This document shows positions 1 through 64,000 of a stretch of 64,000 bases of DNA, piece after piece. Location of the stretch: positions 74,184 to 138,183 of the forward strand of contig QQNF01000001.1 in the NCBI GenBank assembly GCA_003402705.1, in the 5' to 3' direction. A model generated the notes under the pieces. That model saw nothing but the letters and a program-made list of their open reading frames with translations, was not told where the DNA came from and did not search any database. This DNA is from Verrucomicrobiota bacterium (GTDB lineage: Bacteria > Verrucomicrobiota > Verrucomicrobiia > Verrucomicrobiales > V1-33). Within the stretch, counting starts at the first letter, position 1. Each line of letters opens with the position of its first letter. Both the position numbers and the translations under genes were made by a program.

Positions 1-797
1 TCAGCGACCTCAACGACGGCGATACCCGCGCCGTCCTCGCCACCGCCGATCAGGAAAAAGCCGTCCGCGTCATGGTCAAATACGGCATGCTCGCCCTACC
101 CGTCGTCGACGACGACGGGCGTCTCCTCGGCATCATCACCCACGAGGACGCCCTCGAGATCCAGGAGGAAGAAAGCACCGAAGACCTCGAACGCCAGTCG
201 GGGATCGCCGGCGACGCCGCAGAAGAGGTCTACCTCAACACCCCAGTCCTCCGCCACGTCCGCAGGCGCGTCGGCTGGATCGTCTCCCTCGGCTTCCTCG
301 GCCTCGTCTCCGGCAGTGTCATCTATTCCTATCAGAATCAGCTCGGCGCAGTCTTCGCCCTCACCATCTACATGCCCATGATCGTCGCCGCCGGCGGCAA
401 CACCGGTGGCCAAGCCGCCACCATGGTCATCCGCGCCATGTCCCTCGGCGAAATCTCCCCGGCCGCCTTCCTCCGCGTCGCATGGAAGGAACTCCGCGTC
501 GGCCTCACCCTCGGCTCCATCCTCGCCCTCTGCATGACCATCCAGGTCCTCTGGTTCCGACCAGACTTCATGGCCATCGACAGCACACTCCTCCTCCGCT
601 TCGCCGCCACCGTCGCCCTCGCCCTCCTCTCCCAGATCACCGCCTCCACTCTCATCGGAGCCGTCCTCCCCATCGGTGCCCGCGCCATCCGCCTCGACCC
701 AGCCGTCATCGCCAGCCCAGCCATCACCACCATCGTCGACGCCACCGGCCTCCTCATCTACCTCAACCTCGCCCGCGCCATCCTCCCGCTCGGCTGA
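1..797 (+). CDS. mgtE: Mg2+ transporter MgtE, 5' end outside the window
   Basis: The frame is open from the window start. A CBS-like segment (LALPVVDDDGRLLGIITHEDALE) is followed by the MgtE membrane domain (YMPMIVAAGGNTGGQAATMVIRA) and several TM helices. Confidence 0.85.
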   Translation, partial: SDLNDGDTRAVLATADQEKAVRVMVKYGMLALPVVDDDGRLLGIITHEDALEIQEEESTEDLERQSGIAGDAAEEVYLNTPVLRHVRRRVGWIVSLGFLGLVSGSVIYSYQNQLGAVFALTIYMPMIVAAGGNTGGQAATMVIRAMSLGEISPAAFLRVAWKELRVGLTLGSILALCMTIQVLWFRPDFMAIDSTLLLRFAATVALALLSQITASTLIGAVLPIGARAIRLDPAVIASPAITTIVDATGLLIYLNLARAILPLG

Positions 798-811
798 TCC
801 CCCTCATCACA

Positions 812-1591
812 TCATTCCCCCGGCCGCTCCCCGCGCACTTCGTGCTCATAAAGCCGGCTGTGCCTAACAAAGGTCTGATACGCCGTGCTCCACGCAATCC
901 ACAACCCCGGAAACCCATCCAGAAACCCCCGCCGCAGCACATACGCACGGAAAAACCGCCACAACGGCCGCGTCACCGTCGGCAGCAACCGCCACCGCTT
1001 CCCCTCCGCCAGCTGCCGCTTCAGATACTCCCCCGCAAACACATTGATCTTCATCACATACCTCTCCATGTCCGGAAACGAATAATGATGCAGGTCACCA
1101 CGGCACGCCAGCACCGGCCCAGCCACCTCAAGGTAGTCATGCTCAGGACTCCCTCCCCACCGCGCCCCCTCACGCCTCACCAGCCGCAGCTTCCGGTCAG
1201 GATACCAGTCGCCATGCGTGATCCACCGCCCCAGAAACCACACCTTCCGCGGAAAACTCGCACCACTCCACCGCTCCGACCCGCCACCACTGAAAAAAGC
1301 CTCGATCTCCCCGCGCATCTCCGCAGACACTTCCTCATCCGCATCCAGCGCCAGCACCCACGGCTCCACGCACTTCTCCAGCACCGCATTCTTCTGATCC
1401 CGATACCCCAGCCACTCCTGTTCCCACCACACCGCCCCGTGCCGCTCCGCCACCGCCCGTGTCCCATCCGTCGACCCGGAATCCATCACCACAATCTCCG
1501 AACCCAACCCAGCCACACTCGCCAGACACCGCTCCAGATTCCTTTCCTCATTCCGGGTAATTACAGAGATCGATATCGGCAGCCGCTTCAT
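812..1591 (-). CDS. Family 2 glycosyltransferase
   Basis: ATG at 1591 gives MKRLPISISVITRNEERNLERCL...VVMDSGSTDGT...LDADEE, a GT2 N-terminal fold with a DxD-like motif. The longer 408-aa ORF extension upstream is low complexity. Confidence 0.8.
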   Translation of the reverse strand: MKRLPISISVITRNEERNLERCLASVAGLGSEIVVMDSGSTDGTRAVAERHGAVWWEQEWLGYRDQKNAVLEKCVEPWVLALDADEEVSAEMRGEIEAFFSGGGSERWSGASFPRKVWFLGRWITHGDWYPDRKLRLVRREGARWGGSPEHDYLEVAGPVLACRGDLHHYSFPDMERYVMKINVFAGEYLKRQLAEGKRWRLLPTVTRPLWRFFRAYVLRRGFLDGFPGLWIAWSTAYQTFVRHSRLYEHEVRGERPGE

Positions 1592-1706
1592 GTCTCCTCC
1601 ACATGGAACCCCTTCCCCTCCCCATCGCAATCCTTTTCTGCCATCACGGCCGTTGACAGCATCGCCCCAGGCTGACACCCTCCTCCAGTCCCCCAGCCCA
1701 AACCTC

Positions 1707-2978
1707 ATGGCCATTCGTCTGGAAAAAGCGGTGATCCGCGGTGAATTCTCTAACGAAATCCGCGGCCAAGTCACCGGTCGCCTCTGGCTCCTCGGCCTCA
1801 AGGCCCCTCTCATCATCAAACTCTTCGGCGATTGCCTCCGCGATCTCGCAGGCTGCGTCCTCTCCTTCGAAAACCCCAACCCGGAACCGCTCCCCCACCT
1901 CGAACTCCTCGCCCCGATCCAGCAGGGCCCCGTCGGCGACATGACCGCTTCCCGCAAAGCACGCATCCCCACCGTCAGCGAATCCGATCTCCTCGACCTC
2001 CTCGCCAAAGGCAAATCCATCCCCGCCAAACTCTCCAATATCCTCTACCTCGAATGGTTCAGCGATACCAACGGCCGCGTCGTCATCGAGGCCCCGGACT
2101 TCAATGTCTCCCTCAGCGAGGCATTCTGGAAAATGGACCGCCACGACGGCTCCGCTCAGGAACTCGCCAACCAGCACGCCTTCCACGACTACATCGACTC
2201 CATCACAGGCATGGACCCATCCGATGATGACGAGGACGACGAAGAAGACCTCGCCGACGACGAAGACGAAGACTCTTTCGCCAACACCTCCGACCCACGC
2301 ACTTCCTCACCCCACTTCGCCTCCTCCTCTCCGGACGCCTTCGATTCCCCACTCAACGAATTCGAATGGGAACAGGAACTCCGCGACGTCGACCGCCGCG
2401 CCGAAGCCTACGCCGAAGCCTGCGACCGCTACCACAATCACCCCCACCGCGAACGCCTCATCGCCGAAGCCATGGGCTGGGAACCGGAAGACATCGAGGA
2501 AATGAGCCGCCACCTCGCTAGCGTCTCCGACGAAATCGATTTCATCGACCCCACCACCTCCCAGCTCTCCCCAGACGACATCGACGACATCGCCGCTCAA
2601 CACCCACTCAGCCGCCGCGCCGTCACCTTCGCCCTCGGCCTCCAGCGCGACGCCGAAGCCGCCGGCCTCCTCGCACGCGACTGCAATCGGGAAAGCCCAG
2701 TCGTCAGCGTCATCGTCTCCGTCATCGCCCTCGGCGGCAAACTCGCCGCCGCCCTCGACCCGCTCGTCGAAGGCTTCGACCTCGACCCGGGCTTCGTCAT
2801 CGCCATGCTCAAACGCGCCCTCGTCCCCCTCAACGAGGCCCTCCACGCCCTCGCCTCCATCGACACCCGCCCGCTCAAACGCCCCGCCCGCGCATGGATC
2901 CGCCTCGCCCGCCGCGAACTCTTCTCCCTCCGCGCCGACGTCCTCGACCTCATGCAGCAGCTCCGCGCCGCCAGCTGA
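1707..2978 (+). CDS. Hypothetical protein with a strongly acidic central region
   Basis: Long ORF with an ATG at 1707 (MAIRLEKAVIRGEF). It contains a D/E-rich linker (DPSDDDEDDEEDLADDEDED). No family recognised. Confidence 0.5.
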   Translation: MAIRLEKAVIRGEFSNEIRGQVTGRLWLLGLKAPLIIKLFGDCLRDLAGCVLSFENPNPEPLPHLELLAPIQQGPVGDMTASRKARIPTVSESDLLDLLAKGKSIPAKLSNILYLEWFSDTNGRVVIEAPDFNVSLSEAFWKMDRHDGSAQELANQHAFHDYIDSITGMDPSDDDEDDEEDLADDEDEDSFANTSDPRTSSPHFASSSPDAFDSPLNEFEWEQELRDVDRRAEAYAEACDRYHNHPHRERLIAEAMGWEPEDIEEMSRHLASVSDEIDFIDPTTSQLSPDDIDDIAAQHPLSRRAVTFALGLQRDAEAAGLLARDCNRESPVVSVIVSVIALGGKLAAALDPLVEGFDLDPGFVIAMLKRALVPLNEALHALASIDTRPLKRPARAWIRLARRELFSLRADVLDLMQQLRAAS

Positions 2979-2987
2979 CCAACCCGC

Positions 2988-3461
2988 TCACACCCCGCCC
3001 CGCGGCAGCAGCGTGATCCGCTTCATCCGGCTCTCGTCCTCCGGTGCCCACGTCTCCACCTCCGGATCATCCCGGAATAAATGGTGCACCAATCGCCGCT
3101 GGTAACTGTTCATCGGCTCCAGCTTCACCGCCCGACCCCCCTCACGCACCAGATCCGCCTGACGCCGCACCTCGTCCAGAAACACATCGTCCTTCCGCGC
3201 CCGGTACCCGTTCACATCCAGCCGCACCCGCGCCGACCCAGGATGCCGCTGCCGCAGCAGCTTGTTCACCAGAAACTGCAGATCCTCCAGCCGATCCCCA
3301 TCCCGCCCCAGCAACGCATCCGCCTCCTTGTCATCCCCCAGCGTCACCTCCAACCCTGGCGGCCCCCCATCCGACGACTCCACCTCCCACACATCACAGT
3401 CATACCCAAGGTGGTGGAGCATCGTCGAAAGAATCTCCTCAGCAGCAGTTACATCGTTCAT
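2988..3461 (-). CDS. jag: Jag/KhpB-like RNA-binding protein (KH-like + R3H domain), lacking the Jag N-terminal domain
   Basis: The C-terminal LEPMNSYQRRLVHHLF matches the R-x3-H motif of R3H domains. Size and layout fit the KH+R3H part of Jag. Confidence 0.7.
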   Translation of the reverse strand: MNDVTAAEEILSTMLHHLGYDCDVWEVESSDGGPPGLEVTLGDDKEADALLGRDGDRLEDLQFLVNKLLRQRHPGSARVRLDVNGYRARKDDVFLDEVRRQADLVREGGRAVKLEPMNSYQRRLVHHLFRDDPEVETWAPEDESRMKRITLLPRGGV

Positions 3462-3557
3462 GGCAAGGGGGGGTCAGCAACCCCACCCATATGCACCTTT
3501 CCCACGCTGCCAATTGCCGCTCTCGCCTTTTTTTCACACCCCCACCCGCCCCAGAGT

Positions 3558-3580
3558 GGCACAGGCATCCTGCCTGTGAC
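3558..3580. repeat. Copy 1 of the hairpin repeat GGCACAGGCATCCTGCCTGTGAC
   Basis: Perfect 8-bp stem CACAGGCA/TGCCTGTG with a 3-4 nt loop. The same element is at 50736 and 54500. Confidence 0.6.
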
Positions 3581-3616
3581 CTCAATGCCCTCGCACCCAA
3601 ACCGGAAGCGACCTCC

Positions 3617-3702
3617 CGCCCCCCTACCAACAAACTCCCCTCCCCACCCGCAATCATCCCCTTGTCCCAAAGGGACAACCTATACCAGCCTGGGGCATCG
3701 CC
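3617..3702. repeat. Left ~85-bp direct repeat flanking the brnTA cassette
   Basis: About 80% identical by eye to 4514-4601. Shared core: GTCCCAAAG(G/C)GACAACCTATACCAGCCTGG(G/A)GCATCGCCC. Confidence 0.7.
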
Positions 3703-3860
3703 CCAGGAAAGACCCAAAAAACCAACCCAGCCCTGAAGGGGCGCCCTAACTCACATCCGTCCGACCCAACCGCACCTCTCCCAACACGCCCCGTCCCGTT
3801 GGGACGACCGATCAGTAGCCGGGGCGTGCCGCGAGCCACTCGCGGTACCCCCGGTTCCCA

Positions 3861-3891
3861 ACAAAATGACACAGGACCCCATACGGGGTCC
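3861..3891 (-). terminator. Putative intrinsic terminator after brnA
   Basis: On the minus strand, the hairpin GGACCCC-GTAT-GGGGTCC lies 18 nt after the brnA stop and is followed by TGTGTCATTTTGTTGGG. Confidence 0.4.
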
Positions 3892-3908
3892 CCCCCTCTC
3901 CCACCCCG

Positions 3909-4130
3909 TCATTTCTCCTTCACCTTCCACTCCAGACTCAGCTTCCGACGATGCTCCGCACAGTCACGCAGATAAAGATTGATCAGATTCTGATATGGAA
4001 TCCCAGTCTCCAGCGCCATCCGCTTGAAGTATTCAATCACATCCATCTCCAGTCGGATCGTCACCGCCTTCTTCTCATTCTTCGTGTATGGATTGCGAAC
4101 GGCGTTCGTGAAATCGTACTCGGCTCTCAT
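3909..4130 (-). CDS. brnA: BrnA antitoxin (ribbon-helix-helix)
   Basis: MRAEYDFTNAVRNPY...KAVTIRLEMDVIEYFKRMALETGIPYQNLINLYLRDC is typical of BrnA. Its ATG overlaps the brnT stop (ATGA at 4127-4130). Confidence 0.75.
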   Translation of the reverse strand: MRAEYDFTNAVRNPYTKNEKKAVTIRLEMDVIEYFKRMALETGIPYQNLINLYLRDCAEHRRKLSLEWKVKEK

Positions 4131-4417
4131 GATTTTCTCTCCCAATATGGTTTCTGTTCCTTTGTTCCTGCCCGCCTCGCTGAAATAATCCGGATCACTC
4201 CCTCGGCCCGATGACAATGCACCACGACCAAGGCCCTGCCCTCGTCGCTCATCCCGAGAATGATGAACCGATCCTCAACCAGCGAATGGTCCGGATCAGG
4301 AATCACCAGCGCATCCTCGTCAGAGAACACGGATCGCGCCTCCCCAAATGTGACCCCGTGCTTCTTCTCGTTGGAAGCAGCCTTCTCAGGATCCCACTCG
4401 AACTTCAGCTCAGCCAT
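4127..4417 (-). CDS. brnT: BrnT toxin (DUF497 ribonuclease)
   Basis: MAELKFEWDPEKAASNEKKHGVTFGEARSVFSDEDALVIPD matches the BrnT signature (FEWD..K...N..KHGV.F.EA). A GTG at 4423 is an alternative start. Confidence 0.8.
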   Translation of the reverse strand: MAELKFEWDPEKAASNEKKHGVTFGEARSVFSDEDALVIPDPDHSLVEDRFIILGMSDEGRALVVVHCHRAEGVIRIISARRAGTKEQKPYWERKS

Positions 4418-4513
4418 GGACACAGCAATACACCATATTGCTGCCGGACTTCAAGTCCTCATCTCGAAGGCCCCTCTCCTAACCCGCCACCGGGTCCGCC
4501 AGACACCATGCTC

Positions 4514-4601
4514 GCCCCCCTCCCAACAACCTCCCCCTCCCCTCCCTCCATCATCCACTCGTCCCAAAGCGACAACCTATACCAGCCTGGAGCATCGCCC
4601 G
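4514..4601. repeat. Right ~85-bp direct repeat flanking the brnTA cassette
   Basis: Pairs with 3617-3702 in the same orientation. Confidence 0.7.
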
Positions 4602-4937
4602 AACCTCACAACTCCCGCAGGCTCTCTCAATCGCCCCAACCCCGTACCGCGTTGCCCACCTCCCAACCCGCCCTCCCCACCTTCGCCTCAACACACCAAG
4701 CCATTCGTGTCCATTCGTGACATCCGTGGTCCCTAAACCCAACCCTCCCCAACTCCCGCCACGCGACCTCGCCCCAGCACGCCGGATCCGTCCGAACCTC
4801 ACCCTCCCGAAGCCGAAGGCTTAACAGAACTTAGCCGGTGGCGTCAGCCAGCGGTCTAACATTCTCATATATCTCCGCCCCGGCAGGGGCGGCAGACCTC
4901 TTCGATACAAACCAAATCCGCATTCAGGCATGCGCCA

Positions 4938-5264
4938 TTACACGCTCGGGGCACTATTTCGAAAAAACGGCTCCCTTCCGGCTTCGAATCCAACGTGCAG
5001 TCGCAACGCATCTCCACCGCCACGCACATGAAGCATGAAACCGCCACAGACATCCTCCGAACCCATGTTGAACTCGATGGAGAATGTGGGGCGGTCCAAA
5101 ATACCCCAACTTGGATCAGTAAAATCAACGTCCGGAATGACCCGCCGAATCTCACTGATGACCTCTGATCGTGGCCCGAGTGGCGACGGCCGAAAGTCAT
5201 CGGGAATCTCGCCAACACATGTCGCAGACTCTGGAAGATGCTGAATACTGATGTCCCGACTCAT
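4938..5264 (-). CDS. Hypothetical protein, possibly frameshifted at its 3' end
   Basis: 108-aa ORF with an ATG at 5264. An overlapping ORF (4865-5218) in another frame continues plausibly after about 5010. No family recognised. Confidence 0.35.
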   Translation of the reverse strand: MSRDISIQHLPESATCVGEIPDDFRPSPLGPRSEVISEIRRVIPDVDFTDPSWGILDRPTFSIEFNMGSEDVCGGFMLHVRGGGDALRLHVGFEAGREPFFRNSAPSV

Positions 5265-5413
5265 GACGATTTAAGCGAACGTCAAAGAGCACGCACCCCT
5301 ATCAGCGAGGGCGAGCGTCGATCAATGGGTTGAGGTTGAAACCACGAAAGATCATGTAAAGAGGGCGGCTGATAGGGGTTGCTGTGTCTCGTCTTGTTCG
5401 GCTTCTCCGATTA

Positions 5414-5776
5414 TCACTTTCGAAATGGATTACCAATCGCTCGCCAAATGAAAAGCAAAGTTATCGTGTGAAATACTGCGATCCCAAGATTACTGATCAC
5501 CACAGGGTTATGAAACGTTCCTACCGCTAAAGGCGTCGTAATCTTGTAGATTATCTGCACCGACAATAGTGCGGCAACGGATCTTGGTTCGCGAAATGCG
5601 AGCAACAGGAAAGAGGCGATTAGGATGCTTAGATAAACTGAAAGGAGAATACCTCGCGCAGGTGTCGCCTCGCCATAGCTTGCCTGTGACCAGCTCGCAT
5701 CGGTAATGAGACCAGCGCAGACCGGAATGAGCACGGCAATGTTTAAGAGCAACGAGAATACAATCAGCCTTTTCAT
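5414..5776 (-). CDS. Small integral membrane protein (about 4 TM helices)
   Basis: MKRLIVFSLLLNIAVLIPVCAGL... has four hydrophobic segments. It lies in a locally AT-richer stretch. Confidence 0.6.
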   Translation of the reverse strand: MKRLIVFSLLLNIAVLIPVCAGLITDASWSQASYGEATPARGILLSVYLSILIASFLLLAFREPRSVAALLSVQIIYKITTPLAVGTFHNPVVISNLGIAVFHTITLLFIWRAIGNPFRK

Positions 5777-5979
5777 ATGGGATGTGAATCTATTTGGAGG
5801 ACTAACATTGAGGAAATCGAGAGAAATAGGGAGTCAATTTCTTTGCAGAACGTCTAGGCTGTGCCGACCGCCGGGGCGGGGGTGAGCGCGGAGACGGGAC
5901 GGCGGGTTGACGTCACGGAAAGCATTGTCGCCACAGCGGTCCCAGCGGTTGCCCAGCCGCGCCTTGTTCTGCTTCTTGT

Positions 5980-6501
5980 TCATGGGTTGGCGATTCGTCG
6001 AATCTTGCTTGGTGATGCACCGGGCAAATTTGGCTTCTTACCGTCGATGAAGATCTGCCACACGGCGACATGGAGCGCAAGAAAGCCGTCTTCCAGCCTT
6101 CCTTGTTGCTTCCAACCGACTAGAAGACCATCCCGCGTCCAAACGCAATCCGTGAATCTCTCCTGCTTCGTGATAAAACTTCTGGCTTCCGAGTAATTGG
6201 AGAAATGCTGTTGGCCCTCTTCTAGCACTGCATGCATCGTCCCGTCTCCGGTAGGCCGATACATCCCGAGGCTACCATACCATCTTTCCTGTCTCGTCTG
6301 ATGTCTGAATGTCTTGTCGTAACCATCCCAAATGTATCTTCGTGTGTATCGATCAACATGGGAAATCTGCATGGTTCCTTGTGATGTTGTGGCCTCAATA
6401 ACGCTCCCCGGCCCCATCACCAACTCCGCATTTGGATTGTCTGGCACGGACGCGCACGAGCAGAGCAGTAACGCCATGAGCAGGTGGAAAATATTCTTCA
6501 T
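5980..6501 (-). CDS. Putative lipoprotein
   Basis: ATG at 6501 gives MKNIFHLLMALLLCSCASV, a signal peptide with an LLLCSC lipobox. The longer 277-aa ORF extension is Trp/Gly/Arg-rich and looks non-coding. Confidence 0.6.
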   Translation of the reverse strand: MKNIFHLLMALLLCSCASVPDNPNAELVMGPGSVIEATTSQGTMQISHVDRYTRRYIWDGYDKTFRHQTRQERWYGSLGMYRPTGDGTMHAVLEEGQQHFSNYSEARSFITKQERFTDCVWTRDGLLVGWKQQGRLEDGFLALHVAVWQIFIDGKKPNLPGASPSKIRRIANP

Positions 6502-6727
6502 TTCTTTGCAGAACAGTCTATCATCCCACCAGATCCGATGAATTATCCACCTGCAACCAAGGCACCGGATCGTGTCCCTACGACTCTCAATTCCCTGATG
6601 TTCAACGGATATGATCGGATGCTCCCAACAATATCCGACCCAATCGGCATTGCAAGAGATTCCAACAATTCTTCCAGCCACGCAGCCCATCCGGCCATCC
6701 CCGGAACTCACGTGCCCACTCCCTTGG

Positions 6728-7100
6728 TCACCCACCCAACCCCATCGCCTCAGACCCTCTCCGCCCCAAGTTCCCCGTCCCACGACCATCGACTGGAACC
6801 ACCTGAGCGCCATTCTGGCCTGTCCAATTGTAAGCCATGACGGAAAACCCCTCGCAGTACCCCTTGGGCGAGAAGCTCAGGACCATACGCAGGATCCATG
6901 TCCGGCGCCGCTTCCCGTCGGTATCGACCACCATCGGCCCCTGCATGAAATCGACCTGCACCTCTTCCCCGGGCTGCGACTCGACCCTCCACACGGAGTG
7001 TCCTCAAAAGGTCCGTCCACCTGTCGGAGATCCCGTGGAACCAACAACAGACGCAGGTTTGTCTTGGTTGCCTTCGCAGTCCTCACGTATCTTCGTCCGC
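6728..7100 (-). pseudogene. Remnant of an IS21-family (IstA-like) transposase catalytic core
   Basis: The fragment QPGEEVQVDFMQGPMVV....RRTWILRMVLSFSPKGYCEGF resembles the IstA DDE region (PGE.xQVDxG ... VxVLxYSR). It is preceded by an in-frame stop and followed by frame decay. Confidence 0.5.
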
Positions 7101-7122
7101 TTTTGACAAGCCCATTGGCTGG

Positions 7123-7836
7123 ATGAAACCCACCCTCACGCTCCTCACCGCGGTGTTCCTCGCACCGCTGGCCGCGCTGCACGCCGCTGAACCATTCCCA
7201 ACCCCCGCCGCCCTCTGGAAGGACTACGACCCCGATCAGGGAGACTTCAAGGAGGAGGTCGTCAAAGAGGAAACGCGGGACGGCATCCTCAACCGGGACT
7301 CTTACATCAGCGCCTATGTGCTCGGTGAGGAGATCCGTGGTTACTGCCGATACCGCGTGAAGGTGGGTGCGACGAAGGCTCCGGGCCTGCTGGCGGTGCA
7401 TGGCTGGATGGGCGCGGCGGAGCCGGACCGGAAGTTTGTCGAAGACGGCTGGGCGGTGATGGCGCATGACTACTGCGGCCGGACGGGAGATCGCCCCCAC
7501 TTCACGAAGTATCCAGAGAAGCTGCGGCACGGAAACATGGATCGAACGGTGGCGGGCCCGGTGCGGGCGCAGGACCTGGACGGAAAGCAAATCACCGATC
7601 CGAGGCAGACTTCCGACTACGTGTGGTATGCCATCCAGCGCCGGGTGCTGAGCTATCTCGAGCAGGCGGGTTCAGTTTTTCCTCGGAGAAAATGCGATAA
7701 CAATGCGGCTCAAGGTCTTGTGGGTAGGAGAGAAGACGTGTCGAGAAAATACTCCGAGGCCAAAGATTGGCATTGCCTTGCTGCGCTCGATTGCCGTACT
7801 GGGAAGGGATCGGTCTCGATTAGCCTTGAAAGTTAA
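7123..7836 (+). pseudogene. Secreted alpha/beta hydrolase (acetylxylan-esterase/dienelactone-hydrolase-like), apparently truncated at the 3' end
   Basis: A signal peptide and a conserved-looking N-terminal half run to ...YAIQRRVLSYLEQ (about 7665). There GC content drops, the sequence becomes unrelated, and no GxSxG nucleophile is present. Confidence 0.45.
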
Positions 7837-7842
7837 ATCCAC

Positions 7843-9360
7843 ATGAGAAATTTACTAGTTAAAATTCTGCTCGGTTCGGCGTCAGTGCTGCCAACGAGCG
7901 CCGCTGTCACGTCAGTGTCATTCTGGGCCTATGACCGGTACGCTGAGAATTCTCCGTACTACACCCATTATGGGATTGTTGGTCCGAACGTGGTTATGGC
8001 GACGATTGATATGATGGATCGTGGATGGGGATTCAACGCCTCGGGTACTTCATCGTACCACGTCACAGTGAGCACCCCGACGGTGCAGGACATTGTTTCA
8101 AGGCCTCTCCGATCTGTTGGCTGGCACCAGTTCGAGTACACGTTAGACGAAGTGGCGGATCTGCTTGAGATCCGAATGAATGGTGATTTGTTGATCGCAA
8201 CGTCGACCACAGAGACTCTCGACATTTTCTACTTCAATTTGCATAACTATTACGGCGGCACCCAGGCGGCGGTCATCGATGATTTCGAGGTGACCTGTGA
8301 TGGCGTGAGCATCTATCAGGAGGGCTTTGAGAGCCCGACTCTTCCGGCGGGATGGTTTGGGTTGCATTTCAATCCAGGGACATACATCGCTCCTGGCGAT
8401 TCAACGACTGTGCGAAGCGGAACTGGGAGTATGGCTCTGGGAACGTCAACGATGGGCGACCTGTACATTGGGGTCGCCTTCGATCTGTCTGCGTGGGCAC
8501 CCTCGGCCGTGCCTGAGCCCACGACTGGAATTCTGAGCGTAATTTTCATCGGTTGTGTTGTTTCGAGGAGATCACGGCGGCCCCATGTCTCCTCACATCT
8601 CGCTCTCACGACACTGATCGTAGTATGCTTCCTCTCGCAATTTCCGACGTCCGCCAGCGCATCCACGATCTTCACCGATCGCACGTCTTTCAATGCAGCC
8701 ACCGCAGCGTTCGAGAGAAAGACGAACGATTTCGATTCGATCGTTGGAACAGATGTCCCGGCAAATTACCCTTACGGTGTTGGTTACGAAACGGGATCTC
8801 CGCAAGGCATAACTGTGGATGGTGTTAATTTCCTTGGTCGCGGTCCTTTTGAGAATTGGGAAACCTATGTTCTTCGGGACGACAATGCTGGTGGATACTA
8901 TGACCTAGATGACAATATAGACGGAAATTTTGTTGTTCTAGTTGGCAGGCAATACGGACAGATTTCGTTTGATCCAGCTGTGCATGCATTCGGTTTCGAT
9001 TACAGGCTCGACAGGGGCGTTGGTGATTACCCTGTCCCAGGCTCTCTAAAAGCCACAATATATTTCGATGGAGGAGAAACGAGTGATTATGTGATGGATA
9101 CGGTGGATGGAGCGCTGTTTTTTGGGGTTTATTCTGCTGCGTCAATCGAGCGCGTTTCATTCAACAACACGGTGCCACTCATTCCGTACCCAACCTGGAG
9201 TCCTTATCTGCTTGTCGACAACATGACTTTGGCTTCCGTCTCCGCTGTTCCCGAACCATCTTCATGCCTCGCATCTTGCACCGTCGCCGGTTTCGCATTC
9301 GGCATCGTCGGCCGCAGAAGGCGAGTTTGTCAGGCCGTTTGGCACCACCGAGCCGGTTGA
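7843..9360 (+). CDS. Read-through ORF containing two complete PEP-CTERM modules
   Basis: An internal AVPEPTTGILSVIFIGCVVSRRSRR is followed by a signal-peptide-like HLALTTLIVVCFLSQFPTSASAS. A second AVPEPSSCLASCTVAGFAFGIVGRRRR lies near the C-terminus. Confidence 0.6.
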   Translation: MRNLLVKILLGSASVLPTSAAVTSVSFWAYDRYAENSPYYTHYGIVGPNVVMATIDMMDRGWGFNASGTSSYHVTVSTPTVQDIVSRPLRSVGWHQFEYTLDEVADLLEIRMNGDLLIATSTTETLDIFYFNLHNYYGGTQAAVIDDFEVTCDGVSIYQEGFESPTLPAGWFGLHFNPGTYIAPGDSTTVRSGTGSMALGTSTMGDLYIGVAFDLSAWAPSAVPEPTTGILSVIFIGCVVSRRSRRPHVSSHLALTTLIVVCFLSQFPTSASASTIFTDRTSFNAATAAFERKTNDFDSIVGTDVPANYPYGVGYETGSPQGITVDGVNFLGRGPFENWETYVLRDDNAGGYYDLDDNIDGNFVVLVGRQYGQISFDPAVHAFGFDYRLDRGVGDYPVPGSLKATIYFDGGETSDYVMDTVDGALFFGVYSAASIERVSFNNTVPLIPYPTWSPYLLVDNMTLASVSAVPEPSSCLASCTVAGFAFGIVGRRRRVCQAVWHHRAG

Positions 9361-9522
9361 CGAGGAAAGCACGGGCATGGACCCGCATCCGATGCTGTCG
9401 CGCGGCGAACTTTAGCTGCTGACCGAGGCAGAATCCAGCGAGAGGCCTGTCCAATTGAATCCCAACATGCCGTTCGTCAGCAGCCCATCGAAGAACCCGA
9501 ACCCGCCACCCTTCCGGCGCAC

Positions 9523-9723
9523 TCATGGCCGGTCCACACCACCGTCCAGCTCCGCGGGCCAGAGAGAGAGATCGTCCGGCGTGTTGTAGAGCATGTGGTG
9601 TCTCGTCAGCTCACGCTCCCGCTCCGCACGCGGCAGGCGCGCCCAGTCGGCAGCCTCCTGACCCATGATCTCAGCCAGATGTTCGTAGTACGAGTCTGGA
9701 AGCTTCAGTGAGTCCACATTCAT
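9523..9723 (-). CDS. Small hypothetical protein translationally coupled to the upstream NTase-like gene
   Basis: ATG at 9723 overlaps the upstream stop (ATGA at 9720-9723). The product is 66 aa: MNVDSLKLPDSYYEHLAEIMGQEAADW... Confidence 0.4.
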   Translation of the reverse strand: MNVDSLKLPDSYYEHLAEIMGQEAADWARLPRAERERELTRHHMLYNTPDDLSLWPAELDGGVDRP

Positions 9724-10664
9724 GGCAGCATGCGCCCTCGGGACGGGGCCAGTGCAAGAACCGTCGCCGATGGCCGCCCGGAAATCAAGGTGGCTCTCTC
9801 GATTCCACGCGTCCATGCGGCTTCCTTCGCGGCCTCATCGAGAATAACGACGGGAAGATCATAGGTCTTCGCCGCACGCACAAGCCGTTCATGCTGGCGG
9901 GAGAACGGCTCCGGCGTCGGCCACTCCCAAAAGTCCTCCTTCTTCCAGCGCCGGTAAAACTCCTTCCACTCGTGCTGATACCGCCGGTAGCGTTCCTGAT
10001 TCACCGTTTCCCAAATGGTGCGCTCCACTCGGATGAGACCCTGGAGCATGTCGTCATCGCTCACGGATTCAATCATCGCGAGGAGCGGTCGGTGCGGCAG
10101 CAGCGTGTTTTGCACTGCGGTCGGCAACGCTCGCCATATGGCGCGGAGCGCCGCGGCCTGCTGCATGTGCAAGGCAGCTTCAGGCATCTGCGCCCCTTCC
10201 AGAATTCGCGCGAGTCCGTCGACGATCGGCCAGTCCTTGTCGCGGTCCGTTCGCTTCATCCACGCCACGAGATCAGGTTCGGCAAAGCCCATCTCATCCG
10301 CGGCAACCGATCCCGGCAGAACACGCGGCGGTGCGCCGAAAATGTCCACATGCTCCTCCGGCCCGCCGGCCGACGGCCAGATTGCAAGATGGCTCGTCCA
10401 CCCGGCGGCAAGGTATTCCTCCACCAGCGGTGCCCCGAAAATATGCCGGTAACTGATCCGCCACGGAGGAACCCGACGCTCGTACTCCAGCAGCAGCGCC
10501 CGAAGTTTCGGCAGGTCTGCCGGCTCGATGATCCAATCGCTGTCCTTGGTATTCTGCTGAAGTCCGTAATAAACGCACGCCATCCCCGAGGTGATCGCGA
10601 AACGGATCCCCCGCTCCCGCAGCAGATCGCGGAAGTGATAAAGAAACTCGAGCGGCGTGATCAT
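9720..10664 (-). CDS. Putative nucleotidyltransferase-fold protein with a helical C-terminal domain
   Basis: ATG at 10664. ITSGMACVYYGLQQNTKDSDWII fits the pol-beta NTase pattern G[GS]-x(9-13)-DxD. Confidence 0.45.
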   Translation of the reverse strand: MITPLEFLYHFRDLLRERGIRFAITSGMACVYYGLQQNTKDSDWIIEPADLPKLRALLLEYERRVPPWRISYRHIFGAPLVEEYLAAGWTSHLAIWPSAGGPEEHVDIFGAPPRVLPGSVAADEMGFAEPDLVAWMKRTDRDKDWPIVDGLARILEGAQMPEAALHMQQAAALRAIWRALPTAVQNTLLPHRPLLAMIESVSDDDMLQGLIRVERTIWETVNQERYRRYQHEWKEFYRRWKKEDFWEWPTPEPFSRQHERLVRAAKTYDLPVVILDEAAKEAAWTRGIERATLISGRPSATVLALAPSRGRMLP

Positions 10665-11065
10665 GCCGCACCCTATGCCCGCACCTCCCCGCCCGGGCAA
10701 TGCAGCAAATCAATCCCCGACACTCCCGCCAACCCCAACCTCAAGCACCCCCGCTCCGCCGATTCCCGGTGGCCTTCCACCGCTCCAGAGGTCTCGCTCC
10801 TGAGATGTGGCCACCCGTAGAACCCAGAATGAGGGCTCCGGCACGCTTGTTGCCATAGCGCTTCCAGTCGGTTTGAGGGCAGAACGTTTCCGAATAAGCG
10901 GCGGCGAGCAGGAATGGAGCGCCATAGCTTGCCGAAGGCAAGCCGAAGCTCACCACCGCCGGGCGCTCACCACCGTCGATGACGCCACAGATGCCATACG
11001 CACCGTTGCTTGAATCCGTTTTTCCGGCAACTTGATCGCTTACGGATACACCGTGGAACTCGTGC

Positions 11066-12844
11066 CTATTTCTGCAGAGTCAGCAGCGCCTCTGCAAATG
11101 CCTTGCCCATCTGAGCGAAGATCTTCGCGCTGCCAAAATAGTGGTACCCGCCATTGGACGCACCTTTCAGCGCCTCCCGGTCCTTGGGCGAAAGAACCTC
11201 CTCAAGGGCGAGATCAAGCTTCTTCTGGTCCGCTTTGGTGATTCCCTCAATCCTCACGTCGATCCCGGCATAGTGTTCCGGCGCGCTCGGGTCATACTGA
11301 TCATTTGAATAAGCAGCCAGAACGTTCTTGCCCTTCTTCAGATGTTTGACCTGTTCAGCGTCAAGCACAATGGAACCGTAACGCGCATTGTCCTGCCACC
11401 AGACGTAGGTGTGAATCTTGTGGCCATTCAAATACACGTGGAACCCTTGTCTGGCCAGAATCGCGATGCGATAGGACTCGAAGTCAAGGTCCTCAACTTC
11501 AAAAGTGGTGCGCATCAGCAGAAACTCACCCTCACCCCACTTTGAGGGGAACTTGTCCAGAGTGACTCCATTGTGTTTCCAGACACCCTTTCCGATAGGG
11601 GCTTTTCCCTCGGTCCATTTGCTGTCATCAAATTCCGGCATGAACCAGTTCTCCATCCCGGCTGGCAGCGCGATGTCACGGAAGCGCCTCTCGGTGTATT
11701 CCTCGATCTTGTCCTTTTTTTCCGTAGCATCCACCGCAGTGAATCGCCAGTTCCGTTCCTCTGGCAGTGGTTTGCCCACAGGCTTCCAGTAATTCTCCCA
11801 TTTCGAATCCCTGTCCAGGGTTCCATCCGGCTTCAATGTGTGCGCCGTTCCTACGATCTCGTTATACTGACCCTGCTTGGGCTCCGCCGCGGCAATATCA
11901 TAGTCCCAGAAAGGCGCCGTATCGACCGCCACCACGTTGCCCTTGAACTCAGGCATCGCAGCGGGCGCGGCCATCGCCTTACGGAAGTTCACATTCTTCT
12001 CACCATCCACACCCAGCACGCCAATCACGAACGGCATCGCCGGGGCGGAAAGCTCCTTGCGGACGTCGCGGATGAAGTGAGCCAACAAGCGCGAGTATTC
12101 ATCGTAGTTCTCATTGGGATAAGTCGTCCCGTCGACAAGGTCATTGAAACCCTGAAGCCACACAAAACCCGCCACCTCATAGCCAGCCTTCTCATCGTAC
12201 TCCGGACATACCCGCTTCGGATCCGCCAGCACCTTCTTCACGTGTTCCACCATCATCCGGTAGAACACACCCGAGGCCGCGTCCTTTTCATCCTGCCATT
12301 TCTTCCGCTCCTCAAGCTTGGGAACCCCGTGCGCTCCCTCGGGATGCTTGTCCCACACTTCCTGAACCTCCCTTGGCAGTTTGTATTGCCCCGCACTCGG
12401 CGGTCGGAACTCGGTGTTGAGTGACCTCCCGCCCCACGCGGTCTTGATGATCAGAATCGGCTCCTTCAATTCCTTCTCCATGAAGATTCCGAAGGTGAAC
12501 TCGGGCCCGATCTTTTTGCTCAGCTGGGTCGGGTTATCTCCTCGTTCGCCAAAGCCGGCCGTCAGCTTCCCAAGGCCCTCGCCGTTGGCACTGCCATCAT
12601 AAGGGCCCGTCAAATAGGACATCCAGACCTTGTCGCACACCCGTGCCGTGCCGTCAGGATTCCGCATCTCCTTGAGAAGAGGCGCCGTCTTCGGATCCTT
12701 CCCGATGTAATCAAACGTCCTCACCTCGGCATGTCCCTCCATGTTGGACTGGCCGGCAAGGATGAACACCTTGAGCGGCTTGGCATAAGACAGCGGCGAG
12801 AAGACGCAGAGCAGTGCTGCAGTAATATATTGGGTCGGTTTCAT
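11066..12844 (-). CDS. Sialate O-acetylesterase-like SGNH hydrolase (DUF303/SASA) with a C-terminal extra domain
   Basis: The signal peptide is followed by KVFILAGQSNMEGH, the GQSNMxG motif of the SASA family. Confidence 0.8.
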   Translation of the reverse strand: MKPTQYITAALLCVFSPLSYAKPLKVFILAGQSNMEGHAEVRTFDYIGKDPKTAPLLKEMRNPDGTARVCDKVWMSYLTGPYDGSANGEGLGKLTAGFGERGDNPTQLSKKIGPEFTFGIFMEKELKEPILIIKTAWGGRSLNTEFRPPSAGQYKLPREVQEVWDKHPEGAHGVPKLEERKKWQDEKDAASGVFYRMMVEHVKKVLADPKRVCPEYDEKAGYEVAGFVWLQGFNDLVDGTTYPNENYDEYSRLLAHFIRDVRKELSAPAMPFVIGVLGVDGEKNVNFRKAMAAPAAMPEFKGNVVAVDTAPFWDYDIAAAEPKQGQYNEIVGTAHTLKPDGTLDRDSKWENYWKPVGKPLPEERNWRFTAVDATEKKDKIEEYTERRFRDIALPAGMENWFMPEFDDSKWTEGKAPIGKGVWKHNGVTLDKFPSKWGEGEFLLMRTTFEVEDLDFESYRIAILARQGFHVYLNGHKIHTYVWWQDNARYGSIVLDAEQVKHLKKGKNVLAAYSNDQYDPSAPEHYAGIDVRIEGITKADQKKLDLALEEVLSPKDREALKGASNGGYHYFGSAKIFAQMGKAFAEALLTLQK

Positions 12845-12879
12845 TGGAAATTTCTGGATATATCTATACGCGTTAGTCT

Positions 12880-15138
12880 TCAAGTGATTCCGCCACCGAT
12901 CCAGCGGCGGCGCAGGCCCCATTCCATGGTGAGCAAGAGAACCATCAGGGCCATGACCCACCAGCGGTCCCAGATAGCGCGACGGCCGTACTCGATAATG
13001 CGACTGCCGCTCGGATCAACCGCGATCGACCAGGATCCGGGCTCGCCTTCCAACAATTTTCCTCCTCCGACTTGCGCGAGCTCGGTCATCAAGCCGCGGT
13101 TGGCCGCTGTGGATGCAAATTCGCGGGTGTCGGGGGTGACATTGACGAGGGCATAAGAAAACACCGGATCCAACCCGGTGCGCGGCAGGCTGGCGGTGAA
13201 GGTCCATTCTCCCTGATCCTGCAGCGCAACACTCGCGTGCCACGTGCGAGTCACCTCGTCGCGGATCAATTCCACAGGCACCGCTTCCTGTCCCGGCATA
13301 GCCCGCTTCAGCGTGGCCACCGCATCCGGATAGGTCGGCGGAAACGGGATGCGCACATCCACACTCTGGCCCGGCACGGCGACATTGCGATCGACCGAGA
13401 GTCTGAGTTCCCCGCTTTTGCGGCGGATGCGGTCCGCGGCCAACCAGCGCACGGCCTGGTTCCAGAATCGCCGGTAGTAAAGGGTTTTGTCCGCAGGGGT
13501 GCCGAAGCTGGTGTGGAATTGGCTGCCCCAGCTCTGGGTTGTGTCGGAGGTGAACGCCATGGTGCGGCCCCGCCCGATCTGCTGCACGGCGAAAACCACT
13601 AGCGGGCCGTATTTGTTGGATTCGTTCTCATTGAAAGCCAGCGCGCGGGCTCCTGGCTTGACGCGGTTCACGGAATTAAGTCCGCTGAATCCAGGGAATC
13701 GCTCGTTCCAGATCTGCGCGGTCTCCTCCCGGGTGGTGCCGAGTTGCATCACCGGGTGGTCGAACATCTCGCCGGGGACCTGCAGCTTGAAACCTCCATA
13801 CTTGATGTCCTCGTTGCCGTAAACATCCACCGGCATCAGCTTGTCGATCACCGTCTCGTCGTAGTGGCCGGCCCCGAAGGCCGTCGTGCCACCCACCATC
13901 ACGAAACCACCGCCGTGTTCCTCCACCAGCGCCACGGTCAGATCAAGTTGCTCGGGAGTGAAGGCTTCTTTGTAGATATCACTGTTGATGATCACATCGT
14001 AGTTCAACATGTCCTGCAGCGTGCGCGGGTATCCCTTGATCGGATGGGCGATGTTGTAAACCTTGCGGCCATCGGCATCAATGGTGAAAGGGATCTGGCG
14101 GGAGGCTTCGAAAGACTCGGACTGCGGGAAAAACAGACTCGTGACCTCCATATCCGGATCGCTCTCCAGCGCGTTCTCCAGCCAGTGTCCGGCGTTAGGC
14201 GTGCCTTCCATGTTGATGACGCGGATTTTCCGCTCGACGACTTCCGCGCCAATCACGCCCGCGTTGTTAATAGCGAGACGCTCACCGTCGAGAGGGAGCA
14301 CCTCCACCCGATATCGGTGAAAGCCGGTGAACGGGGTTTCAAAGATGAATTCAAAGGGCTGGGCATCGCGGACCACGGTTTCCACAGATTCATGCACCAC
14401 CCGACCCTCACACTGAACACGCATCGTCACCTCGCTTCCTGTGAAGCCGGGAGCTTTCAGCGTTCCTCTCAAACGGAGCCTCCTGCTATAGAGCGATTCC
14501 TGGGCTCCACTAAGACCGGAGAGCGCCAGGTCCGCGGATTCTTCCGGCGTTCCGACCAGAACCGTGTAGAGCGGAACAGCCGCCTGCTGGTAGAGACGCG
14601 CCGCACGAAGGGCCGCCTCGGGATCGTCGGTTTGTCCATCACTCACCAGAACCACCGCGCCGAGATCGCGGGTCCGTTCGTCGCCCAAAACCGTCTCGAG
14701 GGCTTTGTCGATGCGGGATTCATTCCCAGTGGCCGTGAGCTCCTCCGGGCCTGCCACCGGCCGGGCTTCACCGGCAAAGCCATACCATCGCAACTGGCTT
14801 CCGCCACCCGCCAGCCCGGCCATCGGTTTGGCAAGCGCCTTGAGTTGATCAATCCTCGGTGATGAACCGGATTCGTCCCGGAGGCTCATGCTTGCAGAGT
14901 CATCCAACAGGACTGCGATATCCTGCGGCTCACGGAACTCTCGACGTTCCACCCGGTGCGGGTGCAGGAGGATGATGAGCAGAAGTCCAAGCAACGCCCC
15001 GCGAAGCAGCAACCAGAGGCAACGGAGCCCGATGGATGGGCCGTGCGGAGCGCGCAGTGTCCTCCAAGAGATCACGGCAAAGGCGGCCAGAACCGCGGCG
15101 GTGATCCAATACCAGGCTGGGTAGGTCGTCCATTCCAT
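12880..15138 (-). CDS. Membrane-anchored vWA-domain protein (Bat-like operon, distal gene)
   Basis: N-terminal TM helices are followed by DIAVLLDDSASMSL (DxSxS MIDAS motif) and a large C-terminal domain. Confidence 0.7.
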   Translation of the reverse strand: MEWTTYPAWYWITAAVLAAFAVISWRTLRAPHGPSIGLRCLWLLLRGALLGLLLIILLHPHRVERREFREPQDIAVLLDDSASMSLRDESGSSPRIDQLKALAKPMAGLAGGGSQLRWYGFAGEARPVAGPEELTATGNESRIDKALETVLGDERTRDLGAVVLVSDGQTDDPEAALRAARLYQQAAVPLYTVLVGTPEESADLALSGLSGAQESLYSRRLRLRGTLKAPGFTGSEVTMRVQCEGRVVHESVETVVRDAQPFEFIFETPFTGFHRYRVEVLPLDGERLAINNAGVIGAEVVERKIRVINMEGTPNAGHWLENALESDPDMEVTSLFFPQSESFEASRQIPFTIDADGRKVYNIAHPIKGYPRTLQDMLNYDVIINSDIYKEAFTPEQLDLTVALVEEHGGGFVMVGGTTAFGAGHYDETVIDKLMPVDVYGNEDIKYGGFKLQVPGEMFDHPVMQLGTTREETAQIWNERFPGFSGLNSVNRVKPGARALAFNENESNKYGPLVVFAVQQIGRGRTMAFTSDTTQSWGSQFHTSFGTPADKTLYYRRFWNQAVRWLAADRIRRKSGELRLSVDRNVAVPGQSVDVRIPFPPTYPDAVATLKRAMPGQEAVPVELIRDEVTRTWHASVALQDQGEWTFTASLPRTGLDPVFSYALVNVTPDTREFASTAANRGLMTELAQVGGGKLLEGEPGSWSIAVDPSGSRIIEYGRRAIWDRWWVMALMVLLLTMEWGLRRRWIGGGIT

Positions 15139-15143
15139 GATGA

Positions 15144-17603
15144 CTATTCGTAGGAAATGGATCGCAGGTAGTCGTCCACCAGCCGTTCATATCCGGGGGG
15201 ATAGGTTTCGCTTTCGGAGATTCCGCTTCCCAGCTGAGCGGCGATTTCACGCAGCGCTTTTGCTAGGGCTTGTTCGCTTTGCTCTCCGAGACTTTTACTC
15301 GCCTCGGCTTCGCCTCTCGCGAGGGCTTCCGCGTTGTCATCCTCGAGACCGGCGGCGCGCTCAAGTTCCTCCCCGGCCGCCTTGGGATCGCCTCGGCCAC
15401 TGGCGGAAGGCTTTATGCTTTCCGCCTGGCGGGCCGCGGACCGCGCATCCTGTGCCAATGCCTGTTGTTGATTGGAAAGTTCCGCGGGCTCGCCCTTCGT
15501 CTGATTGAGCTTCTGCTGTTCTGCGAGCTGGCGCTGGACTTCTTCCAGAAGCTTGCTCAGTGATTCCTTTTCCCCCGGGTCTTCTTCTCCCTTGGCAGAT
15601 GAACTCTTCGGCTTGGGCTTGCTCAGGGTGAAGGTCATACCGCCTTCCATTGCCGCAGCCGATTGCATGGATTCTTTCAAATCTTCCAGCATCTTCGCTG
15701 CCTCGATGAGATTGGCCAAGGCAGCCTCCTCGTCAGGCACCGCCTGCACTGCCGCCTTCTTGTCGAGAAGGCTTGCCGCCGCCGCCATCGAAATCCGGGC
15801 CTTCTCCAGAACGTCCGCCAGATCCTGCAGGAACATGCCTGCGGCCGCCCGCGCCATCATCCCGGTGTATTCGGCATTCTTTCTTTGGTCATAGGCGACG
15901 GTTTCGCGATCGGATGCCGGGGCGTTGTCCGGCATCACCACGGTCGCTTTGAGAATCTCCATCTGCAATTCCAAGGGGTTCACCGGCGGAGGACCGCTGC
16001 CACCACCTCCTTCGCCTCCGCCATCATCCTCAGACTCCGGCAAGGGGACCTCCAGATACACCACTTCCGAACGGCCGATGCCCGCGCCTTCGAGGGCATT
16101 CGAATCCTCCGCTTCCGCATGCACCGCAATGATGTCTAGCGGTTTCACATTCATCGGAGCCAGCGCCAGCAATTCAGCGCCGGACCAACTGCGTCCAGCC
16201 TCCGCGGGAAGCTTGATTTCCTGCCGCGCGTGAGGCTGGCCCGGCTTGCGGAAAACCAAACGCGCTCCGCTGAGGCGGACATCATCGACGGCACTGACGT
16301 TGAATTGCACCGTTTCATTGCCCAGACGGATGACCTCGCCCCCATCATGGCTCAGGATGCGCACGACCGGAGGGGTATCCGCCACCACATTGATCCGCCA
16401 TGGTTCCTCGTTGCGGACGAGATCGCCCTGCTGACCTTTGATCACGAGCCTGTAGACAATTTCGTCAGCTTCCCGAGACAGATTCCAGTCCGTGTGCCAG
16501 ACCAACGGGTCCGCGGGATCGGGTTGAAAAACCGGAATGCCCGGTTGGTCGCTAGCCGGGTCTTCAACGCCTATCGGTTCGCCGTACATGCCACGTTTCA
16601 TTCCGGCCTGTTCCGTCCGGCTCACGCGTTCTTCTTTCGGTGGGGGCGCGCTGCGTTCGAGCACAAGGGAAACAGCAGGAGCCTTGAGTCTCACTTTGTA
16701 GTCCAACCGACTGCCGCGCAGGACCGAAAAGGACGGCTCCCTTTTTGTCTCCTTCGCGTGGGCAGCGTATTCCGGCGGAATGACGTCGATCTCGAATGAT
16801 GCAACGCCAGGCAACGGGTAAGGCGTGACGCGCAAAGGAGCAGACTGGCCGTCACCCGCACGCACCACAAACTCCGCGGAGCCATCCAGTCCGTTCATCG
16901 CCAACCGCACCACGCCATCGGGTCCTGGAGCAGCTTCCGCAATAGCCAGCGGCGAATCTTGTCGATACAGGGTCACCACTTTAACCGGCACCCCGGAAAC
17001 TTGGGCGATGAGCGTGAAGGGCCGACCCTCCGCGATGGCCTCCTTCGGTCCTTCTAACTGAAGCGAGGTGTAGGGCGATGCCATCCAGGGAATCAGCATG
17101 CGCAGCAGGCCTTTGGGTCCCTGGATCGAAACCAATGTGACAATGGCCGCGAGGGCTGCGGCGGCAAAGGATCGTGGCACACGCAGCCGACCACGAAAAG
17201 TGGGCGGAGCCGCACGGACGGCATCGTTTGCCAGTCGGTCCAGTCGCTCGAGCATCACTCCACCGATGGCTCCGTTTCCTGCGGTGAGCCGCACCGCCGG
17301 ATCAATCGCGGTCGCCACGACCGATGCCGTTTCCCCGGCTTCCTTCTCGATCTGGTGGGCGATCGCCGTTCCATCAGGGCAAGCGGCACCAATAGCCAAT
17401 CGGGCAGCGAACGCCCCTGCCACGAGCCCGGCAATCCATCCGATCCACCTCAGGCCACCGGAAAACATCCACATCCGGTCGAGCAGCGCAGTCAGGACCA
17501 TCACCGCTGCAAAGCCCGCAAAAGCCGCCAGCCATCCGCGTCGCCGACGAATGCCGCGATGGCGAACCAACGCTTGATGGATGATTTGCTGGAGTTCCGT
17601 CAC
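15144..17603 (-). CDS. Large membrane protein with a coiled-coil/acidic C-terminus (DUF4175-like, Bat-operon associated)
   Basis: The GTG start overlaps the upstream stop (GTGA). It has N-terminal TM helices and a long Ala/Glu/Lys-rich C-terminal region. Confidence 0.5.
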   Translation of the reverse strand: MTELQQIIHQALVRHRGIRRRRGWLAAFAGFAAVMVLTALLDRMWMFSGGLRWIGWIAGLVAGAFAARLAIGAACPDGTAIAHQIEKEAGETASVVATAIDPAVRLTAGNGAIGGVMLERLDRLANDAVRAAPPTFRGRLRVPRSFAAAALAAIVTLVSIQGPKGLLRMLIPWMASPYTSLQLEGPKEAIAEGRPFTLIAQVSGVPVKVVTLYRQDSPLAIAEAAPGPDGVVRLAMNGLDGSAEFVVRAGDGQSAPLRVTPYPLPGVASFEIDVIPPEYAAHAKETKREPSFSVLRGSRLDYKVRLKAPAVSLVLERSAPPPKEERVSRTEQAGMKRGMYGEPIGVEDPASDQPGIPVFQPDPADPLVWHTDWNLSREADEIVYRLVIKGQQGDLVRNEEPWRINVVADTPPVVRILSHDGGEVIRLGNETVQFNVSAVDDVRLSGARLVFRKPGQPHARQEIKLPAEAGRSWSGAELLALAPMNVKPLDIIAVHAEAEDSNALEGAGIGRSEVVYLEVPLPESEDDGGGEGGGGSGPPPVNPLELQMEILKATVVMPDNAPASDRETVAYDQRKNAEYTGMMARAAAGMFLQDLADVLEKARISMAAAASLLDKKAAVQAVPDEEAALANLIEAAKMLEDLKESMQSAAAMEGGMTFTLSKPKPKSSSAKGEEDPGEKESLSKLLEEVQRQLAEQQKLNQTKGEPAELSNQQQALAQDARSAARQAESIKPSASGRGDPKAAGEELERAAGLEDDNAEALARGEAEASKSLGEQSEQALAKALREIAAQLGSGISESETYPPGYERLVDDYLRSISYE

Positions 17604-19690
17604 AATGCTTGTCCTTTCTCATCGGGTTGTCGTTTCAGCCTGAAAGCCAGCCAGGGTTCCACCAGCCACACACCGGCGAGGGCCGCGAGAATCCACCGCC
17701 ACCATCCGGATTCGGAGACCAGATCGATCCGGGGCACTTCGCCACTGCCACCTGCAGCTCGCCGACGCGCCTCGACCTGCCGTTCCAGAATGGCGGGAAG
17801 CAAAAACTCGCGGCGGCTTTCCTCGGGAGGAAAATTCACCGCCACCGGCCGCACCAAGCCGCCGTCTTCAGTTAGGACATCAAAGATTCCCGGCGGCTCG
17901 AAGTTGAGGCCGCGCACCCAACCCTCTTCATCCACCTTGAACGTCCGGCCATCGGCACGCAGAAGTTTTCCTGCCAGCGCGGGATCAACCCGGACATCGA
18001 AAGGCACTCCTGCGATCCCTGCACCTGGGCTGTTGCGCAGGCTCTGCGACGGGGAATTCAACACCGCGGAAACCAGCACGTGGACCGTGGGCACGAACAA
18101 GACTCCGTCCGCTGACCAATCACCCCAACTGCGGTCCGGACTGGTGTTGACGAACAGCACGCGGCCGCGGCCCGCCTGCCCGCGCACCACCAGTGGCAGT
18201 TCGTCGGCATAACGCGCCATCACCTCCGCTCCTTCGCCGATACTCAGCGTGAACCGCTTCTTCAACGGAGCCTTGCGCAGGGCCTCCCGCAGATCGGATC
18301 CGAAACCACCCCATAGCGGATGGGTTGTCCCAATTGGTTCAAGGGCCGGACCTCCATCGATCGTTGAAACCGCTCCGGGCAGGACCGGCAGAAGGCTCCG
18401 CCAGGCCGTGGCGAATTCCGCAGTCGGAATCTCCGGACCGGCGAAAAACACCACGCCACCGCCCTTTTGCGCGAAGGCATGGACGGCTGCAGGCAAATCC
18501 GCGGGCCATGCTGCCAGCGGCGGCACCACCACCACGGCCTCGCTGTCTTCCAATCCTCGAAGCGCACCCACTGCATCTCCCACCGCCACCACTTTTGGCA
18601 GGAACCTGGAATCGGACGCTCCAGCCCCAGCCGTCGGACGCAAGGCCTGGTTGAGGAAAAAGGTTGTCTGCAGGAAGACATCACGCTCTGGATAGGGTTC
18701 CAACAGGAGAACCGGCACTTCGGGAACTGCCAGAAAGACATCGAACAATCTGTCGTCCTCTGCCAGCCCATCGGTCGACTCCCGGAAAGAGATCTCGCGG
18801 CGCACCCATCCTTTCGTCCCGGACCGGTACGGCAACTCAAGAATCTTGTCAGGCTGGGAGAACTCCTGCTTCTCGGCCTTTCCATCCTTTTCAACCTGAT
18901 CGCTGACAACCAGAGGCGATGACCCGCCGCCCAACTCGACCACCCCGCGACGCAGTTGATCAAATCCGCGGACACCCAGCGAAAGACTTCTGTTTGCCGC
19001 CTTCGGATTACCTGTCTGGACAACCCGCACGCGCAATTCTTCCGGAAGCGAGAGGGTATCCATGTCTTCCCAGCCTTGGCGTTGCAGGTCGCCGACGATC
19101 TCCAGCGACTCAGGCATGTCGCTGCGGAACCGGGCGACCGCCTCGGCCGCGTCGCGCAGAGCCTCGAAAGGCCGTCCGTCCGCCACGGCCGGAGCAAGAC
19201 CGGCGAGGATCTTGCGCAGCTCCGAGGGCTGGGTCCAATCGTCGCCGGTGGCCGCAGGAGGAAAACAAAACAAACGAACTCGGCTTTCGGAGTGAAGTCC
19301 GTCCAGACGCTCGCGGACTTGTGCCACCGCGTCCTCCCACGCCGTGTTGCCCCCCGGTGATCGCATCGCCATGCTAGCCGATCGGTCGAGCACGAAGGCA
19401 ACCGCTTCCCGTCCCCCAACGGGTGCATGGCCCCCACCCGGGAGTCCGGGTCGTGCAAAAGCCAGTCCCAACAGAATCACCCCAAGGGCGCGCAGTAGCA
19501 GCAACGGCCAGCGGCGAATCTTTCGCCGGTGGCGTGCGACTCTCGGGGCTTCCGGCACAAGGCGCAGGGAACTCATTTGCACACGCCTGCTAGCCACCCG
19601 TTCGTAAAGATGCATCCACACCGCGAGGCCGACCGCCGCCAGCCCGGCAATCGCAAACCACGGTCCCAGCATCACGATCGCAAGCATCAT
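17600..19690 (-). CDS. BatA-like protein (aerotolerance-regulator N-terminal domain + vWA)
   Basis: MMLAIVMLGPWFAIAGLAAVGLAVWMHL...LRLVPEAP is followed by VAFVLDRSASMAM (DxSxS). Its ATG overlaps the DUF58 stop. Confidence 0.7.
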   Translation of the reverse strand: MMLAIVMLGPWFAIAGLAAVGLAVWMHLYERVASRRVQMSSLRLVPEAPRVARHRRKIRRWPLLLLRALGVILLGLAFARPGLPGGGHAPVGGREAVAFVLDRSASMAMRSPGGNTAWEDAVAQVRERLDGLHSESRVRLFCFPPAATGDDWTQPSELRKILAGLAPAVADGRPFEALRDAAEAVARFRSDMPESLEIVGDLQRQGWEDMDTLSLPEELRVRVVQTGNPKAANRSLSLGVRGFDQLRRGVVELGGGSSPLVVSDQVEKDGKAEKQEFSQPDKILELPYRSGTKGWVRREISFRESTDGLAEDDRLFDVFLAVPEVPVLLLEPYPERDVFLQTTFFLNQALRPTAGAGASDSRFLPKVVAVGDAVGALRGLEDSEAVVVVPPLAAWPADLPAAVHAFAQKGGGVVFFAGPEIPTAEFATAWRSLLPVLPGAVSTIDGGPALEPIGTTHPLWGGFGSDLREALRKAPLKKRFTLSIGEGAEVMARYADELPLVVRGQAGRGRVLFVNTSPDRSWGDWSADGVLFVPTVHVLVSAVLNSPSQSLRNSPGAGIAGVPFDVRVDPALAGKLLRADGRTFKVDEEGWVRGLNFEPPGIFDVLTEDGGLVRPVAVNFPPEESRREFLLPAILERQVEARRRAAGGSGEVPRIDLVSESGWWRWILAALAGVWLVEPWLAFRLKRQPDEKGQAL

Positions 19691-20586
19691 CGGGATCTCA
19701 GCAGGAGGAATCGGCGCAGCGCTTCATCAAGGGGTTGATCAGTGGGCAGAAAACAATAATCGGTCTCTGTATCGTGGCAGATCTGCTCGATCTCCGTACG
19801 GATCCGGCTCAGGTTTTCCTGATAAAGCTGGGCATAAACCGTGCCGTCGACCGCGCGTTCAGCTCCGGTCTCGCGATCCACCAGCACCACCTCGTCTTCG
19901 ATCCGTGGCTCCAGTTCTTCGCGCGACAACAGCTGGAAAAGGATCACTTTGCTGCCGCGCATCCGCAAACGACCCAGCATGTCCTTCAGCTCGGCCGGGT
20001 CCACCAGAGCGTCGGTGATGATCGCGGCGAGAGAACGCCGATGGCATTCGTCGACCAGATCGGCTAGTCCACCAAGGTGATCGCGGGGCCCGTCCGCGAC
20101 CGAACTTTCAAGATGGTGGACAATGTGTTCCAGATGATCTCGTCGGGTGCTCGGCGGCCACCAGTCATCTAGCGGAATGGACTCACCTTTTCCAAATACG
20201 GCCAGCCCTGGCGCGTCCTGCTGACGGCGCAGCAGCACGGCCAACACCGCGCACAACAAGCGACCGTAAACGAATTTATTCCCTGCCCCGGCTCCGAAAT
20301 CCATGCTGCGACTGCCGTCCAGAAACAGATAGCCGCGCAGGTTGGTTTCCTGCTCGAATTCACGCACGTAGAGGTCGTCGGTCCGGCCGTAAACCTTCCA
20401 ATCGATCCGCTGCAAGGGGTCGCCCGGAAGGAATGCGCGGTAAGTCGCGAATTCCTGGCTGCTCCCGGCATACGGGCTGCGGTGCATGCCGTGAGCATAA
20501 CCCTCAACCATGCACTCCGCCAGAAGCAGCAGGTCGCGGGAACCCGCTAGCAACTCAGCATCGGCGTAAAGTGCGGCTTCAGACAC
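19687..20586 (-). CDS. DUF58 protein (vWA-like MoxR partner)
   Basis: GMHRSPYAGSSQEFATYRAFLPGDPLQRIDWKVYGRTDDLYVREFEQE is the DUF58 signature. GTG start lies 12 nt after the moxR stop. Confidence 0.85.
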   Translation of the reverse strand: MSEAALYADAELLAGSRDLLLLAECMVEGYAHGMHRSPYAGSSQEFATYRAFLPGDPLQRIDWKVYGRTDDLYVREFEQETNLRGYLFLDGSRSMDFGAGAGNKFVYGRLLCAVLAVLLRRQQDAPGLAVFGKGESIPLDDWWPPSTRRDHLEHIVHHLESSVADGPRDHLGGLADLVDECHRRSLAAIITDALVDPAELKDMLGRLRMRGSKVILFQLLSREELEPRIEDEVVLVDRETGAERAVDGTVYAQLYQENLSRIRTEIEQICHDTETDYCFLPTDQPLDEALRRFLLLRSR

Positions 20587-20598
20587 AGACTCAATGGG

Positions 20599-21633
20599 TT
20601 AAATCCTGGCCGCTTTGACCAACCCATCCAGGAGCCTGTCCGCGTCCATGCCCTCGGACCGGGCCTTGAAATTGGTCAGGATCCGGTGGCGGAGCACCAG
20701 AAGCGCCACCGAACGCACATCCTCAACATCCGCACAGGGTTTGCCGATCATCGCAGCCCTTCCCTTGGCACCGAGAATCAAGTACTGGGAGGCACGCGGC
20801 CCGGCGCCCCAGCGGACAAAACGTTTAACCTGTTCGGTGGCCCCCGCCGCATCCGGGCGGGTGGAGCCCACCAGATCCACTGCGAAGCGGATCACTTCGT
20901 CAGAAACGGGCACCGCCCGGACCAGTTGCTGGATCGCCAGCAGGTCGTCGGCATTCATGACTTTCTCCAACGCCGGACGGACCGTCCCAGTCGTGCGGCG
21001 CACCATGTCCACCTCCTGAGAAGGCTCGGGATAATGGATCATCACCGAGAGCATGAAACGGTCAGTCGCAGCCTCGGGAAGCTGATAAGTGCCCTCCATT
21101 TCGATCGGATTCTGGGTGGCAAACACATGAAACGGCTTGGGCAGGGGCATGGTTTCACGGCCCGCCGTCACCTCGCGCTCCTGCATCGTCTGAAGCATCG
21201 CCGCCTGCGTCTTCGGCGGCGTGCGGTTGATTTCGTCTGCCAATAACAGATTCGTGAAGACCGGCCCAGGCATGAACTTCAGTGCGCGCGTGCCCTTAAC
21301 CGGATCGTCCTGAATGATCTCGGTGCCGGTGATGTCCGCCGGCATCAGATCCGGCGTGAACTGGATGCGCTTGAAATCAAGGTCGAGTGCCTCCGCCAGC
21401 GAGCGGATGAGTAGTGTCTTGGCCAGTCCGGGCACGCCGGTGAGCAGGACATGTTCACCGCAGTAGAGGCCCAGGAGCACGTCTTCAACCACACGCTCCT
21501 GCCCCACGATGGCCTTGGCGACTTCCTCTCGAAGCGCGCGGGTACGGGCGGGCAAGGTTTCAATAAGATCCTCGGGATTCGGCATTGTGGTGGGCGATTC
21601 GATTTGGTTTGAATCCAGGATCACTGGGGACAT
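20599..21633 (-). CDS. moxR: MoxR-family AAA+ ATPase
   Basis: IVGQERVVEDVLLGLYCGEHVLLTGVPGLAKTLLIRSLAEAL (Walker A), LLADEINRTPPKTQAAMLQTMQE (Walker B). Confidence 0.9.
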   Translation of the reverse strand: MSPVILDSNQIESPTTMPNPEDLIETLPARTRALREEVAKAIVGQERVVEDVLLGLYCGEHVLLTGVPGLAKTLLIRSLAEALDLDFKRIQFTPDLMPADITGTEIIQDDPVKGTRALKFMPGPVFTNLLLADEINRTPPKTQAAMLQTMQEREVTAGRETMPLPKPFHVFATQNPIEMEGTYQLPEAATDRFMLSVMIHYPEPSQEVDMVRRTTGTVRPALEKVMNADDLLAIQQLVRAVPVSDEVIRFAVDLVGSTRPDAAGATEQVKRFVRWGAGPRASQYLILGAKGRAAMIGKPCADVEDVRSVALLVLRHRILTNFKARSEGMDADRLLDGLVKAARI

Positions 21634-21636
21634 CTG

Positions 21637-21676
21637 TTTTGGAGGCGCTCCGTTCTCATCTGGCCTGCCTCCAAAA
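21637..21676 (-). promoter_or_regulatory. Perfect 10-bp stem-loop 3 nt upstream of the moxR ATG
   Basis: TTTTGGAGGC (21637-21646) pairs with GCCTCCAAAA (21667-21676) around a 20-nt loop. Confidence 0.35.
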
Positions 21677-21968
21677 CGCAGGCTGGCCCATCAAAAACGT
21701 TTCTCTTTGCCCATTCTCGGATGCGGAGCGCTGGCTGCGAATTCCAGCACACTGCTCGCGGTGCAAGGTCAGTAGCATCTCGTCGGACCCTCTCCCAAGG
21801 TCAAGTCCTATTGTCTCTGAGGCTCTGTGTGGCCTCGTGCAGATTGACGACTAAACCATGGCCGCTCTGCCTCACCCCCAGCAAACACAATCCCCATCAA
21901 CGCCATCCCTTTTGGAACCACCACGATCAGTGCTGCACCATGAATCGCCATGGATCGACAGGCCTCAC

Positions 21969-23183
21969 TCATTTCCCGAGACCATATTCACTCGCGAAGG
22001 CCTTCGCCGCATCGCTGTCCTCAGGGATGTTCTCATAAATGGTCTTCAGCGCCTTGCTGCGGTCAGGGCCCTCCGGCAGCGTCTGAATCCACTGCATCGC
22101 CCCCTCGGGATCGTAGGGATAGACCTTGGCAGCGTAGGCGCTTGCCACAGCGGACTTCTCCGGACCGGCGGGTGCGCTGTTGAGCCACTTGCCGGCCGCA
22201 AGGTAGTCTTTCTCGGTCCACGCGGTGGCGAGTTCGAAAGCGCGTTCCTTGGCGACGTCATCAGGCAATTCGCTTTTCGCCAGCCAGTCAAGCCATCGAC
22301 CAGTTTCGCCGACTCGCACCTTTTTTTCGATGTCCTTGGTGGCAGCAGCAAGTTCATCGCCTGATAGATTCGCCGATCCCAGCCAATCGGACACTTCAAC
22401 AAATGTCGCCTTCGCGCCGCCATGCCCGAAAACGAGCTCGCTCAACTGACCTTTCACAAGCTCCACCTGCTCGGGGGTCGAGGCGAAGCCCCTCATCTCT
22501 TCAAGCAATTCGGTTCGTTTCGGAGCACTGTATGCGTAAAATTCCACAGCCCCACTGATATATTTTGATTGAAACTCCGGCGGTGCTTCAGCGAGGCATT
22601 GGAAGACAGTCTGGATGTCTTTCTTCTCCCAGCTGAAATAGTAAACCAAGTGTTTGAAGGGATCCTGAATGTATCCTTCAGGCGCTGTTTTACCATCAAT
22701 CCCAAAGAGTTCCGGCGACTTGCTCATCATTCTGGCCATCTCAATCGGATACTTAGCGATAAAGACGGTCCGGACATAGCCGTTCAAATCACGTTTGATT
22801 CGCAGGTTCAACTCGGAATTACTGTAGCATTCATCCATGAATTGCCTGATCGCTGCGGGGTCGAGTTCCTCAAGCCGACTCTTGATTCCCGCCTGCCGTT
22901 TCGTGAACTCATCACCGGATTCACCAGTGGCATTCTCACCATAGTCACGGAATAACTGAAAATAGTCGAGCCCGATTGTTTTCACTCGTTCCCTCATCGC
23001 GAGATATTCGTTCCCTCGTTCCATGGCGTTCGACGACTGGTTATCACTACCGAGCTTAGCCGTGGCTTCCTTCAAGAGTCTGGCATTGATCCCTCTGCTG
23101 CTGGAAAGCTGCCGACTTTCCCGCCACCCCAGAAGGGCGGCGATGAAGAGTATAGCAGCACAAATGATCAGGGAACACTTCAT
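21969..23183 (-). CDS. N-terminally anchored alpha-helical hypothetical protein
   Basis: MKCSLIICAAILFIAALLGW anchor followed by a helical, Lys/Glu-rich body. It lies in a lower-GC region. Confidence 0.6.
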   Translation of the reverse strand: MKCSLIICAAILFIAALLGWRESRQLSSSRGINARLLKEATAKLGSDNQSSNAMERGNEYLAMRERVKTIGLDYFQLFRDYGENATGESGDEFTKRQAGIKSRLEELDPAAIRQFMDECYSNSELNLRIKRDLNGYVRTVFIAKYPIEMARMMSKSPELFGIDGKTAPEGYIQDPFKHLVYYFSWEKKDIQTVFQCLAEAPPEFQSKYISGAVEFYAYSAPKRTELLEEMRGFASTPEQVELVKGQLSELVFGHGGAKATFVEVSDWLGSANLSGDELAAATKDIEKKVRVGETGRWLDWLAKSELPDDVAKERAFELATAWTEKDYLAAGKWLNSAPAGPEKSAVASAYAAKVYPYDPEGAMQWIQTLPEGPDRSKALKTIYENIPEDSDAAKAFASEYGLGK

Positions 23184-23186
23184 CCT

Positions 23187-24512
23187 TCAATTCAGCTTTC
23201 GCAGCATTTCTTCACGGAGCCTGTCGTCCGAAACCTTCGTTGCAAGCACTCGTGCCCTGGCTTTTGGATAAGAGATGGTGCCGTTCGCGCTTCCCTCTAT
23301 CAATGGGATCAGCAATTCGTCCCCGGCACCTGATTCATGGTAATCAGTAGCCATCTTCTCGACAAAATCCTGAGCGCTGGTCGTCTTTGAATTCTCAAGG
23401 TAAGTCTGAAGTGCCAATCCTGTTGCCCGGTCAGCGGAGGAAGGGTCGATCGCTTGCATCCGTGCGCGCAGGTCGTCGAACCTTTCACGAGACGGTTCAT
23501 TGCCTCTGTCTCTCATCGCGCCATACTTCGCGACCTCCGCAAAGTGCTGCGCCATCAGGGTGGATCGCTCTTCAGGGCTGAAGCCGAGGCGATCCATGTT
23601 CTTCCGAATGTCTTTTGGATCGTTCTTGCTGTCAAAGCGGAAATTATACTCAGTCAGACTGTTGTCTTTCAGTATAGCCATGTATTCCTCCATCGGCATT
23701 GATCTGCGAAGCATCTCAATGAAATCCTTGCTCTTCTCCTTGGGAACGTCCCACACGTAAGTACCCACACTGGCGCGCAAGTCCGGCGGAAGATTCTTCA
23801 GCCGTTGCTCAGCGGCGGCTGGATCAGATGCGAGCAAGGACATGATGAATGCCGATTCAAACGGAATCATGGTAGGAGATTTACCATCAAGGGTCTTGTC
23901 GAAGACTTCTCCGGCGACCTGCCTCTCATACCAGGCAGTGGCTGCGGCGGGATCTCGCGCAAGCCATTTGCTGAAATCTCCCATCCTGACAGGGTCAATA
24001 CTCTCATTCTGGCATTTCGCAAGGTACTGGCTGAAGGCGAACTCGGGATTCTTCCCCTTGAGTTGGTCCAGCATCACCGATTCGAGGTAATTCCGAAACT
24101 CTGCTTCAACAGGGAGTGCCGCCATTTCCGTATAGGCTTTCACGAGTTCGTCTCCGCTCATTTCGGATGCCAGTTTCTCGAGCCTCCTGCAGGCCGCTGT
24201 CAGATTGAATCTCGCCCCCTCGTTATTGTTGAACATCACGAGTTCGCTCCAATCCCTCGAGGTGTTCACCCAGTCGTCAGACGGCTTGATCTCTTCATCC
24301 GATGGCTTTTTCTCCCTCTTCAACTTTGCGCCTTTCGTCCCGGCTCTCGTGCGATCATTGCTAACACTCGATGAACTGCTGGCGTCCGCGATCTTTCGCT
24401 GAAGCGAGAGATTGCTCTGCTCCAACTCGCGATTTGAGGCCCGCAAGCTGGCAAGCCACGCCGCAGCGATCATCAGCGCGATGAGTGGCGGGGCGTAGTG
24501 AATGAGTTTCAT
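23187..24512 (-). CDS. N-terminally anchored alpha-helical hypothetical protein (same architecture as the downstream gene)
   Basis: MKLIHYAPPLIALMIAAAWLASL anchor, then a coiled-coil and a helical body. Only 3 nt separate it from the next gene. Confidence 0.6.
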   Translation of the reverse strand: MKLIHYAPPLIALMIAAAWLASLRASNRELEQSNLSLQRKIADASSSSSVSNDRTRAGTKGAKLKREKKPSDEEIKPSDDWVNTSRDWSELVMFNNNEGARFNLTAACRRLEKLASEMSGDELVKAYTEMAALPVEAEFRNYLESVMLDQLKGKNPEFAFSQYLAKCQNESIDPVRMGDFSKWLARDPAAATAWYERQVAGEVFDKTLDGKSPTMIPFESAFIMSLLASDPAAAEQRLKNLPPDLRASVGTYVWDVPKEKSKDFIEMLRRSMPMEEYMAILKDNSLTEYNFRFDSKNDPKDIRKNMDRLGFSPEERSTLMAQHFAEVAKYGAMRDRGNEPSRERFDDLRARMQAIDPSSADRATGLALQTYLENSKTTSAQDFVEKMATDYHESGAGDELLIPLIEGSANGTISYPKARARVLATKVSDDRLREEMLRKLN

Positions 24513-24622
24513 GATTCGTTCATGCTCGCAGGGGGCACCGGCCCCAGCATACCATTCGCTGGAGTCCCCGTCCCGGATTCAAAAATGTCATTGGAGTTCG
24601 GCTTCATGCCTGTTGGATGTTC

Positions 24623-24996
24623 TCAAGGAAGAGTCACCGGACCAATGACATGAAGGGTGCCATCGGGGTCTCGATACTTGAGAGTGTAGGTCCCCGACGA
24701 AACTCCATTAACTTTGACATGCCCTGGGTAGCTGCCTTTGCGGTTGCCACTAATGAAGCTCGCAGTGATCAGATGTCGGACCCCGCGACAGTGGCGTCGA
24801 CTGCATCAATCCACTGGCCGGAATGAACGATCTCAGTCTCAAATTCCATCGGTATCTTGTATGATCCGGACCCAAGTGCGGCAGGAGCACCGGTGGTAAT
24901 CCCGCCTTTGGCAAAGAAGTCGCGTGACTTCTTCTCCGAACAACCGGTCAGCGCAAGAACGACCAGAATCAGTGTGGTTTTGAAGATATCATTCAT
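24623..24996 (-). pseudogene. Small lipoprotein gene interrupted by a frameshift near 24770
   Basis: MNDIFKTTLILVVLALTGCS (lipobox) reads to a stop at 24769. A shifted frame continues as ITASFISGNRKGSYPGHVKVNGVSSGTYTLKYRDPDGTLHVIGPVTLP. Confidence 0.4.
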
Positions 24997-25452
24997 GCTT
25001 TTGATATGCTGGCCCTTGATATTTCCCGTTGCTGTTTTGTTTGGAAACTTAATTGGCAAGCCCGGATGGATTGAGCAACCGCCTGAGGAACAGGACAGTG
25101 CCGCTCTCGCGACCACGGATCAGATAGATGAACGTCCGGTCCGCGCGAAAGGTCGGCGTGGAGGGAATTTTTCCGCGCATCGCTGCTGCCGGCATCGGGA
25201 ACCCGGTGATGGCGGCAGCCTGTCCGGCGACAATTAAAGCTGACCCCCGACGACAATTAGAACTGACCCCTGATCGGGTGGTTCTCCGGGGTGGACGGGG
25301 TGCCTTGCGGCATGCGGTTTGACACCGGTCGGGGTGGCGCAGTTGGACAAGCCTCTTCGCTGTGCTCGGCAGGGGATCTGCTTGCACTACCCGGCAGGCG
25401 GCACGATCAGATATTCCTGTCCCCACCAAGGTCGAATGATCCGTTAAAACCC

Positions 25453-25815
25453 ATGGACTACCTCCTCATCGCTCTCAAACTCATCGTGGCACTCGGCATT
25501 CTCAACGTCTGGCTCCTCCGCCGGGACAAGGCGACCGCCTATCGTGGTGGGGACGCGGGAACCCTGCGCGGGGAATTCGCCGCCTACGGCTTGCCCTTCT
25601 CGTTCTTCTGCCTCATCGGCATTCTCAAGGTGGGCCTCGCTCTGGTGCTCCTCGCCTCGCTATGGATTCCGGTCCTCGCCCAGCCGGCGGCCGTGGGCAT
25701 CGGCGCGCTCATGCTGGGGGCCTTTGCCATGCACCTCAAGGTGAAGGACCCAATCGGGAAAGCGCTGCCATCGCTCGCGGTCCTCGCGATGTGCGTCGCC
25801 ATTGCCCTGGGATAG
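25453..25815 (+). CDS. DoxX-like small membrane protein
   Basis: ATG at 25453. MDYLLIALKLIVALGILNVWLLRRDK... is 120 aa with 4 TM helices. Confidence 0.55.
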   Translation: MDYLLIALKLIVALGILNVWLLRRDKATAYRGGDAGTLRGEFAAYGLPFSFFCLIGILKVGLALVLLASLWIPVLAQPAAVGIGALMLGAFAMHLKVKDPIGKALPSLAVLAMCVAIALG

Positions 25816-25827
25816 CAGGCCTTCACC

Positions 25828-26205
25828 TCAGAAGGCCCAGAAGCAAAGATAGGCGTTCAGCACCAGATAAAACAGCGCCGGGACCGTCTGCGGCAGGGAG
25901 TCCTTGATCCGGATCCGGACCAGCACCGCGACGAGCATCATCAGGGCCAGCCCGCCTGCCGCCGCCCGGCCCATCCATGGCTCACTCATTCCCGCCAAAA
26001 GGCCAAGCCCCGCCACCACTTGCAGCATGCCGACCACCACGCGCTGCGCACCGAGCCGGTAGCGATTGAATTCCTGCTTCATGTAGCTGGACAAAAAGCA
26101 GGCCGACCCATATCCAAGAAAGGAGCAGGCCGATAACAGGATGAGGGTGGTTGCCAAGACGAAGCGGTGGAAGCGGCGTGGGACGCGGGCGGCCCACCTT
26201 GCCAA
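25828..26205 (-). CDS. DoxX-like small membrane protein (start uncertain, TTG at 26205)
   Basis: Four hydrophobic helices (…VVGMLQVVAGLGLLAG…GGLALMMLVAVLVRIRIKD…). Convergent with the previous gene. Confidence 0.45.
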   Translation of the reverse strand: MARWAARVPRRFHRFVLATTLILLSACSFLGYGSACFLSSYMKQEFNRYRLGAQRVVVGMLQVVAGLGLLAGMSEPWMGRAAAGGLALMMLVAVLVRIRIKDSLPQTVPALFYLVLNAYLCFWAF

Positions 26206-26313
26206 AGCATACGTATGCCACGACGGGATTGAGGCAACCCGTTCCGTACCCCGAGCGGAATCCCGGTGAGAAACCCGAAATCAACTGCTCCTTCCCATCC
26301 ATGCCGGAAACGC

Positions 26314-26590
26314 CGCAATTGGACAGACCTCTTCGCAGGGGCGCCTCGCCACCTCCAGAGGTCCCGCCACCTATCAGGCTCTCCCGCCCCAAGTCGACAC
26401 GCCCCTTCCAGCGTTCTCCCTGGCCACCCGGACCTCCAGCACCCCGCAATTGGACAAGGGACCTTCAGAAGCCTGGCCATCTGAACGATCCGCCTCCTCA
26501 TCCCGCAGGGATGACAGCATGAAGCCGGTGGTCGAGCTCGGCACGAGCGACACCACCAGAACGCCGCAATCGGACAGGCCTCTTCGCAGG
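26314..26590. repeat. Cluster of three copies of a dispersed ~26-nt repeat CGCAAT(T/C)GGACAG(G/A)CCTCTTCGCAGG
   Basis: Copies are at 26314-26339, 26445-26471 (diverged) and 26565-26590. Further copies are at 39287-39312 and, inverted, at 9436-9457. Confidence 0.65.
26473..26557. repeat. Left ~85-bp direct repeat flanking vapBC-1
   Basis: CTGGCCATCTGAACGATCCGCCTC(C)TCATCCCGCAGGGAT...GAAGCCGGTGGT(C/T)GAGCTCGGCACGAGCGACACCACC. About 90% identical by eye to 27338-27421. Confidence 0.75.
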
Positions 26591-26654
26591 GACCTACCGG
26601 CGCGAACCCGATGCCTTGCGCTTGCGCTGCATTGCGGCAATGCGATTATCCTGC

Positions 26655-26897
26655 ATGACTGTAGTCGTTCCCATCAGCAAGCGAGGCACCGTGACGCTGC
26701 CTCCTGCCCTTCGCCGCAGGTTTGGTCTCGAAACCGAGAACCCCTTGGTGATCATCGAAGAACGGGACGGGGAACTGGTTCTGCGCCCTGCCGTGGCAGT
26801 GGCCGTGCGCGATCTGCCGAAGGCGGTCGTCGAGCGGTGGATTCAGGAGGATGAAGCGGGAATGCGGGAATTCGAGGCAACGCCGCCGCCGCAATGA
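26655..26897 (+). CDS. vapB: AbrB/SpoVT-type antitoxin (VapB-like)
   Basis: MTVVVPISKRGTVTLPPALRRRFGL is an AbrB/MazE looped-hinge motif. Its stop overlaps the vapC ATG. Confidence 0.75.
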   Translation: MTVVVPISKRGTVTLPPALRRRFGLETENPLVIIEERDGELVLRPAVAVAVRDLPKAVVERWIQEDEAGMREFEATPPPQ

Positions 26898-27349
26898 TTC
26901 TATTTCTGGATACCAGTGTCCTTCTGGCCGCCGCTGGCTCGGAAACGGGCGCGTCCCGTTACGTCTGCACCCAAGGAGGGCCACGGCATGGATGGAGGCT
27001 CCTCACCTCAGGTTATTGCGTGCAGGAAACGCTGCGCAATCTGCCCAAACTCGGCTCCGGCGCGGCATTGGCCTGGACTACAGTTGTCGAACCGGTAATC
27101 GAAATCGTGGCGGATGTCGTGTCGCTAGATCAGGCGCTCGTCTTCCCCAAGGCCAAAGACAGACCAGTCGTCATTTCGGCTCTCGCGGCCCAAGCAGGCG
27201 TCCTGCTCACTCTCGACCGAACCGATTTCCACGCATCGCTCGGGCCCCAGCTCTACGGCATGGACATCCGCACCCCTGCCGACTTTCTCATCGAGCAGCG
27301 CCTCAAAGGAAGCATCTGCATCCGGAACCCCAGAGGTCTGGCCATCTGA
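26894..27349 (+). CDS. vapC: PIN-domain toxin (VapC-like)
   Basis: MILFLDTSVLLAAAG (first acidic PIN residue) and ...LLTLDRTDF... The last 4 codons and the stop lie inside the right flanking repeat. Confidence 0.8.
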   Translation: MILFLDTSVLLAAAGSETGASRYVCTQGGPRHGWRLLTSGYCVQETLRNLPKLGSGAALAWTTVVEPVIEIVADVVSLDQALVFPKAKDRPVVISALAAQAGVLLTLDRTDFHASLGPQLYGMDIRTPADFLIEQRLKGSICIRNPRGLAI

Positions 27350-27421
27350 ACGATCCGCCTCTCATCCCGCAGGGATCACCGGCTGAAGCCGGTGGTTGAG
27401 CTCGGCACGAGCGACACCACC
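27338..27421. repeat. Right ~85-bp direct repeat flanking vapBC-1
   Basis: Pairs with 26473-26557. Contains the hairpin CACCGGC-TGAA-GCCGGTG. Confidence 0.75.
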
Positions 27422-27517
27422 GGAAAACGCACCAAATTAAATCGCATGCCCGGCAGGGGTGCCGCCCTGAGCCCTCCAGCGGTCAGGCCACTCAACCGTT
27501 CTGTTCCTGATAGCGCT

Positions 27518-28381
27518 TCAGCGTCCCGATCCTTCTGCCGTGGAGGAAGATTTAGAAACCTTCGCTTCCGGGTGAAAATGACAGGGCGGAAACCCGTCGG
27601 GCAACTCCGTGATGATCACATCCACCGGCACCAGCACGCCATTCTCCGCCATCACCACATTGGCCGGATGCACATCCCACACGCCCAGGCAGCCGATCCG
27701 CCACGACGTGGAATCCTCATAACCGATTCCCTTCCAGCCCATCTGCACGAAACCCAGCGCCTTCATCCCCTCACTGATTTCCTCCATCGTGGCCCGACGG
27801 CCCCGCACATGGGGCTGGCTCGTCACCATGCGCCACCCGTCCGTTCCATCCCGCCAGATTCCGACCAGTTGGATGTCATCCTGAAAAAGATCATTCTGCC
27901 TCCTCAGTCGCTCGAAGTATTCCCGCGGCAACGCATTCCGCAGAGCAGGCCTGCCCTCCGCGTCCCAATCCACCGTATAACCAGCCAGCCCCGGCTTCGT
28001 GTACTTCAGCCAGCGTTCCGTTTCCGGATCGAAAATCAGATCATGCTCGCGGCCCCCCGCAGCGGCAGGCCCGGACGACTCCACAATCATCCCCTGTGCC
28101 TCGCACCACCGCCGGAATTGCCTCCACTGGCGTTCCGGCTCTTCCCAATCATCATCTTCACCGGCGTCCCCATCAAAATCGTCATCTGAGCATAGGCCTC
28201 CGCAGAGGTAGTCCTGTGCCCCGGCAAGCGTGCGATCCGCAGGGATTGCTTCTGTTGCTCCGTCATCGGGTCCACCCTGCCCCGCATCCCCACCATCCGC
28301 AAGATCCACCACCTCAAAAATCACGTCCCCCCCGATGTCCTCCATCGGCATCCCGGTCAGATCCACCACAGTCGCTTCCAC
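27518..28381 (-). CDS. Stand-alone kinase-like protein resembling the polyvalent-protein kinase domain, with an acidic N-terminal region
   Basis: GREHDLIFDPETERWLKYTKPG...YFERLRRQNDLFQDDIQLVGI...MVTSQPHVRGRRATMEEISEGMKALGF...VWDVHPANVVMAENGVLVPVD. GTG start at 28381. Confidence 0.45.
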   Translation of the reverse strand: MEATVVDLTGMPMEDIGGDVIFEVVDLADGGDAGQGGPDDGATEAIPADRTLAGAQDYLCGGLCSDDDFDGDAGEDDDWEEPERQWRQFRRWCEAQGMIVESSGPAAAGGREHDLIFDPETERWLKYTKPGLAGYTVDWDAEGRPALRNALPREYFERLRRQNDLFQDDIQLVGIWRDGTDGWRMVTSQPHVRGRRATMEEISEGMKALGFVQMGWKGIGYEDSTSWRIGCLGVWDVHPANVVMAENGVLVPVDVIITELPDGFPPCHFHPEAKVSKSSSTAEGSGR

Positions 28382-28640
28382 CGATCCCAGATACGCCCCT
28401 CGCCTGCCGCTCCGCCCGGCTGAGAATACTGCAATGCCGTGACCCGCTGCGCAGCGGTTCCTGATTCAAGCGCAACGCGACGTCCGGCACCTCCAGACTG
28501 CTCCAGAGCATCCCGTCCCACCTCAGGCACTTGCCATCCGCGTCGCTGAAGACAATTTCCATCCTGTCAGATTTGCTCCCTCCTCATGAGGTGCGGTCGT
28601 CCATCAGAACCACCTTTTCCAGCAATTTGTCCCGCTAGCG

Positions 28641-29684
28641 CTAAAATGCCGCAATGCGTTCGATGACCCAGAACATGGCCACGCTTCCGATCACATACGG
28701 TGGCACCAAATGAGCCCATCGCGGGAGCGGTAATGGCACCCGGCGGGCAAGTGCGGTAATCGCTAGGACGGCAGCAATGAAGGCAAGCTGGCCGAGTTCG
28801 ACGCCGACATTGAAGAAGAGCAGCGACAGCGGAATAGCGTGCTGGGGCAGGCCGACTTCGGTCAGCGCACCAGCGAAGCCAAGACCGTGGAGCAGGCCGA
28901 AGGTGAAGGCCACCACCCACGGCGCGCGCTCCGTGAGCCCCGGATTCCCGGCCCGGCTGCGGAGGATCTCCGCCGCCACAAAGACAATGCTCAGCGCGAT
29001 GCAGGCCTCGACCGGCGGACCTGGGACGTGGACCAAACCAAGCGTCGCTGCGGCTAGGGTCAGGCTGTGCGCGACGGTGAACGCAGTGATCGTTCCCACG
29101 AGCCGCCTCCAGCCTTTCACGAGCAGCACCAGCGCGAGCACGAAGAGCAGGTGGTCGATGCCGAGGAGAATGTGCTCGATCCCGAGCGCGGTATAAGTGC
29201 GCGCGACTTGCCAACCGGACGCCGCGGCGGCGATGATGACCGATGGTTCATCGGGTGTGGCGCGGAACGTTTGCGTGACGCCCTTCACGTCGGTCACGCG
29301 CACGAGAGCGTCGATCTTCGTCGAGGATAGTCCCTCGATGGCAATGCTCTGCCCATCAAGTCCCCCGGGACGCTGGATGCGCCAGCGTTCAATGTGCGCG
29401 CCGCCGGAAAACATCCCGCGCGGCTCACTGAGCTGACGCGCCTCGGCGGGGAACCGCACATAAAGCGCCAGCCGCATCTCCCCGTTCGCAGGCACCTTCC
29501 ACAGCACGTCGTAAGTCTCCGGGGCGGTCTCGCGCAGCTCGAGATACGCCGGCCGCACCTCATGCGCGAACCCAGATGTTAAGCACAAGAGGAAGAGAAG
29601 AATGGCACAGCAGGAAACCGAGAGAACGGAGCAGAAACGACCCTCCGTTCCCTCCTGTTCAAAATGCCTCGGATTGATCCTCAT
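28641..29684 (-). CDS. HupE/UreJ-family membrane protein
   Basis: HILLGIDHLLFVLALVLL...FTVAHSLTLAAATLG...GLLHGLGFAGAL...FNVGVELGQL. Its ATG overlaps the upstream stop (ATGA). Confidence 0.8.
   Translation of the reverse strand: MRINPRHFEQEGTEGRFCSVLSVSCCAILLFLLCLTSGFAHEVRPAYLELRETAPETYDVLWKVPANGEMRLALYVRFPAEARQLSEPRGMFSGGAHIERWRIQRPGGLDGQSIAIEGLSSTKIDALVRVTDVKGVTQTFRATPDEPSVIIAAAASGWQVARTYTALGIEHILLGIDHLLFVLALVLLVKGWRRLVGTITAFTVAHSLTLAAATLGLVHVPGPPVEACIALSIVFVAAEILRSRAGNPGLTERAPWVVAFTFGLLHGLGFAGALTEVGLPQHAIPLSLLFFNVGVELGQLAFIAAVLAITALARRVPLPLPRWAHLVPPYVIGSVAMFWVIERIAAF
29611..29661 (-). repeat. Operon motif copy 1 (inverted pair, overlaps the HupE signal-peptide codons)
   Basis: CAGGAAACCGAGAGAACGGAG ... 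CCCTCCGTTCCCTCCTGTTCA. The arms are imperfectly complementary. Confidence 0.55.
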
Positions 29685-30541
29685 TTCCCCGCGTCGGTCC
29701 CCACCTTTTGCTTCGGCCATTCGATGGTGACGGCATACTGCTTGAGCAGCTCGTCGAGAAACTTGCGGTTAGTCTCCGTGCGGCGCTCGCTCGCCCACTC
29801 GCGCTCCACCTGCGCACGTACCTCTTGCAGCGCGGGCACACGGCCTTCGGTGCGTTGCGCGATGAAGACAACATGCATGCCGAGGCCGGACGGCACCGGT
29901 CCGCACCATTCGCCCACCGGCAGCTTCGCCAGTTCCACGGCAAACTCCCTGCCAAAACTGCTCTCGATGCCACGCTGCGGTTCATCGGCTAGCGACGGAG
30001 GAAGCAGCGAGGGATCGCCGAGTTCGGAAGCGTCCGCCTGCGCGCCCTTCGCCTTCAGCTCCACCAGCATCTGCGCGGCGTCGGCGGCAAGTTTGTCGCC
30101 GCGTTTGTCCGCGTTGAGATACACCTGACGGAACGTGAGCCGCTGATCCTGACGAAACGCGTCCGCATGTTTCGCCAGATACGCCGCCAGCTCCTCCTCG
30201 GTGGGCTCGACGCCCGCGGCAAAATCGTCAGCGATGAATTCCATCTTCTGCTGGAGACGGCGACGGATGATCACGTCATTTTGATCCAGCCCCAGCTTCA
30301 TCGCCTCGCGCGCAAAGACTTCCTCACGGACGTATTGATCGATCAGCCCCTTGACCTCGTCGTCGTTCGGCGGGCGCTGCCAGGTGCGGGCGAACGTCGT
30401 GACCATGTGCTCGACCTGTCCGGGGCTGACGACGATCTGCTGCGGGTCGGTCTGCGGCCTGCGGTTCAGCAAGTGGTAACCGCCAAAGAGCGCCGCGCCA
30501 AGCAGGACGAAATGCAGCAGTGGCTCGCGGAGAAATTTCAT
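29681..30541 (-). CDS. Membrane-anchored parvulin-like peptidyl-prolyl isomerase (PpiC/Rotamase_2-like)
   Basis: N-terminal TM helix, a SurA-N-like helical region, and a C-terminal ...LPVGEWCGPVPSGLGMHVVFIAQRTEG... Confidence 0.55.
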   Translation of the reverse strand: MKFLREPLLHFVLLGAALFGGYHLLNRRPQTDPQQIVVSPGQVEHMVTTFARTWQRPPNDDEVKGLIDQYVREEVFAREAMKLGLDQNDVIIRRRLQQKMEFIADDFAAGVEPTEEELAAYLAKHADAFRQDQRLTFRQVYLNADKRGDKLAADAAQMLVELKAKGAQADASELGDPSLLPPSLADEPQRGIESSFGREFAVELAKLPVGEWCGPVPSGLGMHVVFIAQRTEGRVPALQEVRAQVEREWASERRTETNRKFLDELLKQYAVTIEWPKQKVGTDAGK

Positions 30542-30548
30542 GGGATTT

Positions 30549-30606
30549 GAACAGGAGGAAACGGAGAGGCAGAAAACAATGGCTCTGTTCCCTCCGTTGC
30601 CTCCTC
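30549..30606 (-). repeat. Operon motif copy 2 (inverted pair forming a 13-bp stem with one mismatch, 8 nt upstream of the PPIase ATG)
   Basis: GGAGGAAACGGAG (30554-30566) pairs with CTCCGTTGCCTCC (30592-30604). Confidence 0.6.
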
Positions 30607-30697
30607 TTGGATTGCGATTCTCATTGGTTTGCTCCCGGAAGGATCAGGCGGCTGATGCCGTCGGTGACCTTCAACTCATGGAAATTGACAGTCTTCA

Positions 30698-30727
30698 CCC
30701 TCCGTTCCCCCTGTTCCCTCCTGTTGA
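30698..30727 (-). repeat. Operon motif copy 3
   Basis: CCCTCCGTTCCCCCTGTTCCCTCCTGTTGA, directly after the stop of the 30730-31758 gene. Confidence 0.55.
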
Positions 30728-30729
30728 TT

Positions 30730-31758
30730 TCATGGTTTGTTGGCCGCGGCGCGGCAGGCTTTCAGGTACTCCTGGATCCTCCCGCGCGTCTCCGGAAGGA
30801 CCGGCTCGCCCGAGGCGAGCAGCGTTTGATAGTGTGCCGCCGCGCTCCAATCGCGCCATGCCGCGAGGTCGCGGGCGACGAGTCCGCTGAGCGGGCGCCG
30901 CTCGGCGAGGAACACCCGACAGGCGGCGAGAATGCGCGGACGCAGCCTGTCACTGGCCTCGCCCTGAACACCAAGCGCGGCGACCGCCGCCTGAATCTCC
31001 TCAAGCGTGCGGTCGCGGTCGCGGAGGTAATGGACCTCAAGCCACGCCACACCCTCGTCACCCTCGCGTTCGATGCGGGCAGTTAGCAGTGCGGCGAGGA
31101 GCGAAGCATCATTCGCTTTCCATGCGGCCTCGAGTTGCTCGTTGGCCTTCCGCGCGTCATCGGCGTCGCCGGACGCGCCGAGCAGCACGATCCACATCGG
31201 CTGCGCATAGGCCTGAGCCGGATCGGCGAGCCATGCACGGAGATTCTCCGCCTCGAGGCGCTGCGTCTTGAGCACGCGATAGGGCGCGCGCGCCCATGCC
31301 GCCCAGGCGCTCCTGGCGATGCGCGGATCGGGATGGCCGAGAAACGGACGAAAGGCCGACAGCCGTTCATTCCATTGCGCCTCCGTCACGGTCTCCGCGG
31401 CGGGCAGGTCGAGGATCGCTTTGAAGAACCCGGCGAACTGAATCCCCGACTCGCCCAGGCTGCTCCACGGCGCATCGACCGCCGCACGGGAAAGGATGAG
31501 TGTTCCCTTCCCATCAATGCTCGGCGCTTTCACGCGGACGCCCTTCAACGCCGCATCGCCTTTGATGACCGCATGGACTTCGAAGGTGCCCGCCTCCGTC
31601 AGGGCCGTCGCCACCACCACCTCGTGCGCCACCGACACTTCATCCGCCAACGTCGGCTTCTGCGGCACAACGCCCATGCAGATCGCACATCCCCACGAAA
31701 CCACCGCCGACAGGTGAAACGCAGCGACGAGAGTGAGGATGATGCGATTGCGGCTCAT
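30730..31758 (-). CDS. Secreted hypothetical protein (helical; CxxC close to the signal peptide)
   Basis: ATG at 31758. MSRNRIILTLVAAFHLSAVVSWGCAICMG... No family recognised. Confidence 0.55.
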   Translation of the reverse strand: MSRNRIILTLVAAFHLSAVVSWGCAICMGVVPQKPTLADEVSVAHEVVVATALTEAGTFEVHAVIKGDAALKGVRVKAPSIDGKGTLILSRAAVDAPWSSLGESGIQFAGFFKAILDLPAAETVTEAQWNERLSAFRPFLGHPDPRIARSAWAAWARAPYRVLKTQRLEAENLRAWLADPAQAYAQPMWIVLLGASGDADDARKANEQLEAAWKANDASLLAALLTARIEREGDEGVAWLEVHYLRDRDRTLEEIQAAVAALGVQGEASDRLRPRILAACRVFLAERRPLSGLVARDLAAWRDWSAAAHYQTLLASGEPVLPETRGRIQEYLKACRAAANKP

Positions 31759-31808
31759 CGGGAAACTTGAACAGTACCAAACAGAGTAAGCGGGATCGAG
31801 GATATCAT

Positions 31809-31836
31809 CTCTGTTCCCTCCGTTTCCTCCTGTTGA
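31809..31836 (-). repeat. Operon motif copy 4
   Basis: CTCTGTTCCCTCCGTTTCCTCCTGTTGA, between the DUF3604 stop (31841) and the next ATG (31758). Confidence 0.6.
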
Positions 31837-31840
31837 CGCT

Positions 31841-33631
31841 TCAGGGCGTGAACCAGATCGGCGAGGTCCACGCACGTTCCTGAATGGAAACCTGCACGCC
31901 GGCGGGTGCTTTCACTCCGTAGCGCGCGGCGTCGTAGGTGCTCCAGCGCGGTGTCGGGATTTCCAGAACGCGGGCGTAATAAAGGGCGCGGAGTGATGGG
32001 TCGAAATCGGGATCGGTCCACACATGGGAGAGTTCCGCCGCGCCGATCGAATTCGCGAAGGTGGCCTTCTTCTCATCCACCGTGTTGCCCACGGGCGGCA
32101 ATTTTCCGTCAGCGCCGGGTTGCCGGTCGCCCGACCAGACGACGTCATAAATCTTCTCGTGCGTCTTCCCGGACTTGTCCACCCAGCCCTTGATGATCTG
32201 GATACGATCGAGGTTCGCTCCGTCAGGATCCTTCATCGCCGAGACGATGAATTTCGGAGATTTACCCTCCGGCGCTGACTTCAAATCACCGCCCATCGGC
32301 ACACCGCCAGCATAGGCCGCTTTCGCCATGCCAGGCTTCTTGACGATGGCTGCGTCATAGTCCCAGCCACCGAAGAATCTCGCTGTGATGCGCGTGCCGC
32401 TCGTCGCAAAGGGTTCCTTGCGGTGCATCCCATCCCAGATGCCCTCGCGTGTGTTCGCATCGGCCCAGACACCCGTCAGCGCGCCGGGCGTGAGATCTTT
32501 GCCTTTGATCCAGCCGCCCACTTCGCTGGTCATGCGGCGCTCGGCGGTCCCGTCAGCTGCCCCGTGACTGCCAGCCATGAAATTGTCCTCGGCCGTATTC
32601 GAAGGCGTGCCGTTGTGAGTGTCGGTCCCGCCCACGAAGCCGTATTTGAACGGGTTCACGCCTAGCGCTTGCTCGACAGCGAGTCCTTTGATCACCCCGT
32701 CGCGCACAAAATTCCCCTTGGAGAAAGCACGGCCGCTGTAGTCCTGGATCGAATCGGCATTCTCAAAGTCGGCGAATTCATCAGTGGGCCAGAATGTCCG
32801 ATGCACCTCGGAGTTGCCCTTGATCTGCATCATCTCGACGAGCGGCTCGAAGTGGCTCCGCGTCTCGGCATACGCACGGTCGATCGGCTTCCCCGCGCCG
32901 TCCACATCGGCAAACATCATCCCTTTGCTCGCATTGGAATTGTGAGGAATCGCAAGCACCTTCATGCCCCGCTTTTCGAGACCGGCCATCCACGCCCACA
33001 ATCCGTCCTCGCGACCGATGTCGATGTAGCTCATTACCTTGTCAGGTACGTTCGTGTCGCGGAAGAACACGTTGCGGTGCAGGTTGCCGCCCTTGGGCGC
33101 GCCACTCCATTCAAACGCCGGGATAGTCGTGAACTCGCCGGGCTTATAGTGCTTCGCGGCCGCCTCCATCACGACTTTCCAGCCACTCTTCTCCGTCTCG
33201 ATTCCCGCGTAGAAGGGCGGGTGCTGCGGATTGCCGCCCCGGTTGCTCTTGACCACATACTCGAGAAACCACCTCTCGCGCTCCTCAATGCTCGTCAGTC
33301 CGCGCAACTGCTGGATCAGCTCCTGGTTGTATCCGGGAGCCCCCTCTACCAGCGTCGAATACATCTCGCCGAGATACTCCGCATGATCCGTGACCGCCGC
33401 CCAGTCGAGCGGACGGCGCAGCTTGAATTTCACCCCGTTCACCTCGACCTCCCCGCCCTTCGCGAAAAGATAGGCGTCGGAAGGCGTCAGCCGCGCGCCG
33501 CCGATATACGCGTCGAGCGAGTAGGCGGTGTGAACATGCTGCTCGCCGAAGAACGCACGCCGGTCCTGAGCATCGCCAGCGGTGGGGATCCAGGCGCAGA
33601 GCGCGGCGAGGAATGCTGACGTAGTTCTCAT
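31841..33631 (-). CDS. DUF3604 protein (PHP-like putative metallohydrolase), secreted
   Basis: ATG at 33631. FFGEQHVHTAYSLDAY...AAVTDHAEYLG...IPHNSNASKGMMF... Paralogous to 34319-36277. Confidence 0.8.
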   Translation of the reverse strand: MRTTSAFLAALCAWIPTAGDAQDRRAFFGEQHVHTAYSLDAYIGGARLTPSDAYLFAKGGEVEVNGVKFKLRRPLDWAAVTDHAEYLGEMYSTLVEGAPGYNQELIQQLRGLTSIEERERWFLEYVVKSNRGGNPQHPPFYAGIETEKSGWKVVMEAAAKHYKPGEFTTIPAFEWSGAPKGGNLHRNVFFRDTNVPDKVMSYIDIGREDGLWAWMAGLEKRGMKVLAIPHNSNASKGMMFADVDGAGKPIDRAYAETRSHFEPLVEMMQIKGNSEVHRTFWPTDEFADFENADSIQDYSGRAFSKGNFVRDGVIKGLAVEQALGVNPFKYGFVGGTDTHNGTPSNTAEDNFMAGSHGAADGTAERRMTSEVGGWIKGKDLTPGALTGVWADANTREGIWDGMHRKEPFATSGTRITARFFGGWDYDAAIVKKPGMAKAAYAGGVPMGGDLKSAPEGKSPKFIVSAMKDPDGANLDRIQIIKGWVDKSGKTHEKIYDVVWSGDRQPGADGKLPPVGNTVDEKKATFANSIGAAELSHVWTDPDFDPSLRALYYARVLEIPTPRWSTYDAARYGVKAPAGVQVSIQERAWTSPIWFTP

Positions 33632-33633
33632 GA

Positions 33634-34257
33634 TTAGTTGCCGATAGGTTTTGGTTCCGGGAACTTCCACGAGCCGTCGAGGATCTCCTTGCGTGGCCGA
33701 TAGAGGCGCACCGTGTAATTCCAGCCCTTCGTGATGGGGATGTAGTTCAACTGCTTCGGGTCGCCTCCGAAATGGATCGTAATGGTGCCATCGCTGTCCT
33801 TCTTCGCCGTGATGTTGTTGAACGAATAGGCTTTGGCCGGGTCCACGAGCGTACGGAAAGCAACCTGGACATAGCGCGTGCCAATCTTCTCGCGGGTCAG
33901 CACGTACTCGCCGGGTTCGTATGCCACGGCCTTGATGTAATGGTCCTCGTTGATCACAACCATGGACTGGAATCGCTTCCCGGTGTCCGGTTTCACGATC
34001 GTCACCGGCTGCGTCAGGTCGAACACCCCCCACGAAAAGAGCGTGTCGCGATTCACACGGACGACGACGTGTCTGTCAATCGGAGCAGGCTCACGGACGT
34101 GTCCGAATTTGCCGAACATCCCCTCGTCCACCTTCTTCTTGAAGTTGAAATCGGACTCCGCGCGCAGGTAGTTGTCGGGGGTGACGGGTTCTGCAGCATT
34201 GACTGCGACAGCCGCGAAACCGGTCAGGGTGGCTATAGCCATTGTGGTTGGTTTCAT
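33634..34257 (-). CDS. DUF1214-like secreted protein
   Basis: Signal peptide. The C-terminal ...GWNYTVRLYRPRKEILDGSWKFPEPKPI resembles the DUF1214 ending. Confidence 0.5.
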   Translation of the reverse strand: MKPTTMAIATLTGFAAVAVNAAEPVTPDNYLRAESDFNFKKKVDEGMFGKFGHVREPAPIDRHVVVRVNRDTLFSWGVFDLTQPVTIVKPDTGKRFQSMVVINEDHYIKAVAYEPGEYVLTREKIGTRYVQVAFRTLVDPAKAYSFNNITAKKDSDGTITIHFGGDPKQLNYIPITKGWNYTVRLYRPRKEILDGSWKFPEPKPIGN

Positions 34258-34286
34258 GGTCTTGATGGTGGAACTTGAACAGGAAA

Positions 34287-34313
34287 CTCTGTTCTCTCCG
34301 TTGCCTCCTGTGA
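34287..34313 (-). repeat. Operon motif copy 5
   Basis: CTCTGTTCTCTCCGTTGCCTCCTGTGA, 30 nt upstream of the ATG at 34257. Confidence 0.6.
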
Positions 34314-34318
34314 AACCC

Positions 34319-36277
34319 TCACGGATTGTACCAAATGGGCGAGGTCCACGCGCGCTCCTGGTGTTTCATCGGCACCCCGGCCGGCATTTTGATCCCGTAG
34401 CGGACGCAGTCGTAGGCGGTCCAGCGCGGAGATGGGATCTCGATGACGCGGGTGTAGTAGAAGGCGGGCTGCGCCGGATCGAAGTCAGGGTCGATCCATT
34501 GCGCGGCGAGGTCGGGGTCGCCGATGGTGTTGGTCCACGTAGCGTTGGCAACGTCCACGGTGTCGCCCACGGGCGGGAGTTTGCCGTCCGCGCCAAGCGG
34601 GCGCTTGTCGGCGTCGCCCCAGGCGACCTCGTAAACCTTCTCGTGTGTCTGGCCGTCCTTGTCGAGCCAACCCTTGATGATCTGGATGCGGTCGAGATTC
34701 GCACCGAGCGCGTCCTTCATTGCGGAGAGGAGGAAGGTCGGTGCCTTCGCGCCGTCCGGACGTTTCGGCATGTCCCCACCCATCGGCACGCCTTTGGCAT
34801 AACCGACCGACGGCAAATAGCGGGTCTTCGCATCTTCCGCCGAATAGTCCCAGCCGCCGAAGAAACGCGCGGTGATGCGGGATCCGGAGGTGGCGTAACA
34901 TTCCCTGCGCATCATCGCATCCCAGAGCGCTTCGCGCGTGTTTTCCTTCGCCCAAACCGCAGCGTAGCCCGCAGCGGTGTAATGCCACGTGTAGCGCGTC
35001 TTGCCAAAACCGACCTTCGAGACGTGCTCCCAGCGGTTCGTGTTAGGCTCCTGAAACGGCAACTTGCCGTAGAAATTGTCCTCCTCAATCGAGGTTAGCG
35101 AGTTGTGCACGTCCGTGCCGCCGATCATCCCGATCTTGAAGGGATTCGTGCCGAGTTTCTGCTCCAGCATGAGACCATTCATCAGCGCGCCGCGGATGAA
35201 GCTGAAAGGCCGCATCTCCGGCGTGGCGGGTTTGTCCGTGAGCGAGAGATTGCCATACTCCCAGCCGGCGACGCCGAAGTCCGAGAACTCGTCGTTTGGC
35301 GAAAGCGTCGGGTGGGTCTCGCTGTTGCCCTTGGTCTGCATCACTTCGTGCAGCGGCTCCCAGCGGGCCCGGCGCTTCGCGTAGTCGGAGGTGAGCGGGT
35401 TGCCCTTGAAATCGGTGAGGGCAAACATCAGGCCGTTCGAAAGGTTGCCGTTGTGCGGAATGGCTAGCATCTTGCCGCCGGTCTTCTTTTCGTAAGCATC
35501 CATCCACTTCCAGAGATCCTCGGCGTCTTCGCTCTGCCACGCGGAAAAGGGCATGATCTGGTCAGCCTTGTCCTTGCCATCACGGAAGAGAATGTTGCGG
35601 TGAAGGTTGTTGCCGCCTGGGACCGAAGTCCACTCGTAGGCGATCATCGCGGTGAAGCGGCCGGGATCATTGTATTTCTCGGCGGTCGCCGTGTATTTCT
35701 GCCAGACCGATTTCATGATCGGGCCGACCGTCTTCGGATCTTTAATGAGCGGGGGGAGCGTCCCGTTGCCCTGTCGGACGACGATGTCGCCGGTAGCATC
35801 CGCCGCCGCCTTGCCGCCGTCCTTCATGGCCTTGTTCCAGCTCGCTATCACTTCATCCTTCATGAAGGCTTCGTTGCCTTCAAATACCTGATACATGATC
35901 CCGAGCCCCTCGGCGTGGTCGCTGATGCACAGGAAATCGAGCGGCCGCGAAAGCCTCGCCGGAATTCCCGTCGAGGAGACGACCTCCTCCCCCTTCGCAA
36001 AACGATAGGCGTCTTCCGGGCTGAGCCGGTCCCCCGCCATGAAGGCATCGCCGGAATTCGCGGTGTGGTGATGCGTGTCGCCAAAGAAGACCCGCGTCGG
36101 GAAATCCCGCTGCGCGTACGCCGAGTAGGCCTTCTTGTCGCCCGCCGGATGATGGGCGATCGGGCCCTCCTCTCCCTCCGTGGCAACGCCCGATTTCGTA
36201 GATTCTTGAGAGAAGACGGCGGGCGGACCGGCCGCGAACGCCAGCAAGAAGGACAGAAAAGTTAGTGCGGTTTTCAT
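34319..36277 (-). CDS. DUF3604 protein, second paralog, secreted
   Basis: FFGDTHHHTANSGDAF...LCISDHAEGLG...IPHNGNLSNGLMF... The C-terminal ...ERAWTSPIWYNP parallels ...ERAWTSPIWFTP in the first copy. Confidence 0.8.
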   Translation of the reverse strand: MKTALTFLSFLLAFAAGPPAVFSQESTKSGVATEGEEGPIAHHPAGDKKAYSAYAQRDFPTRVFFGDTHHHTANSGDAFMAGDRLSPEDAYRFAKGEEVVSSTGIPARLSRPLDFLCISDHAEGLGIMYQVFEGNEAFMKDEVIASWNKAMKDGGKAAADATGDIVVRQGNGTLPPLIKDPKTVGPIMKSVWQKYTATAEKYNDPGRFTAMIAYEWTSVPGGNNLHRNILFRDGKDKADQIMPFSAWQSEDAEDLWKWMDAYEKKTGGKMLAIPHNGNLSNGLMFALTDFKGNPLTSDYAKRRARWEPLHEVMQTKGNSETHPTLSPNDEFSDFGVAGWEYGNLSLTDKPATPEMRPFSFIRGALMNGLMLEQKLGTNPFKIGMIGGTDVHNSLTSIEEDNFYGKLPFQEPNTNRWEHVSKVGFGKTRYTWHYTAAGYAAVWAKENTREALWDAMMRRECYATSGSRITARFFGGWDYSAEDAKTRYLPSVGYAKGVPMGGDMPKRPDGAKAPTFLLSAMKDALGANLDRIQIIKGWLDKDGQTHEKVYEVAWGDADKRPLGADGKLPPVGDTVDVANATWTNTIGDPDLAAQWIDPDFDPAQPAFYYTRVIEIPSPRWTAYDCVRYGIKMPAGVPMKHQERAWTSPIWYNP

Positions 36278-36302
36278 GGTTCGTTTTGGGCGGCGCTCCG
36301 CC

Positions 36303-37085
36303 TCACTTCGGGAAAAGCATCTTAACGGTGAAGCGGATCGTGTCTTCCGGCCCGACAGTCTTATCAGCGAAGTCGTGCTCGTATTGCAGACCGAACTGCA
36401 CCGGAAAGTCTCCGATCTTCTGCATTTTGGAAATCTTCATCCCCAGGGGCAGGCTGCTCCAGCGGTCGGTCTCCCAGTCCCAGGCGAAACTCATCTCGGA
36501 GCTGCCGACAAACCATCCCTCGCCGAGCCCGAAGTTGAAGATCGGCTGGATGACGCTGGCGTTGACCTTGTCGCCGCCGATGTTGAAAAGGTTCTGGTTG
36601 AAGAGGCCCCAGATAAGCTTGTCCCGGCGGGCAGTGAATCCGATCGCCGGACCCAACGCCCACTCGTCTGCCCCGCGATCATCACCTCCCGTCGGAAGCA
36701 ACGCGACCGGTCCCAATCCCCAGCGTCCCCAGTCCTCGTTGAAGACGACCAGGTCGAAAAGCGTTATGTCCGACAATCCCGGGTCGTACGACGGGTGATC
36801 AGTTAGGAAAGGCATCGTCGCCCGGAAAATGTGCCTCCACTCCCCAGTTTGGAAGGGAATCACCGGTCTCAGAACGACAGTGTTCGCGCTCTCGTCCCCG
36901 GGCAGATGATGAAACGAGGCATTGTACCAGTCAGCGATCTGCAGCGACATCAGTGACGCGGTCGGATCCTCCGCCGCCTGGCCGAGGGATTGCCCACCCG
37001 GTTCACCTTCATCGGCACGGCTCATTCCCGAGAGCCATCCGAGCGTCGCCATCGCGACACACAGCAGGATTGGATTCAGATTCAT
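36303..37085 (-). CDS. Putative outer-membrane beta-barrel protein
   Basis: Signal peptide, an alternating beta-strand pattern, and a C-terminal aromatic residue two positions from the end (…KMLFPK). Confidence 0.5.
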   Translation of the reverse strand: MNLNPILLCVAMATLGWLSGMSRADEGEPGGQSLGQAAEDPTASLMSLQIADWYNASFHHLPGDESANTVVLRPVIPFQTGEWRHIFRATMPFLTDHPSYDPGLSDITLFDLVVFNEDWGRWGLGPVALLPTGGDDRGADEWALGPAIGFTARRDKLIWGLFNQNLFNIGGDKVNASVIQPIFNFGLGEGWFVGSSEMSFAWDWETDRWSSLPLGMKISKMQKIGDFPVQFGLQYEHDFADKTVGPEDTIRFTVKMLFPK

Positions 37086-37134
37086 AGGAGGCGATGCGGT
37101 AGAATGTTAGTAATCGTGCCTTGAAGATCCAGGG

Positions 37135-38079
37135 TTAGAACTTCAAGATGAATTTCAACCACATGTAGTCGCCCTGGAGACGGTTCTTCGTCTCCATCTC
37201 ATGCAGCCACTTCAGTTCAGTCACCGTGTCGAGCTTTCCAAGCTTTCCGGCAAAGGAGACGACCGGTCCAAGCCCCGCCGTCCGTCCCTCAAAATCCCCG
37301 AGAAACGCTCCCGCCCCGCTGTCTCCGCTAACCTGTTCGTACCAGTATCCATTGATCCCCACCCCCGCGAGCCCGCCGAAAATCGGGAAATGCTGTGCCA
37401 GCGTGCCATCGGCGTGGAACTGCGCCCCAGACCGGTAGTTCGTGTCCTCGTTCTCCGTATTCAGACTCACGCCGCTGAACAGCGAGGCCTCGATCCCGTT
37501 TTCCTTGCCGAAATACATCAGCCCGACGGTTGGTTCGAAGGTCCAGAAATTCTTCCCCGTGTTCGCGAGCCGTCCCACCTCGTAGTCGCCAGTCGGCACA
37601 TAAATGCCGAGGCGGGCGCTCACGTTGAAGTCCTCGTTGCACCGGTAGTTGAACATCAGCGGCATCAGGACGATGTCGCCCAGCCCCTCAAGACTGCTGG
37701 ACCGCTGAAAAGGGCCGACCCTCGCCGAAACATCCATCGAAACCATCGGGATCGTCATACTCATCGCGTAACTGAGCCTGTCGCCGAAATCACCCGGCGG
37801 ACGCCAGAGCAGCGACAGCCCGTTCGCCCATGAACTCGCATCCACCCCGGCCGCATTCAGTCCGGCGATCGGAATCCGCGCACCGTTCACATCGATCGAA
37901 CCGTCGTAGTAGAGCAGATTGTAGCGCGCAATGAAGGTCTCCGTCGGCGGCACCACATCGGCAAACGAGGACATCGAACCGGGGAGATAGTGGCCGCTGC
38001 CGCCCTCCTCAGCTCGTGAGACGGTTGTCAGAATTCCGCCAAGGATGGCGGCAACTGTTAGGTGAATTCGCTGGTTCAT
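37135..38079 (-). CDS. Outer-membrane channel of the MetA-pathway/phenol-degradation-like family
   Basis: Signal peptide, then GSGHYLPGSMSSFADVVP..., and a terminal ...WLKFILKF ending in Phe. Confidence 0.65.
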   Translation of the reverse strand: MNQRIHLTVAAILGGILTTVSRAEEGGSGHYLPGSMSSFADVVPPTETFIARYNLLYYDGSIDVNGARIPIAGLNAAGVDASSWANGLSLLWRPPGDFGDRLSYAMSMTIPMVSMDVSARVGPFQRSSSLEGLGDIVLMPLMFNYRCNEDFNVSARLGIYVPTGDYEVGRLANTGKNFWTFEPTVGLMYFGKENGIEASLFSGVSLNTENEDTNYRSGAQFHADGTLAQHFPIFGGLAGVGINGYWYEQVSGDSGAGAFLGDFEGRTAGLGPVVSFAGKLGKLDTVTELKWLHEMETKNRLQGDYMWLKFILKF

Positions 38080-38116
38080 GAAACATGCGGAACCCGGTCT
38101 CCGGACAGCGACCCGT

Positions 38117-38128
38117 GCATGGCCATGC
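38117..38128. promoter_or_regulatory. Perfect 12-bp palindrome GCATGGCCATGC in the divergent LysR/operon intergenic region
   Basis: It lies 38 nt upstream of the operon's first ATG (38079) and upstream of the LysR start. Candidate operator. Confidence 0.3.
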
Positions 38129-38251
38129 CCTTGGACACCCCGCGACAGCTTTCCTTTCGATCACCCGGCCCACCGGAAGAAAATGAAGAGCGTTGCTGCT
38201 CGGCGTATTGTTAGGTTCAGTCTCATGTTGACCGAGGAAACCGAGCATGAA

Positions 38252-39187
38252 ATGGGAATTGAATTCATCGGATGCATAGCTTTTGGTGATGCCGTGTCGA
38301 ATTTGAACTTGCAGCGACTGAGCCACTTCCTCGCCGTCGTGGATTCCGGCAGCCTCGGGCGTGCTTCCCGCGTGGTGAAACTGAGCCAGCCCGCCCTGAC
38401 CAAAAGCATCCGCAAGCTCGAGAGCGAGTTGGGCTTCGCGCTTTTCGACCGCGCCGGTTCCCTCGAACTGACCGGCCTCGGACGGGAGTTTCTCGACCGG
38501 GCCCGCCACCTCGTCGGACAAGCCGGTGACCTCGAGCGAGAGACATGCCTCCTGCGAGGTGGCCAGATCGGTACCCTGAAAGTCGCCTGCGGTGCCACCA
38601 TGGCCGAGACCCACCTCGCCCCTGCCCTCGCAACCCTCGTCCAGCGCCATTCCGGCCTGCGCGTCGAGGCCCGCGTCGGGGACTTCCGCGAATTGCCCGC
38701 CTTGCTCAGAAACCGGCAGATCGACTTGGGGGTCGGCGAATATTCCGCGATCGAACTCGAGTCCGACCTGAAGATCTTCCCCCTCGCGCCTCAGGAGGTC
38801 GTGTTTGTCTGCCGACCCGGCCACCCCCTCGACCGCCGCCCGGGCCGTCTCGTCACCCTCGCCGAGTTCTTCGCTTACCCGCTCGTCGCCACCGGCCTGC
38901 CCGATTGGGCCGTGCGCTGGCTGCGTCAGCACCACCCCGAAAAGGCAGGGAGCGAGAGTCTCACCGTCACCTGCAATCACTTTCCCCTCCTCAAAACCGT
39001 CATCGCCCGGACCGACGCCGTCTCCGGCATGCCGGAAGGCGTCGCCCGCCCCGAACTGGAGGCCGGCACCCTCATCCGCATCCGCCTCGAATCCCCGCCC
39101 CTCGTCAACCAGGCCGGCATCATTCATTTGAATGACCGCACCCTCTCTCCCGCCGCCCGGCTGTTGATGGAGGTCATGCTCGGGTGA
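38252..39187 (+). CDS. LysR-family transcriptional regulator (start uncertain: ATG 38225/38252 or GTG 38294)
   Basis: LQRLSHFLAVVDSGSLGRASRVVKLSQPALTKSIRKLESELGFALFDR is a LysR wHTH. Divergent from the DUF3604 operon. Confidence 0.85.
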   Translation: MGIEFIGCIAFGDAVSNLNLQRLSHFLAVVDSGSLGRASRVVKLSQPALTKSIRKLESELGFALFDRAGSLELTGLGREFLDRARHLVGQAGDLERETCLLRGGQIGTLKVACGATMAETHLAPALATLVQRHSGLRVEARVGDFRELPALLRNRQIDLGVGEYSAIELESDLKIFPLAPQEVVFVCRPGHPLDRRPGRLVTLAEFFAYPLVATGLPDWAVRWLRQHHPEKAGSESLTVTCNHFPLLKTVIARTDAVSGMPEGVARPELEAGTLIRIRLESPPLVNQAGIIHLNDRTLSPAARLLMEVMLG

Positions 39188-39435
39188 CCGTGAAGGGGCC
39201 GTGCTTCAGCCAACGATCAGAAATCAGATCGAGGTCCCAGCACGTCTTTCAGCATCAAGAACCGCTACGATTAGGGTGCCGCGCGCCGCAATCGGACAGG
39301 CCTCTTCTCAGAGACCTCGGCGCGTTACAAACTGCACCACCTGAGATGGCAAAGTGACCACCGGGTCGTGGAGCTCGTCCGCCCATTCCGCCATCCCGGC
39401 AGCTCCCGACCCCGCCGCGCCACTCCGCCGCCACC

Positions 39436-41286
39436 TCACTGCTTCCGCTGCTGGTCCCGGAACGCACTCCCGCCGCCGCCGCCGGTCCGCGGCCCCTTGC
39501 CCTTCTTGGCCGCGTCCTGCTGCTGCCGCGCCGCCATCGCCATTTCCATGAACGACGCCCGCGGCGCCTGCTTCACCAGCTCAGGTTCCGGCTGGCGCTT
39601 CATCAGCCACGTCTGGAAGATCGAAATCACGTTCTGCACCGTCCAGTAGAGCGCCAGCGCACTCGCGAAGTTATAGCAGAAGAACATGAACATGAACGGC
39701 ATGAACTTGAACAGCTTCTGCTGCATCTGCATCTGCGCGTTGTCCGTCATCGTCGGCGTCGGAGCCACCTTCATCTGGATGTACATCGACACCGTCATCA
39801 GAATCGGCAGCGGATTCACCGGAATCCCGCCAGCCACTGGAATCGTGAAAATCGTGTCCGGCATCGAAAGATCCTTCACCCACAGGAACGAGTGCCCGCG
39901 CATCTCCACCGCACTCTTCATCATGTTATAGTAGCCAAGGAAGATCGGAAACTGAAACACCAGCGGCAGACAGCCACCCACCGGATTCACCCGGTAATCC
40001 CGGTACAGCTTCATCACCTCCATGTTCATCCGCTGCGGGTCATCCTTGTGCTTCTCGCGGATCTCCGTCATCTGCGGCGCCAGCTTGCTCATCCGCTTCA
40101 TCGCCCGCGTCGCCTTGATGTGCAGCGGCCAGATCACAATCCGCACGCACAGCGTCAGCAGCATGATCGCGAGCCCGTAATTGTGAATCCACCGGTGAAA
40201 CGTGTTCAGCGCCCCCAGAAACAACCGGCTCAGCACCCGGAACCACCCGTAATGCATCACCTGATTCCGGTCTCCGCCCAGCAGGTTCAGCACCGTCCCC
40301 GACCGCGGCCCCGCATACACCTCGCCACTCCATACAAAAGTCTCGTTAGGCTGACTGAACCCCACCGTCCCGATCCCCAGCGCCGCTCCCACGCCCCAGG
40401 CCTCCACCCGCTTCCGGCCCGGATCATCAAACGCCACCTTGTGCCGCGTCGACCACAATGTCGTCTCCCCGGCCTTCACCTCGGACGGACTCATCAGCAC
40501 CGCATAATACTGATTGTGCACCCCGCCGAACGTCACCTTCTCCAAGCGGTTCGGAATCACTTCCCGCTCCGGCCGCCGCTCCGACAACCCGAAAAACGTC
40601 GCCCGCTCGAACTGCGTCCCGTCCTGTTCCTCCGCATTGCCGTCCGCATACCACGTCGCCGCAGGCATGATCCAGTCGTTGTCATGCAGCTTCCCTAACA
40701 TTCCGGAAAACACCGCGTACGGCACCGGCGTCTTCGCACCGCCGCCCGTATTCGTCAGGGTCACCTTCAGATTCCAAAGATACCCCCATCCGTCCAGCGC
40801 CGGTCCCTTGTCCGACAGCACCCACTCCTTCGTGATCCTAACGCCGTCCCGCTCGCCCGTGAACGTCACCGCACGGTCGCTCTTCGCCTGAACCGTGTAC
40901 ACCAGATCCTCAAACTTCCCGGGCTCGTTCCCCAAGGCCCCGATCACCGCCGGCGACTCATGATCGTTCAGCACCTGCTCGGTCTCCCCCGCATACGGCC
41001 CCTTCAGAATCCGCACCTGCTTGATCCCGCCACCCAGACTCGAAAACGTGTACACCGCCGCCTCCCCCGCCACTTCAAACGTCTCCGCCGCCACCGCGGC
41101 CGGACCCGGCACCACCGGCGCCATCGGCTTCACCGCAGCCTCCCCCGCCCCGGGCGTCCCCGCCACCACCGTCGGCACATCCTTCTTCTCCACCGGCTTC
41201 ACCGGCGGCTTCTGCGTGAACAACGTGTAGCTCAGCCCAAGGCTGCACAGGATCACCACGATCCACTCAGTGCGATTCAATTTCAT
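39436..41286 (-). CDS. yidC: Membrane protein insertase YidC
   Basis: ATG at 41286. C-terminal core ...YGLAIMLLTLCVRIVIWPL...MKLYRDYRVNPVGGCLPLVFQFPIFLGYY... Confidence 0.9.
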   Translation of the reverse strand: MKLNRTEWIVVILCSLGLSYTLFTQKPPVKPVEKKDVPTVVAGTPGAGEAAVKPMAPVVPGPAAVAAETFEVAGEAAVYTFSSLGGGIKQVRILKGPYAGETEQVLNDHESPAVIGALGNEPGKFEDLVYTVQAKSDRAVTFTGERDGVRITKEWVLSDKGPALDGWGYLWNLKVTLTNTGGGAKTPVPYAVFSGMLGKLHDNDWIMPAATWYADGNAEEQDGTQFERATFFGLSERRPEREVIPNRLEKVTFGGVHNQYYAVLMSPSEVKAGETTLWSTRHKVAFDDPGRKRVEAWGVGAALGIGTVGFSQPNETFVWSGEVYAGPRSGTVLNLLGGDRNQVMHYGWFRVLSRLFLGALNTFHRWIHNYGLAIMLLTLCVRIVIWPLHIKATRAMKRMSKLAPQMTEIREKHKDDPQRMNMEVMKLYRDYRVNPVGGCLPLVFQFPIFLGYYNMMKSAVEMRGHSFLWVKDLSMPDTIFTIPVAGGIPVNPLPILMTVSMYIQMKVAPTPTMTDNAQMQMQQKLFKFMPFMFMFFCYNFASALALYWTVQNVISIFQTWLMKRQPEPELVKQAPRASFMEMAMAARQQQDAAKKGKGPRTGGGGGSAFRDQQRKQ

Positions 41287-41314
41287 AAATGAGGAAAAGA
41301 AAAATTTGGCGCGG

Positions 41315-41566
41315 TCAATCCCTGCGGCGCGGCGGGAGGTCCGGAACCGGGTCATATCCGCACCCGCCCCAAGGATGGCAACGGCAGATGCGCCGAATTC
41401 CCAGCCACGATCCCCGCATCGCCCCATGCTTCTCAACCGCTTCCAGATAATACTGCGAACACGTCGGCTCGTACCGGCATCCCCCGGCAGGCCCCGCCAG
41501 CCGATGCAGCCCCGGCGACAAAAACCGCTGATAAAACCGGATCAGCCCGCGAATCACCGACTTCAT
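41315..41566 (-). CDS. yidD: Membrane protein insertion efficiency factor YidD
   Basis: [13 protein letters not shown]...[21 protein letters not shown]...[17 protein letters not shown]. Confidence 0.9.
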
Positions 41567-41919
41567 GGCGTCGCCTCCGGTGGCAGCAACCCAGCCCGCC
41601 GCATCGTCCGCACCCAATCCCCCTCCAATTCCGCCGCCGTCACCGTCGCCGCCACCGGCCGCGGAATCGTCACCACCAGATAATTCCCGCGCAGCAACGG
41701 CAGCCAGCGCGCCAGCACCATCTGCAACCGCCGCCGCGTCCGGTTCCGCACCACCGCATTCCCCACCTTCCGGGTCACCGCAAACCCCGCACGGCTCGGC
41801 CCCTCCGCCATCGCCAGCAACCCGATCGTCACCAGCTTCCCCCGGCACGTCCGTCCCTTCGCACGCACCAAACCAAACTCCCCCGTGCGGCGGATGCGCT
41901 GCGGCCTCGGAAGCGCCAT
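41563..41919 (-). CDS. rnpA: RNase P protein component
   Basis: [23 protein letters not shown]...[21 protein letters not shown]. Its stop overlaps the yidD ATG. Confidence 0.8.
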
Positions 41920-42026
41920 GGACAAAAGAAAGCGCGCGCCGTGCCGGAACACGCCGCGCGCTGGATTGAATCTCAGACCCGGACCTCAGCTGCCCGCAGG
42001 CAACCTCCATCCAAGTCTCACCTCCG

Positions 42027-42203
42027 TCAGGATTGCGTGTGACGCGCAAAGTGAATCTCGGCACCCTTCGGCAACAGGCGCTTGCGGCCCTTCTGACGGC
42101 GGCGGGCCAGCGTCATCCGGCCACCTTTGGAAGCCATGCGGGCGCGGAATCCATGCTGCTGCTTGCGGGTCCGCTTGGAGGGCTGATAAGTGCGTTTCGA
42201 CAT
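42027..42203 (-). CDS. rpmH: 50S ribosomal protein L34, with a ~13-aa C-terminal extension
   Basis: [43 protein letters not shown] followed by [15 protein letters not shown]. Confidence 0.9.
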
Positions 42204-42398
42204 ATGCGTGAAAGAAAATAGGAACTCGCCGGAACCCGCCACGGCAGGCGACCAGTTCCAGTAAAAGGGCCGCGATCCTACCGTCCTCCTCCAGCTTGTC
42301 AACGGACAATCCACACTCTCCCATCCCAAAAAACAAAGGAGGCCGCAGGCCACGCCTCATCAGCGCCTCCCGCAGCCTCCCGATTCAAAACCTCAAAC

Positions 42399-42830
42399 TC
42401 AGGCCGGCTTCTGCTCGTCCCCGCCCATGCTCGACAGCAGCGACGGCAGCAACGCCGCCAGCCCTTCCGATGCATCCCCGCCGCCTTCCACCTGCCCGGA
42501 CGGCGTCAGCTTGTCGATGATCTTCGGCAGATACGTCGCCAGAAATCCAGACGCCTTCGACGGATCAACCCCCAGCTGCGACGCCAAAGCCGAAATCTGC
42601 TCCGATCCCAGCGCGCTGTGCACCTGATCCGCAGACACCGACTTGTTCTCCCCCATCCCCACCCACGACGAAAAGATATCGCCCAGCCCGTTCGCCGAAA
42701 ACTTGCTCTTCAGGCCCTCAAGCCCCCCGCTCTGACTGAGCAGACCGGAAAGTGCCGTCTGCAGCGTCGAGGCCTGGCCATCCGCAGGCTTGCCAGTAAC
42801 CAGTCCGAGAAGTGTATCGAGAAGTGACAT
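42399..42830 (-). CDS. YidB-like protein (DUF937)
   Basis: MSLLDTLLGLVTG...GGLEGLKSKFSANGLGDIFSSWVGMGENKSVSADQV... Confidence 0.65.
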   Translation of the reverse strand: MSLLDTLLGLVTGKPADGQASTLQTALSGLLSQSGGLEGLKSKFSANGLGDIFSSWVGMGENKSVSADQVHSALGSEQISALASQLGVDPSKASGFLATYLPKIIDKLTPSGQVEGGGDASEGLAALLPSLLSSMGGDEQKPA

Positions 42831-42932
42831 TTGATTTTTTTTTTTGGGCTCCGGCAGGCAATCGCTGCCCAACGCGACCTGACACGATCCCCCCCACTTC
42901 TGTCAATCCCGGACCAGCGGAAGTCGCACCCC

Positions 42933-43895
42933 TCACTCCCCGCCCGAAAAGACCCCGAACCGCCGGAACTTCGCATACCGCCCCGCCCGCAGCGCCGGAG
43001 CCTCCAGCGGTGTCAGCTCGTCCAGATGCCGGATCACCGCCGCCCGCAACGCCGCCGCACTCGCCTCCGGATCATAATGCGCCCCGCCCAGCGGCTCAGG
43101 CACCACCTCATCAATAATCCCCAACTCGCTCAGATCCTTCGACGTAATATGCAGCGCCTCCGCCGCCTCCGGCGCATGCTTCCGGTCCTTCCACAGAATC
43201 GCCGCACATCCCTCAGGACTGATCACCGAATAATACGCGTTCTCCATCATCAGCACCCGGTCCGCCACCCCGATCCCCAAAGCCCCGCCACTGCCGCCCT
43301 CCCCGATCACCACCGCCACCACCGGCACCTTCAGCATCATCATCTCCCGCAGATTGAACGCAATGCTCTCCGCAATGTTCCGCTCCTCCGCCTGAATCCC
43401 CGGATAGGCCCCCGGCGTGTCAATCAGACTCACCACCGGCAACCCGAACTTGTCCGCCAACCGCATCAGCCGCAACGCCTTACGGTACCCCTCAGGGTGC
43501 GCACACCCGAAATTCCGCATCAGATTCTCCTTCGTGTCCCGGCCCTTCTGATGCCCGATCACCACCACCCGCCGCCCACCGATCCTCGCAAACCCACCAG
43601 GCATCGCATGGTCATCCCCAATGTGCCGATCCCCGTGCAGCTCCACAAAATCCGTGAAACACCGCTCGATGTAATCCAGCATGTACGGCCGCGCCGGATG
43701 CCGCGCAATCTGCACCCGCTGCCACGGCGTCAGCTGCCGGTACGTCGTCTCCCGCAATTCCTCCAGCTTCGCACGGATCGCTCCCGCCTCGCCAGTCAGA
43801 TTGATGTCCTGCGCAGAACTCTTCTGCAGCAATTCGTCCAGCTGCTCCTGGAGCGCAAAGATCGGCTTCTCAAATTCAAGCGGGACGTGCTTCAT
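42933..43895 (-). CDS. accA: Acetyl-CoA carboxylase carboxyltransferase alpha subunit
   Basis: LEFEKPI...[17 protein letters not shown]...[23 protein letters not shown]...[16 protein letters not shown]...[11 protein letters not shown]. Confidence 0.95.
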
Positions 43896-44788
43896 GGGGT
43901 TCGGGGGACTGTTGGTTTCAGAAATCGCAGCGCGCAACCGGGCCGCACCACCGTCGTCAGTTCATCAAGATCTGCTTCACTCAGATAAATCCCCGGCTCC
44001 GCCGTCGCCCCACCCTCACCACCCTCAGGCACCGCCCGGAACACAATCCCGCTCCGCTGCCCACGCGGCGGCGTCTGCAGCCGCTTCGCCGCCCCAGCAT
44101 ACCGGTCGTCATCCGGCCGGATCCGCTGGCTCCCCTCCCAGCCCGCCGACTCCGCCACCGTCGTCTCCGCCGGCAGCGACGGAAACGGCAGATGATAGGA
44201 CACAATCCCGTATTCCTTGAAGTACCGCCCGTCCTTCACCAGCAGCAGCCGCTTCCTCTCCAGATCCACCCCAAGCTCGAAATCCAGCGGATAAAGCACC
44301 AGCCGGTCCCCCGGATGAATCACATTCCCCAGCAGATTGTTCACCCGCTTGATGAACGGCACCGTCGTCCGGAACCGCGTCGCAATCGAATGCAGGTTGT
44401 CCTGCTTCGTCTTCCCCACCGAATACTCCAGCTTCCCAGGCATCGGCACCCGCGCAAACAACCGGTCCATGTTCATCTCCCCAAGCACCCGCCGCGCATC
44501 CCCGCTCCGCTCACTGTCAGGATACAGCTCGATCACCTCCGCCAGCCGCCCCCGCGCCTTCTCAAGGTCCCCGCCACGAATGCTCTCCAGCGCCTCATCG
44601 TATATCCTCCGCCCGGGGTCCGCCTTCGGCCCCCGCCCCTTCAGCATCGCCGTAATCGCCTCCTTCCGCTGCTGCTCCGGCAGCACCGAACGCTCGTAAT
44701 ACCACACCGCCCCAGCCACCGCACCGCCCAGCACCAGCAGGGCACCGAGCGCAGCAAAGGTGCGGAAGGAAAATCGGCTCATCAGCAT
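43892..44788 (-). CDS. Membrane-anchored LysM + YkuD-like (L,D-transpeptidase fold) protein, catalytic Cys not evident
   Basis: LysM-like [31 protein letters not shown]...IHPGDRLVL. The YkuD-like C-terminus has EPGIYL where SHGCIR is expected. Its stop overlaps the accA ATG. Confidence 0.5.
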
Positions 44789-44910
44789 ACGTACACGGAA
44801 AACCTCACGCTGCCCGCGGTTCCCCCTCCCGTCAACCCTCCCGCCACTCCCGATACCGGAGCCGCGGACTTGCTGCCATCCCCGTCTCCCCGCGATCCTC
44901 ACCCCCTCCC

Positions 44911-47829
44911 ATGCCCGCTCCTTCCTTCTCCCTCCCGCGGGCCTCCCTCTCCCTCTCACTCGCCGCCGCCCTCCTCTCACCCGCCCGCACCGCCATCTCC
45001 CCACCCCCGGACGCCCTCCAGCACTGGGCCTTCCAACCTCCCTCCAGCCCCGATCCCCCAGCCGCCACCGATCCCTCCCTCCAACCCATCGATCGCTTCC
45101 TCCGCGCCTCCCTCGCCACCTCCGGCCTCTCCCCCGCCGCACCCGCCGACTCCCGTTCCCTCATCCGCCGCATCACCTTCGACCTCACCGGCCTCCCGCC
45201 CTCCCCAGCAGACACTAACGCCTTCTCCAAAGCCGACGCCGCCAACCGCCCCGCCGCCGTCGCCGCCCTTACCGACCGCCTCCTCGCCAGCACAGCCTTC
45301 GGCGAACGCTGGGGCCGCCACTGGCTCGATCTCGCCCGCTACTCCGACACCAAAGGCTACGTCTACGCCCGCGAAGAACGCCGCTTCGCCCACGCCCCCA
45401 CCTACCGCCGCTGGGTCATCAGCGCCCTCAATCAGGACCTCCCCTACAACCGCTTCCTCCTCCTCCAGATCGCCGGCGACCAACTCCTCCCACCCGCCTC
45501 CCCCGACCTCGCCGCCATGGGCTTCCTCACCGGCGGCCGCCGCTTCATCGGCGTCACCCACGACATCATCGACGACCGCATCGACGTTGTCATGCGCTCC
45601 ACCATGGCCCTAACCGTCCAGTGCGCCCGCTGCCACGACCACAAATACGACCCCGTCCCCACCGCCGATTACTACTCGCTCTACGGGGTCTTCCAGAGCA
45701 GCACCGACCAGCTCATCCCCCTCCACACCACAGCAGACGCGGAACTCAAAAAACGTCAGGACGCCCTCGCCTCCGCCATGGCCTCCCACCGCTCAGACGC
45801 CGCCCAGCGTCTCCGCTCCCGTCTCGCCGACTACCTCAACGCCCAGCGCGAGCTAGCCAAATATCCCGAGGAAGGCTTCGACCAGATCCTCTCTCCCTCC
45901 GACCTCATCCCAGCCTCCGTCCGCCGCTGGCGCGACTGGCTCCACACCCACGCCAGCCCCGCCCACCCGATCTTCGGCCCATGGCTGACCCTCGCCACCA
46001 TCCCCGCCGACCAATTCCCCGATCTCGCCGCCAGCGCCCTCGCCCCGCTCCTCGCCAGCAACTCGCTCCACCCCGCCATCGCCGCCGCCTTCCAGTCCGC
46101 CCCCGATTCCCCCGCCGCCGTCGCTAGCCGTTATTCAGAAGTCTTCAACGCCGCCGCCACCCACCCCGATGCTCCCGGCAGCACCGCCCTCCTCGCCCTC
46201 CTCAACGACCCGTCCGGTCCCTTCCAGGTCCCCGCCACCGGGATCGTGAACAACGAACTCTTCTTCCCCTCCGACACCGTCACCGCCCTCTGGAAACTCC
46301 AGGGCGATGTCGACCGCCGTCTCATCGAACTCAACGCCCCGGCCGCCCTAATCCTAACAGACATGCCGCACGCCGCCAACCCCCGCATCTTCGAACGCGG
46401 CAGTCCCGCCCGGCTCGGCCCCGAAGTCCCCCGCCGTCTCCCGCTCATCCTCGCGCCGCACGACCGCCAGCCGTTCCAATCCGGCAGCGGCCGCCTCGAA
46501 CTCGCGAACGCCATCGCCTCACCACAAAACCCCCTGACCGCCCGCGTCTTCGTCAATCGCGTCTGGCAGCACCTCTTCGGCGCAGGCCTCGTCCGCACCC
46601 CTAGCGACTTCGGCCTCCGCGCCGGTTCCCCCAGCCACCCCGCCCTCCTTGACTGGCTCGCCCGCGACTTCATCCATTCCGGCTGGAGTCTCAAATCCCT
46701 CCTCCGCAATCTGATCGCCTCCCGCACCTATCAGCAATCCCACACCCCGGCCAATCCCGACGCCTCCTCCGTCCTCGACCCTGACAACCGTCTCCTCTCC
46801 CGCGCCCCCGTCCGTCGTCTCGACTTCGAAGCCGTCCGCGACGCCATGCTCGCCGTCTCCGGCGATCTCGACAACGCCAGCGCCGGCCCGCCCATGGAAA
46901 TCACCGACCCTGCCAACCGCCGCCGCACGGTCCATGCATGGATCGACCGCCAGTTCGTCCCCGGCACGCTCCGTTCCTTCGACTTCGCCAACCCTGACAT
47001 CCACGTCGCCACCCGCCACGAAACCACCGTCCCTCAACAAGCCCTCTTCTTCCTCAACGGTCCCTTCGCCGCCGCCCGCGCCCGTTCCCTGGCCGCCACC
47101 TCCGCCTCGCTCCCCGACCCCGATCGCATCCAGTTCCTCCATCGCCAGCTCTATCAACGCCCCGCTTCCCCCGCGGAATCCGCCAGCGCTCTGACATTCC
47201 TCACCGCCGCCAAAGCCGACGCGGCCGCGCAATCTCCCCCTCCTCCTCCGTCTCCTTGGTCCTGCGGCACCGGCGCCTTCGACGAATCCTCACAACGCAC
47301 CGCCTCCTTCACCCCCCTCCCTCACTTCACCGGCTCCGCCTACCAGGGCGCTCCCGCATGGCCCGGCGGCCCCACCGGCTGGGCCCAGCTCACCGCCACC
47401 GGCGGCCACCCCGGCGACTCCCGCCAGCACGCCGTCATCCGCCGCTGGACCGCTCCCGCCTCCGCCACCATCTCCATCACCGGAACCCTCCGCCACGAAC
47501 CCGCCGAAGGCGACGGCATCCGCGCCTTCATCATCTCCAGCCGCCACGGCACGCTCCTCGCCGCCGATGTCCACCACCGCGACATCCCCATGGCCGTCCC
47601 TTCCCTAACGGTCTCCAGGGGCGACACCATCGACTTCCTCGTCGACATCCGCAACGACCTCAACAGCGACCAGTTCCTCTGGAGTCCTCACATCTCCAAC
47701 TCAGACGCAACATGGGGCGCCGACCTCGACTTCTCCGGCCCCGACACCCCGCCGCCGGACCTTCTCGAACCATGGGCCCAGTACGCCCAGGTCCTCCTTC
47801 TCGCTAACGAGTTCACCTTCACCGACTGA
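44911..47829 (+). CDS. DUF1549/DUF1553 (PSD1-type) protein
   Basis: FGERWGRHWLDLARYSDTKGYVY (DUF1549) and CARCHDHKYDPVPTADYYSLYGVF (DUF1553). Confidence 0.85.
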   Translation: MPAPSFSLPRASLSLSLAAALLSPARTAISPPPDALQHWAFQPPSSPDPPAATDPSLQPIDRFLRASLATSGLSPAAPADSRSLIRRITFDLTGLPPSPADTNAFSKADAANRPAAVAALTDRLLASTAFGERWGRHWLDLARYSDTKGYVYAREERRFAHAPTYRRWVISALNQDLPYNRFLLLQIAGDQLLPPASPDLAAMGFLTGGRRFIGVTHDIIDDRIDVVMRSTMALTVQCARCHDHKYDPVPTADYYSLYGVFQSSTDQLIPLHTTADAELKKRQDALASAMASHRSDAAQRLRSRLADYLNAQRELAKYPEEGFDQILSPSDLIPASVRRWRDWLHTHASPAHPIFGPWLTLATIPADQFPDLAASALAPLLASNSLHPAIAAAFQSAPDSPAAVASRYSEVFNAAATHPDAPGSTALLALLNDPSGPFQVPATGIVNNELFFPSDTVTALWKLQGDVDRRLIELNAPAALILTDMPHAANPRIFERGSPARLGPEVPRRLPLILAPHDRQPFQSGSGRLELANAIASPQNPLTARVFVNRVWQHLFGAGLVRTPSDFGLRAGSPSHPALLDWLARDFIHSGWSLKSLLRNLIASRTYQQSHTPANPDASSVLDPDNRLLSRAPVRRLDFEAVRDAMLAVSGDLDNASAGPPMEITDPANRRRTVHAWIDRQFVPGTLRSFDFANPDIHVATRHETTVPQQALFFLNGPFAAARARSLAATSASLPDPDRIQFLHRQLYQRPASPAESASALTFLTAAKADAAAQSPPPPPSPWSCGTGAFDESSQRTASFTPLPHFTGSAYQGAPAWPGGPTGWAQLTATGGHPGDSRQHAVIRRWTAPASATISITGTLRHEPAEGDGIRAFIISSRHGTLLAADVHHRDIPMAVPSLTVSRGDTIDFLVDIRNDLNSDQFLWSPHISNSDATWGADLDFSGPDTPPPDLLEPWAQYAQVLLLANEFTFTD

Positions 47830-47840
47830 TTCCCCATCCC

Positions 47841-49220
47841 ATGCCCCCGCCCGATCCCTCACTCCTCAACCGCCGCTCCTTCCTCGCCCGCGCCGGCATG
47901 GGCATGGGTGCCCTCTCCCTCGCCCCGCTCGTCGCCGCCGACTCCCCGCGCCCTCACTTCGCCCCGCGCGTCAAACGCGTCATCCACTTCTTCCTCAACG
48001 GCGGCCCCTCACACGTCGATACCTTCGACCCCAAACCGCTCCTCTCAAAATTCGCCGGCCAGCCGCTCCCCGATTCCCTCCGCACCGAACGCAAAACCGG
48101 CACCGCCTTCCCATCGCCCTTCAAATTCCAGCGCTACGGCCAGAGCGGTCTCGAAATCAGCGAACTCTTCGCCAAAACCGCCGCCCACGCCGATGACATT
48201 GCCGTCATCCGCTCCATGCACGCCCTCGTCCCCAATCACGAGCCCTCACTCATGCTCATGAACTGCGGCGACAGCGTCCAGGCACGCCCTAGCGTCGGTT
48301 CATGGGTCCTCTACGGCCTCGGCTCGGAAAATCAGAACCTCCCCGGCTTCATCGCCATGTGCCCCGGCGGCATGCCGATCAAAGACTCCGAAAACTGGCA
48401 GGCCGGCTTCCTCCCCGGCGCGTTCCAGGGCACCTTCATCGACCCCCAGCACCGCGAACTCGACAAACTCATCGAACACATCCGCAGCCCCCACGCCTCC
48501 CAAGCCACGCAGCGCCGGCAGATCGATCTGCTAGCCGCTCTCAACGCCGCCCACCGCGACTCCCACCCCGCCATCCCCGCGCTCGACGCCCGCCTCAACT
48601 CCTTCGAACTCGCCTTCCGCATGCAGTCGGAAGCCACCGACGCCTTCGACATCTCCCGCGAACCCGAATCCGTCCGCGCCGCCTACGGCGACCACGTCCA
48701 CGGCCGCCAGACACTCATGGCTAGACGTCTGCTCGAACGAGGCGTCCGCTTCATCCAGCTCTGGCACGGCGCAGGCCAGCCATGGGACACCCACGACAAC
48801 ATCGCCGGCAATCTCCCCAAACTCGCCGCCGACATCGACGGCCCCATCGCCGCCCTCATCTCCGACCTCAAACAACGCGGGCTCTTCGATGACACCCTCA
48901 TCATCTGGGGCGGCGAATTCGGCCGCACCCCCACCGTCGAACTCAACGAATCCGGTCAGTCCAAACTCGGCCGCGACCACAACCACTACGGCTTCTCCGT
49001 CTGGCTCGCCGGAGGCGGCATCCGCGGCGGCACCATCCACGGAGCCACCGACGACTTCGGCTTCCGCGCCACCAAAGACTCCACCAGCGTCCACGACCTC
49101 CACGCCACCATCCTCCACCTCCTCGGCTTCAATCACGAACAACTCACCTATCGCCACGCCGGTCGCGACTTCCGCCTCACCGACGTCTCCGGCGATGTCA
49201 TCCATCCCATCCTCATCTGA
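47841..49220 (+). CDS. DUF1501 protein (sulfatase-like fold), Tat signal
   Basis: LNRRSFLARAGMGMGALSL... ending ...WGGEFGRTP...GRDHN. Canonical partner of the DUF1549/1553 protein. Confidence 0.9.
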   Translation: MPPPDPSLLNRRSFLARAGMGMGALSLAPLVAADSPRPHFAPRVKRVIHFFLNGGPSHVDTFDPKPLLSKFAGQPLPDSLRTERKTGTAFPSPFKFQRYGQSGLEISELFAKTAAHADDIAVIRSMHALVPNHEPSLMLMNCGDSVQARPSVGSWVLYGLGSENQNLPGFIAMCPGGMPIKDSENWQAGFLPGAFQGTFIDPQHRELDKLIEHIRSPHASQATQRRQIDLLAALNAAHRDSHPAIPALDARLNSFELAFRMQSEATDAFDISREPESVRAAYGDHVHGRQTLMARRLLERGVRFIQLWHGAGQPWDTHDNIAGNLPKLAADIDGPIAALISDLKQRGLFDDTLIIWGGEFGRTPTVELNESGQSKLGRDHNHYGFSVWLAGGGIRGGTIHGATDDFGFRATKDSTSVHDLHATILHLLGFNHEQLTYRHAGRDFRLTDVSGDVIHPILI

Positions 49221-49386
49221 TTCCCCACATGAAGCCTTGATGAGGCCCAGACCGTGCTCACGGACACTTTTCCAAGGAAATTCCCCACCAGCGGCGTATC
49301 TCCTGTCGAATACTGCTTCTGAAAGACTCCCGGCCCCGCGCCCGTCACCTTACCAAGACCGCGCGACTCATCCCAAGCCCATCGCC

Positions 49387-50727
49387 ATGAAACCCGACTT
49401 CTCCCGCCGCAGCTTCCTTCGCGGCCTCGGCACGCTCCTCGCCCTCCCGGCCATGGAATCGCTGACCCCACGCTCCGTCCGCGCCGCCGCCGCCGCCGCC
49501 AAATCCCAGTTCCCCCTCCGCATGGCGTTCATCTACTCGCCAAACGGCAAGAACATGGACCACTGGACGCCCAAACAGGACGGCCCCAACTACGAACTCA
49601 CCCGCGCCCTCAAGCCGCTCGCCAAGGTCAAAGGCGACATCTCCATCATCTCCGGCCTCGCCCACGACAAAGCCCGCGCCAACGGCGACGGAGCCGGCGA
49701 CCACGCCCGCGCCAACGCCACCTTCCTCACCGGCACGCAGGTCCGCAAAACCGCCGGCGCCGACATCCGCGCCGGGGTCTCCGTCGACCAGATCGCCGCA
49801 CGCTCGGTCGGCCAGGTCACCCGCCTCCCATCCCTCGAACTCAGCTGCGACGAAGCCCGCCGCGCCGGCAACTGCGACAGCGGCTACAGCTGCGCCTACC
49901 AGTTCAATCTCGCATGGAAAAGTGAAGGGCTCCCGCTCGCCCCGGAACGCGACCCGCGTCTCGCCTTCGAACGCCTCTTCGGCTCCGGCAACGCTGAAGA
50001 AGATGCCGCCCGCGCCAAACGCGACCTCCAGAACAAAAGCGTCCTCGACTTCGTCCTCGACGACGCCAAGGCCCTCCACAAACAGCTCGGCCGCACCGAC
50101 CGCCAGAAGCTCGACGAATATCTCACCTCCGTCCGCGACATCGAACGCCGCATCGGCAACGCCAACAGCGCCGCCCGCGAACTCCCGGATTACCAGAAGC
50201 CCACCGGTATCCCCGAGAGCTACAAGGACCACATCCGCCTCATGTTCGATCTCCTCTGGCTCTCCTTCCAGACGGACTCGACCCGCGTCGCCTCCTTCCT
50301 CCTCGCCCACGACGGCTCCAACCGCACGTTCCCAGACATCGGCGTCCCCGATCAGCACCACGGCATCTCCCACCACCAGAAGGATCCCGAGAAACTCGAG
50401 AAAATCGCCCTCATCGACGAGTTCTACAGCGTCCAACTCGCCTTCTTCCTCGAAAAAATGCAGGCCACCAAGGAAGGCGACGGCTCCCTCCTCGATCACA
50501 GCATGATCGTCTTCGGCGGCGGCATCGGCGACCCCGACCGCCACAACCACGACGACCTCCCCGTCATCCTCGCCGGCGGCGGCAACGGCTCCCTCAAACA
50601 AGGCCGCCACATCCGCCTCAACGGCGAAACCCCCATGTGCAATCTCTACCTCTCCCTGCTCGACCGCATGGGCGTCAAGGAAGAGCGCTTCGGCGACAGC
50701 ACCGGCCGCCTCGACCTCATCGGCTGA
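49387..50727 (+). CDS. DUF1552 protein, Tat signal
   Basis: ATG at 49387. MKPDFSRRSFLRGLGTLLALPAMES...HHGISHHQKDPEKLEK... Confidence 0.8.
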   Translation: MKPDFSRRSFLRGLGTLLALPAMESLTPRSVRAAAAAAKSQFPLRMAFIYSPNGKNMDHWTPKQDGPNYELTRALKPLAKVKGDISIISGLAHDKARANGDGAGDHARANATFLTGTQVRKTAGADIRAGVSVDQIAARSVGQVTRLPSLELSCDEARRAGNCDSGYSCAYQFNLAWKSEGLPLAPERDPRLAFERLFGSGNAEEDAARAKRDLQNKSVLDFVLDDAKALHKQLGRTDRQKLDEYLTSVRDIERRIGNANSAARELPDYQKPTGIPESYKDHIRLMFDLLWLSFQTDSTRVASFLLAHDGSNRTFPDIGVPDQHHGISHHQKDPEKLEKIALIDEFYSVQLAFFLEKMQATKEGDGSLLDHSMIVFGGGIGDPDRHNHDDLPVILAGGGNGSLKQGRHIRLNGETPMCNLYLSLLDRMGVKEERFGDSTGRLDLIG

Positions 50728-50735
50728 TGCAAGGT

Positions 50736-50758
50736 GGCACAGGAATCCTGCCTGTGAC
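50736..50758. repeat. Hairpin repeat copy 2 (GGCACAGGAATCCTGCCTGTGAC), 9 nt after the DUF1552 stop
   Basis: Same element as 3558 and 54500. The next ~17 nt (TTGGAAAGCTCCGACC) also match the 54500 copy. Confidence 0.6.
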
Positions 50759-50901
50759 TTGGAAAGCTCCGACCTAGCAAACCCCAAGCCTCCACCGAGC
50801 CCCAGAAGCCCGCCGTCCGCAGGACCACGGCGCAACCGCGTGACGGGAACGTTGCCGCACCTCAGTTGAAGCCCGGTCCCGGGCAGCGGTAGCGTCCGCC
50901 C

Positions 50902-53571
50902 GTGCGTACCATCTGCATTTCCATGATTCTAGCCTCTCTGGTGCTGCCCGCGGCGGCGGCATCGACCGAGTGGACTTTCGCCAATCCCGCGGACCGACTG
51001 GCCGCCACGGGAGGTCCGGCCGCCCTCGCCTATCATGATCCCGCGGCCGAAGGCTGGGGACCGGCCCTGACAACCTTCGGCCGGGCCTCCGCCCTTGGGC
51101 TGCCTGCCATGCCTGGTGGCGATGCCGACGTGATGGCGTTCCCCGCCTGCACCGCGCAGCAGGGCTATCGCCTCACTCACGGGGCAATGCCCAACGGTGC
51201 CTACGAGCCCGACGGCCGGGTCTCGAACTACACCATCGTCATGGATGTGCTGTTCCCCGCGGCCTCGGACGCTCAGTGGCGCGGCCTCTGGCAGACGTCG
51301 CCGGACAACAGCGATGACGGCGACTTCTTCGTTCAGAATACCGCATCCGGCGGCATCGGGATTAGCTCGAACTATCTCGGCCGCATCCTGCCGGACACAT
51401 GGCACCGCGTGGTCATCACCGTCCGGGCCGCCCCCGGAGAAGGACACTGCCAGCGCTACATCGACGGCCTCTTCATCGGCGGACAGGGCACCACCGGCTC
51501 CGGTCTTGATCTGCGCTGGTCCCTTGGCGGCGAAGCGCTCTTTTTCACCGACAACGACGGGGAGACGGCGGCCGGCTACTGCGCCGGACTCGCCTTCATC
51601 GACCGCGCGCTCTTTCCCGCCGAAGTGGCGGCTCTGGGTGGTCCGCATGCCGTGGGACCGCTCGTTCCCGGCAATCCGCCGCCGCCCGCGGAGCCCATGG
51701 TGCGGCGCGTCGGCGTCATCGGCCACCGCGGCGGTGCTTTCGACCGGGCTCCTGACAACACTCTCGCCGGCATCCGCGCCGGCATCGCCGACGGCGTGCA
51801 GGGCATCGAGGTCGATACGCGCCTGACCGCCGATGGTGTCTGTGTCGCCTTCCATGACGGGACGGTGGATCGCACCACCGACGGAACCGGTGCCGTGGTG
51901 GACCTGACCCTCGCCGAACTCCAGTCGCTGGACGCGGGTTCGTGGTACGATCCAGCCTTCGCAGCCGAGCGGGTGCCGTCCCTCGCCCAAGTGTTCGAAA
52001 CGGCGAAGGGCAAGTGCATCATCTTTCTCGACATGAAGACAAATGGTCAGGCCGACGCGATTCTCTCCGCCGTCGCGTCCACAGGCTTTCCTCTAACGGA
52101 TCTCTGGTTCTGGACCACCAATTCCACCTCTGCGGAAGAGATCAGAACGGTCATTCCGCAGGCGCGCCTGATGTGGGGTGCGCCGGACGCTTCATGGTCT
52201 ACGGACCCGAATTACTTCACCGGGCTCAAAGCGCAGGGCGTCATCGGCTTCAGTTTTTCGGCCGGCAGTGGCGCAGTGGATAGCCGCTTCTGTGCCCGGG
52301 CCAAGGAGGAGGGGATGATCGTCGAGATCTTCACCATCCTGACACCGGACGCCATGCGCGCTGCCGCGGTGTCTGGCGTCGATTATGTCGAGAACGACTA
52401 TCCAGCGGCCATGAACCGCCTCCAGCCGGCGCAGACACCCGCAGCGCGGCTTCCGTTTCCGGCCGACGGTGCCACGGGTGTGCCGCCGGATCTCGTAATG
52501 CGCTGGGTGACGGGCCTCGGCGCCACACAGCGGCGGGTCTTTTTCGGGACCAGCGCGCCGGGCAGCGATCTCGGAGTCCGCTCGTCCGACCTCCTCGCAC
52601 GCAGCAATCTGGCGTGGGGCACCACCTTCTTCTGGCGGGTCGATGAAATCAGCGCCACCGGCACGACCACGGGGCCGGTCTGGAGCTTCACGACTCTTCC
52701 GCGCCCGCCGTCGGCCAATCTCGTCGGGCTGTGGCTTTTCGACAGGGCCGACGATCCCGGGCATGCCACCATCGGTCAGGATCTCGCGATCGAAGGCGAT
52801 GCTCCGGAATGGCTGGCAGTACAGGCCGACGACGCCGGACGGGAAGCTTCCGGCGTGATCACTACTGCCGCCGGGCCCGCCAGCCGCTTGCGCTGCACCC
52901 ATGGCATCGGCGCCAATGGCGGCGGCACATTCACCAACCGCTACACGATCGTGATGGACATCCTGTCGCCTCCTGGCAGCCGGGGCTCATGGCGCAGCCT
53001 GCTCCAGACCAACTCGGCCAATACCAACGATGGCGACTACTTCATCCGCACCGATAATCGTGTCGGCGTCGGAGCGCTGGGCTACGGTCCGGCCATCGAT
53101 TCCTCTTCATGGAAGCGCCTGGCTTTCTCAGTGGATCTCGCGAACCCGACATCGGCGTCATTCATCCGCACCGTTCTGGACGGTGGAACGCCGTTCGTGC
53201 ACTCGCCGCAGCCGCGGGACGGCCGCTTCGCGCTGGATCCCTCGGTGCTCTTTTTTGGCGACGAGGACGGTGAGAACGCGCCCATGCACGTAGCCATGGT
53301 CGCGCTTTTCGACGGTTCGTTGAGTCTGGAGGAAATCACAGCGCTGGGTGCCACGCTTCCCGAGGGTCTCTACCCGCGGCCGTCGCTTGAGGTGGGCCGT
53401 TCCGGCAACCGTGTCACCCTGACATGGCCACCAACACCGGGCTACCTCCTCCAGCGCTCCCCGGGCGCAGCAGCATGGACGGACCTTCCGGAAACATTCG
53501 GCCTCGGTGCATGGTCGGAGCCCATCGCCCCCACACCCGGCCGCATGTTCTTCCGGCTCGCGCCCCGCTAG
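50902..53571 (+). CDS. Secreted multidomain protein: LamG-like / glycerophosphodiester phosphodiesterase / FN3-like / LamG-like
   Basis: GDPD core VIGHRGGAFDRAPDNTLAGIRAGIADGVQGIEVDTRLTADGVCVAFHD. It is flanked by two copies of a ~200-aa module also found in the next gene. GTG 50902 or ATG 50923. Confidence 0.75.
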   Translation: MRTICISMILASLVLPAAAASTEWTFANPADRLAATGGPAALAYHDPAAEGWGPALTTFGRASALGLPAMPGGDADVMAFPACTAQQGYRLTHGAMPNGAYEPDGRVSNYTIVMDVLFPAASDAQWRGLWQTSPDNSDDGDFFVQNTASGGIGISSNYLGRILPDTWHRVVITVRAAPGEGHCQRYIDGLFIGGQGTTGSGLDLRWSLGGEALFFTDNDGETAAGYCAGLAFIDRALFPAEVAALGGPHAVGPLVPGNPPPPAEPMVRRVGVIGHRGGAFDRAPDNTLAGIRAGIADGVQGIEVDTRLTADGVCVAFHDGTVDRTTDGTGAVVDLTLAELQSLDAGSWYDPAFAAERVPSLAQVFETAKGKCIIFLDMKTNGQADAILSAVASTGFPLTDLWFWTTNSTSAEEIRTVIPQARLMWGAPDASWSTDPNYFTGLKAQGVIGFSFSAGSGAVDSRFCARAKEEGMIVEIFTILTPDAMRAAAVSGVDYVENDYPAAMNRLQPAQTPAARLPFPADGATGVPPDLVMRWVTGLGATQRRVFFGTSAPGSDLGVRSSDLLARSNLAWGTTFFWRVDEISATGTTTGPVWSFTTLPRPPSANLVGLWLFDRADDPGHATIGQDLAIEGDAPEWLAVQADDAGREASGVITTAAGPASRLRCTHGIGANGGGTFTNRYTIVMDILSPPGSRGSWRSLLQTNSANTNDGDYFIRTDNRVGVGALGYGPAIDSSSWKRLAFSVDLANPTSASFIRTVLDGGTPFVHSPQPRDGRFALDPSVLFFGDEDGENAPMHVAMVALFDGSLSLEEITALGATLPEGLYPRPSLEVGRSGNRVTLTWPPTPGYLLQRSPGAAAWTDLPETFGLGAWSEPIAPTPGRMFFRLAPR

Positions 53572-53626
53572 ACCGCCTTCATCCTAACCACCCTACCACC
53601 CTACCACCATCCATATCACTCCAGCC

Positions 53627-54442
53627 ATGAAATCACCAGCCATTGCCATCCTTGTCCTCCTCAGCGCTCCCGTCGCGCTGCCCGCCGCCGTCCTCACAGG
53701 TCTCTGGGAGTTCGACGACCAGTCAAATCCCGGCGCGGCCACCGTGGGCGTGCCCCTGAGCTTCGCGGGTGCGGCACCGGGAACATGGAGCGCAGCGCTT
53801 TCCGACGATCAGGCGGACAGCCTCGCCGGCGTCCTCACCACGCCGCCCGCCGCGGCCGCCACAAGGTTCATCGCCACCCACGGCATCGCTCCGAACGGTG
53901 GCGGGGCCTACGTCAACGAATACTCGGTTCTCGTCGATCTCTTCTCGCCTGCAGGCAGCCGCGCCGCATGGCGCACCATCTTCCAGACGAATGAGAACAA
54001 CACCAACGACGCCGACTACTTCATCAGTCCCACCGGCAATGCCGGCGTCAGCGCCCTGACATATTCCCCGGCTGCGCTGGACGCCTCCAGCTGGACTCGG
54101 CTCGTCGTCACGTTCGACCTCGCTTCGGCCGGACCATCCGTGGTCAGAACCTATCTGAACGGGGCCCCGTTCCACACGCATGCGCTCTCCGGGGGACTGG
54201 ACGGCCGCTTCGCGCTGGATCCCACAGTGCTCTTCTTCACCGACGAGGACGGAGACAACGCGCCCCTGCACATCGGGGCGGTGGCAACCTTCAGCGGCGC
54301 TTTGTCAGCGGGAGAAGTCGCGGCGCTCGGGGCCGCCGGAGCCGCGGTCATCCCAGAGCCGCAGACAGCCGGTCTCCTCGCAGCCGCTCTTGCCGGTCTC
54401 GCGGGCCGTCGACGCTCGCGCGTCCAGATCACGGCACCGTAA
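53627..54442 (+). CDS. LamG-like PEP-CTERM protein
   Basis: Signal peptide, the same module (…NEYSVLVDLFSPAGSRAAWRTIFQTNENNTNDADYFIS…), and a C-terminal VIPEPQTAGLLAAALAGLAGRRRSR. Confidence 0.75.
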   Translation: MKSPAIAILVLLSAPVALPAAVLTGLWEFDDQSNPGAATVGVPLSFAGAAPGTWSAALSDDQADSLAGVLTTPPAAAATRFIATHGIAPNGGGAYVNEYSVLVDLFSPAGSRAAWRTIFQTNENNTNDADYFISPTGNAGVSALTYSPAALDASSWTRLVVTFDLASAGPSVVRTYLNGAPFHTHALSGGLDGRFALDPTVLFFTDEDGDNAPLHIGAVATFSGALSAGEVAALGAAGAAVIPEPQTAGLLAAALAGLAGRRRSRVQITAP

Positions 54443-54499
54443 CGGGTGGCCCGTCAACCGGTAGCGGCGACCGGTCACCGCCGTCCTAGCAAGCACACT

Positions 54500-54522
54500 G
54501 GCACAGGCATCTTGCCTGTGAC
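54500..54522. repeat. Hairpin repeat copy 3 (GGCACAGGCATCTTGCCTGTGAC), 58 nt after the PEP-CTERM gene stop
   Basis: Same stem CACAGGCA/TGCCTGTG, followed by TTAGAAAGCTCCAGCC. Confidence 0.6.
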
Positions 54523-54635
54523 TTAGAAAGCTCCAGCCTCCTGTCCAAACAAAACGGCGGCCGCGAATCAAAGTTCGCGGCCGCCGCAGTTGCAGCAAGG
54601 CCGTCCCGGCCTTGTCTCCGAATTAGCAATCCCCC

Positions 54636-55100
54636 TCAGCGCACCACCACGTACGCCGCCGATCCTTGATACATCACCGGCCGGTAATACACGCCGCCGA
54701 CATACCGGCAGTTGTACCCGCGGTACACCACCGTCCGATACCCAGCAGGCACCACCCGCACATAACCGACAGGCAACGGAGCCGCCACGACCACAGGCGC
54801 AGGAGCGACCACGACTGGACGCGGGGCCACGACCACCGGCGCAGGCGCGACCACGACCGGACGCGGAGCAACCACCACTGGACGCGGAGCCACGGCCACC
54901 GGACGACGCGCCACCGCGGTCCCGTTCGGCCCGCTCACGGCCACACCACGGCGCGTCACCGCCGCCGCCCGGTCTTCACCCACCACCGCCGCGCCACGAG
55001 GGCCACGCACGCCATACACATCAGCCTGCGCCACCGCAGCCATGCCCAACAACATTGCACCCATGGCCATCGCCCGGGAAATCTTCAGGGAAGTCTTCAT
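54636..55100 (-). CDS. Secreted protein with (A)PRPVVVA tandem repeats
   Basis: Signal peptide MKTSLKISRAMAMGAMLLGMAAVAQA, then VAVAPRPVVVAPRPVVVAPAPVVVAPRPVVVAPAPVVVA and a Tyr/Arg/Val-rich C-terminus. Confidence 0.6.
   Translation of the reverse strand: MKTSLKISRAMAMGAMLLGMAAVAQADVYGVRGPRGAAVVGEDRAAAVTRRGVAVSGPNGTAVARRPVAVAPRPVVVAPRPVVVAPAPVVVAPRPVVVAPAPVVVAAPLPVGYVRVVPAGYRTVVYRGYNCRYVGGVYYRPVMYQGSAAYVVVR
54784..54910. repeat. Tandem repeat, 21-nt unit (42-nt super-unit), about 6 units, inside the CDS
   Basis: Repeated GCGACCACGAC(C/T)GGACGCGG(A/G)GC(C/A)ACGACCAC(C/A)GGCGCAGG. Confidence 0.7.
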
Positions 55101-55135
55101 AGTTCAGTTTTTCTGGTTCGGGTTATCCAACACAT

Positions 55136-55918
55136 TCAACGCTTCGCAGTCGCATCCATCTCGGCCGTGCTCCACATCTCAATCTTCTCGCTGCCGCTCG
55201 GCGGCACGAAGGCAAACTGCGACGCGGCCGGCACCCCCATCTGCCATCCCTTGAACCGGATGCGCACCTGCGGCTGACCGTCACGCTTGAACGTCGCCAC
55301 CAGACGCCGCGGCAATTGATCCGCCACCCCGATCCACAATTCCGCATCCGCCACCGACCCGCTCAATCCGATCCGGTGGCACGCCACCCCACCCAAGCCC
55401 AGAAACCCGCCGTCCTTCGCACGGCCCAGATACGTCACCCTCTGCGCATTCCCCCGCATCTTCGCCCCGGGATCGCTCACCACAAACTCCGCCAGCGGCG
55501 GCGTGAATCCATACGTCCGGTCCAGCTTCGCCACCAGCCCGTCAATGTCCGTCCGCATCGGCAGCACCGCATGGTAATTCGACTCCACGTCCAGCAGCGA
55601 AAGCGTCGCCCCGTCCGCCACAATCCGACGGCTCCCCGTCTTGCTCGCCGACGTCGCCGCCAGCTTCCCCGGCCGGGACACCGCCACCGAAACCTTCGCC
55701 TTTTCCGCCACATCCCGGCCTTCCAGCAACGGCGCATCAATCTCCCGCACCGCCTGGAACTGGAAACCAGGAGCGGACGCCAGCTTCGCCGACATCCCCC
55801 GCAACAATTCAGCGGCGTCAGGCTCAGCCGCCCGCACCGGACCACAAATACCGGAAATCAGCGCCACAGCGCCAAGGAATCGATTGAATGTCAGCTTCAT
55901 AAGTTTGTTGTGCGCCAT
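55136..55918 (-). CDS. DUF2092 periplasmic LolA-like protein (alternative ATG at 55900)
   Basis: Signal peptide, then AEPDAAELLRGMSAKLASAPGFQFQAVREID... and ...ELWIGVADQLPRRLVATFK... Confidence 0.65.
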   Translation of the reverse strand: MAHNKLMKLTFNRFLGAVALISGICGPVRAAEPDAAELLRGMSAKLASAPGFQFQAVREIDAPLLEGRDVAEKAKVSVAVSRPGKLAATSASKTGSRRIVADGATLSLLDVESNYHAVLPMRTDIDGLVAKLDRTYGFTPPLAEFVVSDPGAKMRGNAQRVTYLGRAKDGGFLGLGGVACHRIGLSGSVADAELWIGVADQLPRRLVATFKRDGQPQVRIRFKGWQMGVPAASQFAFVPPSGSEKIEMWSTAEMDATAKR

Positions 55919-55987
55919 ACCGGCAGCAGGCCGATACTAACGGCTTCATACGTCTTGCCAACCGAAATATCAGGGCACGCCCGCTCC

Positions 55988-56617
55988 TCACCCGGCCGCC
56001 ACCCGCCGCTCCCGCACCCGCGTCAGCAGCGCCACCGCCGCCGCCATCAACGCCCCAAGCCCCGCCAGCGCCATGTCCCGGTGCGCATCCCACGGATCCC
56101 CCTGCGTCCCGAGATACGCCGCCCCCAGTTCCCCTCCAAACACCTCCGCCGCCCCCCACTCGAACAATTCATAAAGCACCGACGTCGACAGAATCATGTC
56201 CACCGAAAACGCCCACGCCCACCGCGGCACCGGTGCCACCCGGTACGAAAGCAGTTCCTTGAGCGGCCGCGCCAGCAGCAAGCCATAACTGAAATGCACC
56301 AGCCGGTCGAAGTGATTCCTCCCCGGCACCACCGCCTGCCCCGTCAGCACGCCCCACCACTCACGATAGGGCACTTCCGAATACGTGTAGTGCGCCCCGA
56401 TCTCATGCACCATCAGAAACCCGAACACCAGCACCCACGACAACCGGCTCAACGGCACCCGGCAGTAAATCCAGCGCGCCAGCACCAGCGACGCCGCCAC
56501 CAGCACGTTCTCCAGCAGCCAGTCCGCAGGATGCCACGGCCGGACCGCCGACCACACAAACACCACCGCAAAGCCCGCGCTCAGCCCGCGGACCAGTGAC
56601 CGGTGTTCACCATTCAT
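55988..56617 (-). CDS. DUF2238 (YjdF-like) inner membrane protein
   Basis: ATG at 56617. ...WLLENVLV...VHEIGAHYTYSEVPY...RNHFDRLVHFSYGLL... Confidence 0.65.
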   Translation of the reverse strand: MNGEHRSLVRGLSAGFAVVFVWSAVRPWHPADWLLENVLVAASLVLARWIYCRVPLSRLSWVLVFGFLMVHEIGAHYTYSEVPYREWWGVLTGQAVVPGRNHFDRLVHFSYGLLLARPLKELLSYRVAPVPRWAWAFSVDMILSTSVLYELFEWGAAEVFGGELGAAYLGTQGDPWDAHRDMALAGLGALMAAAVALLTRVRERRVAAG

Positions 56618-56666
56618 GAACTCATGCTGCCACGGCCGCAGCACCGCACGCAAGCCCGCGCCCGCG

Positions 56667-57929
56667 TCACGCCTTGACCCGGCGCACGTTCGCCCCCAGC
56701 CGCGACAGCTTGTCGTCAATGTGCTCGTAGCCGCGGTCGATGTGATAGAGCCGGTTGATCTCCGTCTCGCCTTCCGCACCCAGCCCCGCCAGCACCAGCG
56801 CCGCACTCGCCCGCAGATCGCTCGCCATGACCGGCGCACCGCTCAGTTGCGGCACTCCCTTGATGACCGCCGTCGCCCCTTCCAGCGTGATCTGCGCCCC
56901 CATCCGGTTCAGTTCCGGCACGTGCATGAACCGTTGCGGGAAAATCGTCTCCGTGATCACACTGATCCCCGGAACGCTAGCATAAAGCGCCGTGAACTGC
57001 GCCTGCATGTCCGTCGGAAATCCGGGATACGGCTCCGTGCGAATCTCCCCGCCCCGCGGATTCTCCGCGCGCGACACCGTGATGCTCTCGCCCTCCACCG
57101 TCACCGGATAACCACTATCTGTCAGGGTCTTCAGAAACGCCGTCATGTGTTCCGGACAGCAGCGCCGCAGCGTCACCCGCTTGCCCGCAATCGCCCCGGC
57201 AATCAGAAACGTCCCCGCCTCGATCCGGTCCGCGATCACCGTGTGCTCCGCCCCGTGCAGCTCCCGCACCCCTTCAATCACAATCCGCCGCGTCCCCGCC
57301 CCTTCAATCTTCGCCCCCATCCGGATCAGGAAATTCGCTAGGTCCTCCACCTCCGGCTCCATCGCCGCCCCTTCAATGACCGTCGTCCCCGGCACCAGCA
57401 CCGCCGCCATCATCAGATTGTCCGTGCCCAGCACCGTCGATCCATGCTTGCCCCGCATGTTCACCTCCCGGCCACCCATGCCCTCGACCGCCTTGATGTG
57501 CATGTTCCCGCCCTGCACCGACACACTCGCGCCCAATTGCTCAAGCCCCCGCAAATGCAGATCCACCGGCCGGTCGCCAATCACACAACCTCCCGGCAGC
57601 GACACCATCGCCTCCCCCGTCCGACCCAGCAGCGGCCCCATCACACAGATCGACGCCCGCATCCGCCGCACCAGATCGTAAGGCGCTTCGCTCTTCACCT
57701 CCTCCGCCTCCACCATCACCGTCCCGCTCGCCCGTTCCACATGCGCCCCCAGACTCGCCAGAATCTGCGTCATGTAATTCGTGTCGCTCAAATCCGGCAC
57801 CCGGTGAATCACACACCGGTCCCGCGTCAGCAGCGTCGCCGCCAGAATCGGCAGCGCCGAATTCTTCGATCCACTGACATAAACGTCCCCCTCCAGCAGG
57901 GAGCCTCCGGTAACGAGCAGTTTGTGCAT
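56667..57929 (-). CDS. murA: UDP-N-acetylglucosamine 1-carboxyvinyltransferase
   Basis: MHKLLVTGGSLLEGDVYVSGSKNSALPILAATLL...LPGGCVIGDRPVDLHL... Confidence 0.95.
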   Translation of the reverse strand: MHKLLVTGGSLLEGDVYVSGSKNSALPILAATLLTRDRCVIHRVPDLSDTNYMTQILASLGAHVERASGTVMVEAEEVKSEAPYDLVRRMRASICVMGPLLGRTGEAMVSLPGGCVIGDRPVDLHLRGLEQLGASVSVQGGNMHIKAVEGMGGREVNMRGKHGSTVLGTDNLMMAAVLVPGTTVIEGAAMEPEVEDLANFLIRMGAKIEGAGTRRIVIEGVRELHGAEHTVIADRIEAGTFLIAGAIAGKRVTLRRCCPEHMTAFLKTLTDSGYPVTVEGESITVSRAENPRGGEIRTEPYPGFPTDMQAQFTALYASVPGISVITETIFPQRFMHVPELNRMGAQITLEGATAVIKGVPQLSGAPVMASDLRASAALVLAGLGAEGETEINRLYHIDRGYEHIDDKLSRLGANVRRVKA

Positions 57930-58009
57930 GAAATAGTCAGGAAAATGGGGATTCCCAACCATCACCCCCCACCCGCCACCTTCAAGGAAGAACTCACCCC
58001 GCAACCACC
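57851..58009. repeat. Left direct repeat of the vapBC-2 insertion (functional murA 5' end plus upstream sequence)
   Basis: The first 61 nt are about 87% identical to 58870-58931, and the terminal ACTCACCCCGCAACCACC is shared with 58951-58968. Confidence 0.75.
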
Positions 58010-58036
58010 ACAGACGCACCACTGCGCCACCTCAGT

Positions 58037-58462
58037 TCAAGACTTCAGATGCAGAAACTGGATGCCGGGGAAGAGCGCAAAATCAGCATCCAAGGAGACG
58101 AGGCGCGACCCGCTTGAGAGTGCGAAGGCGGCAAGGTAGGCGTCCGTCCACATGCGATGGGGAACGGCTGCCTGCGTGGTAAAGGCCTGGAAGTGAGCAT
58201 CCAGACTTGCTGGCTCGACAAGAAACCGGATGTTTGGCAGCACCAGCAAGTCCCGATAAATGGCCCACGCTTCAGCGTTGGTTTTGGGCTTAACAACTGC
58301 CCTGGGGTTGGTGGCCAGCCGGAGAAAGCCCTGCATGGTCGTGCGACAGAAGGCGAACTGGTGAGCCCCGTGACGACTCCAATAGTCGTGGGCGACATGG
58401 TGATGCACATGCCGTTGATCCACGAGCGCCAACCAGATGTTGACGTCGAGCAGATCAATCAT
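58037..58462 (-). CDS. vapC: PIN-domain toxin (VapC family)
   Basis: MIDLLDVNIWLALVDQRHVHH...TDAYLAAFALSSGSRLVSLDADF. Confidence 0.8.
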   Translation of the reverse strand: MIDLLDVNIWLALVDQRHVHHHVAHDYWSRHGAHQFAFCRTTMQGFLRLATNPRAVVKPKTNAEAWAIYRDLLVLPNIRFLVEPASLDAHFQAFTTQAAVPHRMWTDAYLAAFALSSGSRLVSLDADFALFPGIQFLHLKS

Positions 58463-58755
58463 GGCCTTGGCTGCGACTGGTTGGAAACACGGTGGAAACT
58501 CGCGACCTCGTCTTCTTCAAGAATGGCGTACAGCTCCGCATTGGAGCGAGCCGGGGTCACGGTGCCGTCGGCCTCCCACGCCACGGGGAGTGAATTGGGA
58601 TTGCGAGGAACCGTGTCCCTTCCCAATCGTTGCGGCCCACGCAAACCAGCCTCGATGTAGGTGGCGAGCAGTTCCTTGAGAGTGACGCCCTGCTGGACAG
58701 CGCGTGTTTTGACTTCCTTAAAAAGTGAGTCGGGCAGGTCGAGGGTCGTTCTCAT
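58459..58755 (-). CDS. vapB: VapB-type antitoxin (RHH-like)
   Basis: MRTTLDLPDSLFKEVKTRAVQQGVTLKELLATYIEAGL. Its stop overlaps the vapC ATG. Confidence 0.65.
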   Translation of the reverse strand: MRTTLDLPDSLFKEVKTRAVQQGVTLKELLATYIEAGLRGPQRLGRDTVPRNPNSLPVAWEADGTVTPARSNAELYAILEEDEVASFHRVSNQSQPRP

Positions 58756-58869
58756 GGGAGAGGAGTGATGCGGACGCATTAAAATGCAAAAATGCATCGA
58801 ATCCAAGGGAGAATTCAGGCCACCGAGTCGGGCTCTACCTGGATTCCACTGGCGCATCGGCCGCATGAC

Positions 58870-58968
58870 GCAGCGCCAAATTCTTCGATCCACCGACATA
58901 AACATCCCCATTCTAACAGGGAGCCTCCGGTGCGCCGAAATCAGGGAAAAACTCACCCCGCAACCACC
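58870..58968. repeat. Right direct repeat of the vapBC-2 insertion (decayed pseudo-copy of the murA 5' end, start-codon region deleted)
   Basis: GCAGCGCCAAATTCTTCGATCCACCGACATAAACATCCCC...CAGGGAGCCTCCGGT...ACTCACCCCGCAACCACC. Confidence 0.75.
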
Positions 58969-59555
58969 GAACCCCCACGTCCCCGCCGCCGCCTCCCCGC
59001 CAACAACGCCGCCGCCGTCAGCTATCCCGCACTCCCCGACTCCGGCACCACCGTGACCGTCACCGGTCCAAACAAAACCGAGCTGACCACATGCGTTCCT
59101 GGCACCAATGCCTCCGGCGCAATCCCCAGCGCCCCCGGACCACCCGGCACTAGCGCAAACCGCGCCTCACTCTGCCCCGGCCCCGACGCGAACGCCCGAT
59201 CAAACCCGAACGAAGCATAACTTCCATCCGCCCCGATCAGCAGCGAAACCACATCATACGCCCCACCGCTCCCCGTTTCCCTCACCCGCGCAACTGCCGG
59301 AAACACGCCCACAATGTCGCTCGCCCCACCGGAACCCGGCCCGCTCGCCACAAACATCCCCGACGGCAATTCCATCCGAAAACCACTGCTCAGCACCATG
59401 CTCACCGGCACCAGCGGATTCGCCGACATTTCCTCAAACGTGTACGTCGTCCCGCCCAACCCATCCGGCACCACCACCATCGCGATCGCCGCCCCCACCT
59501 CCGCCATCCCCAGCCATAACAAACAACACACAGAAACCGATCGGAACATCATCAT
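58953..59555 (-). pseudogene. Secreted PEP-CTERM protein gene with an in-frame TAG inside the sorting signal
   Basis: ...VTVTVVPESGSAG-TAG(59022-59024)-LTAAALLAGRRRRGRGGSVVAG-TGA. The annotated ORF stops at the TAG. Confidence 0.5.
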
Positions 59556-59567
59556 TGCGTTAGAAAA

Positions 59568-59933
59568 TTGAAAGCCTCGCCCTTCAGGCATCCGCTCCCA
59601 TCACCCCACTTCCCCCACCCCGCAACCGCACCGACCACCGAAGTCTGCTCCAATCATTACAGAACATCCAGCCATGACGTCTATGATGCGAGCGATCTCA
59701 TCAAACCTGGGCGTGACGCATACGTCCTACCGCCCTCCGACTGCCCCGCCTGCGGACGTCGGAAGCTGCTGGTGCGGGAGGATGCCTTCCGCACGGTCAG
59801 TGGCGCATCGAAGGACCGGGCCTCACGGGTGGTGTCCCTGAAAGCCTGGGAACTGAAGGTCACCTTCAGCGAACTTGGCTGGGCGGCGGTGAAACCGGGA
59901 ACGTCAACCTGCAGGGCATTCGCAGCCTTGTAG
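59568..59933 (+). CDS. Repeated-module ORF, copy A (most diverged; start uncertain)
   Basis: Contains ...GRRKLLVREDAFRTVSGASKDRASRVVSLKAWELKVTFSE, homologous to copies B and C. Confidence 0.3.
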   Translation: MKASPFRHPLPSPHFPHPATAPTTEVCSNHYRTSSHDVYDASDLIKPGRDAYVLPPSDCPACGRRKLLVREDAFRTVSGASKDRASRVVSLKAWELKVTFSELGWAAVKPGTSTCRAFAAL

Positions 59934-59958
59934 TCAAGGCCGTGGAACATCGATTTAG

Positions 59959-60032
59959 CTAGCAGACACTGCGCACCGTGCCCTCCTTCACTTCCCGGTG
60001 CCTCGGCACGGGAGCGACTCATTGAGCTTCAT
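59959..60032 (-). pseudogene. hicA: Vestigial hicA toxin (internal deletion plus frameshift)
   Basis: An ATG overlaps the hicB stop (ATGA) and gives MKLNESLP.. then a stop. A shifted frame encodes VPRHREVKEGTVRSVC-stop, resembling the HicA C-terminus (P.H..kE[IL]k.GTlrsI.KQ). Confidence 0.35.
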
Positions 60033-60268
60033 GCCGGAGCCAGTTCAATGCGATGCCGCACGCTACCTGGGGCGGGCTTGCGCTTCCGGGCTTCATCCCG
60101 GTGGTAGTCGAGCACAAGACGCAGCGCATCCAGCAGATTGGCCTCCGCCTCCTCTACCGTCTCCCCTTCCGAAAACACTTCCGGAAACTCTTCAAACGCG
60201 CAGGTGAAGCCTCCCTCGGGGGCTGGCTCATATACGGCCGTCAGATTTAGTTTGGCAGATGATTTCAT
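60029..60268 (-). CDS. hicB: HicB-family antitoxin (UPF0150 fold)
   Basis: LTAVYEPAPEGGFTCAFEEFPEVFSEGETVEEAEANLLDALRLVLD is a typical HicB N-terminal domain. Confidence 0.75.
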   Translation of the reverse strand: MKSSAKLNLTAVYEPAPEGGFTCAFEEFPEVFSEGETVEEAEANLLDALRLVLDYHRDEARKRKPAPGSVRHRIELAPA

Positions 60269-60351
60269 GGCCGCAGTGTGCGGGACAGAGCCTTCCGCTT
60301 CAAGTTCAAGTTGTCCGCTGGCATTCGCGAACCCGCCAGGGGTACCTCCCC

Positions 60352-60594
60352 ATGCCCCCCGGCCGCGAACAACAGAAGCCCTTGGAGCTGCTAGTGCGGG
60401 AGAATGTCTTCCTCACGGTCAGCGACGCATGGAAGGACCGCACCTCCGGCATGGTGTCTTTGAAGGGCCGGGAACTGACGGTCCATTTCAGCGACCCAGC
60501 AAAGCGCGATGCATTCATCGATCGACGCATGGATCGGATCCCCCACGTTCGACAGCTTTGTCACTCCCAAAAAGATCAGCGCCCCGGCCCATGA
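60352..60594 (+). CDS. Repeated-module ORF, copy B
   Basis: MPPGREQQKPLELLVRENVFLTVSDAWKDRTSGMVSLKGRELTVHFSDPAKRDAF... Divergent from hicB. Confidence 0.4.
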   Translation: MPPGREQQKPLELLVRENVFLTVSDAWKDRTSGMVSLKGRELTVHFSDPAKRDAFIDRRMDRIPHVRQLCHSQKDQRPGP

Positions 60595-60654
60595 AAACGA
60601 AGGCAACTCCGGAAAACCAGATCGCTATCCCGCCCATCAGGTTCTAGCATTTCC

Positions 60655-61221
60655 CTACGTATCCAGTGCATCAAGCAGCGGTTTCAGGTCAAAAAACATC
60701 GTTCTGAACTGTTCACCTTCGCGGGGTACACCGCTTGGATCGGCGAAGACAAATCCGAACTTTTCGTAATAGCCCGCCACATCGTAATCGTTGTCCGGAT
60801 CGAAGAGCGCGTCCACCGTGACGAAACGTGCTCCTACCCGGGGACAAAGCTCGCATGCGATGTAGCGAAATGCCCATTTCATCAGCGCAGTCCCGGCTCC
60901 TTTCGCCCGTTGGTCTGCCGCCAGCAGGCCGATCTTGATTGCAGGGAAGCTCCGATACCTAACTTTTTCTGCTTCCAGCAGCGGCGATTCCACGAGCAGC
61001 CTGTCCGAGATCAGAGTAATGTAGGCAGCGAGCACACCATCCACGTCCAGATACCAGCACGCACAAATCGACGCGGTACACTCCCGCGCGATCTTTCCCT
61101 GCTTCCAGTAGGTTCCAAACTCTCCGCGCCGAGGGCGGAATCCCGCATGGGACGGCATCTGCAACGGGTTCAGCCGTCTGACCGGAAGCGCCGCGAAGTC
61201 AATTTCCTCATATCGGCTCAT
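60655..61221 (-). CDS. GNAT acetyltransferase of the TacT/KacT-like toxin type
   Basis: ...FPAIKIGLLAADQRAKGAGTALMKWAFRYI...GARFVTVDALFD...VAGYYEKFGFVF. Its ATG overlaps the stop of a small upstream ORF. Confidence 0.65.
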   Translation of the reverse strand: MSRYEEIDFAALPVRRLNPLQMPSHAGFRPRRGEFGTYWKQGKIARECTASICACWYLDVDGVLAAYITLISDRLLVESPLLEAEKVRYRSFPAIKIGLLAADQRAKGAGTALMKWAFRYIACELCPRVGARFVTVDALFDPDNDYDVAGYYEKFGFVFADPSGVPREGEQFRTMFFDLKPLLDALDT

Positions 61222-61412
61222 CGCTGCCCGCCAGAACGTGCAGTCCTTTTCGTTATCCCCGTGGGAGCGGCTTTCATTTCCGCGACAAGGGTTGCGATGA
61301 AGGCTTGGCCCTGAGGGGTGCTGATCGGTTTGCCACTTTTCACGGCACGCAGAACGCTCGTCGCCTGTTTACCGGTGGCCGGGGCAGAAATGGTGTCGAG
61401 CCTGAGCTTCAT
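61218..61412 (-). CDS. Small protein translationally coupled to the GNAT gene (putative antitoxin, not obviously DUF1778)
   Basis: MKLRLDTISAPATGKQATSVLRAVKSGKPISTPQGQAFIATLVAEMKAAPTGITKRTARSGGQR. ATGA overlap at 61218-61221. Confidence 0.45.
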   Translation of the reverse strand: MKLRLDTISAPATGKQATSVLRAVKSGKPISTPQGQAFIATLVAEMKAAPTGITKRTARSGGQR

Positions 61413-61448
61413 GGTCCCCAGTATCGCGTTCCGGCAGCGGTCCCGCAA

Positions 61449-61643
61449 ATGAACTTTGCAGCAGCTTTCGACGACGCCAACCGCGGCCGACAGAAGGCCA
61501 TGGAGGTGCTGGTGCGGGAGAATGTCTTCCGCACGGTCAGCGACGCGTGGAGGGACCGGGCCTCCGGCATGGTGTCTTTGAAGGGCCGGGAACTGACGGT
61601 CACCTTCAGCGACCCGGCAAAGCGCGATGAGTTCTTCACCTAG
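61449..61643 (+). CDS. Repeated-module ORF, copy C (64 aa)
   Basis: MNFAAAFDDANRGRQKAMEVLVRENVFRTVSDAWRDRASGMVSLKGRELTVTFSDPAKRDEFFT. Divergent from the GNAT operon. Confidence 0.45.
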   Translation: MNFAAAFDDANRGRQKAMEVLVRENVFRTVSDAWRDRASGMVSLKGRELTVTFSDPAKRDEFFT

Positions 61644-61845
61644 CTGGAATCCCGGAAAACCAAGTTCCCGGACGCTCCGCCCTCCGTGGATGCGATGGAG
61701 CAGCTGGAGTTGTTTGGGGAGCAGTGAGAAGATCTCACCCCCAGCCTCACGAATCCTCGACTCTGCCAAGTGAAGAAAGAGGGTGCGCTCCAGAGGTCTG
61801 GCCAGCATGGGTTTCTGGTGCGGCGGGAACTACTTACCACCTCAA

Positions 61846-64000
61846 TCACCACCCGGTGGACAGCAGTTCCCTCACGCTGACCGCATTGAGTACGGAACTG
61901 CATGTCTCCCAGTCATCATCCTCAACCCGGCTGTACTTCACGTCGAAAGGGTTCCTCGTCGCTGTCGTCCTGTCGATGAGCTGCCGGGCCTCCTTCTCAT
62001 CATGAAGCGCCACCTGAACCCAGACATCCTCGAGCGTGTCTGGAATCTGCCCGAAAAGTCCGTGAATCGCCTCGAGCCTGTCGGCTAGCACCTCGTGAAC
62101 CCTGTCCTCTACCGAGCCCCGATAGCGGAGATTGGCGATCCAGACCTCGCTCCTCGCCTGCCCGATTCGCTGGATGCGTCCCTTGCGCTGCTCAAGGCGC
62201 GTCGGGTTCCATGGAAGGTCGATGTTGATCAGTGTTGCGAGTCGCTGGAGGTTCAGGCCCTCGGACGCAGCGTCCGTACCTAGCAGAAGCCTGAGGTCGC
62301 CGCTGCGGACCCGCTCCTTGAGAACGTTTCTGTCGCAGCGCTGGAACTTGCCTTCCCGCCAGAAGCCCGAGCGGTTGCTCCCCGCGTAAAGGCCGATGTC
62401 GATGTGGCTGAACTCCGCGCGCCTCGCCAGCTCATCGCCAACCCAGCGGACGGTATCGTAATACTGCGAGAAGAGGATGCACCCGAGATCCAGCCATCGG
62501 GCGGTGACGCCATCGTGAGTTCCGAGCAGGTAGCCGATCAGCGCTTCCAACTTCGGGTCGTTGTTCCCTCCCTGCATGAGCAGATCGAGGCAGCGCCGGA
62601 GCGAAGCGAACTCCGCATCGGTGAAGTTCTTGAATTCGCTCGCGCCCTGAGGCGGTCGTCCCGGCTGCGTCGGCTCTTCCTCCTCCCCGTCGTCTTCTTC
62701 CTCTTCCTCCACTGCGCCTGGTTCCTCGCCCAGCAGTTTCCTGATGGTGCGTCGTCCCGCCTCCATCGAGCTTCCAATCCGCCGCAGCAGCAAGGTCTTG
62801 AAGAATCCCGCCCCTTTCACCCTCTGCTTGAGAAGCTGCGAAAATGCTTCCGCTTCGTCGTAGGCCTCCTTCAGGTAGCTGCCCAGCACGAGCGCGCCGT
62901 TGCTCTCCTCGCCGAACAGTCTGACCGCCACCTTCGGAAGAAAATAGCTACCGGTAGCCGGATTGATCGTCGCCTCCAGATAGCCGCGGGTCCGGCGGAC
63001 AATGCACCGGAGCAGTGGATTGAACCGCTCTCCGTACGTCGGAAGCAGGCTATTGCGAAGCTGTACATTCCGGATCGCCGGCGAGAGCTTCTCCAGACTC
63101 TCCGGGTTGAACTGCCACCGGTCGTCCCGGGCATCGAGATTGCGCCGGATCCGATCAATCGCCGGATCCTCGAAGCGGGACGGCAAGGGATCTCGCACAT
63201 ACTGCCAACCTTCACGGTCGTCATCCGCAGGTACAGCCGCCACCCCCGTGGCCACATCAAGGCAACGACTCGGGCGGAACCACGGGCTCGTCTGCGTCCA
63301 GCCGCCAAGGACACCTTCGTTCCCGTACGAAAGGATGTGAAGAAGATCCCACGCCTCCACCGGATGAAGCTGCACCGGCGTGGCTGTCGCCAGCAGCATG
63401 CTCTTTGTCTTCGGTCCGATCTCGCGCAGAAAAGCCATCAGCTTGTTCGGCTCGGCCTTCTCGTTGATCTTGTCCTCGCCCGCATCCACCGCAGGTACAT
63501 TTCGCCGGCGGGCACGATGCGACTCATCGACAATCACACACGTGTATCGCCGACTGAGCAGCTGACCGACCGCCTCGGACATGCCCCTCACAACCAGTCC
63601 CTGTGAGACCAGTCCTATCCGCCTCGGGCAACGGCCGAGCGATTTTGGGCCTTCTGACGGATACTCCAGATCGTTCTCGTCGACCCATGCACGGCCATTC
63701 CAACGTGCCGACGGAAGCAGAAGGAGTTCCATCAGTTCATCCTGCCACTGCTGGAGCAGCGGTTTCGGAGCCAGAACCAGAATCGGGCCGCCGCCGGGAT
63801 CATCCAGCGCCATCAGCAGAGCGGCCATCGCCAGCTGCACGGTCTTTCCAAGGCCGACCTGGTCGGCTAGAACAAGCCTTGCTCCTCCCAGACGGTGCCG
63901 CTCCAGCGCCAGCCGGGCAAAGTACTTCTGGTGCGGCCACAGCCCCTGCTCCCGACGGTAAACCGGCGATTCCACCGCCGCCGCCGCCGCCACCGCGGTC
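61846..64000 (-). CDS. SNF2-family helicase (DEAD-like N lobe, long insert, helicase C); 5' end may lie beyond the window
   Basis: LWPHQ...LADQVGLGKTVQ (motif I), VIVDESHRARR (motif II), LLATATPVQ (III), NIDLPWNPTRLEQRKGRIQRIGQ (VI). The frame is still open at 64000 (GTG at 63993). Confidence 0.85.
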   Translation of the reverse strand, partial: TAVAAAAAVESPVYRREQGLWPHQKYFARLALERHRLGGARLVLADQVGLGKTVQLAMAALLMALDDPGGGPILVLAPKPLLQQWQDELMELLLLPSARWNGRAWVDENDLEYPSEGPKSLGRCPRRIGLVSQGLVVRGMSEAVGQLLSRRYTCVIVDESHRARRRNVPAVDAGEDKINEKAEPNKLMAFLREIGPKTKSMLLATATPVQLHPVEAWDLLHILSYGNEGVLGGWTQTSPWFRPSRCLDVATGVAAVPADDDREGWQYVRDPLPSRFEDPAIDRIRRNLDARDDRWQFNPESLEKLSPAIRNVQLRNSLLPTYGERFNPLLRCIVRRTRGYLEATINPATGSYFLPKVAVRLFGEESNGALVLGSYLKEAYDEAEAFSQLLKQRVKGAGFFKTLLLRRIGSSMEAGRRTIRKLLGEEPGAVEEEEEDDGEEEEPTQPGRPPQGASEFKNFTDAEFASLRRCLDLLMQGGNNDPKLEALIGYLLGTHDGVTARWLDLGCILFSQYYDTVRWVGDELARRAEFSHIDIGLYAGSNRSGFWREGKFQRCDRNVLKERVRSGDLRLLLGTDAASEGLNLQRLATLINIDLPWNPTRLEQRKGRIQRIGQARSEVWIANLRYRGSVEDRVHEVLADRLEAIHGLFGQIPDTLEDVWVQVALHDEKEARQLIDRTTATRNPFDVKYSRVEDDDWETCSSVLNAVSVRELLSTGW

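Follow-up and report, generated by a model that had tools for sequence, protein, structure and literature searches.

A frameshifted PolyVal-type minimal kinase gene of Verrucomicrobiota, remnant of a mod-kinase-res operon and predicted partner of ATP-dependent restriction

Gene model of the split kinase locus

Within the 64,000-nucleotide stretch of Verrucomicrobiota DNA analysed here (the window), two overlapping open reading frames lie on the minus strand, one of 287 aa with a GTG start (27518-28381) and one of 82 aa with an ATG start (28314-28562). Comparison with homologous loci shows that they are one gene of 347 codons, split by a single extra G. This disrupted PolyVal-type minimal kinase gene spans 27518-28562 on the minus strand, and its 347 codons are counted after the removal of one G. 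The lesion is a +1 insertion in a GGGG run at 28396-28399 (minus strand), which divides the gene between two frames; when one G is deleted from this run in the minus-strand reading, a continuous frame results (MEIVFSDADG...SRAERQARAYLGSVEATVVDL...). At the split site five homologous loci without the extra G have GCGA-AGGCG where the window has GCGAGGGGCG, and the additional G is absent from every homologous locus compared. Homologs of the window kinase are 326-351 aa long and share the N-terminus MEIVF..., one of them (P0001) being 92% identical. The corrected translation matches both P0001 and P0196 across the frameshift site; the latter, a metagenomic fragment, is identical to the corrected protein at 75 of 77 positions and stays in frame through the split site. 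Eleven genes are common to the window and locus L001, and the kinase gene is the sole frame-split one among them in the window. As read, the gene is either a pseudogene or the product of a sequencing error, in other words a freshly inactivated copy or a homopolymer error. A promoter and terminator scan around it gave nothing above shuffled expectation. For the annotation of the window, this means one frameshifted gene instead of two, with relics of mod and res on its flanks.

The original prediction gave both ORFs their correct coordinates and offered two explanations for the shorter one, a separate small partner or the real N-terminus displaced by a frameshift. The second is borne out, since homologs read through the site and removal of the G restores the frame; the first falls, the 82-aa ORF being the start of one 347-codon gene, and with it the idea that the 287-aa protein is the native product. 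That there are two true genes here, or a programmed or phase-variable frameshift yielding an 82-aa partner and a 287-aa kinase, is very improbable. Both ORFs are open in the window, and the variant at locus L054 encodes a kinase of 271 aa whose start Met occupies the position of residue 11 of the 287-aa ORF; an N-terminally shortened kinase can thus exist in nature. However, residues 1-55 of the 82-aa ORF match the N-terminus of all full-length homologs, its final 27 residues are out-of-frame read-through without a homolog, and the P0196 allele, 97% identical, is in frame. A small partner protein was rejected on these grounds. Regulation by frameshifting was likewise rejected, because the G-run is unconserved: homologs read GAAGG in its place and have thus kept no slippery sequence. 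Four consecutive G would in any case be short for phase variation.

Architecture of the corrected protein and its relation to Kinase-PolyVal

The corrected protein has three parts, namely an N-terminal alpha/beta domain of ~70-80 aa, an acidic linker and a kinase core of ~170 aa without a C-lobe. The N-terminal domain (28322-28562, minus strand; corrected residues ~1-80) is the part in which the frameshift falls. In the AF2 model of P0001 it is made of strands 2-6, 12-15 and 62-67 and helices 26-33 and 46-58 (pLDDT 85-96), and its conserved residues are W15, D16, G17, W20, N33 and H43. It is restricted to the long form of the family and is missing from the ~227-aa forms; a search with this domain alone returned just three short fragments, all from the same family. 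The linker (28070-28321, minus strand) is mostly disordered, with pLDDT below 50 at P0001 residues 83-105 and 123-136, and includes a short conserved helix, ALAGAQDYL, and a long helix, PERQWRQFRRWCEAQ, that runs into the kinase core. Over 90 residues it carries 26 D/E against 4 K/R. The very acidic N-terminus noted earlier for the 287-aa ORF is real (27 D/E against 5 K/R in residues 1-95). The linker is usually the fastest-evolving part of the protein, with a dN/dS of 0.36 against L001 and 0.51-0.73 in remoter pairs, but only 0.14 against L011.

The kinase core (27557-28069, minus strand) was delimited by the PF18762 match, invariant columns, a core model and Foldseek. Its key codons, all on the minus strand, are those of the Glu in GGREH (28046-28048), the Lys in WLKYTKP (28004-28006), the Gln in TSQP (27815-27817), the catalytic Asp and the Asn in WDVHPAN (27674-27676 and 27659-27661) and the Mg-binding Asp in PVDVI (27620-27622). 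In P0001 numbering and across 43 sequences, K186, D296, H298 and N301 never vary, and the conservation of D314 is at least 90%; key core columns are also invariant in a set of 27 sequences. E172 (GGREH) is invariant and directly precedes strand 173-178, and Q249 (TSQP), at least 90% conserved, lies at the end of strand 243-250. The window ORF keeps K126, D236, N241 and D254 (287-aa ORF numbering). The motifs on which the original prediction relied (GREHDLIF, WLKYTKPG, VTSQPHVRG, VWDVHPANVV and LVPVD) are all present, and structure prediction, which it had proposed as a way to locate the catalytic residues, placed the Lys, the Asp, the Asn and the Mg-binding Asp in the kinase core. The spacings are 5 from Asp to Asn and 13 from Asn to Asp, equal to those of D166, N171 and D184 in PKA. 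The protein terminates ~30 residues past the Mg-binding Asp, a region for which AF2 shows only short strands (pLDDT 82.7 for the full model and 91.7 for the core). Conserved columns and predicted models together show that the intact protein would possess a full phosphotransfer site (the strand-3 Lys, the Glu ahead of strand 2, the D-x4-N motif and, 13 residues past the Asn, the Mg-binding Asp) in a core predicted to lack the substrate-binding C-lobe.

These traits are those of Kinase-PolyVal (PF18762; Iyer, Burroughs, Anand, de Souza & Aravind 2017, J Bacteriol, PMC5512222). According to that description, the domain has lost the C-lobe, a Glu precedes its strand 2, a Gln occupies the last strand of its N-lobe, and it is abundant in Verrucomicrobia; all four features are present in the window family too, and ATP-binding and phosphotransfer residues are kept in both. 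The published description further gives the domain an insert that separates the conserved His and Asp of phosphotransfer. The PF18762 profile aligns with residues 152-257 of the window ORF at 24.4 bits (E 3.3e-5), below its gathering score of 27 bits, and P0001, at 26.0 bits, is just under the same cutoff. At E<=0.01, 10 of 43 family members match, the best at 4.5e-8. A profile search with the family itself retrieved 1607 representative clusters at E<=1e-3, including proteins of 1.3-3.2 kaa (E 1e-26 to 1e-35) for which PF18762 itself gives 34-73 bits at the position matched. When the AF2 model (pLDDT 82.7) was compared by Foldseek with BFVD, a comparison of predicted structures on either side, it matched a 'Large polyvalent protein associated domain' protein (E 2.7e-13), a 198-aa 'PolyVal Ser/Thr/Tyr kinase' (E 7.9e-7, TM 0.58 on the target) and a further protein at E 9.3e-7. 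Against the PDB, neither the full nor the core-only model gave a Foldseek match at E<=1e-3 (best 0.018 and 0.013); the top matches, all sub-significant, are nearly all protein kinases, a pattern that is consistent with a kinase fold, short of proof. A PDB sequence search with the kinase gave no match, and none of the PADLOC, PHROGs and NCBIfam models matched it. Profile and model comparisons place the window protein in Kinase-PolyVal at the family level. The originally proposed match to this domain therefore stands for the family, on profiles, structures and active site, while the window protein taken alone falls short of the cutoff (24.4 vs 27 bits).

The catalytic loop D-V-H-P-A-N of the window kinase resembles the D-L-H-P-G-N loop of APH and choline-kinase enzymes. 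This likeness, the presence of amicoumacin kinase among the weak PDB matches and the many copies that sit beside housekeeping genes would fit an enzyme akin to aminoglycoside, choline or sugar kinases that phosphorylates small molecules in metabolism or resistance, its restriction-modification (R-M) neighbourhood in relatives being coincidental. We regard such a role as improbable: Pfam gives no match to APH, choline kinase or related families, Kinase-PolyVal being the only family matched, the top structural matches are overwhelmingly protein kinases, and the large helical C-lobe that forms the substrate pocket of APH-type enzymes is missing in the window family. Embedding of the kinase in R-M operons in 9 of 34 lineages, far over the assumed chance rate (see below), also speaks against coincidence.

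Operon remnants in the window and operon context in relatives

A PolyVal domain is normally found within a giant multi-domain protein of a phage or conjugative element, whereas the window gene is stand-alone and chromosomal and possesses its own N-domain and acidic linker. A polyvalent architecture was not found: the corrected product is a stand-alone protein of 347 aa, and its gene is surrounded by housekeeping genes on the yidC side, a metal-related cluster and a TA pair, with no phage or conjugation genes nearby. In the accessible part of PMC5512222, stand-alone PolyVal kinases are mentioned for Bacteroidetes alone and R-M linkage is not mentioned.

Both flanks of the kinase gene retain pieces of an operon. 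On one side a relic of the 5' end of type III res (27486-27537, minus strand) overlaps the kinase stop codon; its own start codon has been lost. It encodes RIGTLKRYQEQ, compared with M(K/R)IKTLKRYQEQ at Res N-termini, and its DNA is collinear with Mod-K-Res loci for ~50 nt and diverges afterwards; these first ~50 nt of res are kept in the window, L001 and L011. On the other side lie ~23 nt from the 3' end of a type III mod gene (28563-28585, minus strand), with a TGA stop 4 nt before the kinase ATG. This relic, GAGGAGGGAGCAAATCTGACAGG, aligns with ...GGGAGGGGGCAGGCCTGACAGG of L045 and L002, and the homology between the window and L002 stops at 28583. Flanking Mod and Res genes are absent from the window, which has just the ~23 nt of mod and the ~50 nt of res. 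In L002 and L054, which belong to the window's clade, mod is internally deleted, its 42 N-terminal codons being fused to ~10 C-terminal ones at an identical junction, and L054 still retains an intact res of 834 aa. In the NJ tree the orphan clade is nested within Mod-K-Res lineages. We have thereby shown that the window kinase descends from a three-gene type III operon, mod-kinase-res, and that mod and res were deleted in the window lineage, leaving stubs on each side of the kinase. The earlier view of a solo chromosomal copy is right in that the gene is stand-alone and chromosomal, but it is solo only secondarily, as a leftover of mod-kinase-res.

Since the deletion of mod and res, the upstream junction with yidC has been repeatedly rearranged. 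A block of ~10.8 kb between the kinase gene and yidC (28586-39420) is missing in the closest relatives: window positions 39421-47279 match L001 7909-1 and positions 26473-28564 match L001 10008-7919. The block contains HupE/UreJ, a PpiC-like protein, two DUF3604 proteins and a MetA-type porin. The kinases of the window and L001 differ by 35.5 nonsynonymous and 42.5 synonymous changes, corresponding to a dN/dS of 0.23 (p 6e-9 vs neutrality). Decay has occurred repeatedly in the orphan clade: the window copy is frameshifted, the reading frame in L103 is broken independently, and L054 has lost the N-domain. This argues that selection weakens after the loss of the R-M partner.

In the nearest non-orphan relatives, the kinase gene is tightly packed between those for a type III methyltransferase (Mod) and a helicase-nuclease (Res). 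Such Mod-K-Res loci (L005/L012, L013/L014, L009/L016 and L045) have gaps of 4-15 nt or overlaps, the kinase overlapping res in an ATGA. The Mod matches PADLOC MTase_III at 8.9e-113. The Res has a Pfam ResIII/DEAD match, a weak REase_III match (7.5e-6) and, visible in the sequence of its C-terminus, a nuclease-like YPDF...ADPK motif; NCBIfam and PDB sequence searches with Res gave no match. Shorter relatives have their kinase gene between hsdR and hsdM, as HsdR-K-HsdM(-HsdS) loci (L007, L022, L034, L030, L055, L057, L064 and L093/L095). These relatives of the window kinase thus lie at the centre of a mod-K-res (type III) or hsdR-K-hsdM (type I) operon, unlike the giant polyvalent proteins, and the original link to genetic-conflict systems is supported by this embedding.

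Context classes were set by tblastn against reference R-M proteins, because simple ORF calling failed at several high-GC loci; 'none' means that no homolog of those references was found. Among the 34 lineages with readable flanks, the kinase is embedded in an R-M operon in nine (binomial p ~2e-8 against a chance rate of 2%, a rate which is assumed, not measured) and has no recognisable R-M neighbour in 22. The non-embedded copies neighbour, among others, sulfatases, pectate lyase, PSD1/DUF1501 and AdoHcyase. With 22 of 34 lineages lacking an R-M neighbour, the kinase therefore cannot be an obligate R-M subunit. Two candidate contexts were discarded: L025, taken for type I from its gene sizes, gives PSD1, SASA and pectate lyase in Pfam, and a PLD protein upstream of L045, considered as a defence nuclease, is a cardiolipin synthase. 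No paper linking Kinase-PolyVal to R-M operons was found among open-access papers and bioRxiv, nor one describing the mod-kinase-res or hsdR-kinase-hsdM arrangement, which appears to be new.

Predicted role beside restriction enzymes

We consider it probable, taking all parts together, that the window carries a frameshifted gene for a ~347-aa PolyVal minimal kinase, a remnant of mod-kinase-res whose product is predicted to be the kinase partner of ATP-dependent restriction. The intact product probably phosphorylates proteins at the expense of ATP, either in concert with ATP-dependent restriction enzymes or as a back-up to them. It would act with the type III Mod2Res and type I HsdR2M2S complexes, and the N-terminal domain of the long form may dock it to the type III enzyme. 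In the mechanism that we prefer, protein phosphorylation would either act as a gate on the helicase-nuclease subunit or mount a back-up response to blocked restriction, and the kinase would keep some autonomous value once the R-M genes are lost. The 'defence or anti-defence effector' of the original prediction corresponds to a role that we infer.

The kinase may instead be an autonomous single-gene defence or abortive-infection effector that lodges in R-M operons without needing them, senses infection and, like phage-triggered kinases, modifies host or phage proteins by phosphorylation. Many solo copies occur in unrelated contexts, the orphan lineage has been under purifying selection after the loss of mod and res, and independent defence genes within type I operons are an established pattern, e.g. 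TgvAB and PrrC (PMC11411939, PMC12707154, bioRxiv 10.1101/2024.01.29.577857). On the other hand, a protein of 170-230 aa without a C-lobe leaves little space for a sensor. The overlap with res (ATGA) and the fixed position between R-M genes, kept across lineages with just 50% identity, suggest that the genes are translated together and inherited as one unit. Moreover, the identities of Mod, Res and kinase drop roughly in parallel; the Mod and Res of L005 and L009 are ~68% identical, and the kinases of these loci are 73% and 50% identical to the window ORF. The repeated decay in the orphan clade also weighs against independence from the R-M genes. An autonomous effector seems possible but rather unlikely.

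Slightly less likely still is an anti-restriction or establishment factor of mobile-element origin, which would switch off helicase-nuclease subunits by phosphorylation, delay restriction until a new host genome is methylated and, as an orphan, blunt other restriction systems. The domain is shared with the giant polyvalent proteins that phages and conjugative elements are proposed to deliver along with their DNA as a means of neutralising host defences (PMC5512222). In R-M operons of both type I and type III the kinase always adjoins the SF2 motor subunit, and its linker is strongly acidic. Against this origin, all 32 genome loci are on chromosomal contigs of Verrucomicrobiota with no adjoining conjugation or phage genes noted, viral contigs yielded no close relative in a scan that used exact peptide patterns and is hence a weak negative, and the target is purely hypothetical.

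The reading as a kinase partner of restriction can be tentatively extended. PolyVal-type minimal kinases may be the integral third component of a hitherto unrecognised, kinase-coupled class of R-M systems of Verrucomicrobiota, the type III ones built as mod-kinase-res and the type I ones as hsdR-kinase-hsdMS. Phosphorylation would gate the motor of these systems or fire a back-up; the same enzyme would be used offensively in polyvalent proteins, possibly against the same restriction targets, and the gene in the window would be a fossil left by one of these R-M systems. If true, this coupling of kinase and restriction would also explain the same domain in mobile elements. If the kinase controls or backs up ATP-dependent restriction, phosphorylation would join the known regulation of classical R-M. 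Kinase-PolyVal has so far been known only computationally, as a predicted part of giant phage and conjugative-element proteins, and no assay, substrate or phenotype of the domain came to light in a search of open-access literature and bioRxiv. The stand-alone forms of 230-350 aa are small and soluble-looking, have high-confidence models and would be convenient for a first biochemistry of this domain.

Other defence systems offer partial parallels. PglW (Pgl/BREX type 2) and MAD6 (MADS) are protein kinases encoded in one operon with a methyltransferase-based defence, as in the window's relatives (PMC12839542). These enzymes, for which the NCBIfam models NF033442 and NF047741 exist (PglW/MAD6-type kinases), are large and Hanks-type, possess a full C-lobe and carry additional nuclease or sensor domains, whereas the window kinase has no C-lobe and no specific sequence relationship to them; their partners are BREX and MADS rather than classical type I/III R-M. 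PrrC in EcoprrI and TgvAB in the type I system of Vibrio cholerae VPI-2 are also located between the restriction and modification genes of ATP-dependent R-M systems and share the idea of a guardian or of a second, complementary defence line (PMC12707154, PMC11411939). However, PrrC is an anticodon nuclease and TgvAB a GmrSD-like type IV enzyme, while the window family is a predicted kinase. The phage T7 gp0.7 type is a small conflict protein kinase that phosphorylates many host proteins, cited by Iyer et al. as a functional precedent (PMC5512222); it is phage-encoded and without sequence kinship beyond the superfamily, whereas the window gene is on a host chromosome.

The TA cassette was correctly located beside the kinase gene, to which it is convergent. 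It consists of an AbrB/MazE-fold, VapB-like antitoxin gene (26616-26897, plus strand; PF04014 32.5 bits against a cutoff of 24.7, E 8e-8; TIGR01439 29.2 bits) and a VapC-like PIN-domain toxin gene (26894-27349, plus strand; PIN_3 E 0.015, below cutoff; RSP_2648-family PIN E 9e-4), the latter with a visible N-terminal LDTSVL motif and a start that overlaps the antitoxin stop by 4 nt. A kinase fold near a TA cassette recalls the HipA/HipBST toxins, but the window kinase has no HipA_C match in Pfam and AbrB-PIN is a complete pair of its own, found beside the kinase only in the window/L001/L002/L003/L011 clade. Because there is no consistent linkage outside this closest clade, the vapBC neighbourhood, once offered as a functional clue, is uninformative on kinase function. 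A coupling of the two was rejected and the cassette looks like an incidental neighbour, clade-specific, convergent and flanked by its own direct repeats of ~103 nt.

Gene model, family and predicted fold of the kinase

The two overlapping minus-strand ORFs of the kinase gene, one of 287 aa with a GTG start (27518-28381) and one of 82 aa with an ATG start in a different frame (28314-28562), lie as originally described. Homologs in public data are 326-351 aa long, and their N-termini (MEIVF(S/T)NAEGK...) are the same as the start of the 82-aa ORF, running on into the 287-aa ORF. Deletion of one G from the GGGG at 28396-28399 (minus-strand reading) yields a single open frame of 347 codons (...SRAERQARAYLGSVEATVVDL...); at this site the window reads GCGAGGGGCG versus GCGA-AGGCG in five homologous loci, and the metagenomic fragment P0196, identical to the corrected window protein at 75 of 77 positions, is in frame across this site. 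Based on the homolog starts, the one-G correction, P0196 and the other loci, sequence comparison identifies the 82-aa ORF as the displaced N-terminus of the kinase gene, and its final 27 residues as out-of-frame read-through. Of the two options in the original prediction, the frameshifted N-terminus is thus retained; the separate small partner is abandoned, as this ORF begins like the homologs and belongs to one 347-codon frame.

In a Pfam search, the window ORF had one match, Kinase-PolyVal (PF18762; E 3.3e-5, 24.4 bits versus a 27-bit cutoff), spanning model positions 57-156 only; searches of NCBIfam, PADLOC, PHROGs and PDB sequences with the window kinase gave no match. The assignment, below cutoff for this ORF alone, is however solid at the family level by sequence: PF18762 is matched by 10 of 43 aligned relatives (best E 4.5e-8), and the family profile recovers 1607 representative clusters at E<=1e-3 (827 at E<=1e-10), including proteins of 1.3-3.2 kaa with the domain internal (E 1e-26 to 1e-35). 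Four giant proteins were tested on PF18762: at the matched position three of them reach 34-73 bits, and P0114 scores 20 bits, under the cutoff. The domain family itself is already known. Five giant proteins with the kinase domain (P0114, P0117, P0122, P0128 and P0137; 1.7-2.7 kaa) have no further Pfam match; P0137 is an OppD/F-like ABC ATPase fused to the Kinase-PolyVal domain.

AlphaFold2 models were obtained for P0001, an intact full-length homolog 92% identical to the window protein (pLDDT 82.7, pTM 0.78), and for the window kinase core (pLDDT 91.7). In P0001, a small alpha/beta domain (residues 1-80; conserved W15-D16-G17, W20, N33 and H43) is followed by a mostly disordered acidic linker (residues ~81-168; 26 D/E versus 4 K/R, with two conserved helices, one short and the other long) and by the kinase core (residues ~169-335). 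E172 (GGREH), K186 and T188 (W-x-K-Y/F-T-K-P) and D296-V-H298-P-A-N301 are invariant in 43 sequences, and conservation is at least 90% for Q249 (TSQP) and D314 (P-x-D-V-I); the catalytic Lys and Asp residues sought in the original prediction are thus located at K186 and D296, with D314 as the Mg-binding Asp. The Asp-to-Asn and Asn-to-Asp spacings, 5 and 13, are as in canonical protein kinases (catalytic loop and DFG Asp). The chain ends ~30 residues past D314 and therefore has no C-lobe; alignment and model together show a predicted complete phosphotransfer site on a kinase core lacking this lobe.

Searched against predicted structures of viral proteins, the full-length model hits a protein labelled 'Large polyvalent protein associated domain' (E 2.7e-13 over 302 aligned columns), a 'PolyVal Ser/Thr/Tyr kinase' of 198 aa (E 7.9e-7) and a 1475-residue segment of a phage protein that carries the annotation 'Type I restriction enzyme' (E 9.3e-7). 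Structure prediction thus agrees with the PolyVal assignment at the level of these viral models, but the models have no significant match in the PDB (best E 0.013-0.018). Almost all of the top 50 PDB entries are protein kinases, and the predicted core appears closer to these than to kinases of small molecules, a view that Iyer et al. also put forward for polyvalent-protein kinases (PMC5512222). The same paper defines the polyvalent-protein kinase by loss of the C-terminal subdomain, an intact active site, a Glu that precedes strand 2, a Gln in the final strand of the N-lobe and frequent occurrence in Verrucomicrobia (Iyer et al. 2017, PMC5512222). The defining features given there are seen in the kinase studied here, and all 32 genome loci retrieved are from Verrucomicrobiota.

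Restriction-modification context of the relatives

The long form, with its N-terminal domain, occupies the central position in mod-kinase-res operons (type III methyltransferase, kinase, helicase-nuclease) of four lineages (L045, L005/L012, L013/L014 and L009/L016), where the kinase protein is 50-75% identical to the window ORF and genes are separated by 4-15 nt or joined by an ATGA overlap. Mod matches the PADLOC type III methyltransferase (E 8.9e-113); Res matches Pfam ResIII/DEAD, carries a visible C-terminal YPDF...ADPK nuclease-like motif and matches type III Res models weakly. In at least six lineages, the short form (~227 aa, without the N-terminal domain) lies between the type I genes hsdR and hsdM(-hsdS), with HsdR partners from two families of only ~30% mutual identity. 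Further copies have a gene for an MmeI-like enzyme or for a PLD-helicase-DUF3427 protein nearby.

Clustering of the kinase cores at 85% identity gave 53 lineages, 34 of them with readable flanks. Homolog neighbourhoods were examined, as originally suggested: nine of the 34 lineages are embedded in R-M operons, three more have an R-M-like gene within 4 kb, and 22 have no recognisable R-M gene. The embedded fraction, nine of 34, greatly exceeds chance expectation (p ~2e-8, at an adjacency rate of 2% that is assumed, not measured). Given this embedding and the many solo copies among ordinary neighbours, the kinase is recurrently, but not obligatorily, R-M-linked.

PglW and MAD6 are already known as kinases of methylation-based defence systems, and PrrC and TgvAB as genes embedded in R-M operons. 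A limited literature search returned no paper in which a PolyVal-type kinase takes the central position in a type III or type I R-M operon, and PADLOC (2023) has no model for this kinase; as the searchable literature was limited, we regard the mod-kinase-res and hsdR-kinase-hsdM arrangements only provisionally as undescribed.

In L035/L067 (L035 4767-7931), a PLD-nuclease/SF2 helicase/DUF3427 protein of 1054 aa is encoded two genes downstream of a short-form kinase, as a helicase-nuclease partner distinct from type I and type III. An ADP-ribosylglycohydrolase and a PycTM (Pycsar effector-like) gene are found just upstream of mod-kinase-res in L005 (676-2209), and the kinase copy of L033 (1029-2105) directly follows an ADP-ribosylglycohydrolase.

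Decay of the orphan clade and candidate roles

The window copy was predicted to be a solo chromosomal gene. It is indeed not flanked by an intact mod or res, but the sequence marks this copy as the relic of a degraded mod-kinase-res operon: the last ~23 nt of mod, stop codon included, and the first ~50 nt of res, overlapping the kinase stop, persist. The res remnant (RIGTLKRYQEQ, versus the Res start M(K/R)IKTLKRYQEQ) is shared with L001 and L011, and sequences diverge beyond it. In L002 and L054, the kinase is directly preceded by a short ORF that fuses the first 42 mod codons to the last ~10; the junction (EKAL|(K/R)FGLGRG) is identical in the two, so that both go back to one ancestral internal deletion. 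L054, with a 90% identical kinase, retains a complete 834-aa res. A neighbour-joining tree nests this orphan clade inside the Mod-K-Res lineages. As a damaged relic, the window copy alone is of modest interest.

Window and L001 kinases differ by 35.5 nonsynonymous and 42.5 synonymous changes (dN/dS 0.23; p 6e-9 against neutrality), and the gene thus still evolved under constraint after the loss of mod and res. Damage has nevertheless recurred. The window frameshift falls within the N-terminal domain; L103 (442-1624), which carries the same mod stub as L002 and L054, has an independent frame break near residue 147 and is called as separate 90-aa and 149-aa genes; in L054 (578-1647), residues 1-70 are cleanly deleted between two GACCTGACnGGGATG copies, leaving a 271-aa kinase with its original start context and the intact res downstream (the mod stub ORF is called there as 82 aa, only ~52 codons being mod-derived). 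Of the parts of the kinase, the core has persisted best, and the N-terminal domain is the most dispensable after mod has been lost. The kinase gene is the only frame-split gene among the 11 common to the window and L001; since the remaining shared region is clean and other clade members are independently damaged, we lean slightly towards a real mutation rather than a homopolymer error.

We propose that the protein would be an active ATP-dependent kinase acting on proteins. In the R-M operons an SF2 motor gene is always adjacent, several loci show translational coupling, and the kinase is inherited as a unit with Mod and Res, which suggests that it may act with ATP-dependent restriction enzymes; the N-terminal domain that the type III form has in addition may be a docking module. 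Three candidate roles stand side by side. The kinase might gate the restriction subunit, for self-control or establishment, or, in analogy to PrrC (PMC12707154), might serve as a back-up where restriction is blocked. It might instead be an independent effector merely lodging in R-M operons, for which there are cited precedents (PMC11411939; bioRxiv 10.1101/2024.01.29.577857). The repeated decay in the orphan clade favours dependence on the R-M partner, and the purifying selection seen in this lineage speaks for some autonomous value of the kinase.

Neighbourhood of the window copy

Kinase and toxin-antitoxin pair (26473-28564) are 91% identical to L001, and window 39421-47279 (from yidC, yidD, rnpA and rpmH on) shares 94% identity with the adjoining part of L001. 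In L001, L003 and L004, a spacer of 27 nt (7894-7920 in L001) is all that separates yidC from the kinase gene, and L011 has the same neighbours at a contig end. In the window, 10.8 kb of unrelated genes (28586-39420; HupE/UreJ, PpiC-like, two DUF3604 and a MetA-type porin) intervene; in L002, a different 6-kb insert (1657-7601) holds an MmeI-like type IIL R-M enzyme, a Hanks-type kinase and a MazE gene. The junction, empty in three loci and filled differently in two, is thus a swap hot spot.

The original prediction took the adjacent vapBC as a functional hint. An AbrB/MazE-type antitoxin (26616-26897, plus strand; above the Pfam cutoff) and a PIN protein (26894-27349, plus strand; below cutoff, with an LDTSVL N-terminal motif) plausibly form a vapBC-like pair. 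However, we found no reason to link the cassette functionally to the kinase: it is convergent to the kinase gene, has its own repeats and accompanies the kinase in the closest clade only.

The cassette is bracketed by a ~103-nt direct repeat (26459-26561 and 27324-27425; 87-91% identical), within whose left copy the window/L001 homology ends (26473). A 34-nt sub-element occurs three times (26311-26344, 26562-26595 and 39284-39317), once next to the yidC end, and the repeat may be a REP/MITE-like element mediating local rearrangements. In the inserted block, a CT-rich motif of 27 nt, CTCTGTTCCCTCCGTTGCCTCCTSTTG, occurs four times (30583-30609, 30700-30726, 31809-31835 and 34287-34313), mostly between genes, with one copy inside a predicted ORF. 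In L002 (2231-7161), the MmeI-like enzyme adjoins the 418-aa Hanks-type kinase, which has weak NCBIfam matches to PglW and the MADS kinase MAD6. The two form the second, unrelated case in this neighbourhood of a kinase paired with a methylation-based system.

Follow-up and report, generated by a model that had tools for sequence, protein, structure and literature searches.

The window analyzed here, a stretch of 64,000 nucleotides, comes from a 4.08-Mb draft assembly of a Verrucomicrobiota bacterium that is 75% complete and that we refer to as G000. Its minus strand carries the downstream half of an operon (28641-36277), running from DUF3604a to HupE/UreJ, whose genes were taken from the list of open reading frames (ORFs) and matched to Pfam. 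In order of transcription, these are DUF3604a (34319-36277), a DUF1214/1254-like gene of 207 aa (33634-34257), DUF3604b (31841-33631), a 343-aa gene without a Pfam family (30730-31758), a PPIC-type PPIase gene (29681-30541), and hupE, encoding HupE/UreJ (28641-29684). The hupE ORF begins at an ATG at 29684, and this start overlaps the stop of the PPIase gene. We refer to the junctions as J1 (DUF3604a/207-aa gene), J3 (DUF3604b/343-aa gene), J4 (343-aa gene/PPIase), and J5 (PPIase/hupE).

Purine-Rich Arms and Their Inverted Partners Occupy Four Operon Junctions

These four junctions carry five purine-rich arms, whose mRNA sense is TCAACAGGAGGnAACGGAGGGAACAGAG, together with inverted partners. 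The pattern CTCTGTTCCCTCCGTTKCCTCCTGT, with three mismatches or fewer allowed, matches at 30583-30607, 31809-31833, and 34287-34311, where shuffled sequences are expected to give 0.00 matches, and a repeat search added 30700-30726 and 29641-29659 to the same arm family, together with inverted partners at 30546-30566 and 29606-29631. These matches confirm the repeated motif that was first reported in a reading made from the sequence alone (the sequence-only reading). Every copy is rich in purines on the mRNA (minus) strand, and an arm is built from three ~8-nt purine words, RRAACRGAG, with TTGAACAGG at its head. On the mRNA, the junction elements are ordered as purine arm, loop, and pyrimidine arm, and they extend from 2 to 5 nt past the upstream stop to 2 to 12 nt short of the next ATG. 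From the end of the purine arm to the following ATG there are 30 nt at J1, 50 nt at J3, and 41 nt at J4, in agreement with the purine-rich strand and the 30 to 50 nt given originally.

The J1 purine arm (34287-34313; mRNA UCACAGGAGGCAACGGAGAGAACAGAG) lies 5 nt past the DUF3604a stop and is matched by the nhmmer arm profile with E = 4e-5, and a remnant of the pyrimidine arm, CUGUUCAAGUUCC, with the same derived 3' end as in J3, can be read from the sequence at 34270-34282. At J3, the purine arm (31809-31836), which has no mismatch to the consensus, lies 4 nt past the DUF3604b stop, and a degenerate pyrimidine arm, CUCUGUUUGGUACUGUUCAAGUUUCC (31761-31786), ends 2 nt short of the ATG of the 343-aa gene. 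The two junctions have the 3' end CUGUUCAAGUU(U)CC in common, and J1 appears to be a local duplicate of J3, one that goes with the extra 207-aa gene. A 74-nt repeat at the ends of the DUF3604 paralogs combines conserved coding sequence for the C terminus with the arm; tandem duplication as the source of these copies was considered and dropped, the paralogs in the congener G012 having a 14-nt gap and no element.

J4 contains two purine arms, a distal one (30700-30727) that begins 2 nt past the stop of the 343-aa gene and a proximal one (30583-30609) supported by the pattern, the repeat search, and the fold, as well as a pyrimidine arm (30547-30568) which, with CAAAUCCC after it, makes up the leader of the PPIase gene. 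At J5, both the purine arm (29641-29663), which encodes ..FEQEGTEG.., and the pyrimidine arm (29606-29631), which encodes SVLSVSCC of the signal-peptide hydrophobic core, lie within the hupE ORF. The pair at 29611-29661, originally placed between cistrons, is therefore inside a gene that starts at 29684. In the window, arms are paired at J4 and J5, and the pairs at J1 and J3 are eroded.

The two strong inverted pairs that had been proposed were borne out as hairpins. The one at J4, for which z values of -3.4 and -3.7 were obtained, reaches -30.2 kcal/mol (at z = -3.4) and stops 8 nt short of the PPIase ATG, exactly the spacing originally read for the pyrimidine arm, and in a 206-nt fold of J4 the distal purine arm at 30700-30727 pairs with the arm at 30547-30568. 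The J5 hairpin is less distinct (z = -1.8). J1 and J3 of G000 fold no better than shuffles (z = +0.16 for J3): the hairpin partner has decayed at both junctions, and the purine arms are intact. The J3 hairpin of the relatives has z = -5.1 in G012, -3.7 in G011, and -2.2 in G007. No intrinsic terminator was found at any junction, the hairpins running into GUUCAAAUCCC-type sequence and not into a U-run, and the promoter/terminator scan detected no promoter-like sites at the junctions. Rfam 15 gave no gathering-threshold match in the whole window and, between 29400 and 34500, none at E ≤ 1 either.

The Arms Are Confined to the Operon in G000 and Variably Present in Orthologous Operons

A pattern search of the whole assembly together with nhmmer profiles placed all seven arms of G000 inside the operon. 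Within this 75% complete assembly, the motif is thus restricted to the operon and is not a generic REP, as the sequence-only reading had it. No degenerate arm copies were found by nhmmer outside the operon in G000; two weak nhmmer matches proved to be a duplicated gene start encoding a signal peptide, not arms. Palindromes of this kind occur genome-wide at 45 purine-first versus 37 pyrimidine-first loci, mostly chance matches or terminators, so that G000 has no general hairpin class.

Only four other species, all congeners, carry the operon, and a wider search for orthologs returned the same four only. The J3 element, which precedes the 343-aa gene, is present in all four, and its purine arm is orthologous in G012, G011, and G007. 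In G012, the closest operon relative of G000, the J1, J4, and J5 elements are missing and the genes overlap or abut; J4 and J5, on both sides of the PPIase gene, are plain ATGA overlaps there but are filled in G011. The outgroup G028 has no elements, and the corresponding junctions are ATGA or TTGA overlaps.

The clearest comparison of a filled and an empty site is J4, where G012 reads caATGAAATTTctc and G000 reads ATGAAAT[element]ATGAAATTTctc. The element is bracketed by a 7-bp ATGAAAT duplication, whose left copy (30727-30733) includes the TGA stop of the 343-aa gene and whose right copy (30535-30541) includes the PPIase ATG, the stop codon being kept and the start codon recreated. Within the window, a duplication is found at J4 only, and the remaining short variants are without any. 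The J5 copy is in frame within HupE in G011 too, despite a length difference of 54 nt. If J4 and J5 are orthologous in G000 and G011, G012 must have lost both elements, one of them precisely.

Arms at orthologous junctions are 27/27, 26/28, and 24/28 identical, which is above the background at 4-fold sites (P = 1e-6 to 4e-3), and the J4 pyrimidine arm plus leader is 27/27 identical to its G011 ortholog. Because the arms are conserved beyond synonymous sites, some constraint, on the leader or the hairpin, is likely. This conservation, along with the survival of the J1 and J3 purine arms next to partners that have decayed, suggests more constraint than is expected of a passive relic.

The Same Arm Bounds a Dispersed MITE in Related Genomes

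The arm was found in 14 of 61 related genomes, and a reversed control pattern had no matches. Counts reach 70 to 89 arms in G017, 42 to 44 in G012, 15 in G007, and 11 in G011, where 5 of the 11 belong to the operon. Paired arms in these relatives delimit elements of constant length that lie in both orientations, and MITE copies in other families of the order sit at loci without any operon protein. The canonical element of the MITE-rich relatives has a length of 174 bp, outer termini included, its inverted ends are ~47 nt and include the motif, and the end type is CTGAAAACCGG...CTCTTTTTAGG. When the 6-nt flanks of 23 canonical copies from G012 and G017 were compared, they matched at 4.26 of 6 positions on average versus 2.64 in shuffled pairings, and none of 5,000 shuffles was as high. 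The 174-bp MITE makes 6-bp target-site duplications. Ten near-identical outer termini in G012 point to recent activity. No autonomous insertion sequence or transposase with matching ends was found in the five genomes searched, all 10 outer-terminus matches in G012 being 174-bp copies.

The outer 20-nt termini of the MITE are absent from the window copies, and the similarity of the J4 interior to MITE interiors is not significant (6 of 200 shuffles reach its score). The window copies are arm-only short foldback derivatives, not full-length canonical MITEs. The family has the traits of a MITE, being non-coding and below ~400 bp, bounded by terminal inverted repeats (TIRs), and associated with a target duplication, dispersed copies, and filled and empty sites. 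The placement between cistrons and on the mRNA strand described by the sequence-only reading stands, but the dedicated element or regulator site that it proposed is not supported, since the arm is the TIR of a dispersed MITE in relatives. Set against the refuting conditions named in that reading, the outcome is divided: the motif is confined in G000 and dispersed in relatives, and just one junction is kept in all congeneric operons.

The Operon Is Probably Imported

The operon DNA is without the strand-specific codon bias of the rest of G000: its genes are C3/G3 balanced, in a genome where the median |C3-G3| is 0.53 and values below 0.10 are seen in just 6% of genes. DUF3604a and DUF3604b are 92 to 95% identical to G012, versus 83% for MurA, and OMb is only 62% identical. 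G001, the species closest to G000 (MurA 98%), has neither the arm nor the operon, and it retains a 39-nt hupE remnant, which indicates that the operon is older than the split between G000 and G001. The operon was probably acquired from the MITE-rich subclade. The case for import is built on the codon bias and the uneven identities. Such an import, into a lineage that is not itself a host of the family, is the most likely reason why the motif is confined to the operon in G000.

Gene leaders in G000 show no Shine-Dalgarno (SD) peak before starts; they are G-poor and C-rich, with a C at position -1 in 66% of genes. The 16S rRNA is missing from the G000 metagenome-assembled genome, and the anti-SD was therefore checked in congeners, one of which has CCUCC in its 16S rRNA.

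Discussion

We consider it likely that the motif belongs to a lineage-specific, non-autonomous foldback/MITE family, of which it forms the inverted-repeat arm, that the copies in the window are derived, and that the operon was imported. Weighing against this reading are the missing outer termini and dissimilar J4 interior of the window copies, the duplication at J4 only, the lack of a matching transposase, the two losses required in G012, the arm conservation, and the hupE remnant in G001. A purpose-built regulator of this operon is not supported. On the favored reading, short or eroded derivatives would have been inserted at, or inherited in, four stop/start junctions of one operon. J3 would be old, being common to all four congeners with the operon, J4 and J5 would be shared with G011 and absent from G012, and the J5 copy would have been absorbed into the sequence coding for the HupE signal peptide.

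Small elements of this sort have been described in other bacteria. Like Neisseria Correia/NEMIS, Yersinia ERIC, and pneumococcal RUP/BOX (PMC3184786), the family is small and non-coding, has TIRs and target duplications, and is present in many dispersed copies in some genomes; it also shares with them long mRNA hairpins, filled and empty sites among relatives, and some in-frame fusions. Unlike in those families, the arms are tandem purine words of ~8 nt and copies read purine-first on either strand, the window copies are without outer termini, no cognate transposase was found, and in G000 the family is left in one operon only. REP/BIME and REPIN sequences of Proteobacteria (PMC3116915, PMC3733652) are likewise intergenic hairpin-forming repeats, but the arms described here have no RAYT association, come with target duplications, and are not short GC-rich palindromes headed by GTAG/CGTC. 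Rickettsia palindromic elements offer a parallel for a palindromic mobile repeat tolerated in frame within a protein gene, the corresponding copy here supplying the N-region of the HupE signal peptide, and some of its hydrophobic core, in two species; they differ in that only one copy here is coding, and there is no sequence relationship. Fusion of MITE reading frames to genes is documented (PMC3184786).

The most serious alternative, which we regard as rather unlikely, is that the arms, whatever their origin, now act as an operon-specific cis element, be it a site for an RNA-binding protein or the anti-SD, or a determinant of processing or stability that sets downstream output. It draws on the confinement of the arms to the operon in G000, on the 5 of 11 arms that lie in the operon in G011, on the conservation of orthologous junction arms above 4-fold sites, and on the J1 and J3 purine arms that are intact though their partners have decayed, and the CCUCC anti-SD of the congener could pair with GGAGG words. 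However, dozens of unrelated loci in relatives carry the same arms, the closest orthologous operon lacks J1, J4, and J5, and none of the elements occurs in the outgroup, while conservation near a start codon is expected of any translation initiation region. Nor does the assembly offer a partner: although GGA motifs are present, PF02599 (CsrA) was not found in G000 (75% complete), and pattern and nhmmer searches of the assembly gave no trans-complementary copy elsewhere. With neither a CsrA gene nor an Rfam family found, the binding site for an RNA-binding regulator suggested at the outset is not upheld.

It is less probable still that the elements are translated as bridging mini-ORFs, in the manner of MIRUs, that open with a GTGA at the upstream stop, close with an ATGA at the downstream start, and so hand ribosomes on. 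MIRUs (Supply et al. 1997, summarized in PMC3184786 and PMC12548453) resemble our elements in lying within a polycistron, with ends that overlap neighboring stop and start codons, in having, at some of the junctions here, internal ORFs with a -4 (ATGA) overlap, and in an insertion that appears to preserve downstream expression; they are found between and overlapping genes of one polycistron (PMC3184786), and start codons have been described as sites of their insertion, with -4 coupling (PMC12548453). J1 of G000 and J3 of G012 and G011 are open from GTGA to ATGA, the J3 lengths of 82, 79, and 82 nt hold the reading phase, J3 and J4 of G000 have ATG-started ORFs of 17 and 28 codons ending in ATGA, and the purine arm is read as Q-E-x-T-E-G-T-E in one and the same frame at every junction, the in-frame J5 among them. 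Open frames are cheap, however, since the composition of the arm excludes stop codons in every frame, and chance alone would make two or three independent junctions agree in frame with a probability of ~0.04-0.1. Moreover, J4 of G011 has no start codon, the J3 frame of G007 is closed, and short elements of the family elsewhere in G012 have no consistent frame. MIRUs, finally, are direct tandem units (VNTR) and not foldbacks, whereas the bridging ORF is inconsistent among our copies.

Mobilization as a REP/REPIN family by RAYT, an IS200-like Y1 transposase, is very improbable. The MITE-rich relatives have 13 to 26 Y1_Tnp matches, with one fragment in G000, and one RAYT gene of G017 has arms on both flanks, but an arm lies within 1.5 kb at only 5 of 30 Y1_Tnp loci and a different GC-rich palindrome flanks the G017 RAYT gene more closely. 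The arms are purine-only word repeats that lack a palindromic structure of their own as well as a GTAG or CGTC head, and the elements have 6-bp target duplications, which Y1 transposition does not make. That the copies, being inverted repeats, are DNA operators bound by a transcription factor, such as the LysR-type regulator that is encoded divergently, is hardly credible, as they lie 5 to 10 kb downstream of the promoter region, between or inside genes, in a single orientation relative to transcription, at junctions without promoter-like sites, and with the same sequence dispersed in relatives.

If the junction copies are derivatives of the foldback/MITE family, an effect on translational coupling or mRNA stability can be envisaged from their layout. 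A ribosome terminating at the upstream stop would melt the 5' arm of the element, and this would free the G-poor, C-rich 3' arm, in a genome where SD sequences are not used, to act as the leader of the gene that follows. The hairpin spacer might in this way replace the ancestral ATGA overlap at little cost. It could additionally slow 3' exonucleases; BIME clusters with REP units can affect mRNA stability (PMC3184786).

A bolder and doubtful proposal is that the junction foldbacks are domesticated stop-to-start adaptors, selected in non-SD Verrucomicrobia for preserving coupling after insertion, and that mobile elements build operon junctions in this way lineage-wide. The purine arm at the stop would then either be melted by the terminating ribosome or hold it through pairing of GGAGG with the anti-SD, and release of the pyrimidine arm would supply a G-poor leader; should translation of the upstream gene fail, this arm would stay out of reach of Rho.

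The assignment of the motif to the foldback/MITE family removes a candidate operon-specific riboregulator and puts in its place mobile foldback repeats that shape operon junctions, with three examples: a filled and empty site with a 7-bp duplication, a copy in a signal peptide, and arms whose conservation exceeds the synonymous background. An uncultured group of Verrucomicrobia thereby gains a MITE family defined by sequence (174 bp, with a 6-bp target duplication), and the case suggests that a repeat found at a single locus can mark imported DNA. The adaptor proposal, if true, would have consequences for the mechanism of translational coupling in bacteria with non-SD initiation.

Repeat elements at the gene junctions of the operon

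All genes of the operon region lie on the minus strand. Pfam identifies DUF3604a (34319-36277), a 207-aa DUF1214/1254-like gene (33634-34257), DUF3604b (31841-33631), a PPIC-type PPIase (29681-30541) and HupE/UreJ (28641-29684); p343, a 343-aa gene (30730-31758), has no Pfam family. The p343 protein shows an invariant C-x2-C directly after its N-terminal hydrophobic segment. The repeated motif that the sequence-only reading placed in this operon is real, with matches at 30583, 31809 and 34287 in a pattern search allowing up to three mismatches (0.00 expected). A repeat search added arms, as we call the ~27-nt unit that is purine-rich on the mRNA, at 30700-30726 and 29641-29659, with inverted partners at 30546-30566 and 29606-29631.

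The elements extend from 2-5 nt past a stop codon to 2-12 nt ahead of the next ATG. On the mRNA, junction J1 reads TGA-5 nt-UCACAGGAGGCAACGGAGAGAACAGAG-UUUC-CUGUUCAAGUUCC-12 nt-AUG, J3 reads TGA-4 nt-UCAACAGGAGGAAACGGAGGGAACAGAG-22 nt-CUCUGUUUGGUACUGUUCAAGUUUCC-2 nt-AUG, and J4 (188 nt) reads TGA-2 nt-arm-90 nt-arm-14 nt-CUCUCCGUUUCCUCCUGUUCAA-AUCCC-AUG. At J5, the PPIase/hupE junction, the arm pair lies 19 nt past the ATGA where PPIase stop and hupE start overlap and is therefore within the hupE reading frame. Strong hairpins are predicted for two of the window's elements: folding gives -30.2 kcal/mol (z = -3.4) for the J4 hairpin, -77 kcal/mol (z = -3.7) for the whole J4 spacer, -37.7 kcal/mol (z = -1.8) for J5, -18.2 kcal/mol (z = -0.55) for J1 and -24.1 kcal/mol (z = +0.16) for J3. 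J3 has lost its partner arm in the window's genome (G000), and the hairpin is not strictly required. In relatives J3 is predicted to fold strongly, with z = -5.1 in G012 (-39 kcal/mol), -3.7 in G011 and -2.2 in G007.

The arms belong to a dispersed family of mobile repeats

Every motif match in the G000 assembly (4.08 Mb, 128 contigs, 75% complete) lies in the operon, and nhmmer searches with profiles of relatives' arms and full elements were again operon-confined, two weak extra matches being a duplicated gene start. The sequence-only observation thus stands. G000 contigs C7 (100800-101107) and C51 (28090-28391) both end in the same ~300-nt start of a secreted-protein gene (MKAAARFCSLLSILVP...); either the gene is duplicated, or a repeat has collapsed and interrupts the assembly.

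The arm was found in 14 of 61 related genomes (reversed control pattern, 0 matches), with 70 copies in G017, 42 in G012, 15 in G007 and 11 in G011, while other families of the order contributed isolated single copies; refined patterns raised the counts to 89 in G017 and 44 in G012. Inverted arm pairs bound a family-specific interior and occur in either orientation, always at the same length, and with outer termini (CTGAAAACCGGTATGAGTT-TGAACAGG... in G012, near-identical in ten copies; CCTAAATGCCGGAATGGTT-TGGAACAGG... in G017) the element measures 174 bp. Its 6-nt flanks agree at 4.26/6 positions vs 2.64 in shuffled pairings (0/5000 shuffles), for example ATGAAC/ATGAAC, CTGAAC/CTGAAC and TTTATC/TTTATC. 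Inverted ends, constant length and flank agreement are the structural hallmarks of a MITE. Foldback variants of shorter length (69-110 nt) combine the same arms with unrelated loops and usually adjoin a stop codon; the TGA within TTGAACAGG, or the TAA in the MITE terminus, serves as the stop of several genes lying upstream. None of the copies tested in other genomes had operon proteins beside it. Size, inverted ends, target duplications and dispersal together mark the family as a MITE or foldback repeat; the window's copies, which have no outer termini and whose interior shows no significant similarity to the MITE interior, are arm-only derivatives of it.

A REPIN/RAYT origin of the arms, for which MITE-rich genomes offer 13-26 Y1_Tnp matches each and G000 one fragment only, fails because an arm lies within 1.5 kb at only 5 of 30 Y1_Tnp loci and, in the single arm-flanked RAYT case, the gene's own GC-rich palindrome is nearer to it than the arms. 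In G017 (contig C112), inverted GC-rich palindromes at 596-680 and 1250-1335 (CCGGAACGGGTTGCATCATCCCGC and CCAGGGGTTGGCCGGAGG...) flank an IS200-like, RAYT-type transposase (PF01797); these are a separate REP-like family of the MITE-rich relatives.

Filled and empty junctions in orthologous operons

Within the GTDB set, p343 is shared with just four further species, G012, G011 and G007 of the same genus and G028 of another; in all five species it lies between DUF3604 and PPIase. The G007 contig ends at J1 and J5, and its comparison covers J3 and J4. J1 holds an element and the 207-aa gene (33634-34257) in G000. G012 has neither this gene nor the J1 element (34258-34318), its DUF3604a and DUF3604b paralogs being 14 nt apart; the gene was either inserted in G000 or deleted in G012. 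J3 is filled in G000, G012, G011 and G007 and is an ATGA overlap in G028. J4 is filled in G000 and G011, empty in G012 (ATGA overlap) and a TTGA overlap in G028. The empty site in G012, caATGAAATTTctccgc, reads ccATGAAAT[CAACAGG...CCUGUUCAAAUCCC]ATGAAATTTctccgc when filled in G000, where a 7-bp duplication kept the upstream gene's TGA and recreated the PPIase ATG. In G007 (contig C1062), a 686-nt insert between the p343 and PPIase orthologs replaces the repeat; it has two ORFs, one resembling a ribbon-helix-helix antitoxin (MKTLTIRLPDSLVTEIEHE...) and the other PIN-like, i.e. a vapBC-type cassette, which makes this junction an insertion hot spot.

At J5, the segment preceding HEVRP is a clean 21-aa signal peptide in G012 (MMRAAITSLLVWWALALAAFA) and contains the element in frame in G000 (MRINPRHFEQEGTEGRFCSVLSVSCCAILLFLLCLTSGFA) and G011 (MRITLNHFEQEGTEGMEKPVSVGFCSNPKRTPFPLPSVLSVSSCSILFFLLCFASAFA), the G011 insert being 54 nt longer with the frame kept in both; G028 has no element. 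No start codon 3' of the J5 element appears to give G000 hupE a workable signal peptide.

Protein identity between G000 and G012 is 95% for DUF3604b, 92% for DUF3604a, 90% for PPIase, 81% for HupE and 79% for p343, and 67-78% between G000 and G011, so that by this measure G012 is the closest operon relative. Derived J4 features are common to G000 and G011: both have AAGAGG in the 5' arm, and their 3' arms with the adjoining AAAUCCC are identical. Most parsimoniously, a single old insertion would have been followed by loss in G012, which could have been precise via the 7-bp direct repeats.

Origin of the operon

Genes of G000 show an extreme strand-specific C3/G3 bias (median |C3-G3| 0.53; below 0.10 in only 6% of long genes). 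A balanced stretch of ~32 kb (~6.8-39.2 kb of the window) includes all eight operon genes, vapBC cassettes and a broken kinase gene, and core genes on either side (3-3473; 39436 onward) are biased; window ~6800-39200 looks like a large imported island. G000 MurA is 98% identical to that of G001, the closest species, and 83% to that of G012, but for DUF3604a/b the identity to G012 rises to 92-95%. Arm and p343 are both absent from G001 and the other small-genome congeners. In G001 (contig C173, 256-336), 39 nt left over from the 3' end of hupE (window 28633-28671) are joined almost directly to sequence matching window 39273-39316, which lies beyond the LysR gene. The operon (10.6 kb) was therefore already present when G000 and G001 diverged, and G001 has since lost it by deletion. 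Copies of a dispersed CGCAATCGGACAGACCTCTTC repeat lie at the deletion scar. The most likely source of the operon is the large-genome MITE-rich subclade, the junction elements having come along; support for import is moderate because identities to G012 are uneven.

Constraint and possible role in translation

When G000, G012 and G011 are compared, the 4-fold degenerate sites in p343 and PPIase show an identity of 0.60-0.70. Orthologous arms clearly exceed this, and loops differ by indels: between G000 and G011, 27/27 positions are identical in the J4 3' arm plus leader (P 1.6e-6), 24/28 in the J4 5' arm (P 0.004) and 26/28 in the J3 5' arm (P 2e-4), and between G012 and G011, 32/36 in the J3 3' arm plus leader (P 1e-3). 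Together with the strong J3 folds in relatives, this makes some purifying selection on the junction spacers likely, although part of the conservation is expected for any translation initiation region. The proposal that the motif is a regulatory intercistronic element is only partly borne out, by arms above the 4-fold background and by strong hairpins; against it stands the dispersed MITE/foldback family in relatives.

No Shine-Dalgarno signal was detected upstream of 420 well-defined starts in G000, whose leaders are G-poor and C-rich (G 12-20% at -20 to -1; C at -1 in 66%); the 16S of a congener retains the end GGAUCACCUCCU, i.e. the CCUCC anti-SD. A ribosome terminating upstream would cover the beginning of the 5' arm and unwind it by its helicase; an RNA-unfolding model of translational coupling has been reviewed (PMC12548453). 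The pyrimidine arm, once freed, would act as a typical leader of the next gene, and the spacer would thus substitute for the ancestral ATGA overlap. Alternatively, the elements might be translated, MIRU-like, as bridging mini-ORFs (GTGA...ATGA), a reading that suits J1 as well as the J3 of G012 and of G011; other copies do not fit it. Besides any role in coupling by unfolding, the hairpins may protect upstream mRNA; REP-containing BIME clusters can influence mRNA stability (PMC3184786).

Our literature search found no paper on this arm/174-bp MITE family in Verrucomicrobia. In function, the junction copies come closest to the Correia, ERIC and MIRU elements that lie within operons, and the in-frame J5 copy to RPE; the arm family adds one more case to the known class of mobile foldback repeats.

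Follow-up and report, generated by a model that had tools for sequence, protein, structure and literature searches.

The DNA analysed here, a stretch of 64 kb referred to below as the window, carries on its minus strand the gene murA (56667..57929), encoding UDP-N-acetylglucosamine 1-carboxyvinyltransferase. murA is intact; its 420-aa product matches the Pfam family EPSP_synthase (4e-106), and 420-aa homologues align to it at 100% coverage. Upstream of murA, on the same strand, are found a two-gene module designated vapBC-2 and a gene for a PEP-CTERM-type secreted protein. vapC (58037..58462, minus strand) encodes a predicted PIN-domain toxin of 141 aa (Pfam PIN PF01850, 4.7e-10; 40.6 bits for a cut-off of 23.6) in which the residues D6, D107 and D124/D126 are visible. 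Of its 194 homologues, most are annotated as PIN toxins in Verrucomicrobiota metagenomes. vapB (58459..58755, minus strand) encodes a candidate antitoxin of 98 aa, assigned from its position and from the overlap of its stop codon with the vapC start by 4 nt (ATGA). A PIN toxin encoded behind a small antitoxin gene, the 4-nt overlap and the presence of palindromes upstream are all as in the VapBC family of type II toxin-antitoxin (TA) pairs. However, the activity of the toxin is predicted and the ribbon-helix-helix (RHH) matches of VapB are sub-threshold (CopG_antitoxin 0.035, RHH_5 0.06, VapB_antitoxin 0.19).

The module has its own control region, as read from the sequence (58756..58806, minus strand). 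Two perfect 5+5 palindromes recognized by eye, ATGCGgaCGCAT (58768-58779) and ATGCAaaaaTGCAT (58784-58797), constitute a putative VapB operator. A resemblance to a promoter, TTGGAT-17-TTTAAT, is weak, was also noted by eye and failed a consensus scan; a promoter scan of 57700-59700 found no site with the sigma-70 consensus. At the nucleotide level, vapBC loci of 70-76% amino-acid identity cease to be homologous at 58794. Beyond the control region, ~63 nt (58807..58869, no strand assigned) differ by 3-5% among strains, and a search of 1.26 Mb of retrieved sequence with 58795-58869 gave no match other than this locus itself. The PEP-CTERM gene then occupies 58957..59591 (minus strand). In the window, its open reading frame is restricted to 59022-59591 by an in-frame TAG (59022-59024), and the VPEP motif carries a P-to-S change. 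In three strain variants (L004, L005 and L120), the tail is intact (VPEPGSAGLL..AGRRRRG) and ends at a TGA within an 18-mer shared by the repeats described below; the ancestral stop codon corresponds to 58957-58959, inside this 18-mer. The intact tail of L120 scores 19.0 bits against the Pfam PEP-CTERM family, for a cut-off of 20.7. Genes found within 5 kb are murA, DUF2238, DUF2092, the PEP-CTERM gene, hicB, GNAT and SNF2, and a variable island lies upstream of murA, strains differing in its PARIS-like, hicBA, GNAT and SNF2 genes. Compositionally, the vapBC cassette is foreign, with a GC content of 58.8% vs. 64.9% for murA and 62.6% for the PEP-CTERM gene and a GC skew of +0.10 vs. −0.30 and −0.42, respectively, all being on the same strand.

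A direct repeat brackets vapB and vapC exactly, and the insert between its two copies measures 833 nt and contains no other gene. This arrangement had been proposed in an earlier note made from the sequence of the window, and the repeat of the murA 5' end that it described is real. Self-BLAST of the 64-kb window aligns 57851-57911 with 58870-58931 (55 of 62 positions identical, 88.7%, one 1-nt indel, E 2.7e-14) and 57982-58009 with 58941-58968 (26 of 28 positions, E 5e-4). The repeat is longer than the note's limits, 57851-58009 and 58870-58968. When strain variants are included, the copies extend over ~57851-58036 on the left and 58870-58995 on the right. In L004, L005 and L120, homology continues to ~58031-58036, abutting the vapC stop codon, and the duplicated unit is at least 183 nt long, ~220 nt in L120. 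The last ~25 nt of the unit are C-rich and align weakly in the window; a lenient local alignment used for extending the repeat was not kept, since it strayed into C-rich sequence. Only two copies of the repeat are present in the window, and loci of the same lineage have it at the same two positions only.

Each copy combines a 3'-terminal piece of the PEP-CTERM gene with the intergenic region, including the motif found upstream of murA, and with the first codons of murA. In the left, functional copy (57851..58036, no strand, from self-BLAST extended with the strain variants), murA codons 1-26 (57851-57929) are accompanied by the intergenic leader with its conserved GAGTTCnnCCTTG motif (~57982-57998) and by a decayed relic of the last PEP-CTERM codons, seen on translation (~57995-58036). 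The right, decayed copy (58870..58995, no strand, from self-BLAST and strain variants) carries a frameshifted fragment of murA codons 7-26 (58870-58931), what a deletion of ~59 nt has left of the intergenic region (58932-58956) and, at 58957-58995, the PEP-CTERM gene's true 3' end. The missing nucleotides are equivalent to 57912-57970 and contain the murA ATG and codons 1-6, which bears out the ~60-nt loss of the start-codon region given by the note. The 62-nt core also contains a frameshifting 1-nt insertion and translates, with this frameshift, as murA codons 7-26. The note had seen the last PEP-CTERM codons in the right copy, where they indeed are, but they are not limited to it since the left copy has the relic. 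That both copies hold the same gene-end/intergenic/gene-start junction implies derivation from a single ancestral copy in which the PEP-CTERM gene was followed by murA, as the note had concluded. The GAGTTCnnCCTTG motif is kept upstream of murA in relatives having other upstream neighbours, so that the murA control region lies inside the duplicated unit. Finally, as the duplication takes in both the beginning of an essential gene and the end of the gene next to it, the repeat is a copy of the target and nothing else.

The two-copy structure was recovered from at least nine independent metagenome assemblies of the uncultured Verrucomicrobiota lineage to which the window belongs, the nine contigs being drawn from ENA, JGI and Logan assemblies. 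All nine close strain variants carry both copies and all nine share the ~59-nt deletion, including L120, whose murA is 94.6% identical, which is a sign of the age of the structure. Further indels, independent among strains, distinguish the right copies, and no other part of the 4 kb varies as much as this redundant copy (~130 nt), which shows 12-33 differences per 100 nt. Together with the ~59-nt loss and the frameshift, this agrees with the note's description of a decaying pseudo-copy. Over the 763 nt of the vapBC block, strains differ at 0-5 positions, VapB being identical or different by one residue. Both flanks are 5-20 times more diverged than this block; as divergence is patchy over the 4 kb, 55400-56000 being equally conserved, we keep the low divergence of vapBC as an observation and do not count it as a gene-specific sweep. 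In L120, the cassette has been replaced and has decayed; loss of vapC can therefore occur, which counts against a stabilisation by addiction.

The right copies of all strains have only two substitutions in common over 61 nt, and reconstruction from the strain variants suggests that the two copies were close to identical at first. An import of the right copy from another murA allele was considered and rejected on two grounds. The synonymous-looking changes of the right copy (CTG to TTA, GAG to GAA, GAC to GAT) are confined to the sublineage of the window, and the two changes common to all strains replace S by G and S by L in the conserved motif SGSKNSALP, which looks like decay.

No contig examined contains an empty site, in which murA would come right after the PEP-CTERM gene and the unit would be single, and the insertion of vapBC is therefore deduced from internal evidence. 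Searches with the proteins and with the murA leader agree on this point. No record matches the 420-aa MurA exactly, and a 431-aa form is found on a single contig (L007). A 23-mer of the murA leader has no match in metagenome contigs, and a scan of these contigs with the PEP-CTERM protein gave one locus, that of L120, which is not empty. In the MurA scan of genome contigs, no match exceeded 69% identity. Relatives whose MurA is 83-90% identical have it among wholly unrelated genes, so that no synteny can be used. Among the strain-variant contigs, none has the murA junction duplicated without an insert.

Features of mobile elements were sought at the locus. No integrase or recombinase gene is present between the copies or within 5 kb, and the open reading frames of 55-64 kb contain no recombinase domain. 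The window harbors no tRNA and no Rfam family, which disposes of a tRNA attachment site and of a structured RNA. There are no inverted repeats at the cassette ends and no attC-like bulged hairpin; when folded as single-stranded DNA, the repeat units have z-scores from +1.1 to −1.9. A transposon or insertion sequence was rejected, terminal inverted repeats being absent and the duplication of at least 183 bp contrasting with the short (<15 bp) target duplication of such elements; with no mobility gene either, the note's statement that a transposase would not leave this structure stands. Site-specific attL/attR sites were rejected, given the lack of an integrase or recombinase and the fact that the repeats of the different cassettes of the window are mutually unrelated. 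Chromosomal integron cassettes can carry TA genes, for example in the Vibrio superintegron. Like integron TA arrays, the array at 59742-61637 described below shows promoter-bearing TA cassettes of ~0.8-1 kb in one orientation, with repeats of ~100-150 nt. Unlike integrons, it has no attC-type imperfect hairpin (z-scores 0.05 to −1.9), no intI was seen, and the repeats are copies of neighbouring host sequence, which at vapBC-2 is the 5' end of an essential gene. An integron gene cassette was rejected for want of an attC site.

The geometry of vapBC-2 has counterparts in the window. All four sets of high-identity local direct repeats bracket TA cassettes (random-placement P ~2e-7), namely brnTA, vapBC-1, vapBC-2 and hicBA plus a GNAT pair. 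The repeats of different cassettes are unrelated in sequence and unequal in length, and as counterparts the other three sets each call for caution. hicBA, GNAT and a T repeat form the array at 59742-61637, which adjoins the vapBC-2 locus; the T repeat has no protein-family match in either reading and nhmmer found no further copies of it. The vapBC-1 repeat is partly a hairpin element, also present in a distant Chthoniobacterales genome. At brnTA, the arrangement is X-DR*-cassette-194 nt-DR-Y. The 194 nt that separate the cassette from the downstream repeat are ancestral sequence and have no duplicate upstream. The upstream repeat abuts no simple target duplication. By eye, it is ~94% identical to the allele of another lineage vs. 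88.6% to the downstream copy of the window, and may have been imported. Three empty brnTA alleles (L111, L114 and L115) contain an 86-nt tandem duplication with no insert, the copies being 91% identical; local duplications of such size thus arise in the lineage. Flanking repeats are not a trait of the vapBC family as such, since loci at 70-76% VapC identity (L096-L109) have none.

With slightly better than even confidence, we favour a one-step illegitimate duplicative insertion of vapBC-2, maintained because the neighbouring genes stayed intact and because addiction acts against repeat-mediated loss. The incoming DNA would have been a self-contained type II TA cassette of ~0.83 kb, made up of an operator/promoter region, an RHH-like antitoxin and a predicted PIN toxin, which would have entered the junction between the PEP-CTERM gene and murA in a single illegitimate event. 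The same event would have duplicated ~190-220 bp of target, comprising the last ~15-26 PEP-CTERM codons, the entire intergenic region together with the murA motif, and murA codons 1-26. Break repair or replication would be the most likely route. Either the incoming fragment would have been ligated at two strand breaks ~200 bp apart, with subsequent filling of the gaps, or a nascent strand would have switched template into the cassette and then back ~200 bp behind. The duplication itself would have made the insertion viable, the murA-side copy retaining the promoter and start of murA and the PEP-CTERM-side copy retaining the 3' end of that gene. The redundant halves later decayed, the murA fragment losing ~59 nt and undergoing a frameshift and the left PEP-CTERM relic degenerating. 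The structure would persist because recombination between the copies would remove the addiction module, at a cost to the progeny left without it; this cost would also favour erosion of homology in the redundant copy.

The final structure fits staggered-break repair, template switching, Campbell-type integration and a prior tandem duplication followed by insertion alike, and cannot distinguish between them. The single-crossover origin put forward in the earlier note supposes a circle carrying vapBC and ~190-220 bp of the PEP-CTERM/murA junction that integrated by one homologous crossover. The exact product expected is two initially complete copies on either side of the cassette, in line with the near-identity of the reconstructed copies and the mere two substitutions in 61 nt common to the right copies. 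Recombination between the repeats of such a structure would, moreover, release a circle able to enter cassette-free cells. In the same way, Campbell integration of suicide or integrative plasmids leaves the shared segment duplicated on both sides of the insert. Unlike these integrants, vapBC-2 comes with neither a plasmid backbone nor genes for replication or transfer, and the shared homology would need to consist of 200 bp taken from that very junction. The circle would first have to capture a host fragment spanning two gene ends, via two illegitimate joints, which only moves the problem of the origin. No trace of a circle was seen either: contigs of at least 2 kb contain no circular or second-context copy, and the identical VapC, present on at least 18 metagenome contigs, adjoins murA in all ten of the matches listed. 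At brnTA, the 194 nt are not duplicated upstream, a geometry that a single crossover within the repeat cannot yield. The proposal of the note is thus not specifically supported, and we regard it as unlikely.

A two-step history, in which a ~200-bp tandem duplication produced by slippage or unequal exchange was followed by insertion of vapBC at or near the duplication junction, can appeal to the insert-free 86-nt duplications at brnTA. However, the later insertion would have to strike the duplication junction exactly, and this at several loci each, and no contig has the duplicated murA junction without its insert; we consider this history distinctly improbable. Integrative elements that restore the gene end they interrupt are well known, and the strain-variable island upstream of murA speaks for one. 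The two copies would then be the attL and attR sites of an island with a replacement murA 5' end, from which the integrase and most of the cargo were deleted and vapBC was left, as in CIME-like remnants. Against this stand the lack of an integrase or recombinase between the copies or within 5 kb and of a tRNA, the unrelated repeats of unequal length at the other cassettes, and an insert of 0.83 kb in all strains. In addition, the repeat spans two gene ends, and an attP site has no reason to carry the 3' end of the upstream gene. Such a remnant appears very improbable. Finally, a chance similarity of GC-rich, low-complexity sequence or an assembly artefact, suggested at most by the weakly aligned C-rich end of the unit, is refuted by the E value of the core, by the readable murA codons 7-26 and by the nine independent assemblies. 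The concern about low complexity raised in the note is thereby lifted.

Insertion accompanied by a long target duplication was described for restriction-modification (RM) systems (Nobusato et al., 2000, Gene 259:99; Furuta, Abe & Kobayashi, 2010, NAR, PMC2853133). In these cases, the target duplications are long (46-423 bp) and variable, and mobility genes are lacking (PMC2853133, PMC3874152). The one-step insertion favoured here resembles them in several respects: a small addiction-type unit, direct repeats of ~50-400 bp that are unique to the locus and copied from the local target, no integrase, transposase, tRNA or inverted terminal repeats, and a variable repeat length that may overlap the ends of neighbouring genes. 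Measured against the criteria of Furuta et al. (2010), the flanking repeats of vapBC-2 exceed 30 bp, the insert is shorter than 20 kb with no mobility genes in or beside it and, within the window, the repeat is neither a tRNA or att site nor dispersed. Two differences are to be noted. The RM cases are defined by empty sites (PMC2853133), whereas the vapBC-2 insertion is reconstructed from internal structure, and the cargo is not an RM system but a type II TA pair with an RNase-type (PIN) toxin. Breakage of DNA by the cargo was suggested by the authors of the RM study to drive the event (PMC2853133); this suggestion cannot apply to a cargo of the RNase type. The same addiction logic would account for the same pattern in RM systems. 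We found no report of this pattern for TA cassettes in the searchable literature.

Apart from integrons, transposons and prophages, little is understood of the ways in which chromosomal TA cassettes move, and the vapBC-2 locus provides an unusually clean footprint, with the 5' part of an essential gene and the 3' part of the adjacent gene both duplicated. The occurrence of this footprint at RNase-type and acetyltransferase-type TA pairs points to a trait shared with RM systems, post-segregational killing, which would act as a filter keeping otherwise unstable insertions. A broader proposal, speculative and rather doubtful at present, is that addiction modules settle in chromosomes through a duplicative insertion at gene boundaries that needs no recombinase, with ~90-220 bp of target copied and the flanking genes, essential genes included, left intact, and that reversal is blocked by post-segregational killing, which selects for erosion of one repeat, in this lineage and perhaps widely. 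Since filled and empty brnTA alleles coexist in public metagenomes, the process is open to study at the population level and to tests in model bacteria. If true, the broader proposal would unite TA and RM long-target-duplication insertions through addiction rather than through DNA cleavage by the cargo, and would explain both the movement of TA cassettes without an integrase and the build-up of rows of cassettes separated by copies of neighbouring leaders.

The vapBC-2 toxin-antitoxin (TA) cassette lies between two copies of the junction that links a PEP-CTERM gene to murA. All genes of the locus are carried by the minus strand: murA (56667-57929; Pfam EPSP_synthase, 4e-106), the PIN-domain gene vapC (58037-58462; PF01850, 4.7e-10), vapB, which encodes 98 aa and overlaps vapC by 4 nt (58459-58755; ribbon-helix-helix matches are sub-threshold only), and a 189-aa PEP-CTERM-type ORF (59022-59591). 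The repeat of the murA 5' end around vapBC, reported in the earlier note, is recovered concordantly by a repeat search, MAFFT and whole-window self-BLAST. Positions 57851-57911 match 58870-58931 (88.7% over 62 columns, one 1-nt indel, E 2.7e-14) and 57982-58009 match 58941-58968 (26/28, E 5e-4). As that note also described, the vapBC module (58037-58869) fits exactly between the left and right copies, and the right copy is decayed. It lacks ~59 nt (equivalent to 57912-57970), the stretch that, in the left copy, carries the murA ATG with codons 1-6 and the greater part of the leader. The murA codons 7-26 that it retains on the minus strand carry a 1-nt insertion shifting the frame, and the conserved SGSKNSALP motif is hit by two substitutions.

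Both copies are thus confirmed, but the unit is longer than had been claimed. In L004 and L005, two strain variants of the same uncultured lineage, the right copy can be aligned with the left one beyond 58009, up to ~58031-58036, where the homology abuts the vapC stop codon. In addition, the left copy of L120, a more distant variant, retains a PEP-CTERM relic of ~26 codons. Hence, the duplicated unit measures ~183-220 nt. It runs from the 3' end of the PEP-CTERM gene across the intergenic region to murA codon 26, and all three parts are present in both copies; the last PEP-CTERM codons, rightly noticed in the right copy, are therefore not confined to it. A GAGTTCnnCCTTG motif (57982-57998), which precedes the murA ATG by ~60 nt, is kept in relatives having MurA 83-90% identical (L089-L094), even though their upstream genes are all unrelated. 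This conservation places the murA control region inside the duplicated unit, and GAGTTCnnCCTTG, which overlaps the PEP-CTERM stop codon, probably belongs to the promoter or leader of murA.

When translated past an in-frame TAG, the 189-aa ORF reads VPESGSAG*LTAAALLAGRRRRGRGGSVVAG, up to a TGA stop at 58957-58959. The gene is uninterrupted in L004, L005 and L120 and finishes there with a canonical sorting signal of the PEP-CTERM type (VPEPGSAGLLAVAALLAGRRRRGG), and it is on this ground that the ORF is assigned as a PEP-CTERM gene, in agreement with the earlier note; the intact L120 tail scores 19.0 bits against Pfam PEP-CTERM, below the cut-off of 20.7. In the window, the sorting signal carries a nonsense mutation (TAG at 59022-59024) and VPES replaces VPEP (59034-59042). 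Both changes are common to the window's strain, L006 and L007. This damage probably corresponds to a recent loss of cell-surface anchoring.

The vapBC-2 cassette is compositionally foreign. Its GC content is 58.8% with a GC skew of +0.10, as compared to 64.9% and -0.30 for murA and 62.6% and -0.42 for the PEP-CTERM gene, both transcribed from the same strand as vapBC. It is also self-contained. When loci having VapC 70-76% identical are compared, nucleotide homology is confined to 58046-58794, that is, to the control region and the coding sequence; the remaining ~63 nt up to the right copy match nothing elsewhere in the fetched sequence. Upstream of vapB, two perfect 5+5 palindromes are found (58768-58779 and 58784-58797), as well as a TTGGAT-17-TTTAAT arrangement that, read by eye, weakly resembles a promoter and is absent from the output of a consensus promoter scan.

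At least 18 metagenome contigs encode a protein identical to VapC, which adjoins murA in each of the 10 places shown. Among them, L001-L008 share 97-100% identity with the window; both copies and the ~59-nt deletion are present in all eight. L120, found by a protein scan with the PEP-CTERM protein, is 94.6% identical in the murA region. There, the 3' part of the PEP-CTERM gene is followed by the right copy (also with the ~59-nt deletion), 1.5 kb containing two genes (204 and 71 aa) without Pfam match, a vapB remnant, the left copy and murA; vapC is gone and vapB is reduced to 153 nt, 86% identical. Since L120 has both copies, the deletion and the vapB remnant, the duplication and vapBC predate its split from the window's strain, and the slot between the copies has been rewritten in L120 since then. 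The L120 stretch that shows these changes (1-2840) also includes an additional PIN gene, by which the PEP-CTERM gene is truncated in its 5' part. Comparison of L001-L005 shows the highest variability in 4 kb for the right copy, with independent indels and 12-33 differences per 100 nt; murA differs by ~3% and the vapBC block (58037-58799) by 0-5 nucleotides in 763. This low vapBC diversity could reflect recent cassette exchange among strains; as divergence is patchy over the whole region, nothing further is built on it.

The structure recurs across ENA, JGI and Logan assemblies, and an assembly artefact is rejected. The searches for an empty site covered several collections. An exact MurA sequence search retrieved only L007, a 23-mer of the murA leader had no match in the JGI metagenome collection, and the genome collection held no MurA closer than 69% identity (best in Chthoniobacterales, Terrimicrobiaceae and other Verrucomicrobiota). 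Beside the MurA relatives at 83-90% lies prmC, an aminotransferase gene, NAGPA or a peptidase M3 gene, giving no usable synteny. No empty site was found by the MurA searches, the leader 23-mer or the PEP-CTERM protein scan, L120 not being empty either. The ancestral order proposed earlier, PEP-CTERM gene then murA, is inferred from the presence of this junction in duplicate.

The arrangement is not isolated in the window. With at least 60 nt at no less than 80% identity as the threshold, self-BLAST of the whole window gives four sets of local direct repeats, and each brackets a TA cassette (P ~2e-7 when intervals of these sizes are placed at random). Between cassettes, the repeats are unrelated in sequence, and each of the three further cases comes with a caveat, given below. 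Besides vapBC-2 (58037-58755, minus strand), these cassettes are brnT/brnA (3909-4423, minus strand; Pfam 5.6e-28 and 2.3e-8; repeats 3617-3703 and 4513-4600, 88.6%), the MazE/AbrB-type antitoxin and PIN pair vapBC-1 (26655-27349, plus strand; repeats 26466-26561 and 27331-27425, 90.6%), and hicB with a GNAT-type toxin/small-antitoxin pair (59959-61412, minus strand; three copies of a 110-157-nt unit, 80-88%). Same-family vapBC loci in other genomes are without flanking repeats. Two diverged direct-repeat pairs, 31809-32455/34287-34942 (661 nt, 68%) and 52868-53289/53847-54271 (437 nt, 65%), have no relation to the TA pattern and resemble paralogous genes or domains.

In vapBC-1 (antitoxin 26655-26897, PIN-like toxin 26894-27349), the right 96-nt repeat begins 19 nt ahead of the toxin stop and supplies the last codons and the stop. 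Part of this repeat is a hairpin element also present in a distant Chthoniobacterales MAG (L009 1725-1778), with no further copy in 1.26 Mb of fetched sequence. A short dispersed intergenic repeat, CCGCAATTGGACAG..CTCTTCGCAGGG (30-45 nt, ~90% identical), occurs at 26309-26340, 26440-26470, 26556-26604 and 39284-39324; one copy forms the vapBC-1 5' end, which suggests this genome or that of a close relative as the source of the cassette.

The three copies of the 110-157-nt unit, the T repeat (59742-59885, 60363-60519 and 61481-61637; 80-88% identical), have no protein-family or RNA-family match. They separate the PEP-CTERM gene, the hicB cassette and the GNAT-toxin/small-antitoxin cassette (60655-61412) in a TA row of one orientation. 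Copy B is missing in L001 and L002, whose homology with the window breaks beside it, and hicA of the window is shortened by an 88-nt deletion as compared to L001. Directly upstream of the row, toward the window end, is a gene for a 715-aa SNF2/helicase-C protein (61846-63993, minus strand). In L001 (2222-5171), L002 and L008, a 2.9-kb insertion separates the T repeat from the PEP-CTERM gene (equivalent to 59634-59724). It encodes an AAA_15/AAA_21 ATPase and a DUF4276 protein, which form a PARIS-like defence pair, and no long flanking repeats were detected around it; the same strains have a deletion of 58989-59321. The 58-64 kb region upstream of murA looks like a defence/TA island differing between strains.

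At the brnTA locus (brnT 4127-4423, brnA 3909-4136, both on the minus strand between 88-nt direct repeats, DR), contigs with an identical R3H neighbour show three alleles. An empty one, X-A-DR-Y, has one repeat copy (L113, GCA_027483175.1, ~89-90% identical), another empty one is X-A'-deletion-Y (L111, L114-L116), and the filled one is X-[28 nt + DR* + promoter + brnT + brnA + terminator]-A-DR-Y (window, L110, L112, L117-L119). The insertion point has a 3-nt ATT microhomology and lies 194 nt on the upstream side of the resident repeat. The intervening 194-nt segment A has no upstream duplicate, and DR* is ~94% identical (by eye) to the single copy of L113, an allele of another lineage, vs. 88.6% to the downstream copy of the window itself. 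Such a geometry is accounted for neither by a simple staggered cut nor by a single crossover in the repeat; it fits a multi-step template switch or a cassette imported along with part of a homeologous locus. Upstream of the R3H gene, L111 (3745-3923), L114 and L115 have an insert-free 86-nt tandem duplication (copies 91% identical). These strains lack brnTA, and the duplication, beside the position of the brnTA repeat in other strains, is either spontaneous or a footprint.

For vapBC-2, the favoured reading is that one illegitimate event coupled insertion with a ~200-bp target duplication, either because two breaks separated by ~200 bp were repaired or because a template switch led into the cassette and out again. 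The earlier note, whose observations are upheld and extended, is followed only in part in its interpretation. It proposed Campbell-type integration, a single crossover of a circle carrying a murA 5' fragment. The end product would be identical, and such a route may operate in later spread; as the origin it is unlikely, because the circle must already hold the PEP-CTERM/murA junction and the brnTA geometry does not fit. A tandem duplication followed by insertion would be less probable still. A degenerate site-specific element is very improbable. Neither tRNA nor Rfam family is found at the locus, nor an attC-like hairpin in any of the repeat units, nor inverted repeats at the cassette ends, and none of the ORFs in 55-64 kb encodes a recombinase; the absence of a transposase footprint, already asserted, is borne out.

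Insertion with long target duplication was described by Furuta, Abe and Kobayashi (NAR 2010), after Nobusato et al. (Gene 2000), with direct repeats of 46-423 bp that are target copies, unique in the genome and of length differing by case; mobility genes are absent and the repeats sometimes overlap neighbouring gene ends (PMC2853133). A review gives the pattern for restriction-modification (RM) systems only (PMC3874152). The term has also been applied to an rRNA operon, tandem duplication plus recombination being named as an alternative (PMC3457768). The vapBC-2 locus has these structural features, but an empty site in a related genome was not found in the contigs searched. Its cargo is a TA system, whereas the described insertions carry RM systems, and no TA version was found in the searchable literature. 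Thus, the structural class is already known, without mechanistic explanation, and the TA cargo is new. The proposed insertion with target duplication would have survived because each neighbour retained an intact copy of its own end, which is essential for murA. Recombination between the copies would remove the addiction module, so such deletions would be counter-selected, and this may favour erosion of the redundant copy.
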